Shown: one piece after another, positions 1 through 64,000 of the stretch | How the letters are laid out: the number at the start of each line of letters is the position of its first letter | Position numbering within the stretch: position 1 is the stretch's first letter | Source: Bdellovibrionales bacterium | Lineage (GTDB): Bacteria > Pseudomonadota > Alphaproteobacteria > UBA2400 | Direction: 5' to 3' | Length of the DNA: 64,000 bases | Assembly: GCA_039808765.1 (NCBI GenBank) | Contig: JBDHTQ010000007.1 | Span: 48,127 to 112,126, forward strand | The notes under the pieces: generated by a model | Seen by the model: only the letters and a program-made list of their open reading frames with translations | Database searches by the model: none | What the model was told of the DNA's origin: nothing | Translations under genes and position numbers: made by a program

Positions 1-2
1 TG

Positions 3-371
3 ATGGAGATGCGTTTGAGCGCCGGTGATCAATCGCTCAACCAGTCACTTGATGTTGAAAGCGGAGATGAACGGCAGGATTTTCTTGTTGATAATGCTCC
101 ATCACCCGAGCAAATTGCGCAAAAGGAAGTTGATCACAAGCGTCGTTCTGAATGGATTAACCAAGCTCTTGCATCACTTAATCAGCGCGAGCAAATAATT
201 ATTCGCGAGCGTTGCCTTTGTGATGAAAGCGTAACGCTTGAGCAGATAGGTCGTGAGCTGGGGGTTTCTAAAGAGCGCGTGCGTCAGCTTGAAATTCGTG
301 CATTGGCTAAGCTTAAATCTGCTCTCAATGAAATTGTTCGCGAGCCACAGGACCTTCTTGAAAGTGCGTAA
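3..371 (+). CDS. rpoH: RNA polymerase sigma-32 (RpoH-family) factor, C-terminal part; 5' end lies outside the window
   Basis: Region 3/4 motifs DQSLN...QDFLVD...PSPE and TLEQIGRELGVSKERVRQLEIRAL; the SKERVRQ variant is typical of alphaproteobacterial RpoH2-type factors. Confidence 0.85.
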   Translation: MEMRLSAGDQSLNQSLDVESGDERQDFLVDNAPSPEQIAQKEVDHKRRSEWINQALASLNQREQIIIRERCLCDESVTLEQIGRELGVSKERVRQLEIRALAKLKSALNEIVREPQDLLESA

Positions 372-374
372 ATG

Positions 375-1235
375 TTATAAAAGATCGAAGTAAATCCGGT
401 TGCGCAAGAAGCAAATGCTTTTGCCAAAGCCGCCTTTTTCATAAATCGGGAAAGTGTGCTTGACCATAAAGTCGCTAAGTGGTTGCTCTTGATTGAGCCA
501 AACCACAGTAAAATGTGTGGTGCGACCGAACAAAGGCTTCAGCTTTGCCTCAAGCTTTTCAGGGAAGTTTTTGCTTAATCGAATCGCCTGATTTTTTGGC
601 TTTTCAATTTCAATTGCAATAATCAGGCTAGGTTGCGCCTCAAAGCTAGAGGGTGTTTGTAATACTTGAAGAATGAAAGCTGCGCGAATATCATCATGTG
701 GTGTGAGTAGCCGTGTGATTTCATCAATTGCGGCAAGGGGAATTGCTTTTGGCAAAGCCGCTAAAATATGTAAAGGGATGGCACCACTTTGCATTTCTTT
801 GGTGTTTGGCTGAATAACAACACTGGCGACACCTCTTAATTTAAGCATCGCAAGTTCATGGGCAGGAATAAGGCGTGCTGTTGTTTCCAGCGGATTTAAG
901 ATCGCGTCGAATTTACCGCAATGTCGCACAAACGCTTTGCCAGACATTTTAATATAGGATGTTGGTTCATGGATGGAGCTTTGTAGAATGGTGAGGTTAG
1001 AAAAAAAGGGAATAATTTCCGCACCGTCTTCTTGCCTTTGCCAACGCTGAAAAAAGTACTCATTTCCCCTTTTTTCACCCAAAACATATACCGGACTTGT
1101 CAGTAATGTTTGGTAAAATTGAGTTTCTCTTTGGATTGAATCCAGTTCGCTTTGCATCACAGACAGTAATAAGTCTTGTTCATTGTGGATGTTTGTTCCG
1201 TCTGAGTAGGGGAGATGCGAAGCCTGGGACGTCAT
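375..1235 (-). CDS. SseB-family protein (SseB N-terminal plus SseB C-terminal domains)
   Basis: FYQTLLTSPVYV...IIPFFSNLTIL...AILNP resembles SseB N; 'LLTPHDDIRAAFILQV...PSLIIAIE...PIYEK' resembles SseB_C. Confidence 0.6.
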   Translation of the reverse strand: MTSQASHLPYSDGTNIHNEQDLLLSVMQSELDSIQRETQFYQTLLTSPVYVLGEKRGNEYFFQRWQRQEDGAEIIPFFSNLTILQSSIHEPTSYIKMSGKAFVRHCGKFDAILNPLETTARLIPAHELAMLKLRGVASVVIQPNTKEMQSGAIPLHILAALPKAIPLAAIDEITRLLTPHDDIRAAFILQVLQTPSSFEAQPSLIIAIEIEKPKNQAIRLSKNFPEKLEAKLKPLFGRTTHFTVVWLNQEQPLSDFMVKHTFPIYEKGGFGKSICFLRNRIYFDLL

Positions 1236-1276
1236 GAGCGGTTATCTTTCATTGCGGGGCTTGTGCCAATATGGCA

Positions 1277-2317
1277 TCAGTTTGCATTTGATGCGTTTCT
1301 GGCATGAAGTTCAAGGCCTGTAATGTTTAAATTTTGGTCATAACTGATCGAAATGATCCAAAAAACACTAGCCTCACTATAGTTCGGGAGTGGCGAGGGG
1401 ACAAGGGAAGAATACGTACACACCACACTTGATTCGCTAAATACCCGACCATACGGTATGTACAAGCAGCGCTCTTTTGCAATTTCCAGCGCCTCTTTCG
1501 ACGATACCGTCGTTCCATTTGTGATGGCATGACCAAAAAAACGCATAAAATTTCTTGCAGAACTTCCTTTGGGAAACCATTGCCGCACAAGTGCAAGAGC
1601 TGTATTTTTCAAAATAAGTACACGGCCCTCCTTTGTATAATCGACAAAATTGTCAAAGCGAAAGCTCGATGCATTGGTCTTGGTATAAGCTTCTTGCACT
1701 TGTGCGTCTGCTCTGTCCTCATCTGTATCATTACTATCTGCGCCGATAACCGTTGGTTCTTTGCCAGGAACAGCTTCAATCATTGCGTATGGAGGGGGCG
1801 CGACGCTTGGATCGACCATTTCTGCAAGCGTCAAAGATTGTGCGTCAATATCGGGCGATGCTTTTGGCAAAATCATCACAACGAAAACGCTGATTAGAAT
1901 CGTTGCGGTAAATCCACCCATTACCGCTACCGTCGCATGACGTGTGTGGGCATCTGTTCTTAGCTTCAGCATATACCACAAGAACCATCCATACATAAAA
2001 ATAGATGATCTAATAATCTTATCTTTCAGGTTTAATATTAGAATTATCAGTCTTTTTTTTGCATCGCTGCTTTGCCATTGGGTGTATTTCGCTGCAATAA
2101 TGCGGCGCAAATAAATGCTGATATTTTTAATAGAATGGAACGTCATGGGAATAAATTTTGAGCGAAACCAATTTTTGAAGCGCAAAAAAAACGGTTCTAG
2201 TTCTTCAGCTTTGTCTAACGGTAATGGTTTAAAAAGCGACTTATCGCCCCCAGACGGTGTGTCAGATGGGGGAGCAATTTTCGGGCCTTCTGCATTTGAT
2301 TTCTGGTGTTCAGTCAT
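1277..2317 (-). CDS. Hypothetical membrane-anchored protein
   Basis: 346-aa ORF with a hydrophobic segment (VAVMGGFTATILISVFVVMILP) and a C-terminal domain with two Cys; no family recognised. Confidence 0.6.
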   Translation of the reverse strand: MTEHQKSNAEGPKIAPPSDTPSGGDKSLFKPLPLDKAEELEPFFLRFKNWFRSKFIPMTFHSIKNISIYLRRIIAAKYTQWQSSDAKKRLIILILNLKDKIIRSSIFMYGWFLWYMLKLRTDAHTRHATVAVMGGFTATILISVFVVMILPKASPDIDAQSLTLAEMVDPSVAPPPYAMIEAVPGKEPTVIGADSNDTDEDRADAQVQEAYTKTNASSFRFDNFVDYTKEGRVLILKNTALALVRQWFPKGSSARNFMRFFGHAITNGTTVSSKEALEIAKERCLYIPYGRVFSESSVVCTYSSLVPSPLPNYSEASVFWIISISYDQNLNITGLELHARNASNAN

Positions 2318-2556
2318 TTATGTTTGATGTGTAGTCAAAGTTTTAGGCTATTGATAGCCTTAAAAAAAATTAAATGTTCGCACGAAATGATTAATGTGCT
2401 TTTTATAACAATCATTTCTTCTTCTATGAAAAAAAGGTATAAAAAAAATTAAATAAAATCAATATGCGAATCGAAATGCTGACCGTGAACAAAGTAAGAA
2501 AATCTTTTTCCTATGTTCAATTCATGTTCTCATTTACACGCTGATTAAATCTTAAT

Positions 2557-3099
2557 TTAAGGCATGCTTTTATCACGTTGAGGAAAAACCATGAGGCGAT
2601 TCACAACATATGAGAGCAGCGCTACAACCGGCAAAAGCAGGAACTGCGAAACCGCTTCGCTAAAAGGTGTGTGGTTGACCATGCCATTCAGCATACCGCG
2701 ATTGGCGAAATAAAGAATGATATAGCCCAAAAAGAAACGTAGTAATGTGCTTTTTGAAAGAGCACTGTCCGTAAAAACAAGTTTGCTGAATGTAAAAAAA
2801 CTAATCGCCATTCCGAGGCCATAGGCTGCGAGCAATGCCCATCCGCGTGCAACATCAAAACCCAGCAAGAATATAAGAAAAATGACGTAGCTTAAAAGAG
2901 TGTTGACCGTACCGATAAAGATAAACCACAACGCATGCTCAATCACGTTGATCCAGCGTGCTGGCAGAAAAGCGCTGGCATAGTCCAGTGCCCGTTGTGT
3001 AATCGACACAAACCAAAGTGGGACTTTGGGAAGAGATTGGGGGGGATCTGATGAAAAGTTGGGGGTGACGGGAGGAAGCATTTTTTTGACCATGATCAA
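2557..3099 (-). CDS. GtrA-family membrane protein (putative lipid-linked sugar flippase); start may be ATG 3093
   Basis: Four hydrophobic helices with FIFIGTVNTLLSY, SFFTFSKLVF, LLRFFLGY, LSYVVNRLMVF. Confidence 0.8.
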   Translation of the reverse strand: MIMVKKMLPPVTPNFSSDPPQSLPKVPLWFVSITQRALDYASAFLPARWINVIEHALWFIFIGTVNTLLSYVIFLIFLLGFDVARGWALLAAYGLGMAISFFTFSKLVFTDSALSKSTLLRFFLGYIILYFANRGMLNGMVNHTPFSEAVSQFLLLPVVALLSYVVNRLMVFPQRDKSMP

Positions 3100-3254
3100 A
3101 ATTGACCGATAATTTTTGAGAATAGCAAATTTTTTTATTTAGGTAAATATTTTTTGTTTGTGAGTATTTAAATATATTTGAAGTAATTATCAATTTTTTA
3201 CTTGATAAATGAAATAAAAAGCGGATTATATCCCAATTAAATGCAAGGATATAC

Positions 3255-4400
3255 ATGAGTAAGCCGGAATTTAATGTACTCGCTCATCAACGGAATCAAT
3301 ATTGTTTTGAAGAAATATATATTTCAGATACCCATTTGGGAAGCCCTAACTGTGCATCACGTGTTTTGCTCGCTTTTTTAAATGCGATCACATCAAACCA
3401 TTACTATCTTATTGGTGATATGATTGATGGGCAGCGGATGCGTGCTTTTAAGCCTTTTTGGCCCTCGACCCATGAAGCTATCCTCGCTCAATTTAATCTT
3501 CGTGCTGCCGACCCAAAAACGACCATTGATTATATTAGCGGAAATCACGATGGTGGATTAGCTGTTTGGATGGCTGCCCACGGCATTTCAACTGATGACA
3601 ATCGTCAATGTTTGAAATATCGTGGTATTAATTTTCGCCAGCAAATGAAAGTTGATAATCCTTTACCTGATGAAGATGGTGTAAGACAACCCTTTATGGC
3701 CATACACGGTGATCGGTTTGATTCTACATTAAGTCATGGTCTCTTGCCGATGATTGGTGATGCGCTTTACGATGTTGTTTCGTGGCTCGATCGCGTTTTA
3801 AATCACTGGACAGATAAATTTAAACTTCCTCATATACCTTTTGCACGTACATTGAAACATGCTTTTAAAACGGTGGTTGGATTTCTCACAAAAACGGATA
3901 AGCGTCTTGCGGGCTATGTAGGCAATCATGGTCATAAGCGCGTTTTTAGCGGCCATACACACTACGCTGGTCGAAAAATGATTCATGATATTGAGTGTCT
4001 GAATACAGGCGACTGGGTGGCCAGCATGACAGCAATTGCACGTAACAAAAATGGTAAATTGGTGCAAATTGACTTTTTTCCCATTTATCAACAATACAGG
4101 CGTCTCCATAATATTGGTGATCCTGATCCTTCGCGCGCATTTGAAGCGTTGGCAGAAAAGTATGGCGCTCAAAAAGTAGAGGCGCGATCAGAATTAATTA
4201 CGCCTGAACTTTTTAATTTATCAAAAGATGGATATTTCGGATTAAAGAGAGGAGGTAATCGCCAATTTAAAACAGCTTATCCTGATTTGCTCTCACTCGC
4301 GATGTACGGAAAAAACCCCAATGAACTTAATGCGGGTCAGCCTCACATGAAGAGCTTTGAGACATCTTTATCAGCTATAGAGAGACCAAAAGTGGCATAA
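3255..4400 (+). CDS. Calcineurin-like metallophosphoesterase, UDP-2,3-diacylglucosamine diphosphatase (LpxH/LpxH2-like) family, with C-terminal extension
   Basis: Motifs SDTHLG, GDMIDG, GNHD, HGDRFD, GHTH, NTGDWV; AGGA SD before ATG. Confidence 0.8.
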   Translation: MSKPEFNVLAHQRNQYCFEEIYISDTHLGSPNCASRVLLAFLNAITSNHYYLIGDMIDGQRMRAFKPFWPSTHEAILAQFNLRAADPKTTIDYISGNHDGGLAVWMAAHGISTDDNRQCLKYRGINFRQQMKVDNPLPDEDGVRQPFMAIHGDRFDSTLSHGLLPMIGDALYDVVSWLDRVLNHWTDKFKLPHIPFARTLKHAFKTVVGFLTKTDKRLAGYVGNHGHKRVFSGHTHYAGRKMIHDIECLNTGDWVASMTAIARNKNGKLVQIDFFPIYQQYRRLHNIGDPDPSRAFEALAEKYGAQKVEARSELITPELFNLSKDGYFGLKRGGNRQFKTAYPDLLSLAMYGKNPNELNAGQPHMKSFETSLSAIERPKVA

Positions 4401-4485
4401 GAGCGCGCTTGCAGTAGGTAGTTTTCGTGATTTAAAAAGTCTGCTAAGCTTGCCGTATTGATAAAAAAAAGAGGAGGATGCTAAC

Positions 4486-6300
4486 GTGAAGACGATGATT
4501 GATCCAAAACATCCTGAATTCGGTGAACTTCCTGTATGGAATTTAGCAGACTTGTATTCGGGGCCGAAGGGAAACGATCTCAAAGGCGATGTCGAGCGAT
4601 TAAAGCATGAGGCTGTGAAATTTAAGCAAAAATATGAAAATAAAATTGAATCCATGTCATCAGCAGAATTTTTTGATGCCATAAAAAGTTATGAAAAGAT
4701 CAGCGAAAGTACATATAAAATTTCAAGTTATGCGCAATCAACTTTTCATCTGAATATGAATGATCCTGAAACAAGCTCCTTTTATAACGATAGCAACGAA
4801 AATGTTCAGACTGTCAGCGCAGAATTAATCTTTTTCACACTTGAAATTAATCGTATGGAAGATGATGTGTTCGCATCCAAAATGACCGATACGCGTCTTG
4901 CACATTACGAACCATGGTTAAAGCAGGTGCGCCTTTATCGTCCGCACCGCTTGGCAGATGAGTTAGAGCATTATATTCACAAGATAGCGCTGGTGGGATC
5001 ATCCGCCTGGGTTCGATTGTATGACGAGACAATCGGAGGACTTCGTTTTAACATTGATGGTGAAGAACTTGCAAATGCAGAAGCATTTTCTTTACTATCC
5101 AGCCATGACCGGGCTCGTCGCGAAGCTGTTTGGCGTGAGGTAGTGCGCGTTGCTGAAAAAAATATAAGTCTTACCAGTCTTATTATGAATACACTGATTA
5201 AAGATAAGGCAATTGATGATGAACTACGTCATTTCTCGACACCGCAAAGCGCCCGCCACCTTTCCAATATGATTGAGCCAGAAGTGGTTGACGCATTGCA
5301 TAAAGCAGTAAAAAATTCTTTTGCTAAAATCTATCAACGTTATTTCAAAATGAAGGCAAAATGGTTGGGTGTGGAAAAACTAGAGATGTGGGACCGACTG
5401 GCCCCAATCTCTACGGACGAAACCCATGTTTATACCTGGTCTGAATCGCGTCAAATCGTTATGGATGCCTATCGTGACTTTTCCCCCGTGCTTGCGGAGT
5501 TAATCGTGCCGTTTTTTGAAAAAGGCTGGATTGATGCACCTTCTCGTGCCGGAAAATATAGCGGTGCCTATATGGAGCCATGCACGACAACAACACATCC
5601 TTTTATATTGCTCAATTATAGTGGCAAACATCGCGATGTGACGACCCTTGCTCATGAATTGGGGCATGGTGTTCACCAATGTCTTTCAAACGAGCAGGGG
5701 TTTTTCCTCGCCGGTGCGCCCCTGACATTGGCCGAAACAGCATCCGTTTTTGGTGAAATGTTAACGTTTCAATCCATGCTTAAAAAAGAGTCAGATCCAG
5801 CAAAACGTAAAACCCATCTCGCGCGAAAAGTTGAGGATATGCTGGCCACAGTGTTTCGGCAAATTGCTTTTTATGAGTTTGAACTCCTTAACCATGAACA
5901 ACGCAAGAACGGTGAGCTGACACCCCAGCAGTTTTGTGATAATTGGCGTACCATTATGCTGGATCTATACGGAGAGGCTTTCAATGTACACGAAAATGAT
6001 CGTTTTATATGGATGTATGTAACACATTTCTTTCACACGCCGTTTTATGTTTATGCTTATGCCTTCGGTGACTGCTTAGTGAACGCGTTGTATGCTACCT
6101 ATCTTGCACAACCGGAAGGTTTTGAAGAAAAGTATTTGACTCTGTTGCGCTCGGGCGGCCGATATGGTCATAAAGCGTTGCTGGCACCTTTCGGGTTGGA
6201 TGCAACAGACCCTTCGTTCTGGCAGCGTGGGTTAAGCGTGATCGAGAATTTGATGGATCAAATTGATCAGATCGAAAGTCTAGGAACAACCGTTCGGTAA
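4486..6300 (+). CDS. pepF: M3B oligoendopeptidase F
   Basis: PVWNLADLY start, GKYSGAY, TLAHELGHGVH zinc motif, AETASVFGE, PFYVYAYAFG; GAGGAGG SD before GTG. Confidence 0.93.
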   Translation: MKTMIDPKHPEFGELPVWNLADLYSGPKGNDLKGDVERLKHEAVKFKQKYENKIESMSSAEFFDAIKSYEKISESTYKISSYAQSTFHLNMNDPETSSFYNDSNENVQTVSAELIFFTLEINRMEDDVFASKMTDTRLAHYEPWLKQVRLYRPHRLADELEHYIHKIALVGSSAWVRLYDETIGGLRFNIDGEELANAEAFSLLSSHDRARREAVWREVVRVAEKNISLTSLIMNTLIKDKAIDDELRHFSTPQSARHLSNMIEPEVVDALHKAVKNSFAKIYQRYFKMKAKWLGVEKLEMWDRLAPISTDETHVYTWSESRQIVMDAYRDFSPVLAELIVPFFEKGWIDAPSRAGKYSGAYMEPCTTTTHPFILLNYSGKHRDVTTLAHELGHGVHQCLSNEQGFFLAGAPLTLAETASVFGEMLTFQSMLKKESDPAKRKTHLARKVEDMLATVFRQIAFYEFELLNHEQRKNGELTPQQFCDNWRTIMLDLYGEAFNVHENDRFIWMYVTHFFHTPFYVYAYAFGDCLVNALYATYLAQPEGFEEKYLTLLRSGGRYGHKALLAPFGLDATDPSFWQRGLSVIENLMDQIDQIESLGTTVR

Positions 6301-6782
6301 TAACCAAGATTCAGAAGACTATTAAGAGGATCAAAATAAGATATACGCTTGAGATCATCTGGCTCATAGTAAAGACTTAGCCCATAAGCACCGTATTCAT
6401 TAAAAGCCTTAAGAACCTCTTCTAAAGCTGCTGCTGTTGCAATCTCACGCGGCCTTGGCTTTGCAAAGTTCACGCGCCTCTCGTTTGTCCAAGCACCTTT
6501 CTTGTTTAAGAGCCGATTTTCAACGTTAATATCTCGAATCACATCACGACCGACAAAAATCTCGTGATCACCCACGACAATTCCCCCTTGATATTGAAAT
6601 ACGCCGAAAGGTTCTTTGATGGGAGTTCCGAGAAAATTATTAGCACAACGGCAAAGAGCAACCTGCAATCCTCTATGGCAAAGTCTTAAAGCCTGGGCCT
6701 GCTCATCCGTCAAAAAGAAGCGCTTTCCCGATCCTGGGCAAATCATTTTCTTTAAATCATCATTCTTAAAGTCTAAGACCAC
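6267..6782 (-). CDS. Hypothetical protein
   Basis: 171-aa ORF filling the gap between pepF and the kinase; overlaps the pepF 3' end convergently; no family recognised. Confidence 0.5.
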   Translation of the reverse strand: MVLDFKNDDLKKMICPGSGKRFFLTDEQAQALRLCHRGLQVALCRCANNFLGTPIKEPFGVFQYQGGIVVGDHEIFVGRDVIRDINVENRLLNKKGAWTNERRVNFAKPRPREIATAAALEEVLKAFNEYGAYGLSLYYEPDDLKRISYFDPLNSLLNLGYYRTVVPRLSI

Positions 6783-6840
6783 TATAAAGTATGACCCCTG
6801 AGCAATTCAATGATTCTCGTAATATTTTAATAAATTCGGA

Positions 6841-6870
6841 TTGACGAACGGCCATTTTTCTTATTATGGT
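6841..6870 (+). promoter_or_regulatory. Putative sigma-70 promoter of the ABC1 kinase gene
   Basis: TTGACG-N18-TATGGT ending 6 nt before ATG 6877. Confidence 0.4.
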
Positions 6871-6876
6871 GCGCGT

Positions 6877-8253
6877 ATGGCGAAAAAAAGCACACAACCG
6901 CCGACAGAAAATAGTCGCGGGGATCGCGAAAGTAACCGACTTGGTGGCAGACTTTCTCGCTATGCAAAGGTTTCAACTGCTGTCGGTGGTTTAGCGGTAA
7001 AAGTTGCTGGTGAAAAATACTTAGGGATCAAAGTTGATCGCACAAAGCATGCGGCCGATTTACGGATTGCTTTGGGGGGGCTTAAGGGACCGCTGATGAA
7101 AGTCGCACAAATGTTGGCGACTATTCCGGATGCCGTTCCCAAAGAATATGCGGCCGAGCTAGCACAACTTCAAGCAGATGCGCCGTCAATGGGATGGCCG
7201 TTTGTGAAGCGTCGTATGACTGCTGAGTTGGGGGTAGGGTGGGAAAAAAAGTTTTTATCGTTTGAGCATGATGCCGCTGCCGCTGCATCTTTAGGTCAGG
7301 TCCATAAAGCTCAAGCTTTGGAAGGGCAATGGGTTGCCACAAAACTGCAATACCCTGATATGAGCTCCGCTGTGGAAGCAGATTTAGGTCAATTTCGCGC
7401 GATTTTGGCTCTCTTTGAGCGCGCAGATCCTGCCTTCAAAACCAAGCAGGTTCATGCTGAAATTGCAGATCGTTTACGTGAAGAACTGGATTATGAACGT
7501 GAAGGTCGCTCGATGAGCATGTTTGCCAAAATGCTTGATGGGCAAACGGGCGTGCATGTGCCGAAGCTTTATCCAGCGCTTTCAACACGGCGTTTGCTCA
7601 CAATGGAGTGGATAAACGGTCAGAGATTGATGACACTCAAAGATCAATCGTTAGAGATACGCAATCAGTTGGCATTAAATATGTTTCGCGCATGGTACGT
7701 GCCGTTCTATTATTACGGAATCATTCATGGCGATCCGCATCCGGGCAACTATCTGGTGGGGACAGATAACACGATCAACCTGCTTGATTTTGGGTGTGTC
7801 AGAATTTTCTCACCTCACTTTGTCGGTGGAGTAATTGAGCTTTACCGCGCACTGGCAAGTAATGATGAAGAGCGTATCGTTGAGGCTTTCAGGAGGTGGG
7901 GGTTTCAAAACCTCAAAAAAGAAACCATCGATATCCTTACGATTTGGGCGCGGTTTGTTTACGGCCCGATTTTGGATGATCGTACTCGTTTGATTGATGA
8001 AACTGAATCAGGTATGTATGGTCGCGCAACAGCACGCAAAGTCCATTTTGCACTACGCGATGTCGGCGGAGTGGAAGTGCCACGCGAATTTGTTTTTATG
8101 GATCGCGCCGCGATTGGACTCGGTTCAGTTTTCTTGCATTTACGCGCCGAGATTAATTGGTATCAGCTGTTTAATCAGTTGATTGAGCGCTTTGATGAGA
8201 AAAAACTTGCCGAAAAACAAGAAAATCTATTGAAGGAATTCGGGTTCACGTAG
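6877..8253 (+). CDS. AarF/ABC1/UbiB (Coq8-like) atypical kinase
   Basis: LKGPLMKVAQ, AAASLGQVH, KLQYP, EELDY, HGDPHPGN, LLDFG; ATG 6877 preferred to the TTG at 6841, which coincides with the -35 box. Confidence 0.92.
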   Translation: MAKKSTQPPTENSRGDRESNRLGGRLSRYAKVSTAVGGLAVKVAGEKYLGIKVDRTKHAADLRIALGGLKGPLMKVAQMLATIPDAVPKEYAAELAQLQADAPSMGWPFVKRRMTAELGVGWEKKFLSFEHDAAAAASLGQVHKAQALEGQWVATKLQYPDMSSAVEADLGQFRAILALFERADPAFKTKQVHAEIADRLREELDYEREGRSMSMFAKMLDGQTGVHVPKLYPALSTRRLLTMEWINGQRLMTLKDQSLEIRNQLALNMFRAWYVPFYYYGIIHGDPHPGNYLVGTDNTINLLDFGCVRIFSPHFVGGVIELYRALASNDEERIVEAFRRWGFQNLKKETIDILTIWARFVYGPILDDRTRLIDETESGMYGRATARKVHFALRDVGGVEVPREFVFMDRAAIGLGSVFLHLRAEINWYQLFNQLIERFDEKKLAEKQENLLKEFGFT

Positions 8254-8266
8254 ATTATTCAGCTCA

Positions 8267-10444
8267 ATGTTTTCTTCACTCAAACGTTATAAAAACCAGC
8301 TGACGTCCTTGCTTTTACAAGAGCAAGACCGCTGGAGCTATTGGTTACAGGTATTTGTTGCGCTTGGTATATTTTTTTATTTTTCCCTCCCCACCGAACC
8401 ATCGCTCAGCATGCTTATTGTGTACATGAGTGTTATGCTCGTGATTGTTTCCACAGGCGTGTATTTTTTGCGCGGTGCGGTTGTTGCACGCTCTATTGTA
8501 ACTGTCTGTTTTGCTTTTTTAATAGGTATCGGGTGTGCTGCTTTTCGCACAACATACATTCATACAATTCAAATTGATAAATCACTTGGCCCTATTCTGA
8601 TTGAAGGTGTTATTGAAGCACGCGAAGACTGGGCCGATGCGGGAAGCAAAATAACCTTATCAGATATCAATTTTGTGACCCATTCACCAAACTTATCCCG
8701 TTTAGGAAAAAAGCTTTCGTATGTGCGGGTTACGTTGCGTGGCACAGATTTTTCAGCACTTCCTAAAACTGGTTCTCGCATACAGATTTTTGCTTCACTC
8801 CTTCCCCCTGCCGAGCCGACAGCACCGGATCAATATAACTACCGGCGACAGGCTTTTTTTGATGGAATAAGTGCTTATGCATTCGCTATCGGGATGCCTA
8901 AAATTATTCCAGATAAAGTCGAGAAAACCAACACAGTTTTGGTTTATTATCATCAATTTCAGCTTAATCTTCAGCAATGGCGCGAGCGTGTCAGTGAACG
9001 TGCCATTACCGTTATTGGTGGCGCTGAAGGAGCAATCGCCGCCGCTCTTTTAACAGGCGAGCGTGGCAGTATTGATGCTCTAACAAACAACAATCTGCGT
9101 GCAGCAGGAACGGCGCATATTATCTCCATATCCGGGATGCACATCTCGATGGTCGGGGCCTTCATCTTTATGTTCATCCGCTATACTTTGGCATTTTTTC
9201 CTTCTATTGCGCTCCAATATTCAATCAAATCGATTGCAGCGGTAGGAGGACTGATGACCATTGTTGTTTACACAATGCTGGTTGGATCTCCTGTTCCAGC
9301 ACAACGATCAGCATTTATGACGGGGCTTGTTTTTGTCGCTATTCTTCTAAATCGACAAGCGCTCACCATGCGGAGTGTAGCTCTGGCCGCTTCACTTATT
9401 CTTATCATTTTCCCTGAAAATGTTTTCCATCCAAGTTTTCAACTTTCTTTTGCGGCGATTACACTTCTGATTTCAGTATATGAAAAGCATGCTCTACAAA
9501 ATTATGATACACAGCAGATTGCATACAATAGCCAAACATGGGCGGGCAAAGCGTATACGTACTTGAAAAATCTCATATGGGGCGTCTTTTTTACCTCATT
9601 TATTGCCGGGATGGCGACCATGCCTTATGCGGCTTGGCATTTTCACCGCATTCAACTAACGAGCATCATCGGTAATTTTTTAGCATTACCATTTGTCGGA
9701 ATATTGGTTATGCCACCTCTTATTTTAACCTATCCCGCCTCATTTATGGGATTGGATCAATTTACTTTATGGATCATGGGGCAGGGGTTAAAAGGTGTAA
9801 CACATACGGCTGCGTGGGTGGCACAATTGCCGGGAGCGAATATTTTTATTCCATCGTTTTCAAAATATATTATCATCGGGTTGACTTTTTGTGGCCTCTG
9901 GTTTGCTTTGTGGCAAAACATACGGTTAAAAGTGATCGCGGTCGTATTGGCTTTTATATTAGTTGCTCTAATGCCTTTAACATTTAAACGTCCACTCGTG
10001 CTTGTCTCAAGCGAAGGGAAGGTGGCCGTACGGTTGCCCACGGATGGATTGCTTTACTCACTTAAAAATTTTCGCGGAATGACAGCACGTGACTGGTCTT
10101 TGTCTTTTAATCAAGCACAGCCGCTTTCAGCATTCCCAAAAAATTCTCAAGCAGTGCGTTGTGACGTTTTAGGCTGTGTGGTGACACAGCCTGTGGCGAT
10201 TTCAATTGTGAAAAATCCCGTTGCATTTTTAGAAGATTGTAAAAAAGCAGATATCATCATTGCTCCAAAAGATCGCGTACCAGATTTTTGTCGCACAGAA
10301 AAACCCTCTGTTATTGTTGATTATGAGATGTTGAAACAGCATGGATCAATTGCAATTCACAGTGATTTGTCGATTGATGTGTCACGCTTATCTTATGCCG
10401 CAAGACCATGGAACTCAGGTTACCGATATTCTACCCACGAATAG
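8267..10444 (+). CDS. comEC: ComEC/Rec2 competence DNA-uptake channel
   Basis: AALLTGER, GTAHIISISGMH, VGSPVPAQRS, PSFQLSFAA, C-terminal RCDVLGC and RPW; multiple TM segments. Confidence 0.93.
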   Translation: MFSSLKRYKNQLTSLLLQEQDRWSYWLQVFVALGIFFYFSLPTEPSLSMLIVYMSVMLVIVSTGVYFLRGAVVARSIVTVCFAFLIGIGCAAFRTTYIHTIQIDKSLGPILIEGVIEAREDWADAGSKITLSDINFVTHSPNLSRLGKKLSYVRVTLRGTDFSALPKTGSRIQIFASLLPPAEPTAPDQYNYRRQAFFDGISAYAFAIGMPKIIPDKVEKTNTVLVYYHQFQLNLQQWRERVSERAITVIGGAEGAIAAALLTGERGSIDALTNNNLRAAGTAHIISISGMHISMVGAFIFMFIRYTLAFFPSIALQYSIKSIAAVGGLMTIVVYTMLVGSPVPAQRSAFMTGLVFVAILLNRQALTMRSVALAASLILIIFPENVFHPSFQLSFAAITLLISVYEKHALQNYDTQQIAYNSQTWAGKAYTYLKNLIWGVFFTSFIAGMATMPYAAWHFHRIQLTSIIGNFLALPFVGILVMPPLILTYPASFMGLDQFTLWIMGQGLKGVTHTAAWVAQLPGANIFIPSFSKYIIIGLTFCGLWFALWQNIRLKVIAVVLAFILVALMPLTFKRPLVLVSSEGKVAVRLPTDGLLYSLKNFRGMTARDWSLSFNQAQPLSAFPKNSQAVRCDVLGCVVTQPVAISIVKNPVAFLEDCKKADIIIAPKDRVPDFCRTEKPSVIVDYEMLKQHGSIAIHSDLSIDVSRLSYAARPWNSGYRYSTHE

Positions 10445-10456
10445 TCACCAAATACC

Positions 10457-11452
10457 CTAAAGTTGGTGGCGCGAGAAGAAAGCCCAAATTTCATTTTCTG
10501 CATGAATGTCCTGATTGATCACAACATCTTTTTTCCGATATCGTGGTCGTTCCATACCCGGCCAGGCGTGACCGCCATTTACAACCGTATAAGCAAGAAC
10601 CTCTCCATTTTCAGGGCAACCAGAAAATCGATTGGTTACCACGGTGGAATCATCTTCCTGATCAACATCTTTTAAGGCTGTTGTTACGGATTGTGGTGGC
10701 AGCGTGCAGCCATTATTTCTCAACCAAAAATCAATTGTATCAGGAACTGAAATAACTGTGCCGCCACCATATTGGGAATTTCCTAAAGTTGGAATTGTGC
10801 CACCATCATAGGGTACGATTGCATCGTGATCCCCATTTATCAGCATTATGGGCACTGGCTGTGAAGGGTGGCACTCAGGCACCAAAAATTTTGGAAGATT
10901 GCCAATAACGGATGCAAACGCAGCAACACGATCGGCTAATTGGCATGCCAGCATTTGTGTAAACATTCCGCCGTTAGAAACTCCTGTTATATAAATTCGC
11001 TTCGGGTTAACTGGTGCGGTATCAACGAGCTGATCTATCATTGCAGCAATAAAACCAGCATCATCTGTTTTATCATCAGGAAAGCGTCCATCATTCCACT
11101 GTTTATCCCCAGCATCAGGATAGACAACAATAAAGTTATTTTGCTTGGCGAGTTTATTAAAGTGCGATTGTTGAGCGAAATTTGGTCCTGTCCCAAGAGT
11201 GCCATGCAATCCTATCACAAGCGGATAAAGCTTTTTTTGATTGTGATCGGTAGGGTCGTAGATATAGTAAATTCTGTCTGTGCCCGCAAAATTAATGTGT
11301 ATTTCCCTTAATTGGTGTTGAACAAGAAGCTGCTGTAGAAAACCTTGTGCATTGGCCGATGTAAACGGCATGCCTGTCAAGAGCAACAAGAGTGCGGTGA
11401 CGATAATTGCAACGTTAACAGATCGCATCCCAAGACCTTTCGCAGAAAACAT
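10457..11452 (-). CDS. Secreted alpha/beta-hydrolase, LpqC / PHB-depolymerase-like esterase
   Basis: Signal peptide; PLVIGLHG, VVYPD, DDAGFI, GVSNGG nucleophile, GDHDAIVP, GGHAWPG. Confidence 0.88.
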   Translation of the reverse strand: MFSAKGLGMRSVNVAIIVTALLLLLTGMPFTSANAQGFLQQLLVQHQLREIHINFAGTDRIYYIYDPTDHNQKKLYPLVIGLHGTLGTGPNFAQQSHFNKLAKQNNFIVVYPDAGDKQWNDGRFPDDKTDDAGFIAAMIDQLVDTAPVNPKRIYITGVSNGGMFTQMLACQLADRVAAFASVIGNLPKFLVPECHPSQPVPIMLINGDHDAIVPYDGGTIPTLGNSQYGGGTVISVPDTIDFWLRNNGCTLPPQSVTTALKDVDQEDDSTVVTNRFSGCPENGEVLAYTVVNGGHAWPGMERPRYRKKDVVINQDIHAENEIWAFFSRHQL

Positions 11453-11549
11453 TCGTATCCAACCATAAAGCGCTTTGCGGAATACACAATGCGAACAATT
11501 AGTATGTGGGAATGAAATGGCTGTTGTGAGATTCTTAGATTTGCTCCAA

Positions 11550-11577
11550 TTGTCGTATAATGTATATTATGGAAAAT
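11550..11577 (+). other. dif: dif-like XerC/XerD chromosome dimer resolution site
   Basis: TTGTCGTATAA-TGTATA-TTATGGAAAAT has the 11-6-11 layout and closely matches E. coli dif (GGTGCGCATAA-TGTATA-TTATGTTAAAT); intergenic; gene orientation switches around it. Confidence 0.85.
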
Positions 11578-11811
11578 GACATGGTGTTTAATTGTGCAAG
11601 CCTAACTTCACATTATGATGCGATGAATGATATTACCATACAAGGTCATGGTTTTGTCCATTCTCGCTGAATGAACATCCTCACTTGCGTAGTGTGTGTC
11701 TCACATCAACACGCACTTTAAATTTTTTTAAATTTCTTTTCAAAAAAAACTTGAAATATTTAAAAAAGATTATGTATTAATGAAAAAAATCTTGCAAAAA
11801 AAAGAGGAAAA

Positions 11812-12513
11812 ATGCCTATTTCACAATATTACCCGAATGGAACTACTGACCAAGTTCAAAATTTCTCTGCGATTGCCATTCAAAAGCTTAGCGCTTTAGG
11901 ACATCGCCATTTCTTGATGTCCGTAGAAACATCATTTGCACAATTATTGCGGCATGATCCGAGCTTGCGTTTAGCTGAAGCGTATGATCCATTGAAAATT
12001 GAAGATATTCTTAGTGGACAGGCAAGCCCGCTTTATCCGGAAGATCACCCTTGGTGTGGCGCAATTTGTCTGCATGCTCAAGCAATTGCGATAGCTTTAG
12101 GAATGAATGTTGGTGAAGTTTTTATGCCATCTGCACTTGATCCGAATCATGTAGGAGATGAGGCAATTAATGGTGTTATGCCGTTGTTTCAATCAGCCGT
12201 CAATGGATTTACTCACCTTACAGATCCTGAAAAAAATGCAGAAATGAGTTTCTTCCCAGAAGTAGAAGTTCTTGATATTTTCAGGGTTGCATTATCATGT
12301 CCTGACTACTCAGGAGGGGAGGTTTTGTTTCCAACAAAAGAGCAAGTTCGCTCCGTTATAACTTTTATAGATCATGCTTTTTTTGATGATGATCGTGGTG
12401 ATCCTAATACTATGCCTCAAGGTGAAGTAAAAGATAGATTTCGGCGAGCTTGTCATACATTGATGCAAGCGAGAAAAGACGGCCCTAATTCACCTTTATT
12501 TATCTTCCTGTAA
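11812..12513 (+). CDS. Hypothetical protein
   Basis: 233-aa ORF with GAGGA SD after an AT-rich promoter region; no family recognised. Confidence 0.65.
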   Translation: MPISQYYPNGTTDQVQNFSAIAIQKLSALGHRHFLMSVETSFAQLLRHDPSLRLAEAYDPLKIEDILSGQASPLYPEDHPWCGAICLHAQAIAIALGMNVGEVFMPSALDPNHVGDEAINGVMPLFQSAVNGFTHLTDPEKNAEMSFFPEVEVLDIFRVALSCPDYSGGEVLFPTKEQVRSVITFIDHAFFDDDRGDPNTMPQGEVKDRFRRACHTLMQARKDGPNSPLFIFL

Positions 12514-12596
12514 AAATCGCTCTTGTTTGTCTTCCTTTCTCACGGCATGATGCTCGCACTGAATGCACATTCCGTGCATAGGCGTGGGGAAACATA

Positions 12597-13076
12597 ATGG
12601 TTCAATCTGGGCATAAAAATTTGTGCTTACGTGCACTAATCCTTACTGTATTTTTTGCAATCGCCGGGGCGATTCCTTGCTTTGCCGGGGATACTATTGC
12701 CCTTATCCGCTCGCAGAACGATCCTAACCATGATTACACGATTGAAGGTGAGGTGGTAACCATTTGGGAAGATAGCTTTTTGCTTGATGATCAAACTGGT
12801 CAAATCGTTGTGGATGTTAAACCACGCACTATTCAAGAGTTAAATTTAGCAGGACGGGATTATGTTCTCCTCAGTGGGCGTTACAGTAAAGGCGTTTTCA
12901 AGCCTGTGGCCTTATCACAAGGGGCAGGAAAAGTGACATCTTTTCTCAAAAGCTACGACGAGATGATGCCCCCACTCTCTGACGACGTGGTTAGAAAAAA
13001 CACGCTTCAACACCGCTTTACGCCGTCGAGCGTCCAGAGCAGTATTGACGCTAGAGTGCAAGGTGAAAAAAAATAA
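12597..13076 (+). CDS. Periplasmic bacterial OB-fold (BOF; YgiW/YdeI-like) protein
   Basis: Signal peptide followed by YTIEGEVV...DSFLLDDQTGQIVVDV. Confidence 0.65.
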   Translation: MVQSGHKNLCLRALILTVFFAIAGAIPCFAGDTIALIRSQNDPNHDYTIEGEVVTIWEDSFLLDDQTGQIVVDVKPRTIQELNLAGRDYVLLSGRYSKGVFKPVALSQGAGKVTSFLKSYDEMMPPLSDDVVRKNTLQHRFTPSSVQSSIDARVQGEKK

Positions 13077-13084
13077 TCGCGTTA

Positions 13085-14275
13085 TCAGCTAATATGATTG
13101 TTTAACGTTCGCAAAACAACATGTGCAGCCTCTTCACTGGGTTTTAGTGAAGCGTCCGGGGGGGACAACCATCCCCTAACGTTCTGCAGTATCTTTATCT
13201 GCTTTCCACGGGCGATGGGATCGTTTAGAAGTGTATTTATTTCGTGGGCTAAGCGTTCTGGCGTGCAGTTCTCTTGAAGAAGCTCAGGAATAATTCTGTC
13301 ATCAACCATAATGTTTACGAGGTTTACGTACTTGGTTTTGATTAACCGCCGATACAATGCGGCCGTGACGGGATGAACTTTATAGGCGACCACAGTCGGC
13401 GTATGTGCGAGTGCCAGCTCTAGCGCCACTGTGCCAGAGGCGGCAAGTGCGGCTGATGCTGCTTTAAATGCATCGTACTTATCTTCATCCCCTGTGATAA
13501 CTAAAGGCGGGGTCTTCCAATTTTTAGTTGCTTTAATTAAGCGATCATAATGATGGGAAATGGTTGGTATCACAACTTTTAATGTAGGATGCTCTTTTAT
13601 CAGTAGCGCAATCGCCCTTTCAAAATCATTCAGAAGATAATTCAGTTCGCTTCGCCTGCTGCCCGGTAAAACCACTAACAAAGTTTGGTCGGGTGAAAGA
13701 TTAAATTTTGCACGAAAGCGCTCACCACTTGCACGCTCAATGCCCGCTTCAACCAGCGGGTGCCCGACAAATGAAGCAGATAGCCCCACACGTTCAAAGT
13801 AAGGAGGTTCGAAAGGAAAGAGCGTTAAGAGGTGTTTGAACAGGGGCTGAATTTTTTGTGCACGATTGGGTCGCCAAGCCCATACTGTTGGGGCAACATA
13901 ATGAATAAACGGAATACTATTTCGTCCTTGAAGTTTTTTTGCGACGCGAAAAGAAAAGTCCGGTGCATCAATCGTGATGACCACGTTCGGTTTTGTTTGT
14001 TCAATCGCTTGAGCTGTTTGTTGAATACGTTTTAAAATAAGCGGAATTTTTGGTAAGAGTTCGGCAATGCCAAACAGGGTTAAATCGCTCATGGGAAAAA
14101 GTGAAGAGAGCCCCTCTTCCACCATTCGTTGTCCCCCGACACCGCACCACGCAAGTGTAATATTTTGATTTTCGCAGGTTTTTTTAAGGCTATGCATCAA
14201 GCGCGCCCCAAGCAAATCACCCGATGGTTCACCTGCGATAAGAAAAATTTTTACAGGCTTAGGTAATTGCTGCAT
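13085..14275 (-). CDS. lpxB: Lipid-A-disaccharide synthase
   Basis: IAGEPSGDLLG, IDAPDF, HYVAPTVWAWR, FVGHP, LPGSRRSE, ASGTVALE; ATG 14275 taken as start. Confidence 0.96.
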   Translation of the reverse strand: MQQLPKPVKIFLIAGEPSGDLLGARLMHSLKKTCENQNITLAWCGVGGQRMVEEGLSSLFPMSDLTLFGIAELLPKIPLILKRIQQTAQAIEQTKPNVVITIDAPDFSFRVAKKLQGRNSIPFIHYVAPTVWAWRPNRAQKIQPLFKHLLTLFPFEPPYFERVGLSASFVGHPLVEAGIERASGERFRAKFNLSPDQTLLVVLPGSRRSELNYLLNDFERAIALLIKEHPTLKVVIPTISHHYDRLIKATKNWKTPPLVITGDEDKYDAFKAASAALAASGTVALELALAHTPTVVAYKVHPVTAALYRRLIKTKYVNLVNIMVDDRIIPELLQENCTPERLAHEINTLLNDPIARGKQIKILQNVRGWLSPPDASLKPSEEAAHVVLRTLNNHIS

Positions 14276-15092
14276 CGTGATCAACACCAATCAAAAAAAG
14301 ACCATATTTTTTACATAAATCCAGCGTTGTTTCTTGCTCAAGCAAAATGGCTCGTCCTGCCTCTACCGCAATTCCGATCAGGCCAGCCTGATGTGCCTGC
14401 TCAACAGTTTCTGGCCCGATTGTTGGTAAATCAAGCCGTGCGTCTTGTTGCGGTTTGCTCATTTTGATAAGAATGCCGCCGCGGCCCTGTCTTTTTAAAG
14501 TGCTTGATCGGCGGATCATTTCTGCAGTGCCTTCAATTGCTTCAACGGTCAAAATAATCCCTTGTTGAACAATCACCGCCTGACCAACATCAACGGGGGC
14601 CAGCGCACTCAATACCGCACATCCACGCTGAATGTCTTTGCGAATTTCATCGTTTAAAATTGCAGAATCATCGGTAAGTAACCCATGTGGCATTAACAAA
14701 GTATGCAAGACATCTTGAGCAGCGATAACTTTAAACCCCTCACTTTCAAGCTCTTTTTTAATGACGTTAAGCAGCCCGTCATCGCCGAGCCATGCCAACC
14801 CTGCTTTCGCAAAAATTCTTGCGGCACGCCAATCCGGCCTTAGTTCAGTGAAGGTGGGGCGTTTAACAGATCCGGCAAAAATAATGTCTTCACAGCCTTC
14901 TTTTTTGAGCAACCTAATTGTGCGTCGGGCGGCCCCCAGCCGGGTTTGAGCGTGAGGGTATGCATGAAATATTCCAGCGTCCACTTGACCTTCAAAGGCA
15001 ATAACAAACGGCCGACGACCTTGTGCCTCTGCAGCTTCAGCGATTTGAAGGGGTAAGGCCCCTTTCCCAGCTAAGATCCCCAAGCGTCTCAC
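14259..15092 (-). CDS. lpxI: UDP-2,3-diacylglucosamine diphosphatase LpxI
   Basis: LGILAGKGALP, GDDGLL, DVGQAV, VEAIEGT, KPQQDARLDLPTIG; directly upstream of lpxB. Confidence 0.95.
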   Translation of the reverse strand: MRRLGILAGKGALPLQIAEAAEAQGRRPFVIAFEGQVDAGIFHAYPHAQTRLGAARRTIRLLKKEGCEDIIFAGSVKRPTFTELRPDWRAARIFAKAGLAWLGDDGLLNVIKKELESEGFKVIAAQDVLHTLLMPHGLLTDDSAILNDEIRKDIQRGCAVLSALAPVDVGQAVIVQQGIILTVEAIEGTAEMIRRSSTLKRQGRGGILIKMSKPQQDARLDLPTIGPETVEQAHQAGLIGIAVEAGRAILLEQETTLDLCKKYGLFLIGVDHDAAIT

Positions 15093-15139
15093 ATCTGCTC
15101 CAAAAGCACCAATCCCCTCATTCCTTATAAGGTTGAGCG

Positions 15140-15592
15140 TTAGGATTCTTTATCCAAAATCATCGCTGAATAAATTGCTTCAGCACATAAAACGCCGTTC
15201 ACCTTGGCCTCACCTTTAAATTTCCAAACATTGCCGCGGCTGCGTTCTTTCACAACGTGAATATGAATTTGATCGCCGGGAACAACTGGCTTACGGAAAC
15301 GTGCTTCATCAATCGTCATAAAATAAACAAGTTTTCCCTCTGCCTCTTTTCCAAGTGTGTGCACAACTAAAACTGCAGAAGTCTGGGCCATAGCCTCAAT
15401 AATTAAAACACCTGGCATCACGGGTTTTTTGGGAAAATGGCCCATAAAAAAAGGTTCATTGATGGAGACGTTTTTAACGCCTACAGCACTTTCTCCCGTA
15501 ACAATATTCTCAACCCGCTCAATCATCAGAATTGGCGCGCGATGAGGAATCATCTCCATGATGCGTTCAACATCTAAGTTTGTCTCTGTCAT
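15140..15592 (-). CDS. fabZ: 3-hydroxyacyl-ACP dehydratase
   Basis: [42 protein letters not shown]. Confidence 0.97.
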
Positions 15593-15595
15593 AAC

Positions 15596-16633
15596 TCAAC
15601 CTTTTTCACTTTTTGATCGGCTACCTTTAGCCATTTGTTCAACCATGACATGCTGTCGGAAAAATTGCCGAATGGGAACAGCTGGTGATCCCATCAATTC
15701 TTCCCGTGGTGCCACGTCTCTCATGATGCCGCTTTGAGCGGCTAGGCGCGCACCATCTGCAATCGTGAGATGACCCGCGATGCCAGATTGAGCCGCCATA
15801 ACAACACCAGTGCCCAATTTTGTGCTGCCTGCAACACCTGATTGCGAAACTAAAACACATCCAGGGCCAAGGCGAACGTTGTGCGCGATTTGGACAAGAT
15901 TATCAATAATACATCCTCGACCAATGACTGTGTCTGAACCTGCACCGCGATCAATTGTTGTGTTGGCGCCAATTTCAACATCATCCTCAATGATGACACG
16001 ACCGAGCTGAGGCACTTTAATATGACCCTTATCAGATAAAGCATAGCCGAAGCCATCCTGCCCGATGCGCGCGCCGGTATAAATGGAAACACGGTTACCG
16101 ATAATACAATAATCAAGCGTTACCAATGCGCCAATTCGGCAATCGTTGCCAAGCTTTACACCACGGTTAATAACGGCGTTTGATTCAATCATGCAACGTG
16201 AGCCAATCTCAACGTTTGGTCCAATGACCGCACCCGCTCTAATCTCGCAACCTGCCCCAATTCTGGCTGAGCTATCAATAATTGCGTGTTCAGAGATTTT
16301 ATTGCGAACAATTGGCCGGGGAAAAAGAGCATCGGCGGCCACTGCATAGGCTGCATAGGGATTATCGGTAACCAGCACAGCCATTGATGCAGGGGCGTAC
16401 TCAAGTGCCTCTGGTCTCGCAAAGCAGGCTCCAGCATTGCTGGCAATGAACTGATCTTTATACTTACGATTATCAAAGAATGACAAGTCATCCGGGCCGG
16501 CAAGGTCTAGCGGTGCTGTTCCTTTTATTTCCAGTACGGCGTGTGCCTGCGAGTTCAGTCGTGCGCCTGTCAATAGAATCAGGTTCTTAAGCGGGATGGG
16601 ACCGACTGAATCAAAAAAACGTGGATCAGGCAT
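15596..16633 (-). CDS. lpxD: UDP-3-O-acylglucosamine N-acyltransferase
   Basis: Hexapeptide repeats, [37 protein letters not shown]. Confidence 0.96.
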
Positions 16634-16679
16634 ATTTTTTCCGTTTAAAGGTTCTTGTTTTGAAGACTCAACGTAAAGA

Positions 16680-17276
16680 TTATTTCGTTGGTTTAGACAA
16701 CTTGGAGAGTGCGGGAATGGTTACGGCAACCTTGGGTAAATCTTTATTGAGCTGCGCCAAAACAGGGGCTGTGATATCAAATGAAGCTTCAATCACAACA
16801 GTTTGTCCGCGATCAAGAACAACATTTGCACCCCGATTTGAGGCTTCTTGAGCAACGATTTTACCTAAGCTTTGTTTGATAGTCGCAAATGCTTGATTAA
16901 AAGCGACATCCAAGGCCTGAGCGCGTTGTTGGACTTTTTCTTGTACAGCGCGAACTTGTGTTTCAAAATCAGTGCGCTTCTTTGCAAAATCCTCGGCCGA
17001 AAGCTTGGCACGTTGTTCTTGCAAAGACTTCTCATTTTCACGTAGCTTTTGCTCATCAGCAGTTACTTCTTTTTGGTACGTCTGACGCTGGGCTGCCAAC
17101 TGATCTTTAACGCTTTTTGCGGCTAAAGATTCTTGCATGATTTTTTGCATATCAACCACAGCAACGACAGCAGGCGCAAATTTTCCTTCTGTCGCGGGTT
17201 GTGGCTCTGCTGCAAAAGCAGAAACGCTTGCAAGAAGAGACGCAGAAAGGATAATCGTTGTAATGATTTTACGCAT
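16680..17276 (-). CDS. skp: OmpH/Skp periplasmic chaperone
   Basis: Signal peptide, VAVVDMQKI, coiled coil, [11 protein letters not shown]; lies between bamA and lpxD. Confidence 0.92.
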
Positions 17277-17278
17277 TT

Positions 17279-19606
17279 TTAAAACCTCGTTCCAAAGCTA
17301 AGACGGAATTCTTGTGTCTTATCATAAGACTCTTTACCAACTGGCACAGCAAAGTCAACCCGAAGTGGCCCCAGTGGTGACCGCCATGAAAGGCCTGTAC
17401 CGACAGACCAACGGATTGTGTTATCATCAACAAATGTTTCACTTGGTAAAGGATTGGCATCGACGTGCCAAAGCGAACCAGTATCCGAGAAAAAGTGCCC
17501 CTGCACCCCGACTTCCTTGGGCAGGCCGACAGGGAAGCTTAGTTCAGCTGTACCGCGATAAAAGAAGTTCCCTCCCAAGGCATCTTGGGCCGATGTTGTT
17601 AAATCGCGTGGACCAATACCGGATGTCTCAAAGCCGCGCAGCGTATCACCGCCGATGAAGAAACGATCGCTGATGGCAACATCCTGATCAAGACCATAGA
17701 CGGCTCCCCCCTCACCCATCAGGCTGAAAACCCATTCTGGCCCACCAATTGGAAAATAGACAGCACCGCCGCTCTTTACGCGAAAGAATTGGGCATCCCC
17801 ACCTAATCCAGCAACGTCTGTTGAGACGCGAAGGACATAACCATCCGTGGGGGTAAGTTTGCTATCGCGTTTATCATAAGACAGCTCTTGCCCAACAAGG
17901 GAGGTAAGACGGTCACCTTCTTGATCACGAATGAAACGCGATGCAGTCGAATCGACATTTTCAATACGCGTAGAGCTAATGGTGTAGTTCAGCTTCTGTC
18001 TCAAATTCTCTGTTAAAGGGTAACCCATGCGTAAATTAAGCCCGGTCACCATCTCGTCATAAGAGCTTTCATCGTTATTGCGTTTATCATGGAAGATATC
18101 GAACCCTGCTGCCAAATCGCGTTCAAGGAAGTATGGCTCTGTGAAGCCTAGGTTAAACTCTTGAGAGCGTCCGGAAATGGTCGTCGAAAATTTAACGTAC
18201 TGGCCTTTGCCCAAGAAGTTGCGCTCTGTAATACCAAAGTCAGCCAAGGGACCATCGGTGGTTGAATAGCCCGCTCCAATCGAAATTTCACCGGTTGACT
18301 GTTCCTGGACGCTGACGTTAATCACAGCTTGATCTGGAGCAGAACCTTGAGCTACATCGACTTTTACTTTGTCAAAGAATCCAAGATCTTTGATATTTTG
18401 CTCAGATTTTTGTAACTTAGAGCGATTAAAGGGATCGCCTTCAATCAACATCATTTCACGACGAATAACGCGATCTTGTGTGCGCATGTTGCCACTAATA
18501 TTTATGCGCTCAACATAAACTTTCTGGCCCTCGCTGATCACGTATTTGATATTGATTGTGTGAGCTTCACGATTGCGATCAGCCTCAGGACGAATGTCGA
18601 TGAAAGCGTACTGGCGATCATTGAGTGTATTCGTTAGATTATTAATGCTGTCTTCAATTTTCGTTGCGTTATACCAATCCCCTTTTTGTGTGAGAAGTTC
18701 CTTTTGAAGGGATTTTGTTTCAAGATTTTTGATCTTTGCATCGATTTGCACATCGCCAAGTTTGTAGCGTTCCCCTTCATCCAAGGTGTATGTAATGAAA
18801 AAACCTTGATTGTCAGGCGATAACTCAGCTACTGCAGAGGTTACGCGAAAATCTGCGTAACCTTTGGAAAGATAAAAACGACGGAGTAATTCTTTATCAA
18901 CGTTGATCCGATCCTGATCATAAACATCATTCGTGCTTAGGAATCGGTACCAACGTGACGGTCGTGTAAGAATTTCTTCTACCAACTGACCATCTGAAAA
19001 ATGCTTGTTGCCAATAAAACTGATGCTGCGGACAAGTGTGCGCTGACCCTCATTCACTTCAAAAACAAGATTAACGCGATTTTGGTCAAGTGTGATGATT
19101 TTTGGTGTTACAGAGGCAGAAAAATACCCGCTGCGGCGATATAAATCAACAATACGCTGTACATCTGACTGTACACGGGTGCGCGTATAGATTGCACGCT
19201 CGCGCGACTGAACTTCGTTGTTCAGGTCTTCATCTTTAAAACGTTTATTACCCTCAAAAGCAACTTTGTTAATGCTGGGGTTTTCTGCAACCGTGATGAT
19301 CAGGGTGTCACCGTTACGGCTCAAAGTGACATCGGCAAACAAGCCTGTTTTGAAGAGTGATTTCAGTGAAGCGTCGATACCAGACGGATCAAAGGTATCG
19401 CCTTGTTTGACTGTCAGGTAGCTTTTGATGGTTTCCTGCTCAATACGCTGTGATCCTTGGATTTCAATGTTAGCAATGTGATCATCAGACGGGGTTGCCT
19501 GAGCTTTCGCACCATAAAAAAACATACCCATCGCCAGAGCAAAAGCGACCACTGCAAACTTTAAGCGAAATATAACCACCTGAACACTCCTCACCAGATC
19601 AATCAA
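17279..19606 (-). CDS. bamA: Outer membrane protein assembly factor BamA
   Basis: POTRA repeats (IQGSQRIE, GNMRTQDRVIRRE), LRGFE motif, WRSPLGPLR, terminal FGTRF. Confidence 0.97.
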   Translation of the reverse strand: MIDLVRSVQVVIFRLKFAVVAFALAMGMFFYGAKAQATPSDDHIANIEIQGSQRIEQETIKSYLTVKQGDTFDPSGIDASLKSLFKTGLFADVTLSRNGDTLIITVAENPSINKVAFEGNKRFKDEDLNNEVQSRERAIYTRTRVQSDVQRIVDLYRRSGYFSASVTPKIITLDQNRVNLVFEVNEGQRTLVRSISFIGNKHFSDGQLVEEILTRPSRWYRFLSTNDVYDQDRINVDKELLRRFYLSKGYADFRVTSAVAELSPDNQGFFITYTLDEGERYKLGDVQIDAKIKNLETKSLQKELLTQKGDWYNATKIEDSINNLTNTLNDRQYAFIDIRPEADRNREAHTINIKYVISEGQKVYVERINISGNMRTQDRVIRREMMLIEGDPFNRSKLQKSEQNIKDLGFFDKVKVDVAQGSAPDQAVINVSVQEQSTGEISIGAGYSTTDGPLADFGITERNFLGKGQYVKFSTTISGRSQEFNLGFTEPYFLERDLAAGFDIFHDKRNNDESSYDEMVTGLNLRMGYPLTENLRQKLNYTISSTRIENVDSTASRFIRDQEGDRLTSLVGQELSYDKRDSKLTPTDGYVLRVSTDVAGLGGDAQFFRVKSGGAVYFPIGGPEWVFSLMGEGGAVYGLDQDVAISDRFFIGGDTLRGFETSGIGPRDLTTSAQDALGGNFFYRGTAELSFPVGLPKEVGVQGHFFSDTGSLWHVDANPLPSETFVDDNTIRWSVGTGLSWRSPLGPLRVDFAVPVGKESYDKTQEFRLSFGTRF

Positions 19607-19618
19607 ACCCTAGGGTGC

Positions 19619-20755
19619 CTAGAGAATAAGGTTAGAAATAAAATCTACAACACCAAAATTTTTTAGGTCATTCCAGAAGGCAAAAATCATGATTGATACA
19701 ACAATCGCCAATCCAAATCGCAAGCTGTAATCCATCGCTTTTTCGCTCAACGGGCGGCGCCGAATAGCCTCAATGGCATAAAAAAGGAGGTGGCCACCGT
19801 CAAGGACGGGAATGGGAAAAAGGTTAATTAGCCCTAGGTTTGCTGACAAAACTGCCATAAACCACAAGAGTGCAACCGCTGTTTCTGTCAGAGAGGTGTT
19901 GACCATATCACCTGAGATTTTGGCAATACTGATCACGCTACCAAGCTCTTTAGTGCTTCGTTCATTCATGATGATTTGGCTTAAGCCGACAAGTGTCGAT
20001 TTGATGATTCCAAACGTGTCAGCAACCGACTCGTAGAGAGCTTTTCCGGGTGATAGTTTGCTGAATTCCTGTTTTTGTCCCATGATACCCAATCGACCCA
20101 CACGATGATTCTGGACATCTTCGATCGTGGGGATAATGTGGAAAGTGAGGGCTTGTCCGTCACGATTGATGCCTATATCAACTGGTTTATCAAGATTAAG
20201 TGCCATATATTCTTGAATGTCTTGAAAACGGTCAACTTTTTGTCCGTTTACCGACGAAATCGTGTCGCCTGCTTTTATCCCGGCCATTTGAGCAGGCATT
20301 CCCTCGGTGACGCTTTCAACATAAGGAAGTGTACGCGGTTGCCCAACAGTTAGATACAAACCTGCTAAAACAATGAGCGTAAAGAGGAAGTTGATCAAAG
20401 GACCTGCAGCCACAATTGCCGCGCGCTGTCCAATACTTTTGGCAAAGAATGCTTGAGAGCGTTGTTCGGGGGTTAAAGCGACAGTATTGTCTTTATGATG
20501 TTCAACGCTGGCGGGGTCTTCATCACCAAACATTTTGACGTATCCGCCAAGCGGAACCAGAGCAATGCGCCAGCGGGTGCCTCGCTTATTGTTCCAGCCG
20601 TAGATTTCAGGACCGAATCCAATTGAAAAAACCTCAACTTTCACGCCATTCCATAAAGCCATCCAGTAGTGGCCAAATTCATGGACAAACACTAGCAAGC
20701 CAATAACCACAATAAATGCGATGGTGCTGTTACTAAAGGTTGTAAAAAAGTCCAT
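19619..20755 (-). CDS. rseP: RIP metalloprotease RseP
   Basis: HEFGH, FSIGFGP, PLGGYVKM, AAGP, one PDZ domain, NLFPIPVLDGG. Confidence 0.96.
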   Translation of the reverse strand: MDFFTTFSNSTIAFIVVIGLLVFVHEFGHYWMALWNGVKVEVFSIGFGPEIYGWNNKRGTRWRIALVPLGGYVKMFGDEDPASVEHHKDNTVALTPEQRSQAFFAKSIGQRAAIVAAGPLINFLFTLIVLAGLYLTVGQPRTLPYVESVTEGMPAQMAGIKAGDTISSVNGQKVDRFQDIQEYMALNLDKPVDIGINRDGQALTFHIIPTIEDVQNHRVGRLGIMGQKQEFSKLSPGKALYESVADTFGIIKSTLVGLSQIIMNERSTKELGSVISIAKISGDMVNTSLTETAVALLWFMAVLSANLGLINLFPIPVLDGGHLLFYAIEAIRRRPLSEKAMDYSLRFGLAIVVSIMIFAFWNDLKNFGVVDFISNLIL

Positions 20756-20797
20756 GAATTCCTCGCACGAATGAATAAGACAGAAAGTTTAGCCGAT

Positions 20798-21763
20798 TTA
20801 AATCCATGCTAGACTGCGACCCAGTGTCACTTGGAATAAAGCAAAAAGTGGCATGGCAAGCAAGAGGCCATCAATACGATCCAAGACTCCACCATGGCCG
20901 GGCAAAATCGCGCCGGAATCCTTTACCCCGCATTTTCTTTTGATCATCGATTCCCCGATATCACCAATTTGTGCAACCACAGCAAAAAGCGAGGCAATAA
21001 GTGTGGCGTAAAAAGCGTTGTTAAAATCCATTGCAATTGCCAGAATGAGTGCAACAAGAGCCGCACTTGCCATGCCCCCTAATAGTCCGGCCCATGTTTT
21101 GTTCGGGCTCCATCGTGGTGAAAGCTTTGCTCCACCGATAAGGCGACCAAAAAAATATGCCCCAATATCAACACCCCATACGATAAAAACAATAAACAGA
21201 ATGAGATTACTGCTTTGGTTTTCCATCATCAAAACTTTAAGCCCCATAAGGCTGATCAAAAGATAGGGCAGCCCCATTGCGAAAAGAAAGGGCAATTTAA
21301 TTTTTAGTCTGCGTGCATTTGAATAATTGAGGATGAAGATAACGAGATAAATGAGGACACAAAACAATGCGTTGATGTGTAGGTGAGGATCACTCAAATT
21401 TAATTCAAAAAAAAGAAATGACGTGCAAAAAAAGACAAGAAAATTAGCAAAAATTATTTTTTTCAAACTCATAAAGGAATCATCGTGTGTGTTTTGCGAT
21501 GTCATGCGTTGCCATTCATGCAGCGCGATCGCTAAAACAATGGTAAAAAGTGTATACAATGCCATGCCGCCATAAAACAGAAAACCGATGATCATGGGAG
21601 CGGCGATAAGTGCTGTAAAAAGCCGTGGGATAAAGTCTTTGCCCAGTTTATTTGTTTTGGTCGGTGGTACTGACTCCGCCGAAACGTCTTTCACGTCGAT
21701 TGAATTCAGCAATGGCATAATCGATCTCCGTTCGTCCAAAATCCGGCCACAATGTATCGACAA
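20798..21763 (-). CDS. cdsA: Phosphatidate cytidylyltransferase; true start probably downstream of 21763
   Basis: DIGAYFFG, SPNKTWAG, GDIGESMIKR, KDSGAILPGHGGVLDRIDG. Confidence 0.95.
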   Translation of the reverse strand: MSIHCGRILDERRSIMPLLNSIDVKDVSAESVPPTKTNKLGKDFIPRLFTALIAAPMIIGFLFYGGMALYTLFTIVLAIALHEWQRMTSQNTHDDSFMSLKKIIFANFLVFFCTSFLFFELNLSDPHLHINALFCVLIYLVIFILNYSNARRLKIKLPFLFAMGLPYLLISLMGLKVLMMENQSSNLILFIVFIVWGVDIGAYFFGRLIGGAKLSPRWSPNKTWAGLLGGMASAALVALILAIAMDFNNAFYATLIASLFAVVAQIGDIGESMIKRKCGVKDSGAILPGHGGVLDRIDGLLLAMPLFALFQVTLGRSLAWI

Positions 21764-22388
21764 AAATCAATTCTGCATAGGCAATTTGCCAAAGCAAAAA
21801 ATTACTTATTCTCAATTCACCACTGGTGCGGATCAGAAGGTCTGGATCAGGAATATTTGCAGTCATCAGATTGTTGCTGATATCGTCGATAGATATGTTT
21901 TTTGGTTCGATCTCACCAAGCTCAACCATGTGGGCAATTTTTTGAACTGCATGCAACAACTCTTGCCGAGCGCCATAGCTAAACGCAATCGTTAACGTAA
22001 GACGCGTATTCTGTGCTGTTAGCTCTTCTACGGATTCAATTATTTTTATAACATCATCTTCCAAGCGGTGACGCTCGCCGATCACTCTTAAACGAATACC
22101 GTTTTTATGGAGCTCAGCCGCATTACTTTTTATGTAATAGCGAATGAGGCTCATTAACTCGCTTACCTCTTCAACCGGACGTGACCAATTCTCAGTAGAA
22201 AAACCAAAAAGCGTGAGATATTTAATGCCAAAATTCGCACACTCTTCCACAACATGACGAACAGTTTCTGCACCTTTTTTATGACCATACGTTCGTGGCA
22301 TGCCCCGTTTTTTAGCCCAACGCCCATTGCCATCCATAATGATGGCAATGTGTTGTGGAATACGCTCGCTGGACTCTTGTGCACCCAT
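21648..22388 (-). CDS. uppS: Undecaprenyl diphosphate synthase (isoprenyl transferase)
   Basis: HIAIIMDGNGRWA, FSTENWSRP, DPDLLIRTSGELRISNFLLWQ. Confidence 0.97.
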   Translation of the reverse strand: MGAQESSERIPQHIAIIMDGNGRWAKKRGMPRTYGHKKGAETVRHVVEECANFGIKYLTLFGFSTENWSRPVEEVSELMSLIRYYIKSNAAELHKNGIRLRVIGERHRLEDDVIKIIESVEELTAQNTRLTLTIAFSYGARQELLHAVQKIAHMVELGEIEPKNISIDDISNNLMTANIPDPDLLIRTSGELRISNFLLWQIAYAELIFVDTLWPDFGRTEIDYAIAEFNRRERRFGGVSTTDQNK

Positions 22389-22419
22389 CTTTGTCCTCTG
22401 TCCCTAAAAAACAGGACAA

Positions 22420-22977
22420 TTAAACTTGAGTAATGTCTTTTTCTTTATGCTCAAGACTTTCATCAATTTTTTTGATGTAAGTATCCGTCAATGTTTGGAT
22501 TTTTGTTGACCATACTTTTTGTTCGTCTTCGCTTAAATCACCATCTTTTTCTGCTTTTTTAATATCATCCATCCCATCGCGGCGGATATTGCGAACAGCA
22601 ATACGTGCCTGCTCTGCATATTTTGCGGCAACTTTTACCAATTCTTGTCGACGTTCTTCTGTTAGTGTTGGAATCGGAATACGAATCAGGTTGCCGTCGG
22701 ATTGTGGATTGAGGCCCAAATTAGCATCACGGATCGCCTTTTCAACTGCTTTGGCGTTACTTTTATCCCAAATTTGAACCGTGAGCATTCTTGGCTCTGG
22801 AGCGCCAATGGTGCCCACTTGATTAAGCGGCATCATTGAGCCGTAAACATCAACCATAACTGGATCAAGCAAACTGGTTGTTGCGCGGCCTGCACGGAGC
22901 CCGGAAAATTCTTTTCTCAGTGTCTCATGAACTTTACCCATGCGACTTTCAAGATCGCTCATCAAGTTCTCATCCAT
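22420..22977 (-). CDS. frr: Ribosome recycling factor
   Basis: [28 protein letters not shown]. Confidence 0.97.
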
Positions 22978-23742
22978 TTATTTAAACTCCTCACAGATCA
23001 ATGTGCAATGGCCGTGTCCCTGAACAACTTCAGCAAACGCGCCATGCTCATGAATTGAAAAAACACTGATTGTCATATGGTTGTCACGCGCCAAGGTAAA
23101 AGCCGTTGCATCCATTACCTTTAGATTTTTGGTAATGGCTTCTGTGAACGAAAGGGTGGCGTAACGCTTGGCTTCAGGATTCTTGTTGGGATCACTGTCA
23201 TAGACGCCATCTACTTTTGTTGCTTTTAAAAGCAAGTTACAATTCATTTCAGTGGCACGTAGAACTGCAGCGGTATCAGTTGTAAAAAACGGATTACCCG
23301 TTCCTGCAGCAAAAATAACGACTCGCCCCTTCTCCATATGGCGAATAGCACGTCGACGGATATAGGTCTCGCTTACTTGTGCCATGGCCAATGCCGACTG
23401 AACACGTGTCTGGACATCAATTTTTTCTAGTGCTGCTTGCAATGCCAAGGCATTAATTACAGTGCCAAGCATACCCATATAGTCGCCGGTTACGCGATCC
23501 ATGCCTAACTCAACGCCTGTCGCGCCACGGTAAATATTACCGGCACCGATAACCAGACAAACTTGACCACCCATCGCGATAACGGCTTTCACCTCTTCCG
23601 CAATACGCGCAACCGTGGGGGGGTGCAGACCGAAATCTTTATCAGGCCCAGCAAAAACTTCACCTGATAACTTTAGTAAAACACGCTGATATTTAAGAGA
23701 AGGAGAAACATTTAAAACAGCTTGATCCGCTTGCCCCATCAT
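22978..23742 (-). CDS. pyrH: UMP kinase
   Basis: [49 protein letters not shown]. Confidence 0.97.
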
Positions 23743-23806
23743 GTTTCTCCTTATTTAAAGTCATCCAAACTGGTAAGAGGAAGAATCTCCTCTTCTCTCT
23801 TCTCTT

Positions 23807-24736
23807 TTAGGCCACACCAGCTTGCGCGGCAACTTCTGCAGCAAAGTCAGTTTGCGGCTTATCAATTCCCTCACCCAAGGCATAACGGGTGAACGATTTA
23901 ATTGCTACAGCTGCTCCGAAATCCTTGGAAGCTTTTTCAATTACTTGCTTCACACGACTTTCGCCATCAATCATATAGAGTTGCTCGAGCAGAACAACGT
24001 CCTCATAATATTTGCGCATCCGCCCTTCAACCATCTTGGCAATGATATCAGCAGGTTTGCCGGTATTCGCTGTTTGCTCAAGAATAATATTGCGTTCGCG
24101 ATTGGCTTTTTCTTGATCAACCTCATCCACTGTTAAAGCATCTGGACGAGCGGCGGCAATGTGCATGGCGATCTGCTTGCCCAGTTCATCCACCTTATCA
24201 GCGGGCGCTGCTGTTTCAATGGCAACCAGCACACCAATTTTACCCAAACCGGAAGCAACCGCACTATGGATGTAACCCGAAACAACACCTTGTCCAATCG
24301 TGATTGTTTGAACGCGGCGCAGCGTCATATTTTCACCGATAGTTGCAATCAGGTTTGTAATTGAGTCTTTAACGGTTTTACCGTTTGACATTGTTTCATT
24401 TTCTAAAGCGGCAATATCATTTACGTTGTTTTTCAGGGCGATTTCAGCTGTTTCTTTAACAAACGCTTGGAATTGCTCGTTACGTGCAACAAAGTCAGTT
24501 TCGGAGTTTACTTCAAGTACTGTTCCTTTAGCGCCTTGTGTGCAAATTGAAACAAGGCCTTCAGCAGCCACGCGGCCGGATTTCTTGGCCGCTGAGGCCA
24601 ACCCTTTTTTACGCAAATAATCGACTGCTTCTTCAATGTTACCATTTGTTTCGACGAGCGCTTTTTTACAATCAAGCATACCTGCGCCCGTTTTTTCGCG
24701 CAGCTCTTTCACTAATGCAGCGGACAATTCAGCCAT
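23807..24736 (-). CDS. tsf: Elongation factor Ts
   Basis: VKELREKTGAGMLDCKKAL, EVNSETDFVARN, IGENM, IAMHIAA. Confidence 0.98.
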   Translation of the reverse strand: MAELSAALVKELREKTGAGMLDCKKALVETNGNIEEAVDYLRKKGLASAAKKSGRVAAEGLVSICTQGAKGTVLEVNSETDFVARNEQFQAFVKETAEIALKNNVNDIAALENETMSNGKTVKDSITNLIATIGENMTLRRVQTITIGQGVVSGYIHSAVASGLGKIGVLVAIETAAPADKVDELGKQIAMHIAAARPDALTVDEVDQEKANRERNIILEQTANTGKPADIIAKMVEGRMRKYYEDVVLLEQLYMIDGESRVKQVIEKASKDFGAAVAIKSFTRYALGEGIDKPQTDFAAEVAAQAGVA

Positions 24737-24770
24737 TTTTATTCTCCCATTGAGAGTTGATTTAACATGT

Positions 24771-24808
24771 GAGCGGAAAGCTCCGGCTATGCAGCCGGAG
24801 TTTCGTTC
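24771..24808 (-). promoter_or_regulatory. Stem-loop overlapping the rpsB stop codon (possible attenuator or processing signal before tsf)
   Basis: Perfect 8-bp core CTCCGGCT/AGCCGGAG (24781-24788 / 24793-24800) extended by imperfect outer arms. Confidence 0.45.
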
Positions 24809-25584
24809 AGATCAGAGTCTGTCTGTGTAGATTGCACTTCTGCAACAGCTTCAATCTGAGGTGCTTCAGCTTCGCCAAGATCGGCGCCAGAGCTGCTCAT
24901 TTCAGCCTGAATACCATCAAGAACGGCACCGGCAACGAGATCGCAGTAGAACTCAATCGCGCGCAATGCATCGTCGTTACCGGGAATGGGGAACGTAATG
25001 CCATCGGGGCTTGAGTTGCTATCGATAATAGCCACGACAGGAATTCCCAGTGTTTGGGCTTCTTGAATAGCGATTGCTTCTTTATTTGTATCGATCACGA
25101 AAAGAATGGAGGGTAAACCGCCCATATCTTTAATACCGCCCAAAGAGGCAGAAAGCTTGGAAACATCGCGTTCCATTTCAAGAATTTCACGCTTGGTGAA
25201 GCCTTCACGGTCGCCTTCAAGCTTTGCTTGGGATTCGCGCAAGCGCTTGATTGATTGGTTAATCGTTTTCCAGTTGGTGAGCATACCGCCCAACCAGCGA
25301 TAGTTTACATAATACTGCCCGCAACGCTCGGCTGCATCTTTGACAATGTCTTGCGCTTGACGCTTGGTTGCAACAAACAGAACACGACCGCCCTTGGCTG
25401 TCACTTCGCGAATGGCTTCCAATGCACGTGAGAGCATCGGCGCTGTTTGATCAAGGTCAAGGATATGGATACCGTTGCGCACGCCAAAGATATAAGGCTT
25501 CATCTTCGGGTTCCAACGACGGGTGTGGTGGCCAAAATGAACGCCTGCTTCAAGCAATTGGCGCATGGTATAGGTTGGCATCAT
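24787..25584 (-). CDS. rpsB: 30S ribosomal protein S2
   Basis: [32 protein letters not shown]. Confidence 0.98.
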
Positions 25585-25694
25585 AATGAATTACTCCTTC
25601 TTCCGGTTAAGCCTCCGCAAGGGCAATCTGTATCCAACCAACTTGGACACCGGAACGGCGCCGGGCTATGCCCCTTGCCTCCCTTGCGTGTGGG
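25585..25694 (-). ncRNA. rpsB 5' leader RNA (S2 autoregulatory element)
   Basis: Minus strand reads CCCACACGCAAGGGAGGCAA...CCGGTG...TTGCCCTTGCGGAGGCTTAACCGG; long stem flanked by the CACAC and GGAGG-TAACC motifs typical of rpsB leaders; promoter TTGCTC-N17-TATTAA just upstream. Confidence 0.7.
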
Positions 25695-25953
25695 ATGAAG
25701 GGTTAATAACCAATCTTGCCATGAAGAGCAAGATTTTCTTCACTTTAAAAACTGTAAAAAAGTAATTTTTAGCTGTTTTTGTTCATCCAAGCTTTGATTA
25801 ATCGCTTTATTGGTTATGAAAAAGGCTAACGTGCTCGTCAGGCGGCCGCTGATTGAGAGCAAAAATCTTCGTTAACATGAAAAGAGAAAGGCATATCCTC
25901 ACCCCTTTTATATCAAAATTTGTCGTATGAACATTATACGCCCCACGCATTTG

Positions 25954-26637
25954 CTAGATAACAAACGGGTTTTTGCAACCATTTATATAATTTCTTCTCA
26001 TCGTTTCTGGGAGCTTAACAAGGCGTGGTCTTGCTGCCAATAAAAACTGTGGTACAAAGCCAAGTTTCTGTTGGGCTAACGCTGTAAAGATGACTGCATA
26101 GTATGCATCACCCTGCCAATTATACCTTGCCCCATAAGGCGCAGGCTGTTGTTCTAAGGATATGAATGGCTGACCATCATTATCCGTAAATAAACAGTTG
26201 ATCATATTTAGGGTGTTAGTTATATCAGCATCTCTGGTTTCAGGAGAGAAAGTAAGCAAACCCTCTGTGCGCGGGAATTTATCTGAAAAGGGATAAATAA
26301 TTTCACATGCCCTTAAAGCAATCTCACAAACGATTGATTCTGGATCACCATGGGTTGAATGATTCTGACTCAACAAGCCGATTGTGGCAGTGTTAGCGTG
26401 CCTCCGAAAGGAAAAATTTATTTTTTCTTTATGTTGCCATCGGTTAGAAACTTGATCGGTATAATTTTTTAACAAAAAAAAATCGTTGTCATTACAAAAG
26501 TCGAGTTGAATATGTATACTGTAAGAACCATTTACGATACCGAATTTAGAGATATCGCTTGTTGTTAAAAAGGCAAAAGTAAGGCGTGGAACGATCGCAC
26601 TCATCTGTGGTGTTACACCTACTCTTGTTTTGCTCAT
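25954..26637 (-). CDS. Hypothetical protein
   Basis: 227-aa ORF with GAGGA SD; no family recognised. Confidence 0.6.
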   Translation of the reverse strand: MSKTRVGVTPQMSAIVPRLTFAFLTTSDISKFGIVNGSYSIHIQLDFCNDNDFFLLKNYTDQVSNRWQHKEKINFSFRRHANTATIGLLSQNHSTHGDPESIVCEIALRACEIIYPFSDKFPRTEGLLTFSPETRDADITNTLNMINCLFTDNDGQPFISLEQQPAPYGARYNWQGDAYYAVIFTALAQQKLGFVPQFLLAARPRLVKLPETMRRNYINGCKNPFVI

Positions 26638-26699
26638 ACAGAATATATCCTCAGTTAAGTGATTTGATTACAAAGGTGCCTCGATGTAACGTTAAGAAT

Positions 26700-26837
26700 T
26701 TATTGGGGTCTTGAGCCGCGGTTACCACAAATGCTGTGTCTGCAAGGTGGAGCACAGCCCGTATGCCGTTCAATACTGAATGTCAATGGCTCAGGATCAT
26801 ACTGCAAACTATCCCCATCGATTTTATACATTGTCAT
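26700..26837 (-). CDS. Putative 45-aa small protein (MTMYKIDGDSLQYDPEPLTFSIERHTGCAPPCRHSICGNRGSRPQ); not in the ORF track
   Basis: Hand translation; SD AGGTGAT immediately upstream of ATG; co-oriented with its neighbours. Confidence 0.4.
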   Translation of the reverse strand: MTMYKIDGDSLQYDPEPLTFSIERHTGCAPPCRHSICGNRGSRPQ

Positions 26838-26893
26838 AATATCACCTGAACATGTAAAACAAGGTGTGCAGCTAACTTATTGAGCGATCAACG

Positions 26894-27079
26894 TCAAGGT
26901 CTTTTTATTGGGCCGTAGATTTTAGGGCGAGGCACATTATGTGCAGGCGACCACACAGAGGGGACAAAACGAGGGATAGAACTGGCTACCCCAGTGACAC
27001 TACCGTTACGTCCCTTAACGCTAAGTGCGTCAGAAAGTATTTTTAAGGCACCGGCTGGCAGATTGCAGTCCTTAAGCAT
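26894..27079 (-). CDS. Putative 61-aa small protein
   Basis: SD GGAGGGG 3 nt before ATG; promoter-like sequence upstream. Confidence 0.45.
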   Translation of the reverse strand: MLKDCNLPAGALKILSDALSVKGRNGSVTGVASSIPRFVPSVWSPAHNVPRPKIYGPIKRP

Positions 27080-27120
27080 GGTCCCCTCCGCTCTGAGATA
27101 AGCTACGTTATAAGTTGTAG

Positions 27121-27149
27121 AAGGTAGTGCTTGTTCTAATATACGTCAA
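27121..27149 (-). promoter_or_regulatory. Putative sigma-70 promoter for the small-ORF cluster
   Basis: TTGACG-N17-TACCTT on the minus strand. Confidence 0.4.
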
Positions 27150-27290
27150 TAATTCTTTCGCCATTCGCAACGCGTTGTATTGCCGCTTCACAAATGGCAT
27201 TCACCGGAACACACAAATCCGGCTATGAGCTGTTTAAAGGATTTGTGAAAGGACTTGATAGGGAGGTTTCTATCGCAAAAGTCAATTTTT

Positions 27291-30200
27291 TCAAAAACTT
27301 TGAATCTCGATCACGCCGGGAATATTATAGAGAGATTGCTGATCCTCCTGCGAGAGTTGGTAGCGGCCATCAAGGCTAATTTCAGCTTCTTTTCCAGCTC
27401 CACACATCATTTTTAGGCTAATGGTTTGTTTATTTCCCCCCTCACCTTGCTTGCTCATGAGTTTTTGATGAAGAAGTTGCAATCCCTCACTGCCGTTCAA
27501 GGTGATAATTAATCCGTTTTGAACACGTTCTAATGCCTCGTCAAGCGATTCAATTTTAAAGCAGGTTAAACGCACACCTTCTTCTTGGGCTTGGACATCA
27601 ACCGAGGCCATAACTCTCTTGCCAGTTTCGAGAATATTTCTATTCGCAGCCAAAACCTCTGAAAACACCATCATCTCAACCACGCCTGAACTATCCGAAA
27701 GCTGAACAAATGCAAACGTATTGCCAGACTTTGATTTTTTAACAGTGGTAGAAAGAACAACCCCTGCAATACGAAATCGCGTCATGCTGGCACCGCGAGC
27801 ACGCCATGACAACTCAAGTATGGGAACAACCCGTAATCTATCTAAAATAACTTTAAATTGATCCAGTGGGTGAGCTGAGAGAAAAAAGCCGATTGCGCTA
27901 AATTCTTCCTGTAGCTTTGTCATTGAATCCCAGTTTTGCACTTTTCTAAGAGCTGGAAGGCTGTTTTGATCGTCTCCACCAAACAGGTTAACCTGTCCGC
28001 TTGCTTTTTCGACTTGAAGGCGTTGACCATATCCCATTAGCAAATCAATATTGGCAATAAGTTGTGCGCGATTGGGTGAGAGCGTATCAAAGGCACCCGC
28101 TTTTGCAAGATTTTCCAGCGTTTTTCGATTGCATGAACCATAATCAACACGCCTGAAAAAATCAGCAAGATCAGAATATTTTCCATCTTCATTACGGTTG
28201 CGCACAAGCAGTGACATGCCATGCGCACCAACGCCTTTTATTGCTGAAAGTGCATAGCGAATGGCTTTCTTTCCATCAGGCAAAACCTCCACGGCAAAAT
28301 CTTTGTACGACCATTGCACATCAGGTGGCAGCAAGGTTATTCCCATGCGCTCAAGCTCTTGTCTGAAGAGGCAAAGTTTATCAGTATTGCCGATATCATA
28401 CGTCATGGAAGCGGCCATGAATTCGATTGGATGGTTCGCTTTTAGATAGGCCGTCTGATACGAAATTAATGCATAGGCCGCAGCATGACTTTTGTTGAAG
28501 CCGTAGTCAGCAAATTTAGCCATCAGGTCAAAGACACGATTGGCATCTTCATCGCTTACACCATTTTTGATCGATCCTTCTACAAAAATACTGCGCTGCT
28601 TATCCATCTCCTCTTTAATTTTTTTACCCATTGCGCGCCGCAGTAAATCTGCGCCGCCAAGCGAGTAACCCGCCATAACCTTACCAATTTCCATCACCTG
28701 TTCTTGATAGACCATGATGCCGTAGGTTTCTTTCAAAATATTTTCGAGCATTGCATGGGGGTACTCGGGCTTTGCCACACCATTTTTTACATCTGCATAT
28801 ACGGGTATATTAGCCATGGGGCCGGGACGGTAGAGCGCAACAAGCGCAATGATATCCTCAATTCGATCAGGCCGAATACGTCGTAAAGCATCACGCATTC
28901 CCGCAGATTCTACTTGAAACACACCCATTGTTTCAGCTTTCTGCAGGAGGGTGTAGGTTTTTGAATCATCAAGCGGAATCCCATCAATATCTGGCGCTGT
29001 TCCATCCTGTACGTTGATCATATCAACCGCACGCTTGATTACTGTAATTGTTTTTAATCCTAAAAAGTCGAACTTAACCAGACCTGCCTGCTCAACATAT
29101 TTTAAATTAAATTGTGTAGCGGGTAAAGTTGAGCGCGGATCCAGAAAGAGGGGCACAAGATGAGAAATTGGTCGATCACCGATAACCACTCCGGCTGCGT
29201 GCGTCGATGCATGCCGATAAAGCCCTTCAAGCTTTTGAGCAATTTCTACCAGCCGATCATTCCCCTCCTCTGCTTTGATCATCTCTTGCAGCATTGGTTC
29301 GCCTTCTATCGCTTGCGAGAGAGTTACCGGATGAGCGGGATTGTTTGGTACAAGTTTACAAAGCTTATCAACCCGGCTCCATGAAAATCCGAGCACACGC
29401 CCAACATCGCGCAAAACCGCACGTGCTTGAAGTTTTCCGAACGTAATAATTTGCGCAACACGATCTTTGCCATACTTCTCTTGCACATAATCAATAACTT
29501 CCTCGCGTCTGTCCTGACAAAAATCAACGTCGAAGTCCGGCATAGAAACGCGTTCAGGATTAAGAAACCGCTCAAACAGTAAATTGAAAGGAATCGGATT
29601 AATATTGGTAATCGTCAGCGCCCAAGCAACCAACGATCCAGCTCCCGAACCACGACCAGGCCCCACGGGAATATCGTGAGCTTTTGCCCACTTAATAAAA
29701 TCAGATGTGATGAGAAAATAACCGGGAAATCCCATTTTACAGATTACAGAAAGCTCCATTTCCAACCGATCACGGTACATGTCCTTTTCTTCTTCAGTCA
29801 ACGACATTTTACCAAAGCGCTTTTCCAGACCATCGCGGCTTTGCTGAATAAATTCTTCTTCTTCGTTTCTTCCTTCTGCTGATTCAAACGGTGGCAAAAT
29901 AGGCTTGTGCTTCTTCACCATAAAGGCACAGCGCTGGGCGATGTGAACCGTATTTTCTACCGCTTCTGGCAGATCAGCAAAAAGCATTCTCATTTCGGCG
30001 CTTGATTTGAAAAAATGCTCTGGTGAAACACGTCGGCGATTATTTTCATCGATAATCACGCCCTGTGCAATGCAAAGCAGCGCATCTTGCGCTTCATACA
30101 TCCCTGCATCAGCAAAGTAACAATCGTTGGTAGCAACGAGGGGGAGGTTATGTTTGTAAGCAAGATTGATTAAATCAGCCTCAATTTTATTTTCAGTTGT

Positions 30201-30728
30201 CAGATTGTGGCGTTGAATTTCAATATAGAGGCGGTTTTCAAAAAGAGACTTAAGTCTAAGAAGCATGTTTTCAGCTTCATCTTTTTGTCCATCAAGCAAC
30301 AAACGGCCCACTGGACTGTCGATGCTGCCAGTAAAAACAATTAATCCTTCATGGTGCTGCACGAATAAGTCCTGCGAAATCTGAGGCTCGGATTCCTGTG
30401 CACTATCGAGATACGCATGAGAGGAAAGCTGCATTAAATTGTGATAGCCTTGCTCGCTTTGAACAAGAAAAACCATTTTATCAGGCTGTTTTACGCCTTT
30501 ACCCTCAACGTCGCGTTTTATTGAAAGTTGACAACCGATAATCGGCTGGATGCCAGCATCTGCTGCCGCTAGCGAAAACTCAAGTGCGCCAAATAAATTG
30601 TTGCTGTCTGTGATCGCCACCGCAGGCATATCATTCTTGAGGCATAGTTTTATCAACGCCTTGGGATGGATAGCGCCCTCGGCCAGAGAATAGGACGAAT
30701 GGACACGAAGATGGATAAACTGGTTCAT
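27291..30728 (-). CDS. dnaE: DNA polymerase III alpha subunit
   Basis: PHP motif HLRVHSSYSL, GPGRGSGAGS, FERFLNPERVSMPDFDVDF, VKFDFLGL, YGFNKSHAAAY. Confidence 0.98.
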   Translation of the reverse strand: MNQFIHLRVHSSYSLAEGAIHPKALIKLCLKNDMPAVAITDSNNLFGALEFSLAAADAGIQPIIGCQLSIKRDVEGKGVKQPDKMVFLVQSEQGYHNLMQLSSHAYLDSAQESEPQISQDLFVQHHEGLIVFTGSIDSPVGRLLLDGQKDEAENMLLRLKSLFENRLYIEIQRHNLTTENKIEADLINLAYKHNLPLVATNDCYFADAGMYEAQDALLCIAQGVIIDENNRRRVSPEHFFKSSAEMRMLFADLPEAVENTVHIAQRCAFMVKKHKPILPPFESAEGRNEEEEFIQQSRDGLEKRFGKMSLTEEEKDMYRDRLEMELSVICKMGFPGYFLITSDFIKWAKAHDIPVGPGRGSGAGSLVAWALTITNINPIPFNLLFERFLNPERVSMPDFDVDFCQDRREEVIDYVQEKYGKDRVAQIITFGKLQARAVLRDVGRVLGFSWSRVDKLCKLVPNNPAHPVTLSQAIEGEPMLQEMIKAEEGNDRLVEIAQKLEGLYRHASTHAAGVVIGDRPISHLVPLFLDPRSTLPATQFNLKYVEQAGLVKFDFLGLKTITVIKRAVDMINVQDGTAPDIDGIPLDDSKTYTLLQKAETMGVFQVESAGMRDALRRIRPDRIEDIIALVALYRPGPMANIPVYADVKNGVAKPEYPHAMLENILKETYGIMVYQEQVMEIGKVMAGYSLGGADLLRRAMGKKIKEEMDKQRSIFVEGSIKNGVSDEDANRVFDLMAKFADYGFNKSHAAAYALISYQTAYLKANHPIEFMAASMTYDIGNTDKLCLFRQELERMGITLLPPDVQWSYKDFAVEVLPDGKKAIRYALSAIKGVGAHGMSLLVRNRNEDGKYSDLADFFRRVDYGSCNRKTLENLAKAGAFDTLSPNRAQLIANIDLLMGYGQRLQVEKASGQVNLFGGDDQNSLPALRKVQNWDSMTKLQEEFSAIGFFLSAHPLDQFKVILDRLRVVPILELSWRARGASMTRFRIAGVVLSTTVKKSKSGNTFAFVQLSDSSGVVEMMVFSEVLAANRNILETGKRVMASVDVQAQEEGVRLTCFKIESLDEALERVQNGLIITLNGSEGLQLLHQKLMSKQGEGGNKQTISLKMMCGAGKEAEISLDGRYQLSQEDQQSLYNIPGVIEIQSF

Positions 30729-30856
30729 TTAATCGTTATGGCGCGCAAAAAGCCAGCAATCAACTATTAACACTCAACAACGACATTTATCTTGTATTAT
30801 GTCTGGCCATTTGCTATAGGTGCTTGTGTATTCTAATATATTTTATGGAGATTTAA

Positions 30857-31894
30857 ATGGGTGATCTCGCTCTTCCAGCCGGCATGGAATTTATTGAGCT
30901 ACCGTTTGTTGGCAATCATCAGCTAGAATGTCGTGCTGTTAGCATTTACAAGAAACCGGTTGTTTGTCTCCAAATTGATGGTTTTCGTGTTGGTTTTTAT
31001 CTGAACCTCAATGATAAGGATGTCAATTGGCGCCCTATTATCGGTGGCATCGGCGCAGATTTGAGTTTTAATGAAGGCAACCATCTGGAGATTAAAAACT
31101 ATTATTATTCACAGCGCCTTCGGAAGGCTGCAGTTTTTTTGAATACTTGCGTTGGTGATCTGAGAGCAAATGAGAATTTGCCGATTTTCGATGATAATGA
31201 CCCCTCGTTTTTAAGGACGATAGTTTACAATGACAGAGTATGCGCCTTAACAGCAGCGGAAAGAAAATGTGTACACATACCTCTGGGTTTTTTTACACGA
31301 TTGGCTACACGGTTTGATATGGCCGCTGCCAACATGCGGCTTATGAATTTTGTAATGAGAATTCGTGGAGATGGTGGGGATTCAGATAAGGAACATGAAC
31401 ATCGTCTTATTCAAGAAGTCTTAGAAAATCGAGATCAAGTTTTATCAGATATGACTACCCTTGGTTTTGCTGTTACGTTTGAGAGTGATAAAATCACCGT
31501 ACCACCATTATCTGACCTGGAGAATCCACCAAACTTAGCTGAAATTGCTAATGAGCAACGCAACGTTGAGTTAGCGGCTAAAGCTGATGCTTGGAGTGTC
31601 ATCAAGAGATGCAGGACGAGATCCATAATGCTTAAGGGCGAGACTCGAGATTCCGCCATGGTATGCTTTACGGTTAATGAACGAGATCCGAAGAGAAACA
31701 GACTCCTTCACGCATTATGCCGGTTAGGTTTGAATCATGAAGTTGGTTATTCATGTTCTCGCGGTGAAAATTTACGTGATGCTATCATAATCCAGGGTAA
31801 AGCCGCATATGCTATTATCGACTATTACCGTTCGTTATCAGGGAATCCAGTTGTAAATCACCGGATGAGTGGGATTCGGGCAGTCCCCGGTTAG
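30857..31894 (+). CDS. Hypothetical protein, paralog 1 of a tandem three-gene family
   Basis: GGAG SD; shares PVVxxxIDGxxVxFY, WxPxxG, FNxG, YYxSxRL, GDLR, LGF, PPxL and ALxRLG blocks with 33655..35214. Confidence 0.75.
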   Translation: MGDLALPAGMEFIELPFVGNHQLECRAVSIYKKPVVCLQIDGFRVGFYLNLNDKDVNWRPIIGGIGADLSFNEGNHLEIKNYYYSQRLRKAAVFLNTCVGDLRANENLPIFDDNDPSFLRTIVYNDRVCALTAAERKCVHIPLGFFTRLATRFDMAAANMRLMNFVMRIRGDGGDSDKEHEHRLIQEVLENRDQVLSDMTTLGFAVTFESDKITVPPLSDLENPPNLAEIANEQRNVELAAKADAWSVIKRCRTRSIMLKGETRDSAMVCFTVNERDPKRNRLLHALCRLGLNHEVGYSCSRGENLRDAIIIQGKAAYAIIDYYRSLSGNPVVNHRMSGIRAVPG

Positions 31895-32058
31895 ATTTAT
31901 TTACCCAATAATATAACTTGTGATGAATGATGCCTTCGGCCAAAGAATAGATGGATGGACAAAAGCTACTCGTATTGAATCCCTCTTGCTTTATGCACAA
32001 AATTATTAGCAAAAAATTATTGCTATTGGCCTAGTGAATAGTCTACCATGAGCCAAAG

Positions 32059-32074
32059 TTAAGATGCTATTAAC
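32059..32074 (+). promoter_or_regulatory. CtrA-type binding box
   Basis: TTAA-GATGCTA-TTAAC matches the TTAA-N7-TTAAC consensus, 26 nt upstream of ATG 32101. Confidence 0.4.
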
Positions 32075-32100
32075 GTTTTCCCTAATTCCTTTAAGAGGTT

Positions 32101-33447
32101 ATGTACATGATTGCTTCAGATATTGAGGTTACACCAGACACAACTCCCCCGCGCTTGCCTGAAGGCGTGTCTTTGTGCTTTTTTCCATTAGTGAATGGGG
32201 AAACTTCGTCTGTGGTGCTTATTAATGGTAATCGCCCCGTAGTCGCAGTGAACTTTTGGGGAAATATTATTCCCTTTATAATTGAAAATGGTGATGTAAA
32301 CCCAAGCAGGAGCGGAAAATGGGTTCCATTTTTTGGTGTATCCCAAGATGGTGAGGCTGCACTCAATGAAGTTCCCCTTGACCTTGCTCTATGCCCAACC
32401 CTAGAAAAGGTTGCCGATTTTTTGGACGCAAAGCGAGATGAAGTAAATTCCTATATTCAAGCTAAGCGTAATTTTTTGAAATACCAAGCTCATGACCCAC
32501 GCTTATGTGCTGTAATCAATCAAGAATTCACACCACAAGATAATTACGAATATGCTGCCTTTTTATATGGTACTGGACTTCATTATATAACCCGAAAAAT
32601 TGAAATTGAGGGAGCTAGAAGAAGGCTTCAAGCGATTGCTCAAGACTTTAAGGAAGTCCAAATTAGTGGTCCTGAAACCCTCCATCAATTTACTTACGCA
32701 AGTAAAGAGCGATTGTCACTGATTCAAGACGGTGATGGTGGCATTTATAGCTGTGATAATATTTGTCGAGACCTTAAGACTTTGGGCTTTCAAACAGCTG
32801 TTCGTTATATCGATAGAGACCAGCCCCACCCAACAATATTAATCTATTTGGCAACGACCAGGGATAACGCCATTTTTTCAGCCTCTGGTTTTTCTTCCCC
32901 CCCAGCTCTTAATGACCTTAATGAGTTAAAAGATGATTATCTTGCGCAGGTTAGATCTGGTCGAACTGGAGTAATAGCAACCGATAGCTTTGGCCTTTTT
33001 GGATTTCTGCCGAGACGTGATCTTAGCGAAGGAGATCTGACTGCCACTAGTCCGGCAGAAAAATTTCTTGATTTACACGCTCTGCCTCATGCACGCATAC
33101 TCTATAACCGAAAATACCGTGGTCAATTCGTAACTATCGAGGTAGATGCCCACTCAACCAAAGGAAGTGGAATTGTTGCCGCTCTTACTGAATTAGGATA
33201 CACTCCAGTGATTGAGCCTCGAGGTGATTCGTGGTGTGTACCTCACGGGACTCCCGTGATAAATATTGTAAATAATCATAATTCTGTTCCAGTAGTCATG
33301 AATTTTAATCGCTTGAGAGACGACGGTTTTGTCTTCAGAAGGAAGGATTTCTCTCGAGATAATCCCACCAGCGTCGCCGGAGAAGGTCCTGTAAAGTTAA
33401 CTTTAGCTGGTGGAGCGTGCCGTTTTAATGCCGATGCCTTCCGTTGA
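32101..33447 (+). CDS. Hypothetical protein, paralog 2 of a tandem three-gene family
   Basis: Shares PLxNG, GKWxPxFG, LxxVxDxLD, VIN, KIEIxGAxRRLQ, FSxPPAL, PVINxV and RFNA blocks with 33655..35214. Confidence 0.75.
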   Translation: MYMIASDIEVTPDTTPPRLPEGVSLCFFPLVNGETSSVVLINGNRPVVAVNFWGNIIPFIIENGDVNPSRSGKWVPFFGVSQDGEAALNEVPLDLALCPTLEKVADFLDAKRDEVNSYIQAKRNFLKYQAHDPRLCAVINQEFTPQDNYEYAAFLYGTGLHYITRKIEIEGARRRLQAIAQDFKEVQISGPETLHQFTYASKERLSLIQDGDGGIYSCDNICRDLKTLGFQTAVRYIDRDQPHPTILIYLATTRDNAIFSASGFSSPPALNDLNELKDDYLAQVRSGRTGVIATDSFGLFGFLPRRDLSEGDLTATSPAEKFLDLHALPHARILYNRKYRGQFVTIEVDAHSTKGSGIVAALTELGYTPVIEPRGDSWCVPHGTPVINIVNNHNSVPVVMNFNRLRDDGFVFRRKDFSRDNPTSVAGEGPVKLTLAGGACRFNADAFR

Positions 33448-33654
33448 GCTTTTCTCAAGAGTAGTGGGCGTTTTTTCTGAGCAGTAAGATATGTGTGAAT
33501 TTCCGCGCGCGTTATTCATGAAGTAGTTTTATGCCCGTTAGATCTTGGTCCTGACAGTGGGGTATGGCTTGTTTTTATAAAAAAATTTAATAGTTTATAA
33601 TATATTAATAAAAAAATTATAAAATAACACTCAGAATTTTTAAAGAGATAGCAT

Positions 33655-35214
33655 ATGAGTGTAGACACCCCATTACCTGGTGTAAAAGTTCAGCCAATTC
33701 CATTGCAAAATGGAGCGGAAGCGCGTGTTATCGCTATTCAAAAAGGTGATCAACCTCCCAGAGCCGTCGTTGTGATGGAAATTGATGGGGTGAATGTTCC
33801 GTTTTACTGTTCAACTGGAGCCGGTGGTAAAGACGTTCCAGCTGGAAAATGGTATCCTATTTTTGGCATGGGGTCACAAGGCTGGTTTAATAAAGGGAAA
33901 GATCCTGATATTCTAAGGTATTATGATAGCCCACGTTTGAAAGAGGTCTCTGATTACCTTGACAGGCAGATAGGGGATATTCGTAATCAACGTGTTTTTG
34001 CTTCTATTCCGCACGTTTCAGAGCTGGATGACAAAACGTTGAGCGTGATCAATCGCGATATGAACCCTATCAGTTTAAAAGAGGTTGAGAATGCTGATCC
34101 TGATTATTTTATTAATCAGGCACAAAAAATTGAAATTGCCGGGGCACAAAGAAGACTGCAAAAATATCAATTTGATAGTGCAGAGAATGCTACAAATGGC
34201 AAATTTTTTACAATTAACGTAAATGCCACGTCTGAAGAAGGTAAACAACTGATCGCAGATCTTGAAAAATCGGGGTTTAAGCCAAAAATAGAGGCCAGAT
34301 CAGGTTATGGACAATACCCCGTTATCAATTTGGTTGGTGAGGATGCGAATGTTTATCGTGACCATAAATTCTCAGAGCCCCCTGCACTGGCCAGGATAAA
34401 TTCGCAGCAAGCATCACTCCTTACAAAATGTACACAACACGCTGAATCTATTCTTAAGCAAGTGGATAGGGCATTTGGCAAATGGGTAGATGGTTCTTAT
34501 CAGCTTGAGGTTTATCCCAATTCCCATATCGGTAAGGAAATATCTGCAGCACTCGATCGGCTTGGATACCATAATTCAGCACCGGTTGATGTAGACGGAG
34601 CAGCATCATCCTTCGTCATTTCTGGTGCTGAAGCAGAGCGACTGTTTAAAGATCAGGGTTTTAAGGCTCCGATACAACAAGTTCATGGCTCAGCTCCGCA
34701 TTCTTCTGGAGGAGAGAGGCCGAGAGAGGTTCATTCCGCCTCGGCACGGTTTAATGCTACAGCGGAAAAGCCCAAATCTATGCATGGCCCGGCTGGCGTT
34801 TTGCTTGGTGCTGTCATGGGTGGGGTAAGTGCAGCGATGGACCATGGAGATATTGCGGATGGTATTGCCGTAGGGGCAATTGGAAGCACTGCTGTAGGGG
34901 GTGTTGGTTTATCGTTAGCAGAGGGAAAAATACACGAAGCAACACTTAGCACGATTGAAAATACTTTACCCTATTTGGGTCCAACTGCCGCAGCAGCAGC
35001 ATTAGTTGGTGGAGAGCTTTATCGTTCTGTTTCTTATGTTCTTGATGATCACTCAGATCCTACAAAAAGTGTTGATTTAGGGGTATTAGGAAGCTTCGGG
35101 AGTTGGATGGGGATAAAAGTTTATGACCTGACACATCCCGAGGAAAATCCACAAGACACGCCACAAGCCCCCCGAAGACCAGATACAAGTCCGCCTATTG
35201 GTTCGGTAATGTAG
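33655..35214 (+). CDS. Hypothetical protein, paralog 3, with a C-terminal glycine-zipper/hydrophobic region
   Basis: 519-aa ORF; N-terminal PFYCSTGAGGK...GKWYPIFG...GWFNKG; C-terminal GxxxG-rich helices. Confidence 0.8.
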   Translation: MSVDTPLPGVKVQPIPLQNGAEARVIAIQKGDQPPRAVVVMEIDGVNVPFYCSTGAGGKDVPAGKWYPIFGMGSQGWFNKGKDPDILRYYDSPRLKEVSDYLDRQIGDIRNQRVFASIPHVSELDDKTLSVINRDMNPISLKEVENADPDYFINQAQKIEIAGAQRRLQKYQFDSAENATNGKFFTINVNATSEEGKQLIADLEKSGFKPKIEARSGYGQYPVINLVGEDANVYRDHKFSEPPALARINSQQASLLTKCTQHAESILKQVDRAFGKWVDGSYQLEVYPNSHIGKEISAALDRLGYHNSAPVDVDGAASSFVISGAEAERLFKDQGFKAPIQQVHGSAPHSSGGERPREVHSASARFNATAEKPKSMHGPAGVLLGAVMGGVSAAMDHGDIADGIAVGAIGSTAVGGVGLSLAEGKIHEATLSTIENTLPYLGPTAAAAALVGGELYRSVSYVLDDHSDPTKSVDLGVLGSFGSWMGIKVYDLTHPEENPQDTPQAPRRPDTSPPIGSVM

Positions 35215-35236
35215 TCTTAGTTGTCATGCTTTTTAG

Positions 35237-35968
35237 CTAACCAAGTTGGCCATTATGAAGCGTAGCAATACGATCCATTTTGTGTGCCAAGTCATAGTTG
35301 TGGGTTGCGACCAAAGCGGCAAGGCCTTCCGAACGTGTTAAAGAACGCAAGAGGGCAAAAACCGTTTCAGCCGTTTCAGGATCAAGGTTGCCCGTCGGTT
35401 CATCAGCAATCAAAAGTTTTGGGTGGTTAGCCAAGGCACGGGCAATAGCCACCCGTTGTTGCTCTCCCCCAGACAGTTTTGCTGGCCGGTGAGATACACG
35501 ATTTTCAAGTCCTACTTTGTTTAAAAGTTCGAGGGCGCGTTTTTTGGCATTTGCTTTTGACACCCCTGCGATGAGTTGCGGCATCATCACATTCTCAAGG
35601 GCAGTGAATTCAGGCAACAAATGGTGAAATTGATAAACGAAACCGATTGTATGGCGGCGCAAAATCGTTCGTTCTTGATCATTAAGAGATTCGGACGGTT
35701 TATCGCCGATGATTACTTGGCCGCTTGTCGGCTTTTCCAATAATCCCGCAGAGTGTAGCAACGTTGATTTTCCCGCACCCGATGGCCCGACCAGCGCCAC
35801 CATTTCACCTTTGTTTATGATCAAATTAATACCCCGCAAAACCTCAAGCGGCTTGCCACTAGCTTGGGGATAATTGCGCTTCAGGTCAATGAGGCAAAGA
35901 GATTTTTCACCCATTCCCAACAAGGCTGATTTCTCAGCTGCGGTCACAACATCATTATGGTTATTCAT
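35237..35968 (-). CDS. lolD: Lipoprotein-releasing ABC transporter ATPase
   Basis: [45 protein letters not shown]; overlaps lolC/E. Confidence 0.95.
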
Positions 35969-37202
35969 GGCGCAAAGCCTCTACAGGATCAAGTTTAGCC
36001 GCTCGTCGGCTTGGATAAAGCGTGGCCGCAAAAGAGAGGAAAAGAGCCATCCCCACCACTTGCATGACCTCGGTATAATCAACGATAGCTGGCAGCTGGC
36101 TAAGGAAGTAGATTTCAGCATTAAAAAGATCAGTTCCTGTTAATCCTTGCAACCATTGGCGAATAGTCTCAATATTTTCTGCAAAAGCAACGCCTAAAAT
36201 CAACCCCAGAAATGTTCCAAAGACACCAATCGAAGCACCCGTTAAGAAAAAAATGCGTTGTATCATGCCTCTGGTAGCACCCATCGTGCGTAGTATGGCA
36301 ATATCCCTGCTTTTATCTTTAACGAGCATGATAAGGCTGGAGATAATATTGAAAGCAGCCACCATAATAATCAATGAAAGAATTAAAAACATGACATTGC
36401 GCTCAACTTGCAAGGCATTGGTAAAGCTGGCGTTCTGCTCTTTCCAGTCACGAACGATAACAGTTGGTTCTTGATCTTTAATCGCCTGTTTTATCTTGAT
36501 CAATTCATTGGCATCACGTGCGAAAACTTCGAGGGCCGAAACCGTGACGGGCATTTCAAAGAATAATTGAGCAGCAGGCAGGGGCATAAAGATATACCCA
36601 CTGTCATATTCATACATCCCAACATCATAAATGGCAGAGACAATATAGCTGGCAAACCGCGGGGTGGAACCAAAGACGGTATTGCGCCCTTGCGGGCTAA
36701 CCAGAGTGATCGTATCCCCGAGATAAACACCCAGATTTTCAGCTAGTCTCTTACCGATAGCAATGTGGTTATTGCTAAAATTCTTGAGCGAGCCGTTAAT
36801 GATGTGATCAGACAAAATGGGTTTGGTTTGAACATCCTTTTCTTCAATACCGCGGATAAGAACCCCTTGCGGTGTACCACGGCCAGTAATCAACGCCTGC
36901 CCCTGTATGGTGGGCGAAACGCGCATCACCCCATTAATTGTGCTGATGCGCTGAGCCATCTCATCGTAATTTGGCAAGGTTCCCTGAATAGAAAAAACAT
37001 TCATATGACCGTTTAAGCCAAGAACGCGTTGAAACAATTCAGCGCGAAAACCGTTCATGACCGACATGACGATGATGAGCGTCGCTACCCCAAGCGTAAT
37101 GCCGAGCAAAGAGAAAAGCGCAATGACTGAAATAAATCCCTCTTGCCGCCGCGCTCTCAAATAGCGCATTGCCACCATGCGTTCAAACGAAGAAAAAATC
37201 AT
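35961..37202 (-). CDS. lolC: Lipoprotein-releasing ABC transporter permease LolC/E
   Basis: [49 protein letters not shown]. Confidence 0.95.
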
Positions 37203-37215
37203 TGACTAACGCTCC

Positions 37216-38538
37216 TTAAATCACTGGCTTCTTGTCAGCGAGAAAAGCGAGCACTTCCTCGACTGATAAAAGGTGTGTTTCGCTATTTGTGCGATTTTTA
37301 AGCTCTACTTTTTGCATCGCGCAATTACGTGGGCTAACAATCACTTGCCACGGCGAACCGATTAAATCGGCATCTGCGAATTTAACCCCTGCCCTTTCAT
37401 CGCGATCATCATAGAGGACGGAAATATTTTTTTCTTGGCACGCGAGGTAAAGTGAATTTGCCAAGGCATCTGTGTCTGTATCACCGTTTTTCAAATTGAT
37501 AAGGATAGCAAAAAACGGCGCAACCGACGCTGGCCAGATGATCCCTTTATCATCATGGCTTGCCTCAATAATGGCTGCCACAAGGCGCGAAACGCCAATA
37601 CCGTATGACCCCATCTCTAGAGGATGTTCTGTACCGTCGGGATGGGTCACTGAAGCTTTCATGGGCTGAGAATATTTTGTCCCAAAGTAAAAAATATGGC
37701 CGACCTCAATTCCACGGGCAGAAACAAGATCAAGATTTTTAACCATATCAGGATCATGCTTTTCTTCTGTTGCTGAATAACGCGCGGTCAGTTTTTTAAA
37801 GAAGGGTTCTAAATCCTCATTATAATGTGGAGCATCCTGCAATGCATCTTCTTCAACCCATGATTTGTCACAAAAAACCTGACTTTCACCTGTTTCAGCC
37901 AGAACGATAAATTCATGGCTCATCTCTCCACCGATGGGACCGCTATCGGCACGCATGGGAATAGCACGCACGCCTAATGCTGCAAATGTACGAAGATATG
38001 AAAGAAACATTTTATAATACGATCTCTTTGCATCGTCATATGTGAGATCAAAAGAGTATCCATCCTTCATCAGAAATTCGCGTCCTCGCATCAAGCCAAA
38101 TCGCGGCCGAATTTCGTCACGAAACTTCCATTGCATATGCCAGAAGTTTTTAGGAACTTCGCGGTAGCTATGAATATGCGTACGCACGATATCTGTAATC
38201 ATCTCTTCATTTGTCGGCCCATAAAGCATTTCGCGGTTTTGGCGATCAGTTATGCGCAACATCTCCTTGCCATAATCATCGTAGCGACCACTTTCGCGCC
38301 ACAAGTCAGCCGACTGTAGCGTTGGCATCAAAACCTCAATTGAGCCTGCGTTTTCTTGCTCTTTACGAATGATTGATTGAATATTTTGTAGAACGCGCAA
38401 TCCCAAGGGCAACCATGAGTATATACCTGCAGACATCTGTTGAATCATTCCCGCGCGCAACATCAGCTTATGAGAAACAATTTGCGCTTCCGCCGGATCA
38501 CTCATAAGAGTGGAAATAAAATATTCACTTCGTTTCAT
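37216..38538 (-). CDS. proS: Proline--tRNA ligase, bacterial (P-) type, short alphaproteobacterial form without the INS editing domain
   Basis: [64 protein letters not shown]; ATG 38538 overlaps the upstream TAA (TAATG). Confidence 0.96.
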
Positions 38539-40076
38539 TAATACGCTCTCCCAAAAATAACTTCGTACTGAGCGGGTCTTCCTGTGATAACGCATGGACC
38601 AAGTGCCCTTGATTGCTCAAAGGGAATGCAACGAATTGTTACTCCCATACTCTTGAGCAAATCCTCGACTGCTGCCTCATCACCACAGAAAGGAGCTTTG
38701 ACAAACCCTTGCCCGTTGTTAAAGCTTTTTTCTCCTGAAGTGCCGAAGTAGTTTTTAAACTCTTCAACCGTTTTGATGTTTGTGCAGGTTCTCTCTTTTT
38801 GAATAGCTAAAGCCTGTTGATATAATGTCTCGTGACAATGTTTCAGTTCTTGACTGATATCAATTTTATCCAAGGGCATAACGGCTTTTTTCTCGTCCAG
38901 ATTAACGCGACGTGTAAGCGCCATAGCATTATTTTCAACATCACGCGGCCCGATTTCAATCAGCAGTGGTACACCTTTTTTAATCCACTGCCAGCGTTTA
39001 TCTGCACTCGGATAGTCACGTGTATCAATTTTCGCGCGTACACTTTGACCAGCAAACGTTTGCGAAGTGATTGAGGCGAGAACAGTTTCGCAATAGGCCA
39101 TGACTTTTTCCTGATCTGATTCATCGCGCATAATTGGAATGATCACGACCTGTTGCGGAGCCACAGCTGGCGGTACACGCAACCCGTTATCATCAGCATG
39201 GGTCATGATCAATGCACCGATCAGGCGCGTTGAAACACCCCATGAGGTGGTATAAGCAAACTCAATATTCCCTTCCTTGTTTTGGAAAGAGATATTAGAT
39301 GCTTTAGCAAAATTTTGCCCGAGATAGTGCGACGTTCCCGCCTGCACCGCTTTACCATCCTGCATCATGGCTTCAATACAATAGGTGTTAACAGCGCCCG
39401 GAAAACGTTCAGACGGCGTTTTTTCTCCGGGGATAACAGGAAGAGCCAAAATATTCTCCACAAACTCCTGATACACATCCAGCATCTGTTTTGTTTCAGA
39501 ACGAGCTTCCGCTTCACTTGCATGAGCTGTATGGCCTTCTTGCCAGAGAAATTCAGCAGTACGTAAAAAAATACGTGGCCGCATTTCCCATCGCACAACA
39601 TTGGCCCACTGGTTGATCAAAATTGGCAAATCGCGGTAGCTCTTTGTCCAGCGCGCGAAAGCTTCACCGATAATTGTTTCGGATGTTGGGCGCACAATTA
39701 ACGGTTCATCCAATTCACCATCAGGCACAAGTTGGCCATCCTTATTGATCAAGCGATGATGGGTAACGACAGCCATTTCTTTGGCGAAGCCCTCCACGTG
39801 ATCCGCTTCCTTTTGCAAGAGCGACATTGGAATAAAGAGCGGAAAATAAGCATTTTCATGCCCTGTTTCTTTAAAACGCCGATCTAGGTCACGGCTCATG
39901 AGCTCCCACAAGCCATAGCCCCATGGTTTCATCACCATACAGCCGCGCACACCAGACATTTCAGCCATGTCGGCTCCTTTGATGACCTGCTGATACCATT
40001 CTGGATAATCATCGGCGCGAATAGGTGTAATCGCTGTTTTTTGTGATTTTACCTGTTGTTGCGTATTGGCAGACAT
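38538..40076 (-). CDS. proS: Proline--tRNA ligase, eukaryote/archaea (E-) type
   Basis: [86 protein letters not shown] and terminal FGRAY. Confidence 0.96.
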
Positions 40077-40311
40077 TTTTACCTCTTATGCTGATCTGCC
40101 AGCAAGGTAGCCATTTTTTGAATTTTCGTCGAGAAAAATCTTGAGGTTACAAGGGAGTCAGGCTCACCCGAGCGCATCTCCCGAAGATAGATGCGCTCGT
40201 TATATTTCTTTATTGCAAATATGTCGTCAAAGATGGTCTCTGCGATCCCGTCTTTTACAGATTTGCTCTAAGCCACGCCTTACCGATTTTGAGCTTCAAT
40301 CAGTTTGTGTT

Positions 40312-40662
40312 TTACTTCGACACAATTGGGCGTTCTATATTATTTGGTTGTTGTTCCGGGCATTCAATCAAAACAATTCGAAAGTTTTTTAGCTGCTTTT
40401 TAAAAACCCATTGAACAGGAAGAACAGCAATTGCAGCAAGAACTCCAAAGTATGCAATTACTGCAACAACTATCGTTGGACCTTCCCCAATAGAAAGTAG
40501 CCCACCGATAATACCCACGACGAGCGCAAGCAAACCACCAATACCTAAGCTTAGCAGCATGCCTCTCCACCACAAAGCCCACCAAATTCTGAGCGCTCTC
40601 TGCCATGTAACTGGGAGAACTACTGCTGGAATATTGTTTTCACCCATTTTCATCTCCATCAA
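40312..40662 (-). CDS. Hypothetical membrane protein
   Basis: 116 aa, VTWQRALRIWWALWWR followed by two TM helices; co-oriented with rnj and proS. Confidence 0.7.
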   Translation of the reverse strand: MMEMKMGENNIPAVVLPVTWQRALRIWWALWWRGMLLSLGIGGLLALVVGIIGGLLSIGEGPTIVVAVIAYFGVLAAIAVLPVQWVFKKQLKNFRIVLIECPEQQPNNIERPIVSK

Positions 40663-40721
40663 TAGATAACGACCGAATCAACATACCAGAAAAAATGATT
40701 CTCTCTAACGAAAACCTTTAA

Positions 40722-42071
40722 TTATGTTACGATTTTAAGGATACCGGTTCTTACATGACCGATAATTTCTGGCTTTCCAGGGGCAATTCTCACAATTCCG
40801 CCATCGTGGGGAATAAGCGTATGCTCAATACTCTTGCATGTTTGTGCAAGCTTTTGATGGGCATTCAGCTGAACGTCTTCGCCGTGAACGGCAATCACAA
40901 TTTTTGGTTTAAGCCAAGAATACATTAGCACGATATCTTTTTGTGCGGGATGACCAGAAGTATAAATTTTCTCTTTGCAATTGTAGCGAGTAATTACGTC
41001 TGCACCTGCGTCGGAAAGCTGCTGTCGTAATTTGTTAATAGCAGGTCGACAGGGCGGAATATCCAATGATGAAAAGATCACATGATCGCCTTTTTGCAGC
41101 GTGACATCGTTGTACTCACCAACGGCAATCCGGCTAAGAACGGCATTCGTTTCCCCTTGGCTTCCAGTGACAATATAAACCAAATCATTCTGAGGCAAAC
41201 GCGACGCTTTCTTGGCATTCAAAAATAATGGCACCCCTTTGTGATATTCTAAATCACGGGCGATAGAGTCAAACATCCACATCGAGCGACCTGCCAGCAC
41301 AACCTGACGCCCACATGCTTTTGCCGCCAAGGCAATTGAGTGAATACGCGCTATATGACGGGATTGGCAAGTAATAATAATCTTTTTATTGCATCGCGCA
41401 AAAAGCTCCACCAGTCCATCCCGGACATCGGCTTCATCGCCTGAAAAATCCTCTAACGGTGCATTTGTTGAGTCTCCAACAACGGCTAAAACACCATGCT
41501 GGCCAACAGCTTCAAACATTCTCTCATTGATCGGCGCGCCAACAACGGGATCATAATCAATCTTCCAATCACCAGTGTGAATGACTGTTCCTAAGGTGGT
41601 TGTAATTTCAACCATCGATGCTTCAGGAATAGAGTGCGTCACTGGCAGAATGCGCAGCGAATAAGGCCCAAGTTCAAAAGTATCCTCAGCGTAAATGGTG
41701 CGCAAAATCATATCTTCGGCATCAGGAAAATCCTTGACCTTGTTGCGAAGATAAGCGCATGCAATGCGAGAAGCATAAACGGGACACTTTAATCGTGGCC
41801 ACAACGCTGCTACGGCACCGATATGGTCATCATGAGCATGGGTAATGACAAGTCCCACAATATCATCCCGATACTGCTCAATGAAAGCAGGATCAGGATA
41901 AGCTTGTTGAGCAAGGCCAATCTCTTCATTTTCGAGAAAAATCCCGCAATCAATGAGCAACCATTTCCCTTGAAAGTAGTAGGCGTTAAACACTCCACCA
42001 AATTCAGAGGCACCTCCAAGTGGTATAAAATACAGAGATTGAGGATCAAATTGTTTAGAGGGGCTGTCCAT
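40722..42071 (-). CDS. rnj: Ribonuclease J (beta-CASP metallo-beta-lactamase), short form
   Basis: FIPLGG, IDCG, THAHDDHIG, VTHSIPE, HTGDWK, DSTNA, TGSQGE, YTSGH, VHGE; usual position after birA. Confidence 0.88.
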   Translation of the reverse strand: MDSPSKQFDPQSLYFIPLGGASEFGGVFNAYYFQGKWLLIDCGIFLENEEIGLAQQAYPDPAFIEQYRDDIVGLVITHAHDDHIGAVAALWPRLKCPVYASRIACAYLRNKVKDFPDAEDMILRTIYAEDTFELGPYSLRILPVTHSIPEASMVEITTTLGTVIHTGDWKIDYDPVVGAPINERMFEAVGQHGVLAVVGDSTNAPLEDFSGDEADVRDGLVELFARCNKKIIITCQSRHIARIHSIALAAKACGRQVVLAGRSMWMFDSIARDLEYHKGVPLFLNAKKASRLPQNDLVYIVTGSQGETNAVLSRIAVGEYNDVTLQKGDHVIFSSLDIPPCRPAINKLRQQLSDAGADVITRYNCKEKIYTSGHPAQKDIVLMYSWLKPKIVIAVHGEDVQLNAHQKLAQTCKSIEHTLIPHDGGIVRIAPGKPEIIGHVRTGILKIVT

Positions 42072-42128
42072 CTTTATCTTTCACAAAGCAAACACATACA
42101 TGCAACAAACACGGGCCGATTATACATA

Positions 42129-42878
42129 CTAATCAAAAAATACATCGCCTGCAGTAATTTTTTCAAGCATATCGTCACCCGTTTTTATCTCTAGCACACC
42201 TTGTGCATCAATACCGAGCATTACGCCTTCAACTATTTTTCCGCTGGGGAGAGAAACTTTTAAGCGATTGTTCAAGCCAACTGCTTTTTGTAGCCACGCA
42301 TCGCGGATGGGCTGAAATCCTTGCTCCTGCCATAAATCATACCAGTATGTGAGGTGCTTCTGCAGTGCCAGCCTTACTTGATCGGCATCTAAAATACGTT
42401 CAACTGCGCTTGCAATTAATAAACTTTGTTGTTGTAGGGCGGTATATTCCTGCCAGATTGATGTCACAATGCGACCTTCAACATGGGGGACCTGTAAAAC
42501 ATTAATCCCAATACCAGCAATGATAAAGTTACTCTCTTTTTCCAAAAGAATTCCTGAAACTTTAGCGCCACGGCACAAAACGTCATTGGGCCACTTTAAT
42601 TTCCATTCCAGTGAAAAATCATCAAGCACAGACCCGATCGAGAGCGCACAAACAAAAGAAAGCTGTCCCCACTCTTGTTGATCTCGTTGAGGTCTTAAAA
42701 TGGTTGAGCAGTATAAATTACCAACCGGGCTACTCCAAACACGATTATTGCGGCCTCGGCCAAACGATTGACGCTTCGCAACAATGATTGTGCCTTCGTC
42801 CGCATTTTCACGTGCACGCTCAAGCGCGGTTGTGTTGGTGCTTTCAAGCTCATCAAAGATTTGAACAGAAAAAATCAT
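42129..42878 (-). CDS. birA: Biotin--[acetyl-CoA-carboxylase] ligase (no HTH domain)
   Basis: STN, QSFGRGRNNRVWSS, GNLY, LKWPND, KVSGIL, GIGIN, AGDV. Confidence 0.95.
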   Translation of the reverse strand: MIFSVQIFDELESTNTTALERARENADEGTIIVAKRQSFGRGRNNRVWSSPVGNLYCSTILRPQRDQQEWGQLSFVCALSIGSVLDDFSLEWKLKWPNDVLCRGAKVSGILLEKESNFIIAGIGINVLQVPHVEGRIVTSIWQEYTALQQQSLLIASAVERILDADQVRLALQKHLTYWYDLWQEQGFQPIRDAWLQKAVGLNNRLKVSLPSGKIVEGVMLGIDAQGVLEIKTGDDMLEKITAGDVFFD

Positions 42879-42884
42879 CTAACA

Positions 42885-44336
42885 TCAAGGAAGAATGGGA
42901 AAATTCGATAAGGCATACTGTGTTAAGGTTAACACTGGCCCTAATAACGCCAACCCAACCAAAGACAAGGCGCTACTCACCACAACCGTTATTGACAGCG
43001 TTGGCGCAAAAGGCTGATCCAAAGAAGCAATCGGTTTATCAGCATACATAACTTTAATCACAAGGATGTAGTAGTAAGCACCGATCACGCTGGCAATCGA
43101 TCCCCAAACCGCCAACCACACCATATCTGCCTGTATGGCGGCTAAAAAGATGTAGAATTTTGTGAAAAAACCGACCATTGGCGGAATTCCAGCCATCGAA
43201 AACATAATAATCGCCATTCCAGCGGCTAGCCCGGGATGCAAATGCGCAATCCCAGCGAGATCAGCAACATCCTCAACAGGTTTGCCTTGTTTTTTCATGG
43301 CAAGAAGCACAGCAAAAGCGCCCAAACTCATGGCAACATAAAAAACAAGATAAGCAAGCGCAGCGGTTAGCCCCATATGCGTTCCAGTGCTGATACCAAG
43401 GAGCACAAAACCAACGTGACTGACCGAGCTATAGGCTAACAGACGCTTTAAGCTGGTTTGGCCAATTCCGGCAAGTGCACCGACAGCCATCGTTAACGCT
43501 GAGATAAAAACCAGAATAGTTTGCCACTCTGTGATCATGCCAATAAACGGCTCAAAAAGAATTTGGATAAGAACGCCTGCAGCAGCCATTTTTGGACCGA
43601 TTGCAAAGAACGATGTTACCGGAGAAGGCGCCCCCTCATACACGTCGGGTGCCCACATATGGAACGGAGCAGCGGCAAGTTTAAACAGAATACCAGCCAA
43701 TATAAATCCCAAGCCAATTAGCAGCGCAATTGAATGGGGGTGTTCAAGCGCATACGTATGAATTTCATCAAATCTGATTACGCCTGTTGTGCCGTATACC
43801 AAGGAAATTCCGTATAAGAGCAACCCAGAAGCAAGTGCACCCAATACAAAATATTTTACCCCCGCTTCACATGATTTTCTTTGATCGCGATGAAAGGTTG
43901 CCAGCACATAAAGTGCTAAGCTTTGCATTTCCAAACCAATATAAAACACGAGGAAGTCACGCGCTGACAAAAGCGCCATCATGCCTGTTACAGCCAACAT
44001 GACCAACACAGGAAACTCGTTGCGTTCTGTCTTCAGCTTTGCGAACCAGTCTTTGGCCATTAGCAAACATATCGAAGTAGCCACAAGAATGATCACTTTA
44101 AACGTACCAGAGAACCCATCAAGAACAAATGAATTACTAAACGAACTCAGTCCATTCGGTGCTTGATTAAGTTGCCCAACAATCATCAAGGCGGTTGTCA
44201 TCAAAAACAGGACGGCAAAATTACACAGAACGCTGGTTTTGCTATCAGGTAAAAACGCTCCCATGATCAGCAATCCCAGTGCTGACACCAACATAAGCAT
44301 TTCAGGAAAGAGAGCTGATAGATCAAGAATAGTCAC
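42885..44336 (-). CDS. nuoN: NADH-quinone oxidoreductase subunit N
   Basis: LEMQSLALY, EAGVKYF, FKLAAAPFHMWAPDVYEGAP, KRLLAYSS, SMAGIPP. Confidence 0.96.
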   Translation of the reverse strand: MTILDLSALFPEMLMLVSALGLLIMGAFLPDSKTSVLCNFAVLFLMTTALMIVGQLNQAPNGLSSFSNSFVLDGFSGTFKVIILVATSICLLMAKDWFAKLKTERNEFPVLVMLAVTGMMALLSARDFLVFYIGLEMQSLALYVLATFHRDQRKSCEAGVKYFVLGALASGLLLYGISLVYGTTGVIRFDEIHTYALEHPHSIALLIGLGFILAGILFKLAAAPFHMWAPDVYEGAPSPVTSFFAIGPKMAAAGVLIQILFEPFIGMITEWQTILVFISALTMAVGALAGIGQTSLKRLLAYSSVSHVGFVLLGISTGTHMGLTAALAYLVFYVAMSLGAFAVLLAMKKQGKPVEDVADLAGIAHLHPGLAAGMAIIMFSMAGIPPMVGFFTKFYIFLAAIQADMVWLAVWGSIASVIGAYYYILVIKVMYADKPIASLDQPFAPTLSITVVVSSALSLVGLALLGPVLTLTQYALSNFPILP

Positions 44337-44346
44337 AATGTCGCTC

Positions 44347-45924
44347 CTAAAGTGCGGGAATTGGGGCCACGTTGCTCACCCCATGAGACAGCATACGTGC
44401 ATTCAAATGTTCAAGCGAAGGTGAAATGTACTCTGTTAATAGCGATGAGTTGAGACCCAAACACAGGATAACAGCGCCTAAAACAAACAGAGCAATAAAC
44501 TCATAGCGGTTGACGTCCTTCAGTGTGCTCACTTCAGAATTAGTTACCTCGCCATACATAACACGCCGATAGAGCCATAACATATAAGCCGCGCTTAACA
44601 CCATTCCGGATGCAGCAATGAAGGTAACTGTCTGCCCCCAAGCAAAAATGCTGGCATAATCCGGCTTAAAGGGTGTACTCGATGCATTGAAGGAGGCTAA
44701 GAGGCTCAAAAATTCACCAACAAAGCCCGCTGTTCCCGGTACGGCAATAGCCGACAATGTCATAAAGAGGAAAAATACAGCAAACTTAGGCATCACATTT
44801 ACAACACCACCATAGGTTGAAATCGCACGTGAATGGGTTCGATCATACAAAACACCAACACAGAAAAAGAGTGCGGATGAAATCAATCCATGCGCAATCA
44901 TCTGAAACATTGCGGCTTGCAGACCGTACATGTTGAAGGAGAACAGACCAAGAGTGACAAACCCCATATGCGCAACCGATGAGTAAGCAATCATCTTTTT
45001 CATGTCTTCCTGCACCAAAGCAACAAGCGATGCATACACGATGGCGATAAGACTTAAGGTCCATACAAACGGGACAAACGTCGCACTCGCTTCAGGCAGA
45101 AGTGGAAGTGAAAAGCGCATAAAGCCATAGTCACCCACCTTCAGCAACACGCCAGCCAAAATGATGGAACCTGCCGTTGGTGCTTCGACGTGTGCATCAG
45201 GCAACCATGTATGCACAGGCCACATTGGCATTTTTACAGCAAAAGAGGCGAAAAAACCAAGCCATAACCACATTTGCACATCTTTGGTCAAAATGAGCTT
45301 ATCTTCTGTGAGCAAAATCGTCATATCGCTTGTGCCGGTTTTGAGATAAATCGCAACCATCGCCAGCAACATCAAAACCGAACCTAATAGTGTAAATAAA
45401 AAGAATTTAAACGTTGCATAAATCCGTCGCGGTCCTCCCCAAATCGCAATGATTAAAAACATCGGGATCAGCACGCTTTCAAAGAAAACGTAGAACATAA
45501 TCATATCAAGGGCGCAGAATGTGCCGATAATCACCGTTTCCAAAACAAGGAAGGCGATCATATATTCGCGCACGCGCAGCGAAATCTTCTGGCTGGCCAG
45601 CAAGGCAATCGGCATCAATAACGTTGTCAGAAGGATCAGTGCAACGGCAATCCCATCAACACCAAGGTGATAAGAGATTCCCAGCGTCGGAATGAGCATA
45701 ATCTTTTCAATAAACTGAAATTGTGGGGCAGTTGCTGCAGGATCAAAATCCAAGGCCAAGCAGACCGATAATACAAATGTGATCAGTGTGGTGAGAAAAG
45801 CAATGCCACGGCTCGCTTGATCAACGCGTAATGGATTGCCGCGCAAAAGCATAATCAAAACAGCGCCAGCGATCGGCATGAATGTCAAAATCGACAGAAT
45901 GGGCCACGCCCCAACAGTTACCAT
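44347..45924 (-). CDS. nuoM: NADH-quinone oxidoreductase subunit M
   Basis: FFESVLIPM, AVKMPMWPVHTWLPDAHVEAPT, KKMIAYSSVAHMG. Confidence 0.97.
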   Translation of the reverse strand: MVTVGAWPILSILTFMPIAGAVLIMLLRGNPLRVDQASRGIAFLTTLITFVLSVCLALDFDPAATAPQFQFIEKIMLIPTLGISYHLGVDGIAVALILLTTLLMPIALLASQKISLRVREYMIAFLVLETVIIGTFCALDMIMFYVFFESVLIPMFLIIAIWGGPRRIYATFKFFLFTLLGSVLMLLAMVAIYLKTGTSDMTILLTEDKLILTKDVQMWLWLGFFASFAVKMPMWPVHTWLPDAHVEAPTAGSIILAGVLLKVGDYGFMRFSLPLLPEASATFVPFVWTLSLIAIVYASLVALVQEDMKKMIAYSSVAHMGFVTLGLFSFNMYGLQAAMFQMIAHGLISSALFFCVGVLYDRTHSRAISTYGGVVNVMPKFAVFFLFMTLSAIAVPGTAGFVGEFLSLLASFNASSTPFKPDYASIFAWGQTVTFIAASGMVLSAAYMLWLYRRVMYGEVTNSEVSTLKDVNRYEFIALFVLGAVILCLGLNSSLLTEYISPSLEHLNARMLSHGVSNVAPIPAL

Positions 45925-45938
45925 GGGTGATACTCCCT

Positions 45939-47891
45939 CTACCCTTTAAGCCCAATCCAGAGCAAAAGCCCAACCATGCCTATCACCATCACAAAAGCAT
46001 AGTGATAAACATATCCTGTGTGCATTTGGCGAACACGACGTGATAGATAGGCTGTCAAAGCGGTCATCCCATCCGGGCCGCATCCATCAATCAATACACC
46101 ATCACCAAATTTCCAGAAAACCCGCCCCAAGGTTAGCGCAGGCTTAACCAAAGCCCTGTTATATAATTCGTCGAAATACCATTTATGGTAGAACAAAGCA
46201 TAAAGTGGCGAAAAAATACGGGCCATCATTTGAGGAAAAGCAGGTGCCTTGAGGTAGGCAATCCATGCCAATAAAATTCCTATTACCGCGAGAACAGTGG
46301 GGCCGAATTTAACCCAATCAGCCACATGATGTGCAGCAGTTAGCGGATCTTCTACACCAGCGCGGAGGTGTAACGCACTGCCCCAAAATTCATGATGTGC
46401 CTCGCCAACAAATTGATCATACGCATACCAACCCGACAGCATTGCGCCAACACTTAAAATCAGCATTGGGATCATCATTGAAGGTGGTGATTCATGGGCA
46501 TGTTCAAGCGCATGTACATCAGCACGACTGGGACCGTTAAAGGTGAGGAAAATCAGTCGCCATGAATAAAACGCTGTCATGAGGGCAGCAATCATCCCCG
46601 CAGCCCAAGCGAACTCTCCAACGGATGAGTGTGCAGCCCACGTCGATTCAAGGATGATATCCTTTGAGTAGTATCCAGCAAAAAACGGAATTCCCGCCAA
46701 GGCTAACGAACCAATCCATATCAGTAATGTTGTGATCGGTACTTTACGCCAGATACCACCCATTTTACGTAGGTCTTGCTCACCAGAGAGAGCATGAATA
46801 ACCGAGCCGGCGCCAAGGAAAAGTAGTGATTTGAAAAATGCGTGAGTCATTAGGTGGAACATTGCGGCACCATACGCTGAAATCCCAATCGCAAAAAACA
46901 TGTAACCGAGCTGACTCATGGTTGAGTATGCAATAACGCGTTTAATATCCCATTGTGTCATGCCAATCGTTGCGGCGATAACAGCCGTTAATGCGCCAAC
47001 AATAGCAACAAATTCAAGAACCTGTGGGGCCGCTTCAAACAAAGGCGATAGCCTGCACAGCATAAACACACCCGCCGTCACCATGGTTGCGGCGTGAATA
47101 AGTGCGGAAACAGGCGTTGGCCCTTCCATCGCATCAGGCAACCATGTATGTAATCCGATTTGAGCAGATTTACCCATTGCTCCCATAAACAGGAGTAAAC
47201 AGCTCACAGTCAGGGCGTCAACATGATAGCCAAACAGCATAAATGTTTTTGTGGTCTCAACATGCGGCATCAGGATATTCGCAAAGTTGACGGAACCAAG
47301 GGTGAAGAAAATGCCCAAAATTCCTAACGCGAAACCAAAATCGCCAACACGGTTTACCAGAAAGGCTTTAATTGAAGCATCATTTGCACTCGGTTTCTTA
47401 AACCAGAAGTTGATAAGCAGATATGACGCCAACCCTACCCCTTCCCATCCGAAAAAAAGCTGCACAAGATTATCAGATGTCACCAGCATCAGCATGGCAA
47501 ATGTAAAAAAGCTAAGATAGGCGAAGAAGCGCGGTCGATAAGGATCATGCGCCATATAACCCAGCGAGTAAACGTGCACCATTGCAGACACCACGTTGAC
47601 CACAACCAGCATGACAGCGGTCAAAACATCAAACCGTAATGACCACGTGACATGAAGAGGGCCAACAGCCATCCACTTGAGCAGAGGGATGATGGTTAAG
47701 AGATCAGTTGCACTGGTATAAAGCAGGTAAAGATGGATTGAAATAGCAGCTGCAGCGAGCATAAAAGCGGTTGCAATCAGCTCAGCACCATGTTTCCCAA
47801 GACGATAGCCGCCCAAGCCAGCAACCAAAAAACCAAGTAAAGGAAGGAAGATGGCGAAAACTTCTGCTGAAGGTAAAAAAGCCAGAGTCAT
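45939..47891 (-). CDS. nuoL: NADH-quinone oxidoreductase subunit L
   Basis: GWEGVG, VNRVGD, GKSAQ, WLPDAMEGPTPVSALIHAATMVTAG. Confidence 0.97.
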   Translation of the reverse strand: MTLAFLPSAEVFAIFLPLLGFLVAGLGGYRLGKHGAELIATAFMLAAAAISIHLYLLYTSATDLLTIIPLLKWMAVGPLHVTWSLRFDVLTAVMLVVVNVVSAMVHVYSLGYMAHDPYRPRFFAYLSFFTFAMLMLVTSDNLVQLFFGWEGVGLASYLLINFWFKKPSANDASIKAFLVNRVGDFGFALGILGIFFTLGSVNFANILMPHVETTKTFMLFGYHVDALTVSCLLLFMGAMGKSAQIGLHTWLPDAMEGPTPVSALIHAATMVTAGVFMLCRLSPLFEAAPQVLEFVAIVGALTAVIAATIGMTQWDIKRVIAYSTMSQLGYMFFAIGISAYGAAMFHLMTHAFFKSLLFLGAGSVIHALSGEQDLRKMGGIWRKVPITTLLIWIGSLALAGIPFFAGYYSKDIILESTWAAHSSVGEFAWAAGMIAALMTAFYSWRLIFLTFNGPSRADVHALEHAHESPPSMMIPMLILSVGAMLSGWYAYDQFVGEAHHEFWGSALHLRAGVEDPLTAAHHVADWVKFGPTVLAVIGILLAWIAYLKAPAFPQMMARIFSPLYALFYHKWYFDELYNRALVKPALTLGRVFWKFGDGVLIDGCGPDGMTALTAYLSRRVRQMHTGYVYHYAFVMVIGMVGLLLWIGLKG

Positions 47892-47894
47892 TAT

Positions 47895-48203
47895 TTAGCC
47901 TTTCATCATGGCTGCGTCATCAACCTCAACACTATGACGATTACGGAAAAACACGACGAGAATAGCAAGTCCAACGGCCGATTCAGCCGCTGCAACGGTG
48001 AGGATGAAAAGTGAAAACACTTGCCCAGTCAAGTCATGCAAGTAAGCAGAGAAAGCCAGAAAATTGATATTCACGGCGAGAAGAACCAACTCCACACACA
48101 TGAGCATCACGATCACATTCCGACGGTTGAGAAAGAGTCCGAAAATGGCAATCGCGAAGAGAATAGCACCCAGCATAAGATAATGGGTTAGACCGATTGT
48201 CAT
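47895..48203 (-). CDS. nuoK: NADH-quinone oxidoreductase subunit K
   Basis: [27 protein letters not shown]. Confidence 0.96.
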
Positions 48204-48874
48204 AGCGATACTCCTTTGCCGCTCTCAACTTTTTTAATCTGCAGAACAGATGCAGGATCACGATTTGTTTGAGTGGCGATCTTTTGACGACGCACAGCCG
48301 TACCATCTTTTTTACTGTGATACGTTAAAACAATTGCGCCAATCATGGCCACCAGTAAAACGATTCCTGCCATTTGAAATGGTAAAAAGTACTGGGTATA
48401 AAGTATGCGCCCCAAAGCTTCCGTGTTCGAAAGGGCTGCGGTTGCATCCGCTTGGATGGGTGCCGCCGCCAAAACGGACTGATGGGGGTAGTTTAATCCA
48501 ATTACCATCATGATTAGCTCGCTGGCGAAAATTGCGCCCACAATCAAGCCGATGGGCATATAAAAGCTGGCTTTTCGTTTAAGCCCCTTAAAATCAAGAT
48601 CAAGCATCATTACAACAAAGAGAAAGAGCACAGCAACAGCACCAACATATACAATGACCAGTGTCATCGCGACAAACTCGGCACCAAGCAAAATAAACAA
48701 TCCGGCAGCATTGAAGAATGCCAGAATGAGAAACAGAACTGCATGGACAGCATTATGCCCGACGGTAATCACCATCAGTGCAGAAAACAGCAGCACCGCA
48801 GAAAGCAAATAGAACATCATGCCTTCGATAAAGGGTGTCGGATTAGCAGCAAATGTGGACAGAAGCTCGTTCAC
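48200..48874 (-). CDS. nuoJ: NADH-quinone oxidoreductase subunit J
   Basis: [38 protein letters not shown]. Confidence 0.96.
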
Positions 48875-48883
48875 GGAAAAACC

Positions 48884-49372
48884 CTACCCTCGATTAGATG
48901 TTACACGATCAATGTTTGCCGCCAAAAGTGGCTCCCAACGATCACCATTGTCTAGTAATTTTGCCTTATTGTACATAAGTTCAGCACGTGTTTCCGTGGC
49001 AAACTCAAAATTCGGGCCTTCAACAATCGCATCCACCGGGCAAGCTTCTTGGCACAAGCCGCAGTAAATGCACTTTGTCATATCAATGTCATAACGGGTC
49101 GTACGACGGCTTCCATCAGAACGCGGCTCCGCCTCAATGGTTATTGCTTGAGCAGGACAAACGGCTTCACATAATTTACATGCAATGCAGCGCTCTTCTC
49201 CGTTTGGATAACGCCTTAGAGCATGCTCCCCGCGAAAGCGCGGACTGATTGGCCCCTTTTCATTCGGGTAGTTTAAGGTGACCCGTTGGCGGAACATATA
49301 TTTAAACGTTAAAGCCATGCCGCTCACAATTTCAGCAAGGATGAAGCGTCGTGCTAATCGATCCAGTATCAT
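48884..49372 (-). CDS. nuoI: NADH-quinone oxidoreductase subunit I
   Basis: [14 protein letters not shown] and [13 protein letters not shown] ferredoxin motifs. Confidence 0.98.
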
Positions 49373-49373
49373 G

Positions 49374-50378
49374 TTAAACGCTCCCCTTCATAAAGACGAC
49401 CCACGCTGAAACTAACACAACGTATAGCAAAGAAAGCGGAAGAAAAACCTTCCATCCCAATTGCATAAGTTGGTCGTACCGATAACGCGGCATTGTTCCT
49501 CTAACCCAAATGAAGACAAACAGGCAAAATGCAATTTTAAGCGAAAACCAAACGATTCCCGGTATCACAGCCAACGGTGTCCATGCGAGAGGAGCCATCC
49601 ATCCGCCAAGGAAGAGCGTGGTTGTCATCGCACTCATTAAGATCATGTTCGCGTACTCACCAAGAAAAAAGAGCGCGAAGGTCATTGAAGAGTATTCTGT
49701 ATTAAAACCACCGACTAATTCTGATTCACTTTCTGGCAAATCAAAAGGACAACGATTTGTCTCAGCCAGCCCCGATATAAAAAACACAATGAACATTGGA
49801 AACAAGGGCCAGATATACCAATGTGTAATACCGCCTGTTTGGGCCTCAACAATGTGGGACAAATTGAGAGATCCCGCAAGCAAAAGGACGGTTACAATGA
49901 CAAGACCGATTGACACTTCATAGCTCACCATTTGTGCGGCCGAACGGAGCGCCCCTAAAAATGAGTACTTTGAGTTTGAGGCCCAACCGGCAATAATAAT
50001 CCCATATACGCCGAGAGACGAAATGGCAAAGAGGTACAAAATACCAACATTGATATCAGCCAAAACCAAACCCGCATCAAACGGCACCACCGCCCATGCA
50101 GCAAGCGATAGCAGGAATAATAAAATCGGTGCGGCAACAAAAAGAACCTTATTCGAGCCGCTTGGTATGATGGTTTCTTTCATCATCAGCTTTAAACCAT
50201 CGGCAAAAGGCTGCAACAAGCCGAAAGGCCCAACCACATTTGGACCTTGCCTCAACTGGAGAAGTGCTAGAACTTTACGTTCTGCGTAGGTGATGAAAGC
50301 AACCACAACCAGCAAGGGCACGACAATCAGCAAGATACCGCCGACGATCAGTGCTAAGGACCAGAAAAGATTATCCAT
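49374..50378 (-). CDS. nuoH: NADH-quinone oxidoreductase subunit H
   Basis: [44 protein letters not shown]. Confidence 0.97.
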
Positions 50379-52467
50379 GTGTGCCGGTCCTTTCTACTGG
50401 AGCGCAAGAACACCCACAGCTTTTTTTCTTTTGCGGCAAAATTTCAGTCACGCAACGGGCCATGGTTTCTGATGCGCGGCTAATCGGATCAGTCATATAA
50501 TAGTTTTCAACTGCGCTGTGAAGAGTAACTGGATTGATTTGGCCGTTTACGCCAAATTTTTTCCATTCTGCGGCAACAATGTCGCCCACGTGGGCAAAAA
50601 TTGGATTGAGTGTTGCCAGTGCTTTACGAATGTCTTGCAACGAATCGTAGGAAAGTTTCTGTCCCACAGTTTCAGAAAGGGCGCGAACAATCCGCCAGTC
50701 TTCTTTAGCCTCGCCGGGAGGAAACACAGCTTGACGTGCTTTTTGTGCCCGGCCCTCTGTATTAACATAAAGGGCATCTTTTTCAGTGTAGGCAGCACCG
50801 GGTAGAATAACATCAGCACGATGTGCACCACGATCGCCGTGATGGCCCTGATAAACGACAAAGGCTTGTCCAAACGCTTTTGCATCAATCTCATCAGCAC
50901 CATAGTTATAAATAAAGTCAATCTCACCCGACTGCGCGCCTGCGAGAATTTCAGCAACAGATTTTGCACCTTTCGCTGTGGGGGTGAAGCCAATTTCCAG
51001 TGCTCCCACACGCCCGGCAGCGGTATGCAGCACATTAAAGCCGTTCCAATTGGAATCGGTTTTGACTAATCCGTAATCTTCAGCAAATTGGCAAAGCTGT
51101 GCATGAATGGCCACACCATGAGTCCCAACAAAAACGCCTGCGCCAATGATAACAACTGGGTTTTTAGCCTTTTTAAGCTTATCGCCAAAAGAGCCGAGCG
51201 ATGATAAATCCTGCAGTGAAGGACCAATAAACTCATACGGATATGTCAAATCGCAGTGACCGCTTCCTCCAATGACCGCAATCGGCAAATTGAGCTTGCG
51301 CCACCGTTTGCGGATACGCGCATTGATCAAGGGGGCTTCTTTGCGCGGGTTGGTCCCGATCAGAAGTATTGCATCTGCCGCTTCCAAGCCTTCGATCGTG
51401 GTGTTAAAGCGCCATCCACACTTTATGGATGGATCAAATGTTGCGCCATCTTGGCGGCAATCCATGTGCACCGATCCAAGTTTATGCATCAGGTTTTTTA
51501 AGAGGAACGTTGTTTCAACATCCACTAAGTCACCGACCAAAGCAGCTATTTTTTCAGATGATGTTTGAGCTATTTTTTCTTTTATCACGCCAAATGCTTC
51601 GTCCCATGTTGCGGCACGAAGGGAGCCATTTTCACGAATATAAGGACGGTCAAGGCGTTGGCGGGTTAAACCATCAACACAATGCCGCGATTTATCAGCC
51701 AACCATTCTTCATTAACCTCTTCATTAAGGCGGGGTAAAACACGCAGAACAGCATTTGCACGACTATCAATGCGGATATTGCTTCCCACTGCGTCCATCA
51801 CATCGATGCTGTCGGTTTTGCGTAGCTCCCACGGGCGGGCGATAAACGCATAAGGTTTGCTTGTCAGGGCACCAACAGGGCACACATCAACAATATTACC
51901 ACTTAATTCAGAGGTTAGTGCTTTTTCAACATACGTCGTTATTTCCACATTTTCGCTGCGTCCCGTCAAACCCAATTCCGGGGTTCCTGCAATTTCTTCC
52001 AAAAAGCGAACGCAGCGTGTGCAGTGTATGCAGCGGGTCATCGCTGTTTTCACGAGAGGTCCGAGTTCTTTTTCACTTACTACCCGCTTTGTCTCATCAT
52101 AACGTGAACGATCATAACCATATGCCATTGCTTGATCTTGCAAATCGCATTCCCCACCCTGATCGCAAATCGGGCAGTCCAGAGGATGGTTAACCAGTAA
52201 CATTTCCATCACCCCTTGACGGGCTTTCTTGATGGCATCGGTGTTCGTGCGAATAATCATTCCTTCAGCACAAGCGACAGCACAACTCGGAATGGGTTTG
52301 GGGGCCTTTTCTTGCTCAACCAAGCACATCCGACAGTTCGCGGGTACGGAAAGGCGATCGTGATAGCAAAATCGCGGGATTTCAATACCCAACTGTTCGC
52401 AAGCCTGAAGCACGGATGTTCCGTTTGCGACTTCGATTTCTTGATTATCGATGGTAAGCTTGGGCAT
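50371..52467 (-). CDS. nuoG: NADH-quinone oxidoreductase subunit G
   Basis: [46 protein letters not shown]. Confidence 0.98.
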
Positions 52468-52492
52468 CGTTCCTTGATCCTTGTTTCGTCAC

Positions 52493-53356
52493 TTATTTTA
52501 CATTTAACATGGGTACTGTATTATTCGGAACCATGGTTTGGGGTAAAACGCCATTCCATCGCTCTGCTTGAATTAACTGCACCATTTCAGGGTTGGTTTT
52601 AAGCGCTTCAGCACGTGCATGTATGGCCTTTGCTTCGGCTTCACCGCGTAAAGTAATCGCATCAGCTTCGGCTTGTGCTTGTGAGCGCAACGCATCAGCC
52701 TTACCCATGGCTTGTGCCCGGTTAATATCAGCTTGCACTTTTTCACGCTCAAGGTTTTGCTTGAGTTTTGCGACTTCAACTTCAGCTTGCATGCGTGCTT
52801 CAATACTCTGATCAAATGCATCTGAGAAGGCCACATCCTCCATTTGATACCCCTCAACCACAATGCCTTTAGCAGCAAGCTGTTCATTGAGTGTTTTCTC
52901 AATTTCAGCGCCAAGAGCAGTACGCTCACTGATAATATTTTGCGCGTTAAACTGTCCAAAGATTTCTTTGGTGATACGTGTTGTAAGCGGCATAATCAAA
53001 CTGGGCACATAGTTGAGGCCCAGCTCAGAATATACATCGCCTGCTTTGCTGGGGTCGATATGATAGTTCATGCTTATTTGAAGCTGCGCTGCTTGTATGT
53101 CACGTGAATAGGCTTCCATACGCGGAAAAGCCACCTTTTCAGTGCGTACAGACATTGGGCGTACTGTTTCAACAAACGGGATTTTGAATCCTATCCCCGG
53201 TGGTTCAACCCCAACGAGCGCACCAAAGCGAAGTTTGATGCCCACACTACCTTGTTCAACCGTATAAAAGCTGGCGTAAATGAGCAGTAACAGCACCACA
53301 ACCACATATGCAGCGGCCGGAATATTTTGACGTTGTTTGAAATCATAAACTGCCAT
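52493..53356 (-). CDS. Prohibitin-family (SPFH/band 7) membrane protein
   Basis: N-terminal TM, GIKLRFG...PGIGFKIPF, FSDAFDQSIE, AQAEADAITLRGEAEAKA coiled coil, RWNGVLP; start at ATG 53356 with GAGG SD. Confidence 0.9.
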   Translation of the reverse strand: MAVYDFKQRQNIPAAAYVVVVLLLLIYASFYTVEQGSVGIKLRFGALVGVEPPGIGFKIPFVETVRPMSVRTEKVAFPRMEAYSRDIQAAQLQISMNYHIDPSKAGDVYSELGLNYVPSLIMPLTTRITKEIFGQFNAQNIISERTALGAEIEKTLNEQLAAKGIVVEGYQMEDVAFSDAFDQSIEARMQAEVEVAKLKQNLEREKVQADINRAQAMGKADALRSQAQAEADAITLRGEAEAKAIHARAEALKTNPEMVQLIQAERWNGVLPQTMVPNNTVPMLNVK

Positions 53357-53906
53357 GGTGATCCTCTTCTGCCACATTAGATAAATGCGAAACGCGTGAA
53401 AGTTTTTTATCAAAAACAATCATGTGGGATTGATAATCATTTTTTTTGCACAACTCAATCATCGCGTCACATTGGGCTGGCCCGAACAAGCGAATGTGGG
53501 CAATATTTTTCTTGGAAAAAAAACTTTCGGTCGCCCGCAGCAACTGATCCGCCACATGCATGCGCCGCCAATTAGGCAAGACAAAAAGGTCTCTTACCAA
53601 AGCATGCTCTCGCACTGCTTCATGCAAAATCGGATCCGGATCAAACAAGCAATAAGAGGCAATAAAGCCGATTGGATTATCATTCGAGAAGGCAACAAAA
53701 ATGCAGCCATTATGCGTCGATGTTGTTTCAACCAGGTTACGGGCATAGTTTGGAGCAATTGCTCCCCCATGTTTGCGCGCCAACTTTTGATATTCTCGTT
53801 CATGCTCATATTGCATCGCGATGAAGGCAACAAGGCAAGGAAAATCTACCCCCACGCGATAGGGCCGTATGGCCAAGTTTTTATCTGTGAGAGGACGTGT
53901 GGTCAT
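53343..53906 (-). CDS. GNAT-family N-acetyltransferase
   Basis: IFVA...PIGFI, VRDLFVLPNWRRMHVADQLL (acetyl-CoA motif A), HIRL. Confidence 0.8.
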   Translation of the reverse strand: MTTRPLTDKNLAIRPYRVGVDFPCLVAFIAMQYEHEREYQKLARKHGGAIAPNYARNLVETTSTHNGCIFVAFSNDNPIGFIASYCLFDPDPILHEAVREHALVRDLFVLPNWRRMHVADQLLRATESFFSKKNIAHIRLFGPAQCDAMIELCKKNDYQSHMIVFDKKLSRVSHLSNVAEEDHHGSL

Positions 53907-53908
53907 GG

Positions 53909-55195
53909 TCAGGCAACACTCCGCTGTGCCTTGCTGAGACGCATGCGTTCTTCAATCAAAGGGCGGAAATGACGAACCAAACCTTTATAAGGCCAAGTTG
54001 AGGCATCGCCATGCGCGCAAATTGTCTTTCCTTCAATTTCGGTGCCAATATCAAGCAACATGTCAATTTCATGTGGTTCTGCAGTGCCCTTAGTCATACG
54101 CTGCAAAATGCGGTAGTACCATCCCGTTCCTTCGCGGCATGGTGTGCATTGACCACAGCTTTCATGGGCATAAAAACGCGCCATACGTGCCGTCATCGCA
54201 ATAACATCCGTTGACTTGTCCATGACAATCAGTGCACCGGTTCCAAACGCAGTGTTTGCTTCGCGCAATGCATCATAATCCATGAGCACTGTTTCACAAA
54301 CATCTTTGGGAATCATAGGACATGAGGATCCACCTGGAATAACAGCCAAGAGGTTATCCCAGCCACCCCGTACACCACCAGCGTGCTTTTCAATTAATTC
54401 TTTCATAGGGATGCCCATCGACTCTTCCACATTACAAGGCTGATTAACATGCCCGGAAATACAAAAAACTTTTGTGCCGCGGTTTTTTGGTCGACCAATC
54501 GAAGCAAACCATGCCGCCCCACGTCTCATGATCGCGGGTGTAACGGAAATCGTCTCAATGTTATTAATGGTTGTAGGGTAACCATAGAGGCCATTGTTTG
54601 GCGGGAAAGGTGGCTTATTACGCGGCATGCCTTTTTTGCCTTCGAGACTTTCCATCTGCGCTGATTCTTCACCACATATATATGCCCCAGCCCCACGATG
54701 GATGAAAACATCAAAATCCCAGCCGGATTGGGAAGCGTTTTTGCCCAGCAGTCCGGCGTTATAAGCTTCATCAATAGCAATCTGCAATGCGCGCGCTTCA
54801 TTGTAAAATTCGCCGCGAATATAAATGTAGGCCACGTGTGCGCCCATTGCAAAACCCGCAATTAAAGCACCCTCAAGGATTTTATGGGGTTCATTGCGGA
54901 TGATGTCGCGATCTTTACAGGTGCCTGGTTCTGATTCATCGGCATTGATGATCAGAAAATGCGGGCGCTTGGGGTCAATGACCTTGGGCATAAAACCCCA
55001 TTTCATTGATGTTGGCGCACCCGCTCCGCCCCGACCGCGAAGCTCTGCATTTTTAACTTCTTCAATAATCGCTTCCCGTCCACGAGCGAGAATAGCGGCG
55101 GTATTATCCCAATCACCCCGGCGCTGTGCTGCGATAAGTGAGCGGTCGTGCAAGCCATAAAGGTTGGTGAAAATTCGGTCTTTATCCAACAACAT
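53909..55195 (-). CDS. nuoF: NADH-quinone oxidoreductase subunit F (FMN/NADH-binding)
   Basis: [53 protein letters not shown]; ATG 55195 overlaps the nuoE TAA. Confidence 0.97.
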
Positions 55196-55803
55196 TATGA
55201 CTCTCCCTTCAGCGTGGTTGGGCCAGATGCTCCGCATGAGCCATGTCGGCCAATTTGTGACCCTGCGCCCACTTTTTCTCCGCGCGCAAGCCGATCAAGA
55301 ATATTCTCCATTCCCTCAACTGTCAGGTCTTCCACCACATCATTATTGATTTGCACGGCAGGCGCATTTACGCAGGCGCCGATACACTCGACTTCTTCAA
55401 TACTAAATAAACCATCGGCAGAAACCTCGCCGTGGGTATCAATATTCAGCTTCTTGGCGCAGGCTGCCAAAATATCATCGCTTCCGCGTAAGCAGCATGA
55501 GATTGATGTGCAAACTTGCAAGTGATGCTGCCCCACCGGTCGACGGTGATACATTGTATAAAAGCTCGCAACTTCAAAAGCTTTGATGGCGGGCATCCCC
55601 AGTAATTCTGCACAATACGCGATAGCTACCGTGGGCAACCATCCCTGTTGTTCCTGCGCAATGTGCAATAGCGGCATGATTGCACTTTGCTGACGGCCAA
55701 CGGGATATTTAGCTATCGCAGCTTGCGCGCGCTTCATGTTTTCATCAGTAAATGCAAATTCAACAGGTTGTTGAATGTCTCGCGGCGGACCGGCTTCGAT
55801 CAT
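55195..55803 (-). CDS. nuoE: NADH-quinone oxidoreductase subunit E
   Basis: [29 protein letters not shown]. Confidence 0.96.
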
Positions 55804-57005
55804 CGGTCAATCTCCCCAAACACAATATCCAGCGATCCAATAATCGCAACAGCGTCGGACAACATGTGCCCTTTCGAAAGTTTATCCATTGCCTGAAGAT
55901 GGGCGAATCCCGGGGCGCGAATTTTACAGCGATAGGGCTTATTTGTGCCATCACTAATCAAATAAACACCGAACTCACCTTTTGGTGCCTCAACAGCGGT
56001 GTACGTCTCTCCAGCGGGAACATGATAGCCTTCGGTAAAAAGCTTAAAGTGATGGATAAGAGCTTCCATCGATTGTTTCATATTGGCGCGTTTGGGCGGT
56101 GTAATCTTGTGATCATTGACCTGAACCAATCCGTTTGGCATCGTTTCAAGTACTTGCTTGATAATCCTAACGGACTGTTTCATCTCTTCCATACGCACAA
56201 GATAACGCGCGTAACAGTCACCTGTCGTTCCAACGGGAATATCAAAGTCGTACTTTTCATATCCATCATAAGGCTGAGCTTTGCGTAAGTCCCAAGCGAC
56301 GCCCGATCCGCGTAACATCGGCCCCGAGAAGCCCCACTCCAACGCCTCTTGTTTTGTTGCTGTGCCAATATCAACAGTTCGCTGTTTAAAAATACGATTT
56401 TCTGTCAAAAGATCGTTTAATTCGTCATAGAATTTTGGAAAATGATCAATGTATGTTGCAATATCTTCCAACAAGCCCTCTGGCAAGTCTTTGGCGACAC
56501 CGCCGGGTCGAATATAATTCGCGTGCAACCGAGCACCCGAAGCCCGCTCATAAAACTCCATCAAACGTTCGCGCTCTTCAAACCCCCACAAAGCCGGGGT
56601 AATTGCGCCAACGTCAAGTGCAAAGGTCGTCACATTCAGAAGATGATTCAAAATGCGCCCGATTTCACAAAACAACACTCGAATTGCTTGCGCACGAAGG
56701 GGAACATTAATTCCCAAAAGTTTTTCAGTTGCCAGAGCAAACGCATGCTCCTGATTCATGGGGGCAACATAGTCAAGCCGATCAAAATACGGCAGAGCTT
56801 GCATGTATGTTTTGTGCTCAATAAGTTTTTCGGTTCCGCGATGCAAAAGCCCGATGTGAGGGTCTGCACGCTCAATCACTTCACCATCAAGTTCAAGAAT
56901 TAAGCGCAAAACACCATGGGCTGCAGGATGCTGCGGACCAAAGTTAAGCGTGAAAGGGCGCAAGGTCTTGTGCAGATCAGAGGGTTCAGATGCTGAAGTG
57001 GTCAT
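55800..57005 (-). CDS. nuoD: NADH-quinone oxidoreductase subunit D
   Basis: [39 protein letters not shown]. Confidence 0.98.
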
Positions 57006-57694
57006 TCTTTTTTACCCTCCAAACGCGGGTCATGAGAAGCTCCAAAAGGGATAACACCTTTATCATCCCCCGGCAGCATCATTGTGGTCATGCCTTCCCA
57101 AGGGCTTGTAAATTCAAACGAGCGGTAATCTTGCGGAAGTTTTACGGGTTCATAAACGATGCGTTTTTGATCGTTGTCGTAGCGAATTTCGACATATCCT
57201 GTAAGCGGAAAGTCTTTGCGCAAAGGATGTCCCTCAAAGTTATAATCGGTCAACAAACGGCGCAGGTCATCATGATCAGAAAAGCCGATACCGAACAAAT
57301 CCCAAGCTTCACGCTCAAACCATCCGGCTGTGGGATAAACTGATTGAACACTCGAAACAGCCGTTTTTTCATCCGTTGTAATCTTCATCCGCAATCTCAA
57401 ATTATTTTTGAGCGAAAGAAGGTGATAAACGATATCAAAACGCTCGTCACGTTCGGGGTAATCAACGCCACAAATATCGACCAAACATTCAAAATGTGTG
57501 CGGTCGTCATCGCGTAAAACACGAAGCGCGCGCACAACCGCTTCTTTTCTCACCCAAAGTGCCAGCTCACCTTTTGCGATTTCATGCGAGACATAATCGC
57601 GGCCTAAAAGCATGGGCAATTTCTCTGCCATCTCTTCCAGCGGGGTTAGAACCTTCGTTTTTTCTTCTGCTGCTGAAGGGGTAACGTCAGTCAT
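57002..57694 (-). CDS. nuoC: NADH-quinone oxidoreductase subunit C
   Basis: [38 protein letters not shown]. Confidence 0.97.
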
Positions 57695-57705
57695 TCAGTT
57701 TCTCC

Positions 57706-58242
57706 CTAGCGCGAGATTCGACCCGTACGACGGATCTTGTTTTGTAGCTGCATGATGCCATAAACGAGTGCCTCAGCCGTCGGTGGACAGCCCGGCACGT
57801 AAATATCAACCGGCACAACCCGGTCACACCCACGCACAACCGAGTAGCTGTAGTGATAATAACCACCACCGTTGGCGCAGCTTCCCATTGAAATGACATA
57901 CCGCGGCTCAGGCATCTGGTCATAAACTTTGCGCAAAGCGGGAGCCATTTTATTGGTTAGTGTTCCCGCAACGATCATTACATCGGCTTGGCGGGGGCTG
58001 GGGCGAGGAAAAACACCATGTCGATCTAGATCATAGCGGCTCATATAGGCGTGAATCATCTCCACCGCACAGCATGCTAAACCGAATGTCATAGGCCACA
58101 TTGAGCCCGTTCTAGCCCAGTTTACCAACGAATCGAGCGTTGTCGTTACAAAGCCGCGTTGATCAAGTTCTTCACCCAAAGTGGACATAAGGGACGAAGC
58201 ATGTGTTCCAGATAAGGCTGAATCAGGCATATTTACTCCCAT
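57706..58242 (-). CDS. nuoB: NADH-quinone oxidoreductase subunit B
   Basis: [37 protein letters not shown]; ATG 58242 taken as start. Confidence 0.98.
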
Positions 58243-58601
58243 TCCAACGCTCCCTTTTTCCATTCATAAAGATAACCGATTGTCAAAACGCCGAGAAAAA
58301 CCATCATCGACCAAAAGCCGTAAACCCCGATTGCTCCCAAGCTGATCGCCCAAGGAAAAAGAAACGCGACTTCTAAATCGAAAAGAATAAAAAGAATACC
58401 AACGAGATAATAGCGAACATCAAAGCGACGATGAGCATTATCAAACGCCTCGAAGCCGCATTCATACGCGGAAAGTTTTTCAGGATCCGGTTTTTGCTTC
58501 GCGAGTATAAAGGCCGCAGCGACCATAAGCGCTGATAAACCCGTTGCGATAATCAAAAAAATCACAATGGGCAAGTATTCGCCGAGTGAAATGGCCCCCA
58601 T
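58233..58601 (-). CDS. nuoA: NADH-quinone oxidoreductase subunit A
   Basis: [34 protein letters not shown]; ATG 58601 with AAGGAG SD. Confidence 0.97.
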
Positions 58602-58833
58602 GGCCTTCTCCTTGCTAACAGTTCTAAAGAACAAAGTCTTAATCAGACTAAGTGGTATATCTGAATGCCGATGAAACGGAAGTGCCTTTTTCAAGATTTT
58701 GATAAAAATACCAATTTTACCAGCCTCTGTGGTATTCGCGATCGGTATAATGCTTGATTAGTTTCTGCATGCATACAATTGTGTATGATGCATTAACATA
58801 GAAGTAATAAATTGACGTGTAGAAAATTTACAC

Positions 58834-58910
58834 TGGCGCGAGTGACGGGACTTGAACCCGCGACCTACGGCGTGACAGGCCGTCGCTCTAACCAACTGAG
58901 CTACACCCGC
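58834..58910 (-). tRNA. tRNA-Asp (GTC)
   Basis: GCGGGTGTAGCTCAGTTGGTTAGAGCGACGGCCTGTCACGCCGTAGGTCGCGGGTTCAAGTCCCGTCACTCGCGCCA; cloverleaf, encoded CCA. Confidence 0.97.
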
Positions 58911-58932
58911 GTGGTGTAATCGTGTGGCCGCC

Positions 58933-58962
58933 CTGATACACGGCCTTTCCCTCACCTGTCAA
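58933..58962 (-). promoter_or_regulatory. Putative sigma-70 promoter of tRNA-Asp
   Basis: TTGACA-N18-TATCAG followed by a GC-rich discriminator GGCGGCC. Confidence 0.5.
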
Positions 58963-58994
58963 TGAGATATTTTCGAGGGATAGAAAATATCGAA

Positions 58995-59069
58995 TGGTGG
59001 GCAGTGAGGGGATCGAACCCCCGACCAACTCGGTGTAAACGAGCCGCTCTACCGCTGAGCTAACTGCCC
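58995..59069 (-). tRNA. tRNA-Val (TAC)
   Basis: GGGCAGTTAGCTCAGCGGTAGAGCGGCTCGTTTACACCGAGTTGGTCGGGGGTTCGATCCCCTCACTGCCCACCA; cloverleaf, encoded CCA. Confidence 0.97.
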
Positions 59070-59241
59070 GGGCGCACCCTATACAAACTGTTTCATGAAA
59101 TCAAGAGACAAGATGAAAATTTTCAAGATTTTTTTGCTTTCCTTGTTCACTGAATGAATATGCGTCAATACTACTTGCATCTGTGACGGGAAATTCCTTA
59201 CGTTTTTGCACGAAAATTAGGAACAAGTGAATACGTAAATC

Positions 59242-59294
59242 AAAAAAACAGCCCTCCCAAAATTAATTGGCCAGCAATAAATTAGGAAGAGCTG
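59242..59294 (-). terminator. Probable intrinsic terminator downstream of thyX
   Basis: Minus strand CAGCTCTTCC...GGGAGGGCTG stem (with G-U pairs) followed by a T7 run. Confidence 0.6.
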
Positions 59295-59312
59295 AAAGAA
59301 CCGAAGTCAAAA

Positions 59313-60716
59313 TTAGGCGGCAGTTTTCTCTGTGATATCCTGCAAACCACGCTTTGCCGAAAAAGCATCAGGTGAATCATCAATATAGATTTTCAAATCG
59401 GGCACCGTTTTACTGATCACATGACCCAAAGCTTGCGCAAAAGGCCTTACAGTGGGATGCACAGTTGGGGATGATCTCAATTCAGCGATATAAACCAGTT
59501 GCGGCAAGCTGCAGCTTAATTGACATAAGCACATCATGCCCATCGGATAGAGATATTGATCTGCATAAGGATTGGTTTGTATGCCTTTACTTGAAAGGTT
59601 TGAGATTGCCGTTAAAAGTGTGCTCATGCTTTCTTGCAGGGATTGAAAACCTTCCTGACTCAACAACGATTCGAATTGCTGTAAATACCACGGGTGAAAG
59701 CCGAACCTTTGCCCCACCAGCGGCACGGGGTTATAAGCGTTCCGATGGCGTTGCATATCCCGGAATGATCCAAAATCCATCAGATAATATATGTTATACG
59801 TACCATATTGAATAATCCGACGGGATAAACCAATCCCACGTGGACGCTTGCAAAAGTAGTCTTTTTCGCGGGTATTCATAGCATCCAAATTAACCAATGA
59901 CCAATCTGCGATGAGTTCGCCATTTTTTAACTGCTGTTTTTCATCGTTTGTTAGTGTTGAGATAATCTGCTCCGGCTCGAGAATATGATCTGCGTGCGAA
60001 AATTCACTCCGGAAAGCTACTTGTTCCTGATGATAGGTTTTTTGAGGCTCAAGATCTTCCATTGTAAAACTATGCGGATATTTTTCGATAAGCTTCTTGT
60101 ACGTTTCGATAGCAATATTCTTCACCTCGTCAAGGGGATGTGACGCAAGACGAATCAAATTATCGCGCGCTTGACGTAAATTTGTATGCCAACTTGCATA
60201 ACTTTTAATTCCGCAAGGTAAAAGGCTGCGACAAATATCAAATGCACGCGCCGAGATTGCTTTTTCCCATTGGGTATTGGTTTGAAAATTTTCTTGATTA
60301 AACGGATAAGCAGTTTTGAGAGCGGTGGTCGTTTTTTCCAGTGTTTGGAGATAAATTTTCATCCATTGCTGTTGAATAGACGATGATTCGGGAGAATTAT
60401 ACGGATCAACGCATGTCTGATTCGAGTAATCGAGATAGCGGGTTGATGCTTCTTGTCCACTATAAAGCGGATTATCTTGAATTGCTTTGTTTGCCAGCAT
60501 GGAAACATTTTCCATGTAAAGGGTGGTTGAGCCGCAATCACCAATCGATGCATGGCCATAGCCAACATAATAACGGGCCATAAAACTGCCACTATCACCA
60601 TTTCTTACTTTTTCAATATGATCTATTACCGAACGTGGAGAGCGGCTATAAAGTGCCTGCAACATTGCATTATCTTCGGGGTGTAAATCATCAAAAATAT
60701 AAATTTGACTGTCCAT
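59313..60716 (-). CDS. thyX: FAD-dependent thymidylate synthase, long double-domain ThyX type
   Basis: ALYSRS, YVGYGHASIGD, QEASTRY, FDICRSLLP, DFGSFRDMQRHR, YIAELRS...VHP; ATG 60716 with GAGGAG SD. Confidence 0.85.
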   Translation of the reverse strand: MDSQIYIFDDLHPEDNAMLQALYSRSPRSVIDHIEKVRNGDSGSFMARYYVGYGHASIGDCGSTTLYMENVSMLANKAIQDNPLYSGQEASTRYLDYSNQTCVDPYNSPESSSIQQQWMKIYLQTLEKTTTALKTAYPFNQENFQTNTQWEKAISARAFDICRSLLPCGIKSYASWHTNLRQARDNLIRLASHPLDEVKNIAIETYKKLIEKYPHSFTMEDLEPQKTYHQEQVAFRSEFSHADHILEPEQIISTLTNDEKQQLKNGELIADWSLVNLDAMNTREKDYFCKRPRGIGLSRRIIQYGTYNIYYLMDFGSFRDMQRHRNAYNPVPLVGQRFGFHPWYLQQFESLLSQEGFQSLQESMSTLLTAISNLSSKGIQTNPYADQYLYPMGMMCLCQLSCSLPQLVYIAELRSSPTVHPTVRPFAQALGHVISKTVPDLKIYIDDSPDAFSAKRGLQDITEKTAA

Positions 60717-60815
60717 GGCTTTGCTCCTCGTTATTCCAAGCACGCACTAGACTAATGAAAAACGAGTAGTCGATCAACCGTTAATCAAGGAAAATAAAAA
60801 TTTTGAAGCCTAGGT

Positions 60816-61490
60816 TTAACACGCCAAAGCGATAGTACGTAGCCCCGGAGCATGTACACTTTCTTGCCCTTTTACGACCTCGGCTTGCCAAGGGGAAGAC
60901 GTCGTTCTGCGCCAAAAGTGCAATACACCACCATGAACTTCGCCACCATCAGGAATAACGATTCCTAATCCGGCTTGAAGTACGCGGCGCATCCCTCCGT
61001 GAGACACAATCAAAGGAAGTCCATCTGTGCCCTCTAAGGCACTGCTCAACCCTTCATTGATTCGGCGTGCGAAGGCTTCATGTGGTTCGGCCTCCTTATC
61101 GGTAAATGTCCACGCAGAATGACCATCTCTTTTAATCATTTTGCCTTCATAATCGCCAAAATAACGTTCACGTAATCTTTTGTCTGTATGTATGCCATCA
61201 ACCCCGATTCTCGCAGCAACGATTTTGGCGCTTTCAAATGCCCGCGAGAGGTCACTACTGTAAATGCGTGTAATGCCTCTACCTAGCAACGAATAAGCCG
61301 CAATTATAGCTTGAACAGCCCCTGTTTCATTCAGAGGGATATCCCGATGGCCGTATACCTTTTTTTCGAAATCTGTCTCGCGAAAATTTGCTTTGCCATG
61401 ACGAAGACAAAAGAATTCATCCCGATCTGTATGCATTGGATGATTGATTGATCCTCTTCTCAATATTTCTTCAAAATCCGTGCGAATCAT
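60816..61490 (-). CDS. Histidine phosphatase (phosphoglycerate mutase-like) family protein
   Basis: LRHG, DIPLNETG, YSSDLSRA, LRERYFG, LIVSHGG. Confidence 0.9.
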   Translation of the reverse strand: MIRTDFEEILRRGSINHPMHTDRDEFFCLRHGKANFRETDFEKKVYGHRDIPLNETGAVQAIIAAYSLLGRGITRIYSSDLSRAFESAKIVAARIGVDGIHTDKRLRERYFGDYEGKMIKRDGHSAWTFTDKEAEPHEAFARRINEGLSSALEGTDGLPLIVSHGGMRRVLQAGLGIVIPDGGEVHGGVLHFWRRTTSSPWQAEVVKGQESVHAPGLRTIALAC

Positions 61491-61692
61491 ATTTGCGTAT
61501 CACCCCCCACAATACAAAATGCCAGTCTTCCTGCACGGCTTAAAATTGCGCAGGACACAAAGTTCCTTTTATCAAGGATAACAGATGCTTGTATATAGAT
61601 TACTTTTCGAAAAAATTTCCACTATTATTATGAGGGCTTGCAATTGTGTCGCATGAAGGGCTATCTTGCCTGACATTGGAGGGTAACCAGAG

Positions 61693-61947
61693 ATGGCAAT
61701 AGAACAGTTAAAACTTCAACGATTGATTCAAGAGGGCGTTCCCGCATCAACGGTGAAGATTGAGGATCTGCGTGGTGATGGTGATCATTATAGCGCAACC
61801 GTAAGCTCTCCTGCTTTTCGAGGTTTAAGCCGCGTTCAGCAGCACCAACTGGTTTACTCAGCCCTTAAAAATGTTTTGGGGGGAGAACTGCACGCTCTCG
61901 CACTCAAAACACAAACGCCTGAAGAAGCCGCACAAGAAATCGCTTAG
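61693..61947 (+). CDS. bolA: BolA/IbaG family protein
   Basis: DLRGDGDHY, FRGLSRVQQHQLVY, LHALAL. Confidence 0.95.
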   Translation: MAIEQLKLQRLIQEGVPASTVKIEDLRGDGDHYSATVSSPAFRGLSRVQQHQLVYSALKNVLGGELHALALKTQTPEEAAQEIA

Positions 61948-61996
61948 CGTGAATTAATTTTAAAAAAAACTTCAACATTCCCACAAGGAGGCTAAA

Positions 61997-62350
61997 ATGA
62001 CTTCTCGTAACCCAGTATTTGATAATATCCGCCATGACATCACTAACAACGATGTAGTGTTGTATATGAAAGGAACTGCTGCTTTCCCATATTGCGGATT
62101 TTCTGCGGCGGTTGTGCAAGTGTTGAATCATTTGGGTGTGAGTTTTAAAGCCGTTGATGTGATGACAGACCCATCTCTGTGGGATGGTTTGAAAGAATTC
62201 AGCAACTGGCCTACCCTTCCCCAGCTTTACATCAAGGGACAGTTCATCGGGGGATGTGACATCACGCGGGAAATGTTCCAGACGGGCGAACTGCAAGAAA
62301 CGCTCCGCCGTAATAACATTGCGATGAGTTCGCCTGCGTCAGCAGAGTAG
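61997..62350 (+). CDS. grxD: Monothiol glutaredoxin (Grx4 family)
   Basis: LYMKG, CGFS active site, WPTLPQLY, GGCD. Confidence 0.96.
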   Translation: MTSRNPVFDNIRHDITNNDVVLYMKGTAAFPYCGFSAAVVQVLNHLGVSFKAVDVMTDPSLWDGLKEFSNWPTLPQLYIKGQFIGGCDITREMFQTGELQETLRRNNIAMSSPASAE

Positions 62351-62493
62351 GCCTTTTATTGGTTAGGGAGATTGTTGACGCGTGCTACTTGCGCGTCACA
62401 CTGTCACGTATAAGCAACAATTTGTTAGGAATAGTGAAAAATAATTAACTATCCCATTGCGTGATTCGCAAGTCTGCCCTACCCTCCTGAGGC

Positions 62494-62769
62494 ATGGACA
62501 GAGACACAATCATATCCCTTGCTTCCCTTCCCGACTCGAGAACGAGAGCGACAGTTTCCAGCTTCTTTTGTGAAGCAGAAGGCCGGCTTGAAATTGTTCC
62601 CCTTCAATCGAGTGGTAACCGCCCTGAAGATCGGATCATGCAAGGTTTGGTGACGAAATTTGTTAACATTGCCGTCACAATCGCAGGTGACAGCGCCTCG
62701 ATTGAAAGCGTGTCGTTTAACAGCAACCAAAATTCATTGCAAGAGGAATTGCTCGAAGCGGTTGGTTGA
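62494..62769 (+). CDS. Hypothetical protein
   Basis: 91-aa ORF with GAGG SD, co-oriented between grxD and gcvH. Confidence 0.5.
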   Translation: MDRDTIISLASLPDSRTRATVSSFFCEAEGRLEIVPLQSSGNRPEDRIMQGLVTKFVNIAVTIAGDSASIESVSFNSNQNSLQEELLEAVG

Positions 62770-62833
62770 AATATACTCCTCGCTGCCCGAATTTTAGTTG
62801 GGCTCATTTCTCTCAGGATGGATTTGTCCATAA

Positions 62834-63217
62834 ATGCCCGATAAAAAACGTTACACTGCTGGCCATGAATGGATTCTTGTTGAACAAGATCAAGCAAAAA
62901 TTGGTATTACTGAATATACGCAAGGCAGTCTGGGCGAAATTTCATACATTCGTTTTCCGCCGGTGGGTTCAATAATTGAGCAAGGCGATACAATTGCAAT
63001 TCTTGAATCACTTAAATCTGCGACGGAAGTTTCTTCCCCGATGAGCGGAACGGTGGTTGGTATTAACGACGTGCTTTCTGAAAATCCTGCCCTCATTAAC
63101 CGAGATCCAGAAGGGTTGGGTTGGATTATACGCATGAAATTACGTGATGTGACTGAATTTGAGCAACTTTTTGACGACAAGAATTATCAAAAAAAATTTC
63201 GTAAAAACAATGAATAA
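62834..63217 (+). CDS. gcvH: Glycine cleavage system H-type lipoyl carrier protein
   Basis: YTAGHEW, IGITEY, LGEI, ESLKS (lipoyl lysine), SPMSG, INRDPEGLGWI. Confidence 0.92.
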   Translation: MPDKKRYTAGHEWILVEQDQAKIGITEYTQGSLGEISYIRFPPVGSIIEQGDTIAILESLKSATEVSSPMSGTVVGINDVLSENPALINRDPEGLGWIIRMKLRDVTEFEQLFDDKNYQKKFRKNNE

Positions 63218-64000
63218 CCAACCGCTCTCGCTTTATGTTCACTGGCCATTTTGCAAATCCAAATGCCCATACTGTGACTTTAACTCGTATGTGCGGCCAG
63301 AGGTGGATGAACATGCTTGGCATGATGCGCTTTTAAAAGAGCTCGACTATTGGGGTGAGCAAACGCAAGGTCGCGCACTTCAATCAATCTTTTTTGGTGG
63401 GGGCACCCCTTCCCTCATGCCCGCGCGAACAGTTGAAGCAATTATTTCACGTGCATGCGCATGGTGGTCGGCTCATGAAGAGATTGAAATTACACTTGAG
63501 GCTAACCCGACATCAGTAGAAGCCAATAAATTGCATGATTTTCGTTTGGCAGGCGTCAATCGGTTGAGTTTGGGAATACAGTCCCTGCGCTCGGATGCCT
63601 TGGCATTTTTGGGACGAGAGCATTCTGTTGAAGAAGCAAAAAATGCGCTTAAGCTTGCAGCAAAAATTTTTCCGCGCTTTTCTTTTGATCTGATCTATGC
63701 CCGTCCGCTGCAAACGCTTGATGAATGGCGCGCTGAGCTGGATGAGGCTCTGGGCTTTGGAGCACAACACCTTTCCCTTTATCAACTGACAATTGAAGAA
63801 AACACACGATTTGCTTCGCTCTTTGAGCAAGGGCGCTTTACACTTCCCGATGAAGACGACGCTGCAAGACTTTACAACGAAACCAACGCTCTTTTGGCAA
63901 AGAGAGGGTTTTTTGCTTACGAGGTATCAAACTACGCGCAAAATGGGTTTGAATGCCAACACAACCTTACTTATTGGCGCTATCAAGATTATATTGGCAT
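63210..64000 (+). CDS. hemW: Radical SAM heme chaperone HemW (HemN-like); runs off the window end and is not in the ORF track
   Basis: Hand translation MNNQPLSLYVHWPFCKSKCPYCDFNS...SIFFGGGTPS...EITLEANP...NRLSLGIQS...FDLIY...HLSLYQLTIE...YEVSNY...HNLTYW. Confidence 0.93.
   Translation, partial: MNNQPLSLYVHWPFCKSKCPYCDFNSYVRPEVDEHAWHDALLKELDYWGEQTQGRALQSIFFGGGTPSLMPARTVEAIISRACAWWSAHEEIEITLEANPTSVEANKLHDFRLAGVNRLSLGIQSLRSDALAFLGREHSVEEAKNALKLAAKIFPRFSFDLIYARPLQTLDEWRAELDEALGFGAQHLSLYQLTIEENTRFASLFEQGRFTLPDEDDAARLYNETNALLAKRGFFAYEVSNYAQNGFECQHNLTYWRYQDYIG

Follow-up and report, generated by a model that had tools for sequence, protein, structure and literature searches.

The locus examined here lies in a window of 64,000 nucleotides from an alphaproteobacterium designated a Bdellovibrionales bacterium, in which three plus-strand genes, P1, P2, and P3, are found between dnaE and lolD, raising the question of where these genes originated and what their products may do. 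An open reading frame (ORF) was identified at exactly the coordinates that the preliminary description had assigned to each of the three genes (Table 1). The true start of P2 may be its third codon (position 32107), matching the start of its ortholog P0015.

Table 1. Features of the dnaE-lolD interval (positions of the window)
Feature	Position	Strand	Basis or remark
dnaE (DNA polymerase III alpha), left flank	27291..30728	-	Pfam PHP, DNA_pol3_alpha, finger, HHH_6, OB domains
128-bp divergent spacer, dnaE start to P1 start	30729..30856	.	GGAG 8 nt 5' of P1 ATG
P1, 345 aa	30857..31894	+	ORF
P1 degenerate N-terminal domain, aa 1-148	30857..31300	+	Family profile match
P2, 448 aa	32101..33447	+	ORF
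P2 degenerate N-terminal domain, aa 1-153	32101..32559	+	Family profile match
P2 alpha/beta module, aa 206-262	32716..32886	+	Module HMM
P2 alpha/beta module, aa 343-396	33127..33288	+	Module HMM
P3, whole gene, 519 aa	33655..35214	+	ORF
P3 N-terminal domain, aa 1-152, intact phage-type copy	33655..34110	+	PFYxSTGxGGK, WYPIFG, GWFNKG, GDIR
P3 KIEIAGAQRRLQ helix motif	34125..34161	+	DNA repeat D1 with P2 32595-32631, 78% over 37 nt; protein alignment
P3, two ~55-aa beta-alpha-beta-beta modules, aa 184-238 and 281-334	34204..34656	+	Internal repeat by BLASTP
P3 C-terminal tail, aa 366-519, Gly/Ala/Ser/Val-rich	34750..35211	+	Hydropathy, motif counts
lolD (ABC ATPase), right flank, convergent with P3	35237..35968	-	Pfam ABC_tran; 22 bp stop-to-stop

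The P1-to-P3 block is a lineage-restricted 4.5-kb insertion of three colinear paralogs. As had been claimed, it splits lolD from dnaE: the two are contiguous in all three genomes of the same family, where the start of dnaE adjoins or overlaps lolD, and lolD of the window is 67 to 72% identical to the dnaE-adjoining gene of these relatives. The GC3 of P1 to P3 (0.32 to 0.36) is below that of eight flanking core genes (0.39 to 0.49), and a Shine-Dalgarno-like motif is present upstream of each of the three genes. Alignment of the spacers revealed no repeat common to the dnaE-P1 spacer and the other two, no direct repeats flank the three-gene block, and no tRNA gene is located within positions 26000 to 41000. 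The stated absence of a nearby integrase or transposase was confirmed by Pfam for 53 of the 57 window ORFs of at least 150 aa, the four left out being shadow ORFs inside nuo genes. The surroundings of the array represent a core-gene region, not a defense island, with lolCDE adjoining.

The view that the three genes are diverged paralogs is upheld by BLASTP comparison of P1 with P3 (E 7e-14; 24% identity, 279 columns) and of P2 with P3 (E 3e-13; 27%, 280 columns; second segment, E 7e-06); direct comparison of P1 with P2 by BLASTP was not significant (best E 0.79). These two pairings, rather than the profile scores, constitute the independent evidence for paralogy: the family profile matches P1, P2, and P3 at 1.2e-50, 1.6e-29, and 6.3e-28 in one search and at 7.8e-60, 3.7e-51, and 2.0e-47 in another, scores which are inflated because all three are rows of its seed alignment. 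DNA-level remnants of paralogy comprise the P2/P3 repeat listed in Table 1 and a P1/P3 stretch of 28 nt at 71% identity, and every motif string quoted in the preliminary description was found in the correct protein. In a tree of the domain, P1, P2, and P3 were not recovered as a single clade, although the tree is compatible with one, as its well-supported branches force no more than one origin.

The shared N-terminal domain of approximately 140 aa does not belong to a lineage-specific family, as had been supposed. Its profile matched 666 clusters (50% identity) at an E value of ≤1e-3, 454 at ≤1e-10, and 27 at ≤1e-30, among 1.84 billion representatives, largely comprising giant virion or “polyvalent” proteins of phages; many carriers are phage proteins of 1,000 to 5,800 aa. 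In IMG/VR, the domain occurs in 46 viral loci, 33 of which carry it in an ORF that is 1,000 aa or longer. Pfam partners in domain carriers include ArdcN (ArdC-N), UvrD, RNase_T, NUDIX, ADPrib_exo_Tox, GNAT, LPD38, DUF3626, and PBECR1, without a fixed neighbor domain (the largest flank cluster being 8/52 upstream and 5/56 downstream). The domain is rare in cellular genomes; among 400 other genomes sampled from the same class, it was found in none. The family was rightly termed unrecognized, in that no Pfam, NCBIfam, or PADLOC model covers the domain, and PADLOC models yielded no match to P1 to P3 at an E value of ≤0.01.

Phages and conjugative elements encode polyvalent proteins, which carry the large polyvalent protein-associated domains LPD1 to LPD40 (Iyer et al. 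2017, PMC5512222); in that survey, LPD38 is described as confined to phage-type polyvalent proteins, and several LPDs as occurring solo too, outside polyvalent proteins. The N-terminal domain of P1 to P3 is homologous to a module which shuffles freely in such proteins, with ArdC-N, UvrD, RNase T, NUDIX, ART, GNAT, PBECR1, and LPD38, but matches no LPD model in Pfam, a comparison limited to those LPDs that entered Pfam. Unlike polyvalent proteins, P1 to P3 are short (345 to 519 aa), chromosomally encoded, and not located beside phage or conjugation genes, and they bear lineage-specific alpha/beta modules (P2 and P3) and a hydrophobic tail (P3). A phage carrier of the domain is gp039 of Cellulophaga phage phi17:2, a protein of 1,957 aa annotated as “structural protein” by similarity to gp38 of phi4:1, in which tblastn located the domain at approximately aa 1702 to 1749. 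The length of gp039 and the position of this match correspond to phrog_32390, which carries no function annotation, is matched by 12 of 18 family members tested, and contains the domain at positions ~1700 to 1775 (P3, E 8e-04; P0005, 3.1e-06; P0033, 1.4e-06). There, it makes up a minor segment of a giant virion protein that is clustered with others of its kind, whereas P1 to P3 are small cellular proteins in which it is N-terminal.

The confident AlphaFold2 model of the P3 domain, based on a 51-sequence alignment (pLDDT 91.0; pTM 0.86), superposes on the structures predicted for two related giant proteins of phages with TM scores of 0.77 and 0.74. A Foldseek search of the PDB with this model returned nothing at an E value of ≤1e-3, and no sequence relative of the domain was found in the PDB. 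VIA-align returned mainly weak matches to PH-like, EVH1-like, and Ran-binding-like domains, whose Z scores of 2.5 to 4.0 lie under the tool's own meaningful level and which have no sequence relation to the domain; the top match is the PH domain of SHARPIN (4emo; Z 4.0, rmsd 4.0 Å, 79 residues aligned). These matches offer only a hint that the P3 domain may be a binding module rather than an enzyme.

P3 had been described as possibly the active enzyme and as the sole keeper of the full family motifs, with P1 and P2 as degenerate copies. Over the 23 signature positions, defined as those conserved in at least 90% of the 51-sequence alignment, P3 retains all 23 residues and P1 and P2 retain 12 each, while each of the other 48 sequences retains at least 19. 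The division into intact and degenerate copies therefore stands, and the roles of enzyme, toxin, immunity protein, and decoy are still conjecture, neither a catalytic fold nor a known toxin fold having been found.

The same array is present in a sister lineage; an independent contig of 17,652 bases shows a colinear arrangement of dnaE, P1, P2, P3, and lolD. The frames of P1, P2, and P3 are open at full length in both lineages. The P3 ortholog also retains 23/23 signature residues, and the P1 and P2 orthologs show the same degenerate states as their counterparts; the loss of the signature is, therefore, an ancient event, after which the genes were retained. Identity between the lineages is 98% for DnaE, 88% for P3, and, with orthologs presumably from the same sister lineage, 73% for P2 (P0015) and 48% (BLASTP) or 49% (global alignment) for P1 (P0102). 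The closest DnaE proteins with a named source are Azospirillum-like, with an identity of at most 59%. P3 itself is unevenly conserved relative to its ortholog P0004, with 98% identity in the tail and module A but 86% in the N-terminal domain; within P2, the degenerate domain is 83% and the linker (aa 263 to 342) 90% identical. These comparisons support the view that the locus diverges at a much higher rate than the genes beside it, in the manner of conflict genes.

Beyond the shared domain, the three products differ. The C-terminal half of P1 is diverged, and P2 carries the KIEIEGARRRLQ helix; neither has a hydrophobic tail. Among 162 proteins, the module HMM matched only P2, P3, P0004, P0005, P0006, and P0015, and among the genome's own ORFs it was significant only in P2 and P3, with a 68-aa ORF on C3 being marginal (E 0.0073). 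The P3 tail contains one strongly hydrophobic segment (aa 403 to 422) and one GxxxGxxxG motif (at aa 381) and ends in YDLTHPEE with a Pro-rich stretch; because it presents one clear hydrophobic segment and one strict motif, membrane insertion of P3 is something that we infer. The tail is common to a 333-aa protein encoded elsewhere in the genome (E 3e-09), whose N-terminal part is unrelated. In the relative P0006, the tail matches the PADLOC candidate defense model PDC-M09B (E 2.6e-08), which may just reflect glycine-rich composition. Hydropathy analysis identified no N-terminal hydrophobic signal segment in P1, P2, or P3.

A cellular parallel is a Methylocystis metagenome-assembled genome (locus L009, genome G401) with six copies of the domain in two tandem arrays, one of which includes a truncated copy. 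As in the locus described here, these copies are chromosomal, arranged in tandem among core genes, lower in GC3 than their neighbors, and patchily distributed, a sample of 100 further genomes of that family having yielded no carrier. Unlike in P1 to P3, the domain occupies the C-terminus, preceded by conserved MS(I/V)TNTTPLP leaders and by linkers rich in Pro and Ser; alpha/beta modules are absent, and the three aligned copies retain 22 to 23 of the 23 signature residues.

Several origins and functions may be envisaged for such an array. A gene left over from a decayed prophage or from island cargo, since duplicated and drifting without function, would be compatible with the phage origin of the domain, the signature loss in P1 and P2, and the low identity (~48%) of P1 to its ortholog, but is very improbable given the full-length frames in both lineages, the complete signature of P3 and its ortholog, the DnaE-like conservation (98%) of the P3 tail and module A, the retention of the P2 degenerate domain (83%) and linker (90%), and the Shine-Dalgarno-like motif at every gene. 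A non-conflict cellular role, for example as an envelope- or membrane-associated factor reusing a phage-derived binding domain, is suggested by the P3 membrane tail, by the weak PH-like binding folds which make up most of the VIA-align list, and by location, the array adjoining lolCDE and one Methylocystis array lying between ybgC and tolQ, both envelope systems. Two insertion sites are, however, too few for a functional link, the neighboring genes evolve far more slowly than the array, and the patchiness of the domain (0/400 other genomes of the class and 0/100 others of the Methylocystis family) fits a housekeeping role poorly, rendering this role improbable. Effectors secreted against a eukaryotic host, the classical reading for arrays of orphan paralogs in alphaproteobacteria with small genomes, are hardly credible: the genome is indeed small (1.94 Mb), the proteins are lineage-specific and fast-evolving, and the tail could anchor in a host membrane, yet the family is at home in bacterial phages and free-living Methylocystis, the sequencing runs in which the stretch occurs come from metagenomes of activated sludge and wastewater, and neither ankyrin repeats nor the VirB4, VirD4 (type IV), and TssC (type VI) families were found in the 97.3%-complete genome, in which controls for the latter matched.

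An exported antibacterial effector, a reading near to that of the preliminary description, is less improbable than the foregoing but still unlikely. P3 would leave the cell in vesicles, by a type I secretion system, or through display on the surface, its tail would insert in the membrane of a neighbor or prey bacterium, where the intact domain would act, and P1 and P2 would serve as paralog-derived immunity proteins or regulators neutralizing P3 in the producer. The ancestral site of action of the domain, as part of virion-packed polyvalent proteins, is the cytoplasm of another bacterium; intact and degenerate copies adjoin each other; the rapid evolution of the N-terminal domain and of P1/P2, set against a conserved tail, recalls toxin-immunity pairs that co-evolve; and the presence of the tail on a second protein with an unrelated N-terminal part resembles a delivery module. 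The Methylocystis arrays, with a C-terminal domain behind leaders and a truncated extra copy, likewise resemble polymorphic-toxin loci. A further parallel is provided by the Cdz-type bacteriocins of Caulobacter, described as glycine-zipper proteins which mediate contact-dependent killing (PMC5380434). P3 is similarly an alphaproteobacterial protein whose Gly-rich hydrophobic region could associate with membranes, but its tail has a single strict GxxxGxxxG rather than long zipper repeats, it possesses a large N-terminal domain, and no type I exporter genes adjoin. The lack of a signal peptide in P1 to P3, the lack of matches to VirB4, VirD4, and TssC in the genome and of any exporter gene adjoining the array, and the N-terminal position of the toxin-like part of P3, opposite to that in polymorphic toxins, argue against export. 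It is, moreover, uncommon for an immunity protein to be a degenerate paralog of the toxin that it counteracts.

We consider it very probable that the three diverged paralogs form an array fixed in the chromosome, which arose when a bacterial lineage captured a small domain mainly at home in giant multidomain polyvalent proteins of phages. The interpretation of the array as a conflict locus that has been domesticated and evolves fast, in which P3 is the active member, anchored in the membrane, and P1 and P2 are degenerate partners, is tentatively preferred, while falling short of an even chance; the fold, which reveals no biochemical activity, the lack of PADLOC matches to P1 to P3, and the core-gene setting count against it. 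The mechanism proposed below, taken as a whole, is more doubtful still, and the conserved N-terminal leaders and Pro/Ser-rich linkers of the Methylocystis relatives would better fit exported proteins than cytoplasmic ones. As none of the three proteins has a signal peptide, all are proposed to remain in the cytoplasm of the producer, where the conserved hydrophobic tail of P3, rich in Gly and Ala, would anchor it to the inner membrane with the intact domain facing the cytoplasm. The glycine-rich STGxGGK hairpin of this domain, together with a W/Y/N/K/D/R cluster, may serve to bind or modify a ligand or macromolecule that bears phosphate. The proteins in which the domain is at home are packed into virions by phages and ejected into bacteria, and the target of P3 would be of the same class as that of the phage versions just after injection. 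P1 and P2, which have lost the site but whose genes are kept intact, would be decoys of P3 or partners without catalytic function, probably joined to it in a hetero-complex of paralogs via the common helix and the alpha/beta modules. The array as a whole would thereby serve in conflict, for instance by excluding phages or by aborting infection, with the membrane perturbed by the P3 tail.

Three plus-strand genes, P1, P2, and P3, occupy the interval between dnaE and lolD, and the preliminary description had proposed that they are diverged paralogs. This is supported by pairwise comparison, in which P1 and P3 (E 7e-14) and P2 and P3 (E 3e-13) were each related across approximately 280 colinear columns; similarity between P1 and P2 compared directly was below significance. 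The scores obtained with family profiles (P3, 1.2e-50; P1, 1.6e-29; P2, 6.3e-28) are inflated because all three proteins are rows of the seed alignments from which those profiles were built, and an exhaustive profile search also recovered P3 and P1. Nothing significant was found over P1 to P3 among the curated families of Pfam, NCBIfam, and PADLOC, including at E<=0.01 in PADLOC-DB 2.0. Each gene is preceded by a Shine-Dalgarno-like motif, no common repeat was seen among the three upstream spacers, and the counts of promoter-like sites (16, against 10.3 +/- 3.2 in shuffled sequences) and terminator-like sites (8, against 5.2 +/- 2.2) were not informative. The P2 orthologue P0015 begins at the third codon of P2, an ATG, and the genuine start of P2 may therefore be located at position 32107.

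Features of the array, its surroundings, and related loci (positions are those of the window unless a locus is named)
Feature	Position	Strand	Remark
P1	30857-31894	+	ORF, 345 aa
P2	32101-33447	+	ORF, 448 aa
P3	33655-35214	+	ORF, 519 aa
dnaE	27291-30728	-	left neighbor of the array
lolD	35237-35968	-	right neighbor of the array
First codons of P2	32101-32107		third codon is an ATG
Helix motif of P2	32595-32631		12 residues
Helix motif of P3	34125-34161		12 residues
227-aa ORF	25954-26637	-	between rpsB and dnaE
Prolyl-tRNA synthetase gene pair	37216-40076	-	head to tail, ORF ends overlapping
SPFH/Band 7 and GNAT acetyltransferase genes	52493-53906	-	within the nuo operon
476-aa ThyX-like ORF	59313-60743	-	
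Tail-sharing protein and two neighbors	L004 (G000:C2:236836-240291), ORFs 162-1157, 1387-2388, and 2616-3407	-	another contig of the same genome
Methylocystis array, locus L009	2592-9348		tandem domain copies, genome G401
Methylocystis array, locus L074	8315-9870		tandem domain copies, genome G401

The suggestion that the array splits lolD from dnaE was borne out by comparative analysis: in all three same-family genomes the start of dnaE abuts or overlaps a gene whose product is 67 to 72% identical to LolD of the window, and the 4.5-kb block thus interrupts an ancestral junction. The remainder of the window consists of core genes, comprising the nuo operon, lpx genes, bamA, rseP, birA, the gene for RNase J, proS, lolCD, and the run rpsB-tsf-pyrH-frr-uppS-cdsA. 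As anticipated, a scan covering 53 of the 57 ORFs of 150 aa or more revealed no integrase or transposase, and neither a tRNA gene nor flanking repeats were found around the array. The GC3 content of P1 to P3 (0.32 to 0.36) is lower than that of eight flanking core genes (0.39 to 0.49), and the stop codon of P3 is separated from the convergent lolD by 22 bp, with no small ORF downstream. Contigs holding this stretch were identified in activated-sludge and wastewater metagenome runs; among the public sequencing runs that hold it, no RNA run is listed.

Several other features of this core region were apparent. The 227-aa ORF situated between rpsB and dnaE has a low GC content (0.389; GC1, 0.43), matches no Pfam family, and may represent another lineage-specific gene. 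In the prolyl-tRNA synthetase pair, one gene encodes a 459-aa protein comprising a class II core domain and an anticodon-binding domain, and the other encodes a 512-aa protein with a ProRS-C_1 domain, as is characteristic of archaeal/eukaryote-like enzymes; the corresponding site in the relatives G001 and G002 holds an ORF of 514 and 513 aa, respectively. The SPFH/Band 7 and GNAT genes are flanked by Complex1_51K (nuoF-like) and NuoG-like genes, while the ThyX (Thy1) match of the 476-aa ORF is confined to residues 38 to 224, its C-terminal half being free of Pfam matches.

The three proteins share an N-terminal domain of approximately 140 aa, and the motifs of its family are PFYxSTGxGGK, WYPxFG, GWxNK, and GDxR. 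In a 51-sequence alignment, 23 positions show conservation in 90% or more of the rows and are here termed the signature. The domain is preserved intact in one of the three proteins and has degenerated in the other two: P3 retains 23/23 signature positions, in agreement with the earlier expectation that it alone keeps the full motifs, P1 and P2 retain 12/23 each, and every one of the other 48 rows retains at least 19/23. S53, K59, Y67, W77, and K80 are absent from both P1 and P2. These states are repeated in the respective orthologues, that of P3 (P0004) also retaining 23/23; loss of the signature therefore predates the lineage split, since which the reading frames have stayed open.

Outside the domain, all three proteins carry a PPxL motif and a common helix (KIEIAGAQRRLQ in P3, KIEIEGARRRLQ in P2, and RFDMAAANMRL in P1). 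A module of approximately 55 aa with a beta-alpha-beta-beta arrangement is present in two copies and is common to P2 and P3; among 162 proteins, it was found only in P2, P3, their orthologues, and the further relatives P0005 and P0006. DNA-level likeness among the three genes survives in two stretches. The 12-residue helix motifs of P2 and P3 are encoded by DNA of 78% identity, far above that of the remainder of the two genes, a sign either of strong constraint or of gene conversion.

Among the three proteins, only P3 possesses a C-terminal tail (aa 366 to 519), which is conserved, hydrophobic, and reused elsewhere in the genome. Gly, Ala, Ser, and Val make up 43% of the last 160 residues of P3, and the tail contains one GxxxGxxxG motif (aa 381) and a single strongly hydrophobic segment (aa 403 to 422; mean hydropathy, 1.4 or more); runs of the form [GAS]xxx[GAS]xxx[GAS]xxx[GAS] number four in P3. 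A 333-aa protein encoded on another contig has the same tail (E 3e-09) and an unrelated N-terminal part. A jackhmmer search of the ORFs of the genome with the P3 tail recovered only P3 and this protein, and a word-indexed search with the tail alone returned only the orthologue. To the eye, a '...FNLW(L/A)G...' stretch is common to the two proteins that flank the 333-aa protein (331 and 263 aa), which may constitute a second lineage-specific paralog set; neither of them matched PADLOC. The P3-like relative P0006 contains six strict GxxxGxxxG motifs, and its glycine-zipper region (residues 274 to 384) matched the PADLOC candidate defense model PDC-M09B (E 2.6e-08), a match which may be compositional and which is not shared by the P3 tail.

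A 17,652-base contig of a diverged relative is colinear with positions 29500 to 36500 of the window and retains the order dnaE-P1-P2-P3-lolD. The array evolves faster than its neighbors: the dnaE part of this contig differs at 29 of 1,411 bases, P2 and P3 are approximately 91% identical over the portions that align, and portions of P1 were scored as being of the same length but diverged. Protein searches agreed with this, placing orthologue identity at 98% for DnaE, 88% for P3, 73% for P2, and 48% for P1; the nearest named relatives of DnaE are Azospirillum-like, with an identity of 59% or less. The divergence is mosaic. The tail and module A of P3 are each 98% identical to those of the orthologue and its N-domain 86%; P2 ranges from 90% in the linker (aa 263 to 342) through 83% in the N-domain to 46% in module A, and P1 from 32 to 64% across its regions. 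In the domain tree, each of P1, P2, and P3 pairs with its own orthologue on a long stem (1.72, 2.43, and 0.92, respectively), and the deep nodes, which lack resolution, are compatible with a single origin or several origins of the three; they are read as in-lineage duplicates because the architecture outside the domain is common to them.

Contrary to the earlier supposition, the family is not lineage specific. A word-indexed search with P3 returned three relatives only, and an exhaustive search with a profile of six domain sequences, to which P1 to P3 contributed three and a Methylocystis metagenome-assembled genome (MAG) the other three, recovered 666 clusters at 50% identity with E<=1e-3, 454 with E<=1e-10, and 27 with E<=1e-30. 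Of the 163 rows of the domain tree, 57 belong to proteins 1,000 aa or more in length, the longest being 5,777 aa. Pfam partners were identified in 7 of 17 giant members (ADP-ribosyltransferase [ART], DUF3626, RNase T, UvrD, LPD38, and GNAT) and in 5 of 74 smaller members (ART, PBECR1, FHA twice, and HC2); over the domain itself, no Pfam match was obtained in P1 to P3 at E<=1 or in these 17 giant and 74 smaller members at E<=1e-3. In the small members P0045 and P0104, the phosphothreonine-binding FHA domain lies behind the domain, which faintly suggests a connection with phospho-signaling.

In IMG/VR, 46 loci carrying the domain were confirmed, 33 of which lie in ORFs of at least 1,000 aa, and 8 of the 15 giant ORFs scanned contain ArdC-N, UvrD, RNase T, NUDIX, ART, GNAT, or LPD38 domains. 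Solo versions on viral contigs are located near genes for a DnaB-like helicase, MazG, dNMP kinase, NUDIX, ParB, a head-tail adaptor, and a tail sheath. In the cultured Cellulophaga phage phi17:2, the domain is positioned near the C terminus of gp039, a 1,957-aa 'structural protein' that corresponds to phrog_32390 and lies within a row of giant virion proteins. A comparison of flanks in the giant proteins revealed no fixed neighboring domain, and searches of annotated phages and plasmids by tblastn with P3 aa 1 to 152, and of plasmids with P0025, gave no match. The carriers of the domain are largely phages, and its set of partners is the hallmark of polyvalent proteins as these are described in PMC5512222.

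Among cellular genomes the domain is rare. It was absent from 40 relatives and from a sample of 400 further genomes of the class, and a scan of species-representative genomes gave one match, the Methylocystis MAG, which holds six copies in two tandem arrays; none of 100 other genomes sampled from its family carries the domain. One of these arrays lies between ybgC (4HBT thioesterase) and tolQ, and the other includes a truncated 181-aa copy. In several of the copies, the N terminus is a conserved 'MS(I/V)TNTTPLP' leader, which may be an export signal, and Pro/Ser-rich linkers follow.

AlphaFold2 modeling of P3 aa 1 to 152 with the 51-sequence alignment (pLDDT 91.0; pTM 0.86) predicted five beta strands followed by helices, with STGxGGK in the loop that joins strands 4 and 5; a single-sequence model of whole P3 reached a pLDDT of 36.8, and neither the modules nor the tail was modeled reliably. 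The domain model resembles giant phage proteins of BFVD (E 1e-11 and 6e-10; TM 0.77 and 0.74), and its predicted fold is thus that of the phage members. Foldseek found no PDB chain at E<=1e-3, VIA-align found none at Z>=5 among 48,161 representative chains (best Z 4.0 over 79 residues, amid many weak PH-like matches), a profile search of PDB sequences gave at best a chance helix match (E 0.057), and the ESM Atlas yielded no usable look-alike of P3 aa 1 to 152. The fold, as modeled, gives no function. The 'FYxSTG' string of the domain recalls the 'STS' motif of ADP-ribosyltransferases; this reading was dropped, as no ART Pfam match on the domain and no ART structure in either PDB search was obtained. 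Readings of STGxGGK as a P-loop, an ASKHA motif, or a kinase G-loop received no structural support from VIA-align.

Collectively, the domain was captured from phages and duplicated into three genes, and this account of what the array represents is very probably correct. Its mode of action is proposed more tentatively. Because P1, P2, and P3 contain no signal-peptide-like segment and no match to the VirB4, VirD4, or TssC families was found in the 97.3%-complete genome, in a search in which the controls matched, the proteins are believed to reside in the cytoplasm of the producer, where P3 would be tethered to the inner membrane. The phage counterparts are presumably active in the bacterial cytoplasm immediately after ejection, and a cellular copy would, therefore, meet the same kind of target. 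From the sequence, in which a glycine-rich hairpin occurs together with conserved Lys, Asn, Asp, Arg, and aromatic side chains, we guess that the ligand bears phosphate, and P1 and P2 would act as non-catalytic partners or decoys. This mechanistic part is doubtful, and origin and mechanism taken together fall somewhat short of an even chance.

The main rival explanation, itself rather unlikely, is that P3 is exported to attack other bacteria, P1 and P2 serving as immunity proteins. The Methylocystis architecture, with its conserved leaders, Pro/Ser linkers, C-terminal domain, and truncated extra copy, would fit such a role, and the P3 tail is shared with a second protein, as a delivery module would be; the features on which the cytoplasmic placement is based argue against it. 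Polymorphic toxin/immunity loci, moreover, combine a trafficking domain at the N terminus, linked to a secretion system, with a C-terminal toxin and an immunity gene immediately downstream; in the array, the conserved domain of P1 to P3 is N-terminal, the 97.3%-complete genome gave no match to VirB4, VirD4, or TssC, and no small ORF directly follows P3. A non-conflict accessory function is improbable, and a drifting remnant, to be set beside reading frames kept open since the signature was lost and a tail almost invariant between lineages, is slightly more so. An effector directed at eukaryotes is highly improbable. A search for the TLC transporter family was uninformative, given that no control genome matched. 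In a more far-reaching reading, to which we assign a low probability, phages would inject into bacteria a domain of novel fold and of novel ligand-binding or catalytic activity, and this lineage would have turned that domain against invaders or prey, with P3 as a sensor or effector bearing a membrane-perforating tail and P1 and P2 as decoys or regulators. If true, this would be a three-gene conflict system of an undescribed kind, built wholly by duplicating one captured phage gene.

The closest known counterparts are the polyvalent proteins and their associated domains (LPDs). According to the account of Iyer et al. 2017 (PMC5512222), polyvalent proteins unite from two to 15 domains with differing biochemical activities in a single polypeptide and are encoded by phages, plasmids, or conjugative elements, LPD38 is restricted to those of phage type, and some of the associated domains also occur solo. 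P1 to P3 have one module in common with them, but are only 345 to 519 aa in length, consist of one recognizable domain, small repeated modules, and a tail, without any Pfam domain, and are encoded amid core genes rather than by a mobile element, at a position likewise occupied in the sister lineage. In a comparison made through Pfam models only, the domain matched no LPD family. In relation to glycine-zipper membrane proteins (Cdz-like), which are characterized by extended GxxxGxxxG repeats within a hydrophobic region, P3 has one strict GxxxGxxxG and one hydrophobic segment. We regard the finding as a module of phage polyvalent proteins in a solo, chromosomally domesticated, and triplicated form, with a putative membrane tail and with copies that naturally lack the signature. 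No paper on the domain was met in the literature on polyvalent proteins, Cellulophaga phage virions, and glycine-zipper bacteriocins, in a search that was not aimed at the domain.

This widespread domain recurs in giant phage proteins packed into virions and has no curated family. Giant polyvalent proteins are difficult to study; in the array, the domain stands nearly alone in small, soluble-sized proteins, and the intact copy is accompanied by two signature-less copies as natural built-in controls, so that a long-unassigned phage module becomes directly testable. If the array is a defense system or an antibacterial weapon, it would also show cleanly how a host can assemble several genes into one system after capturing a single gene from a phage.
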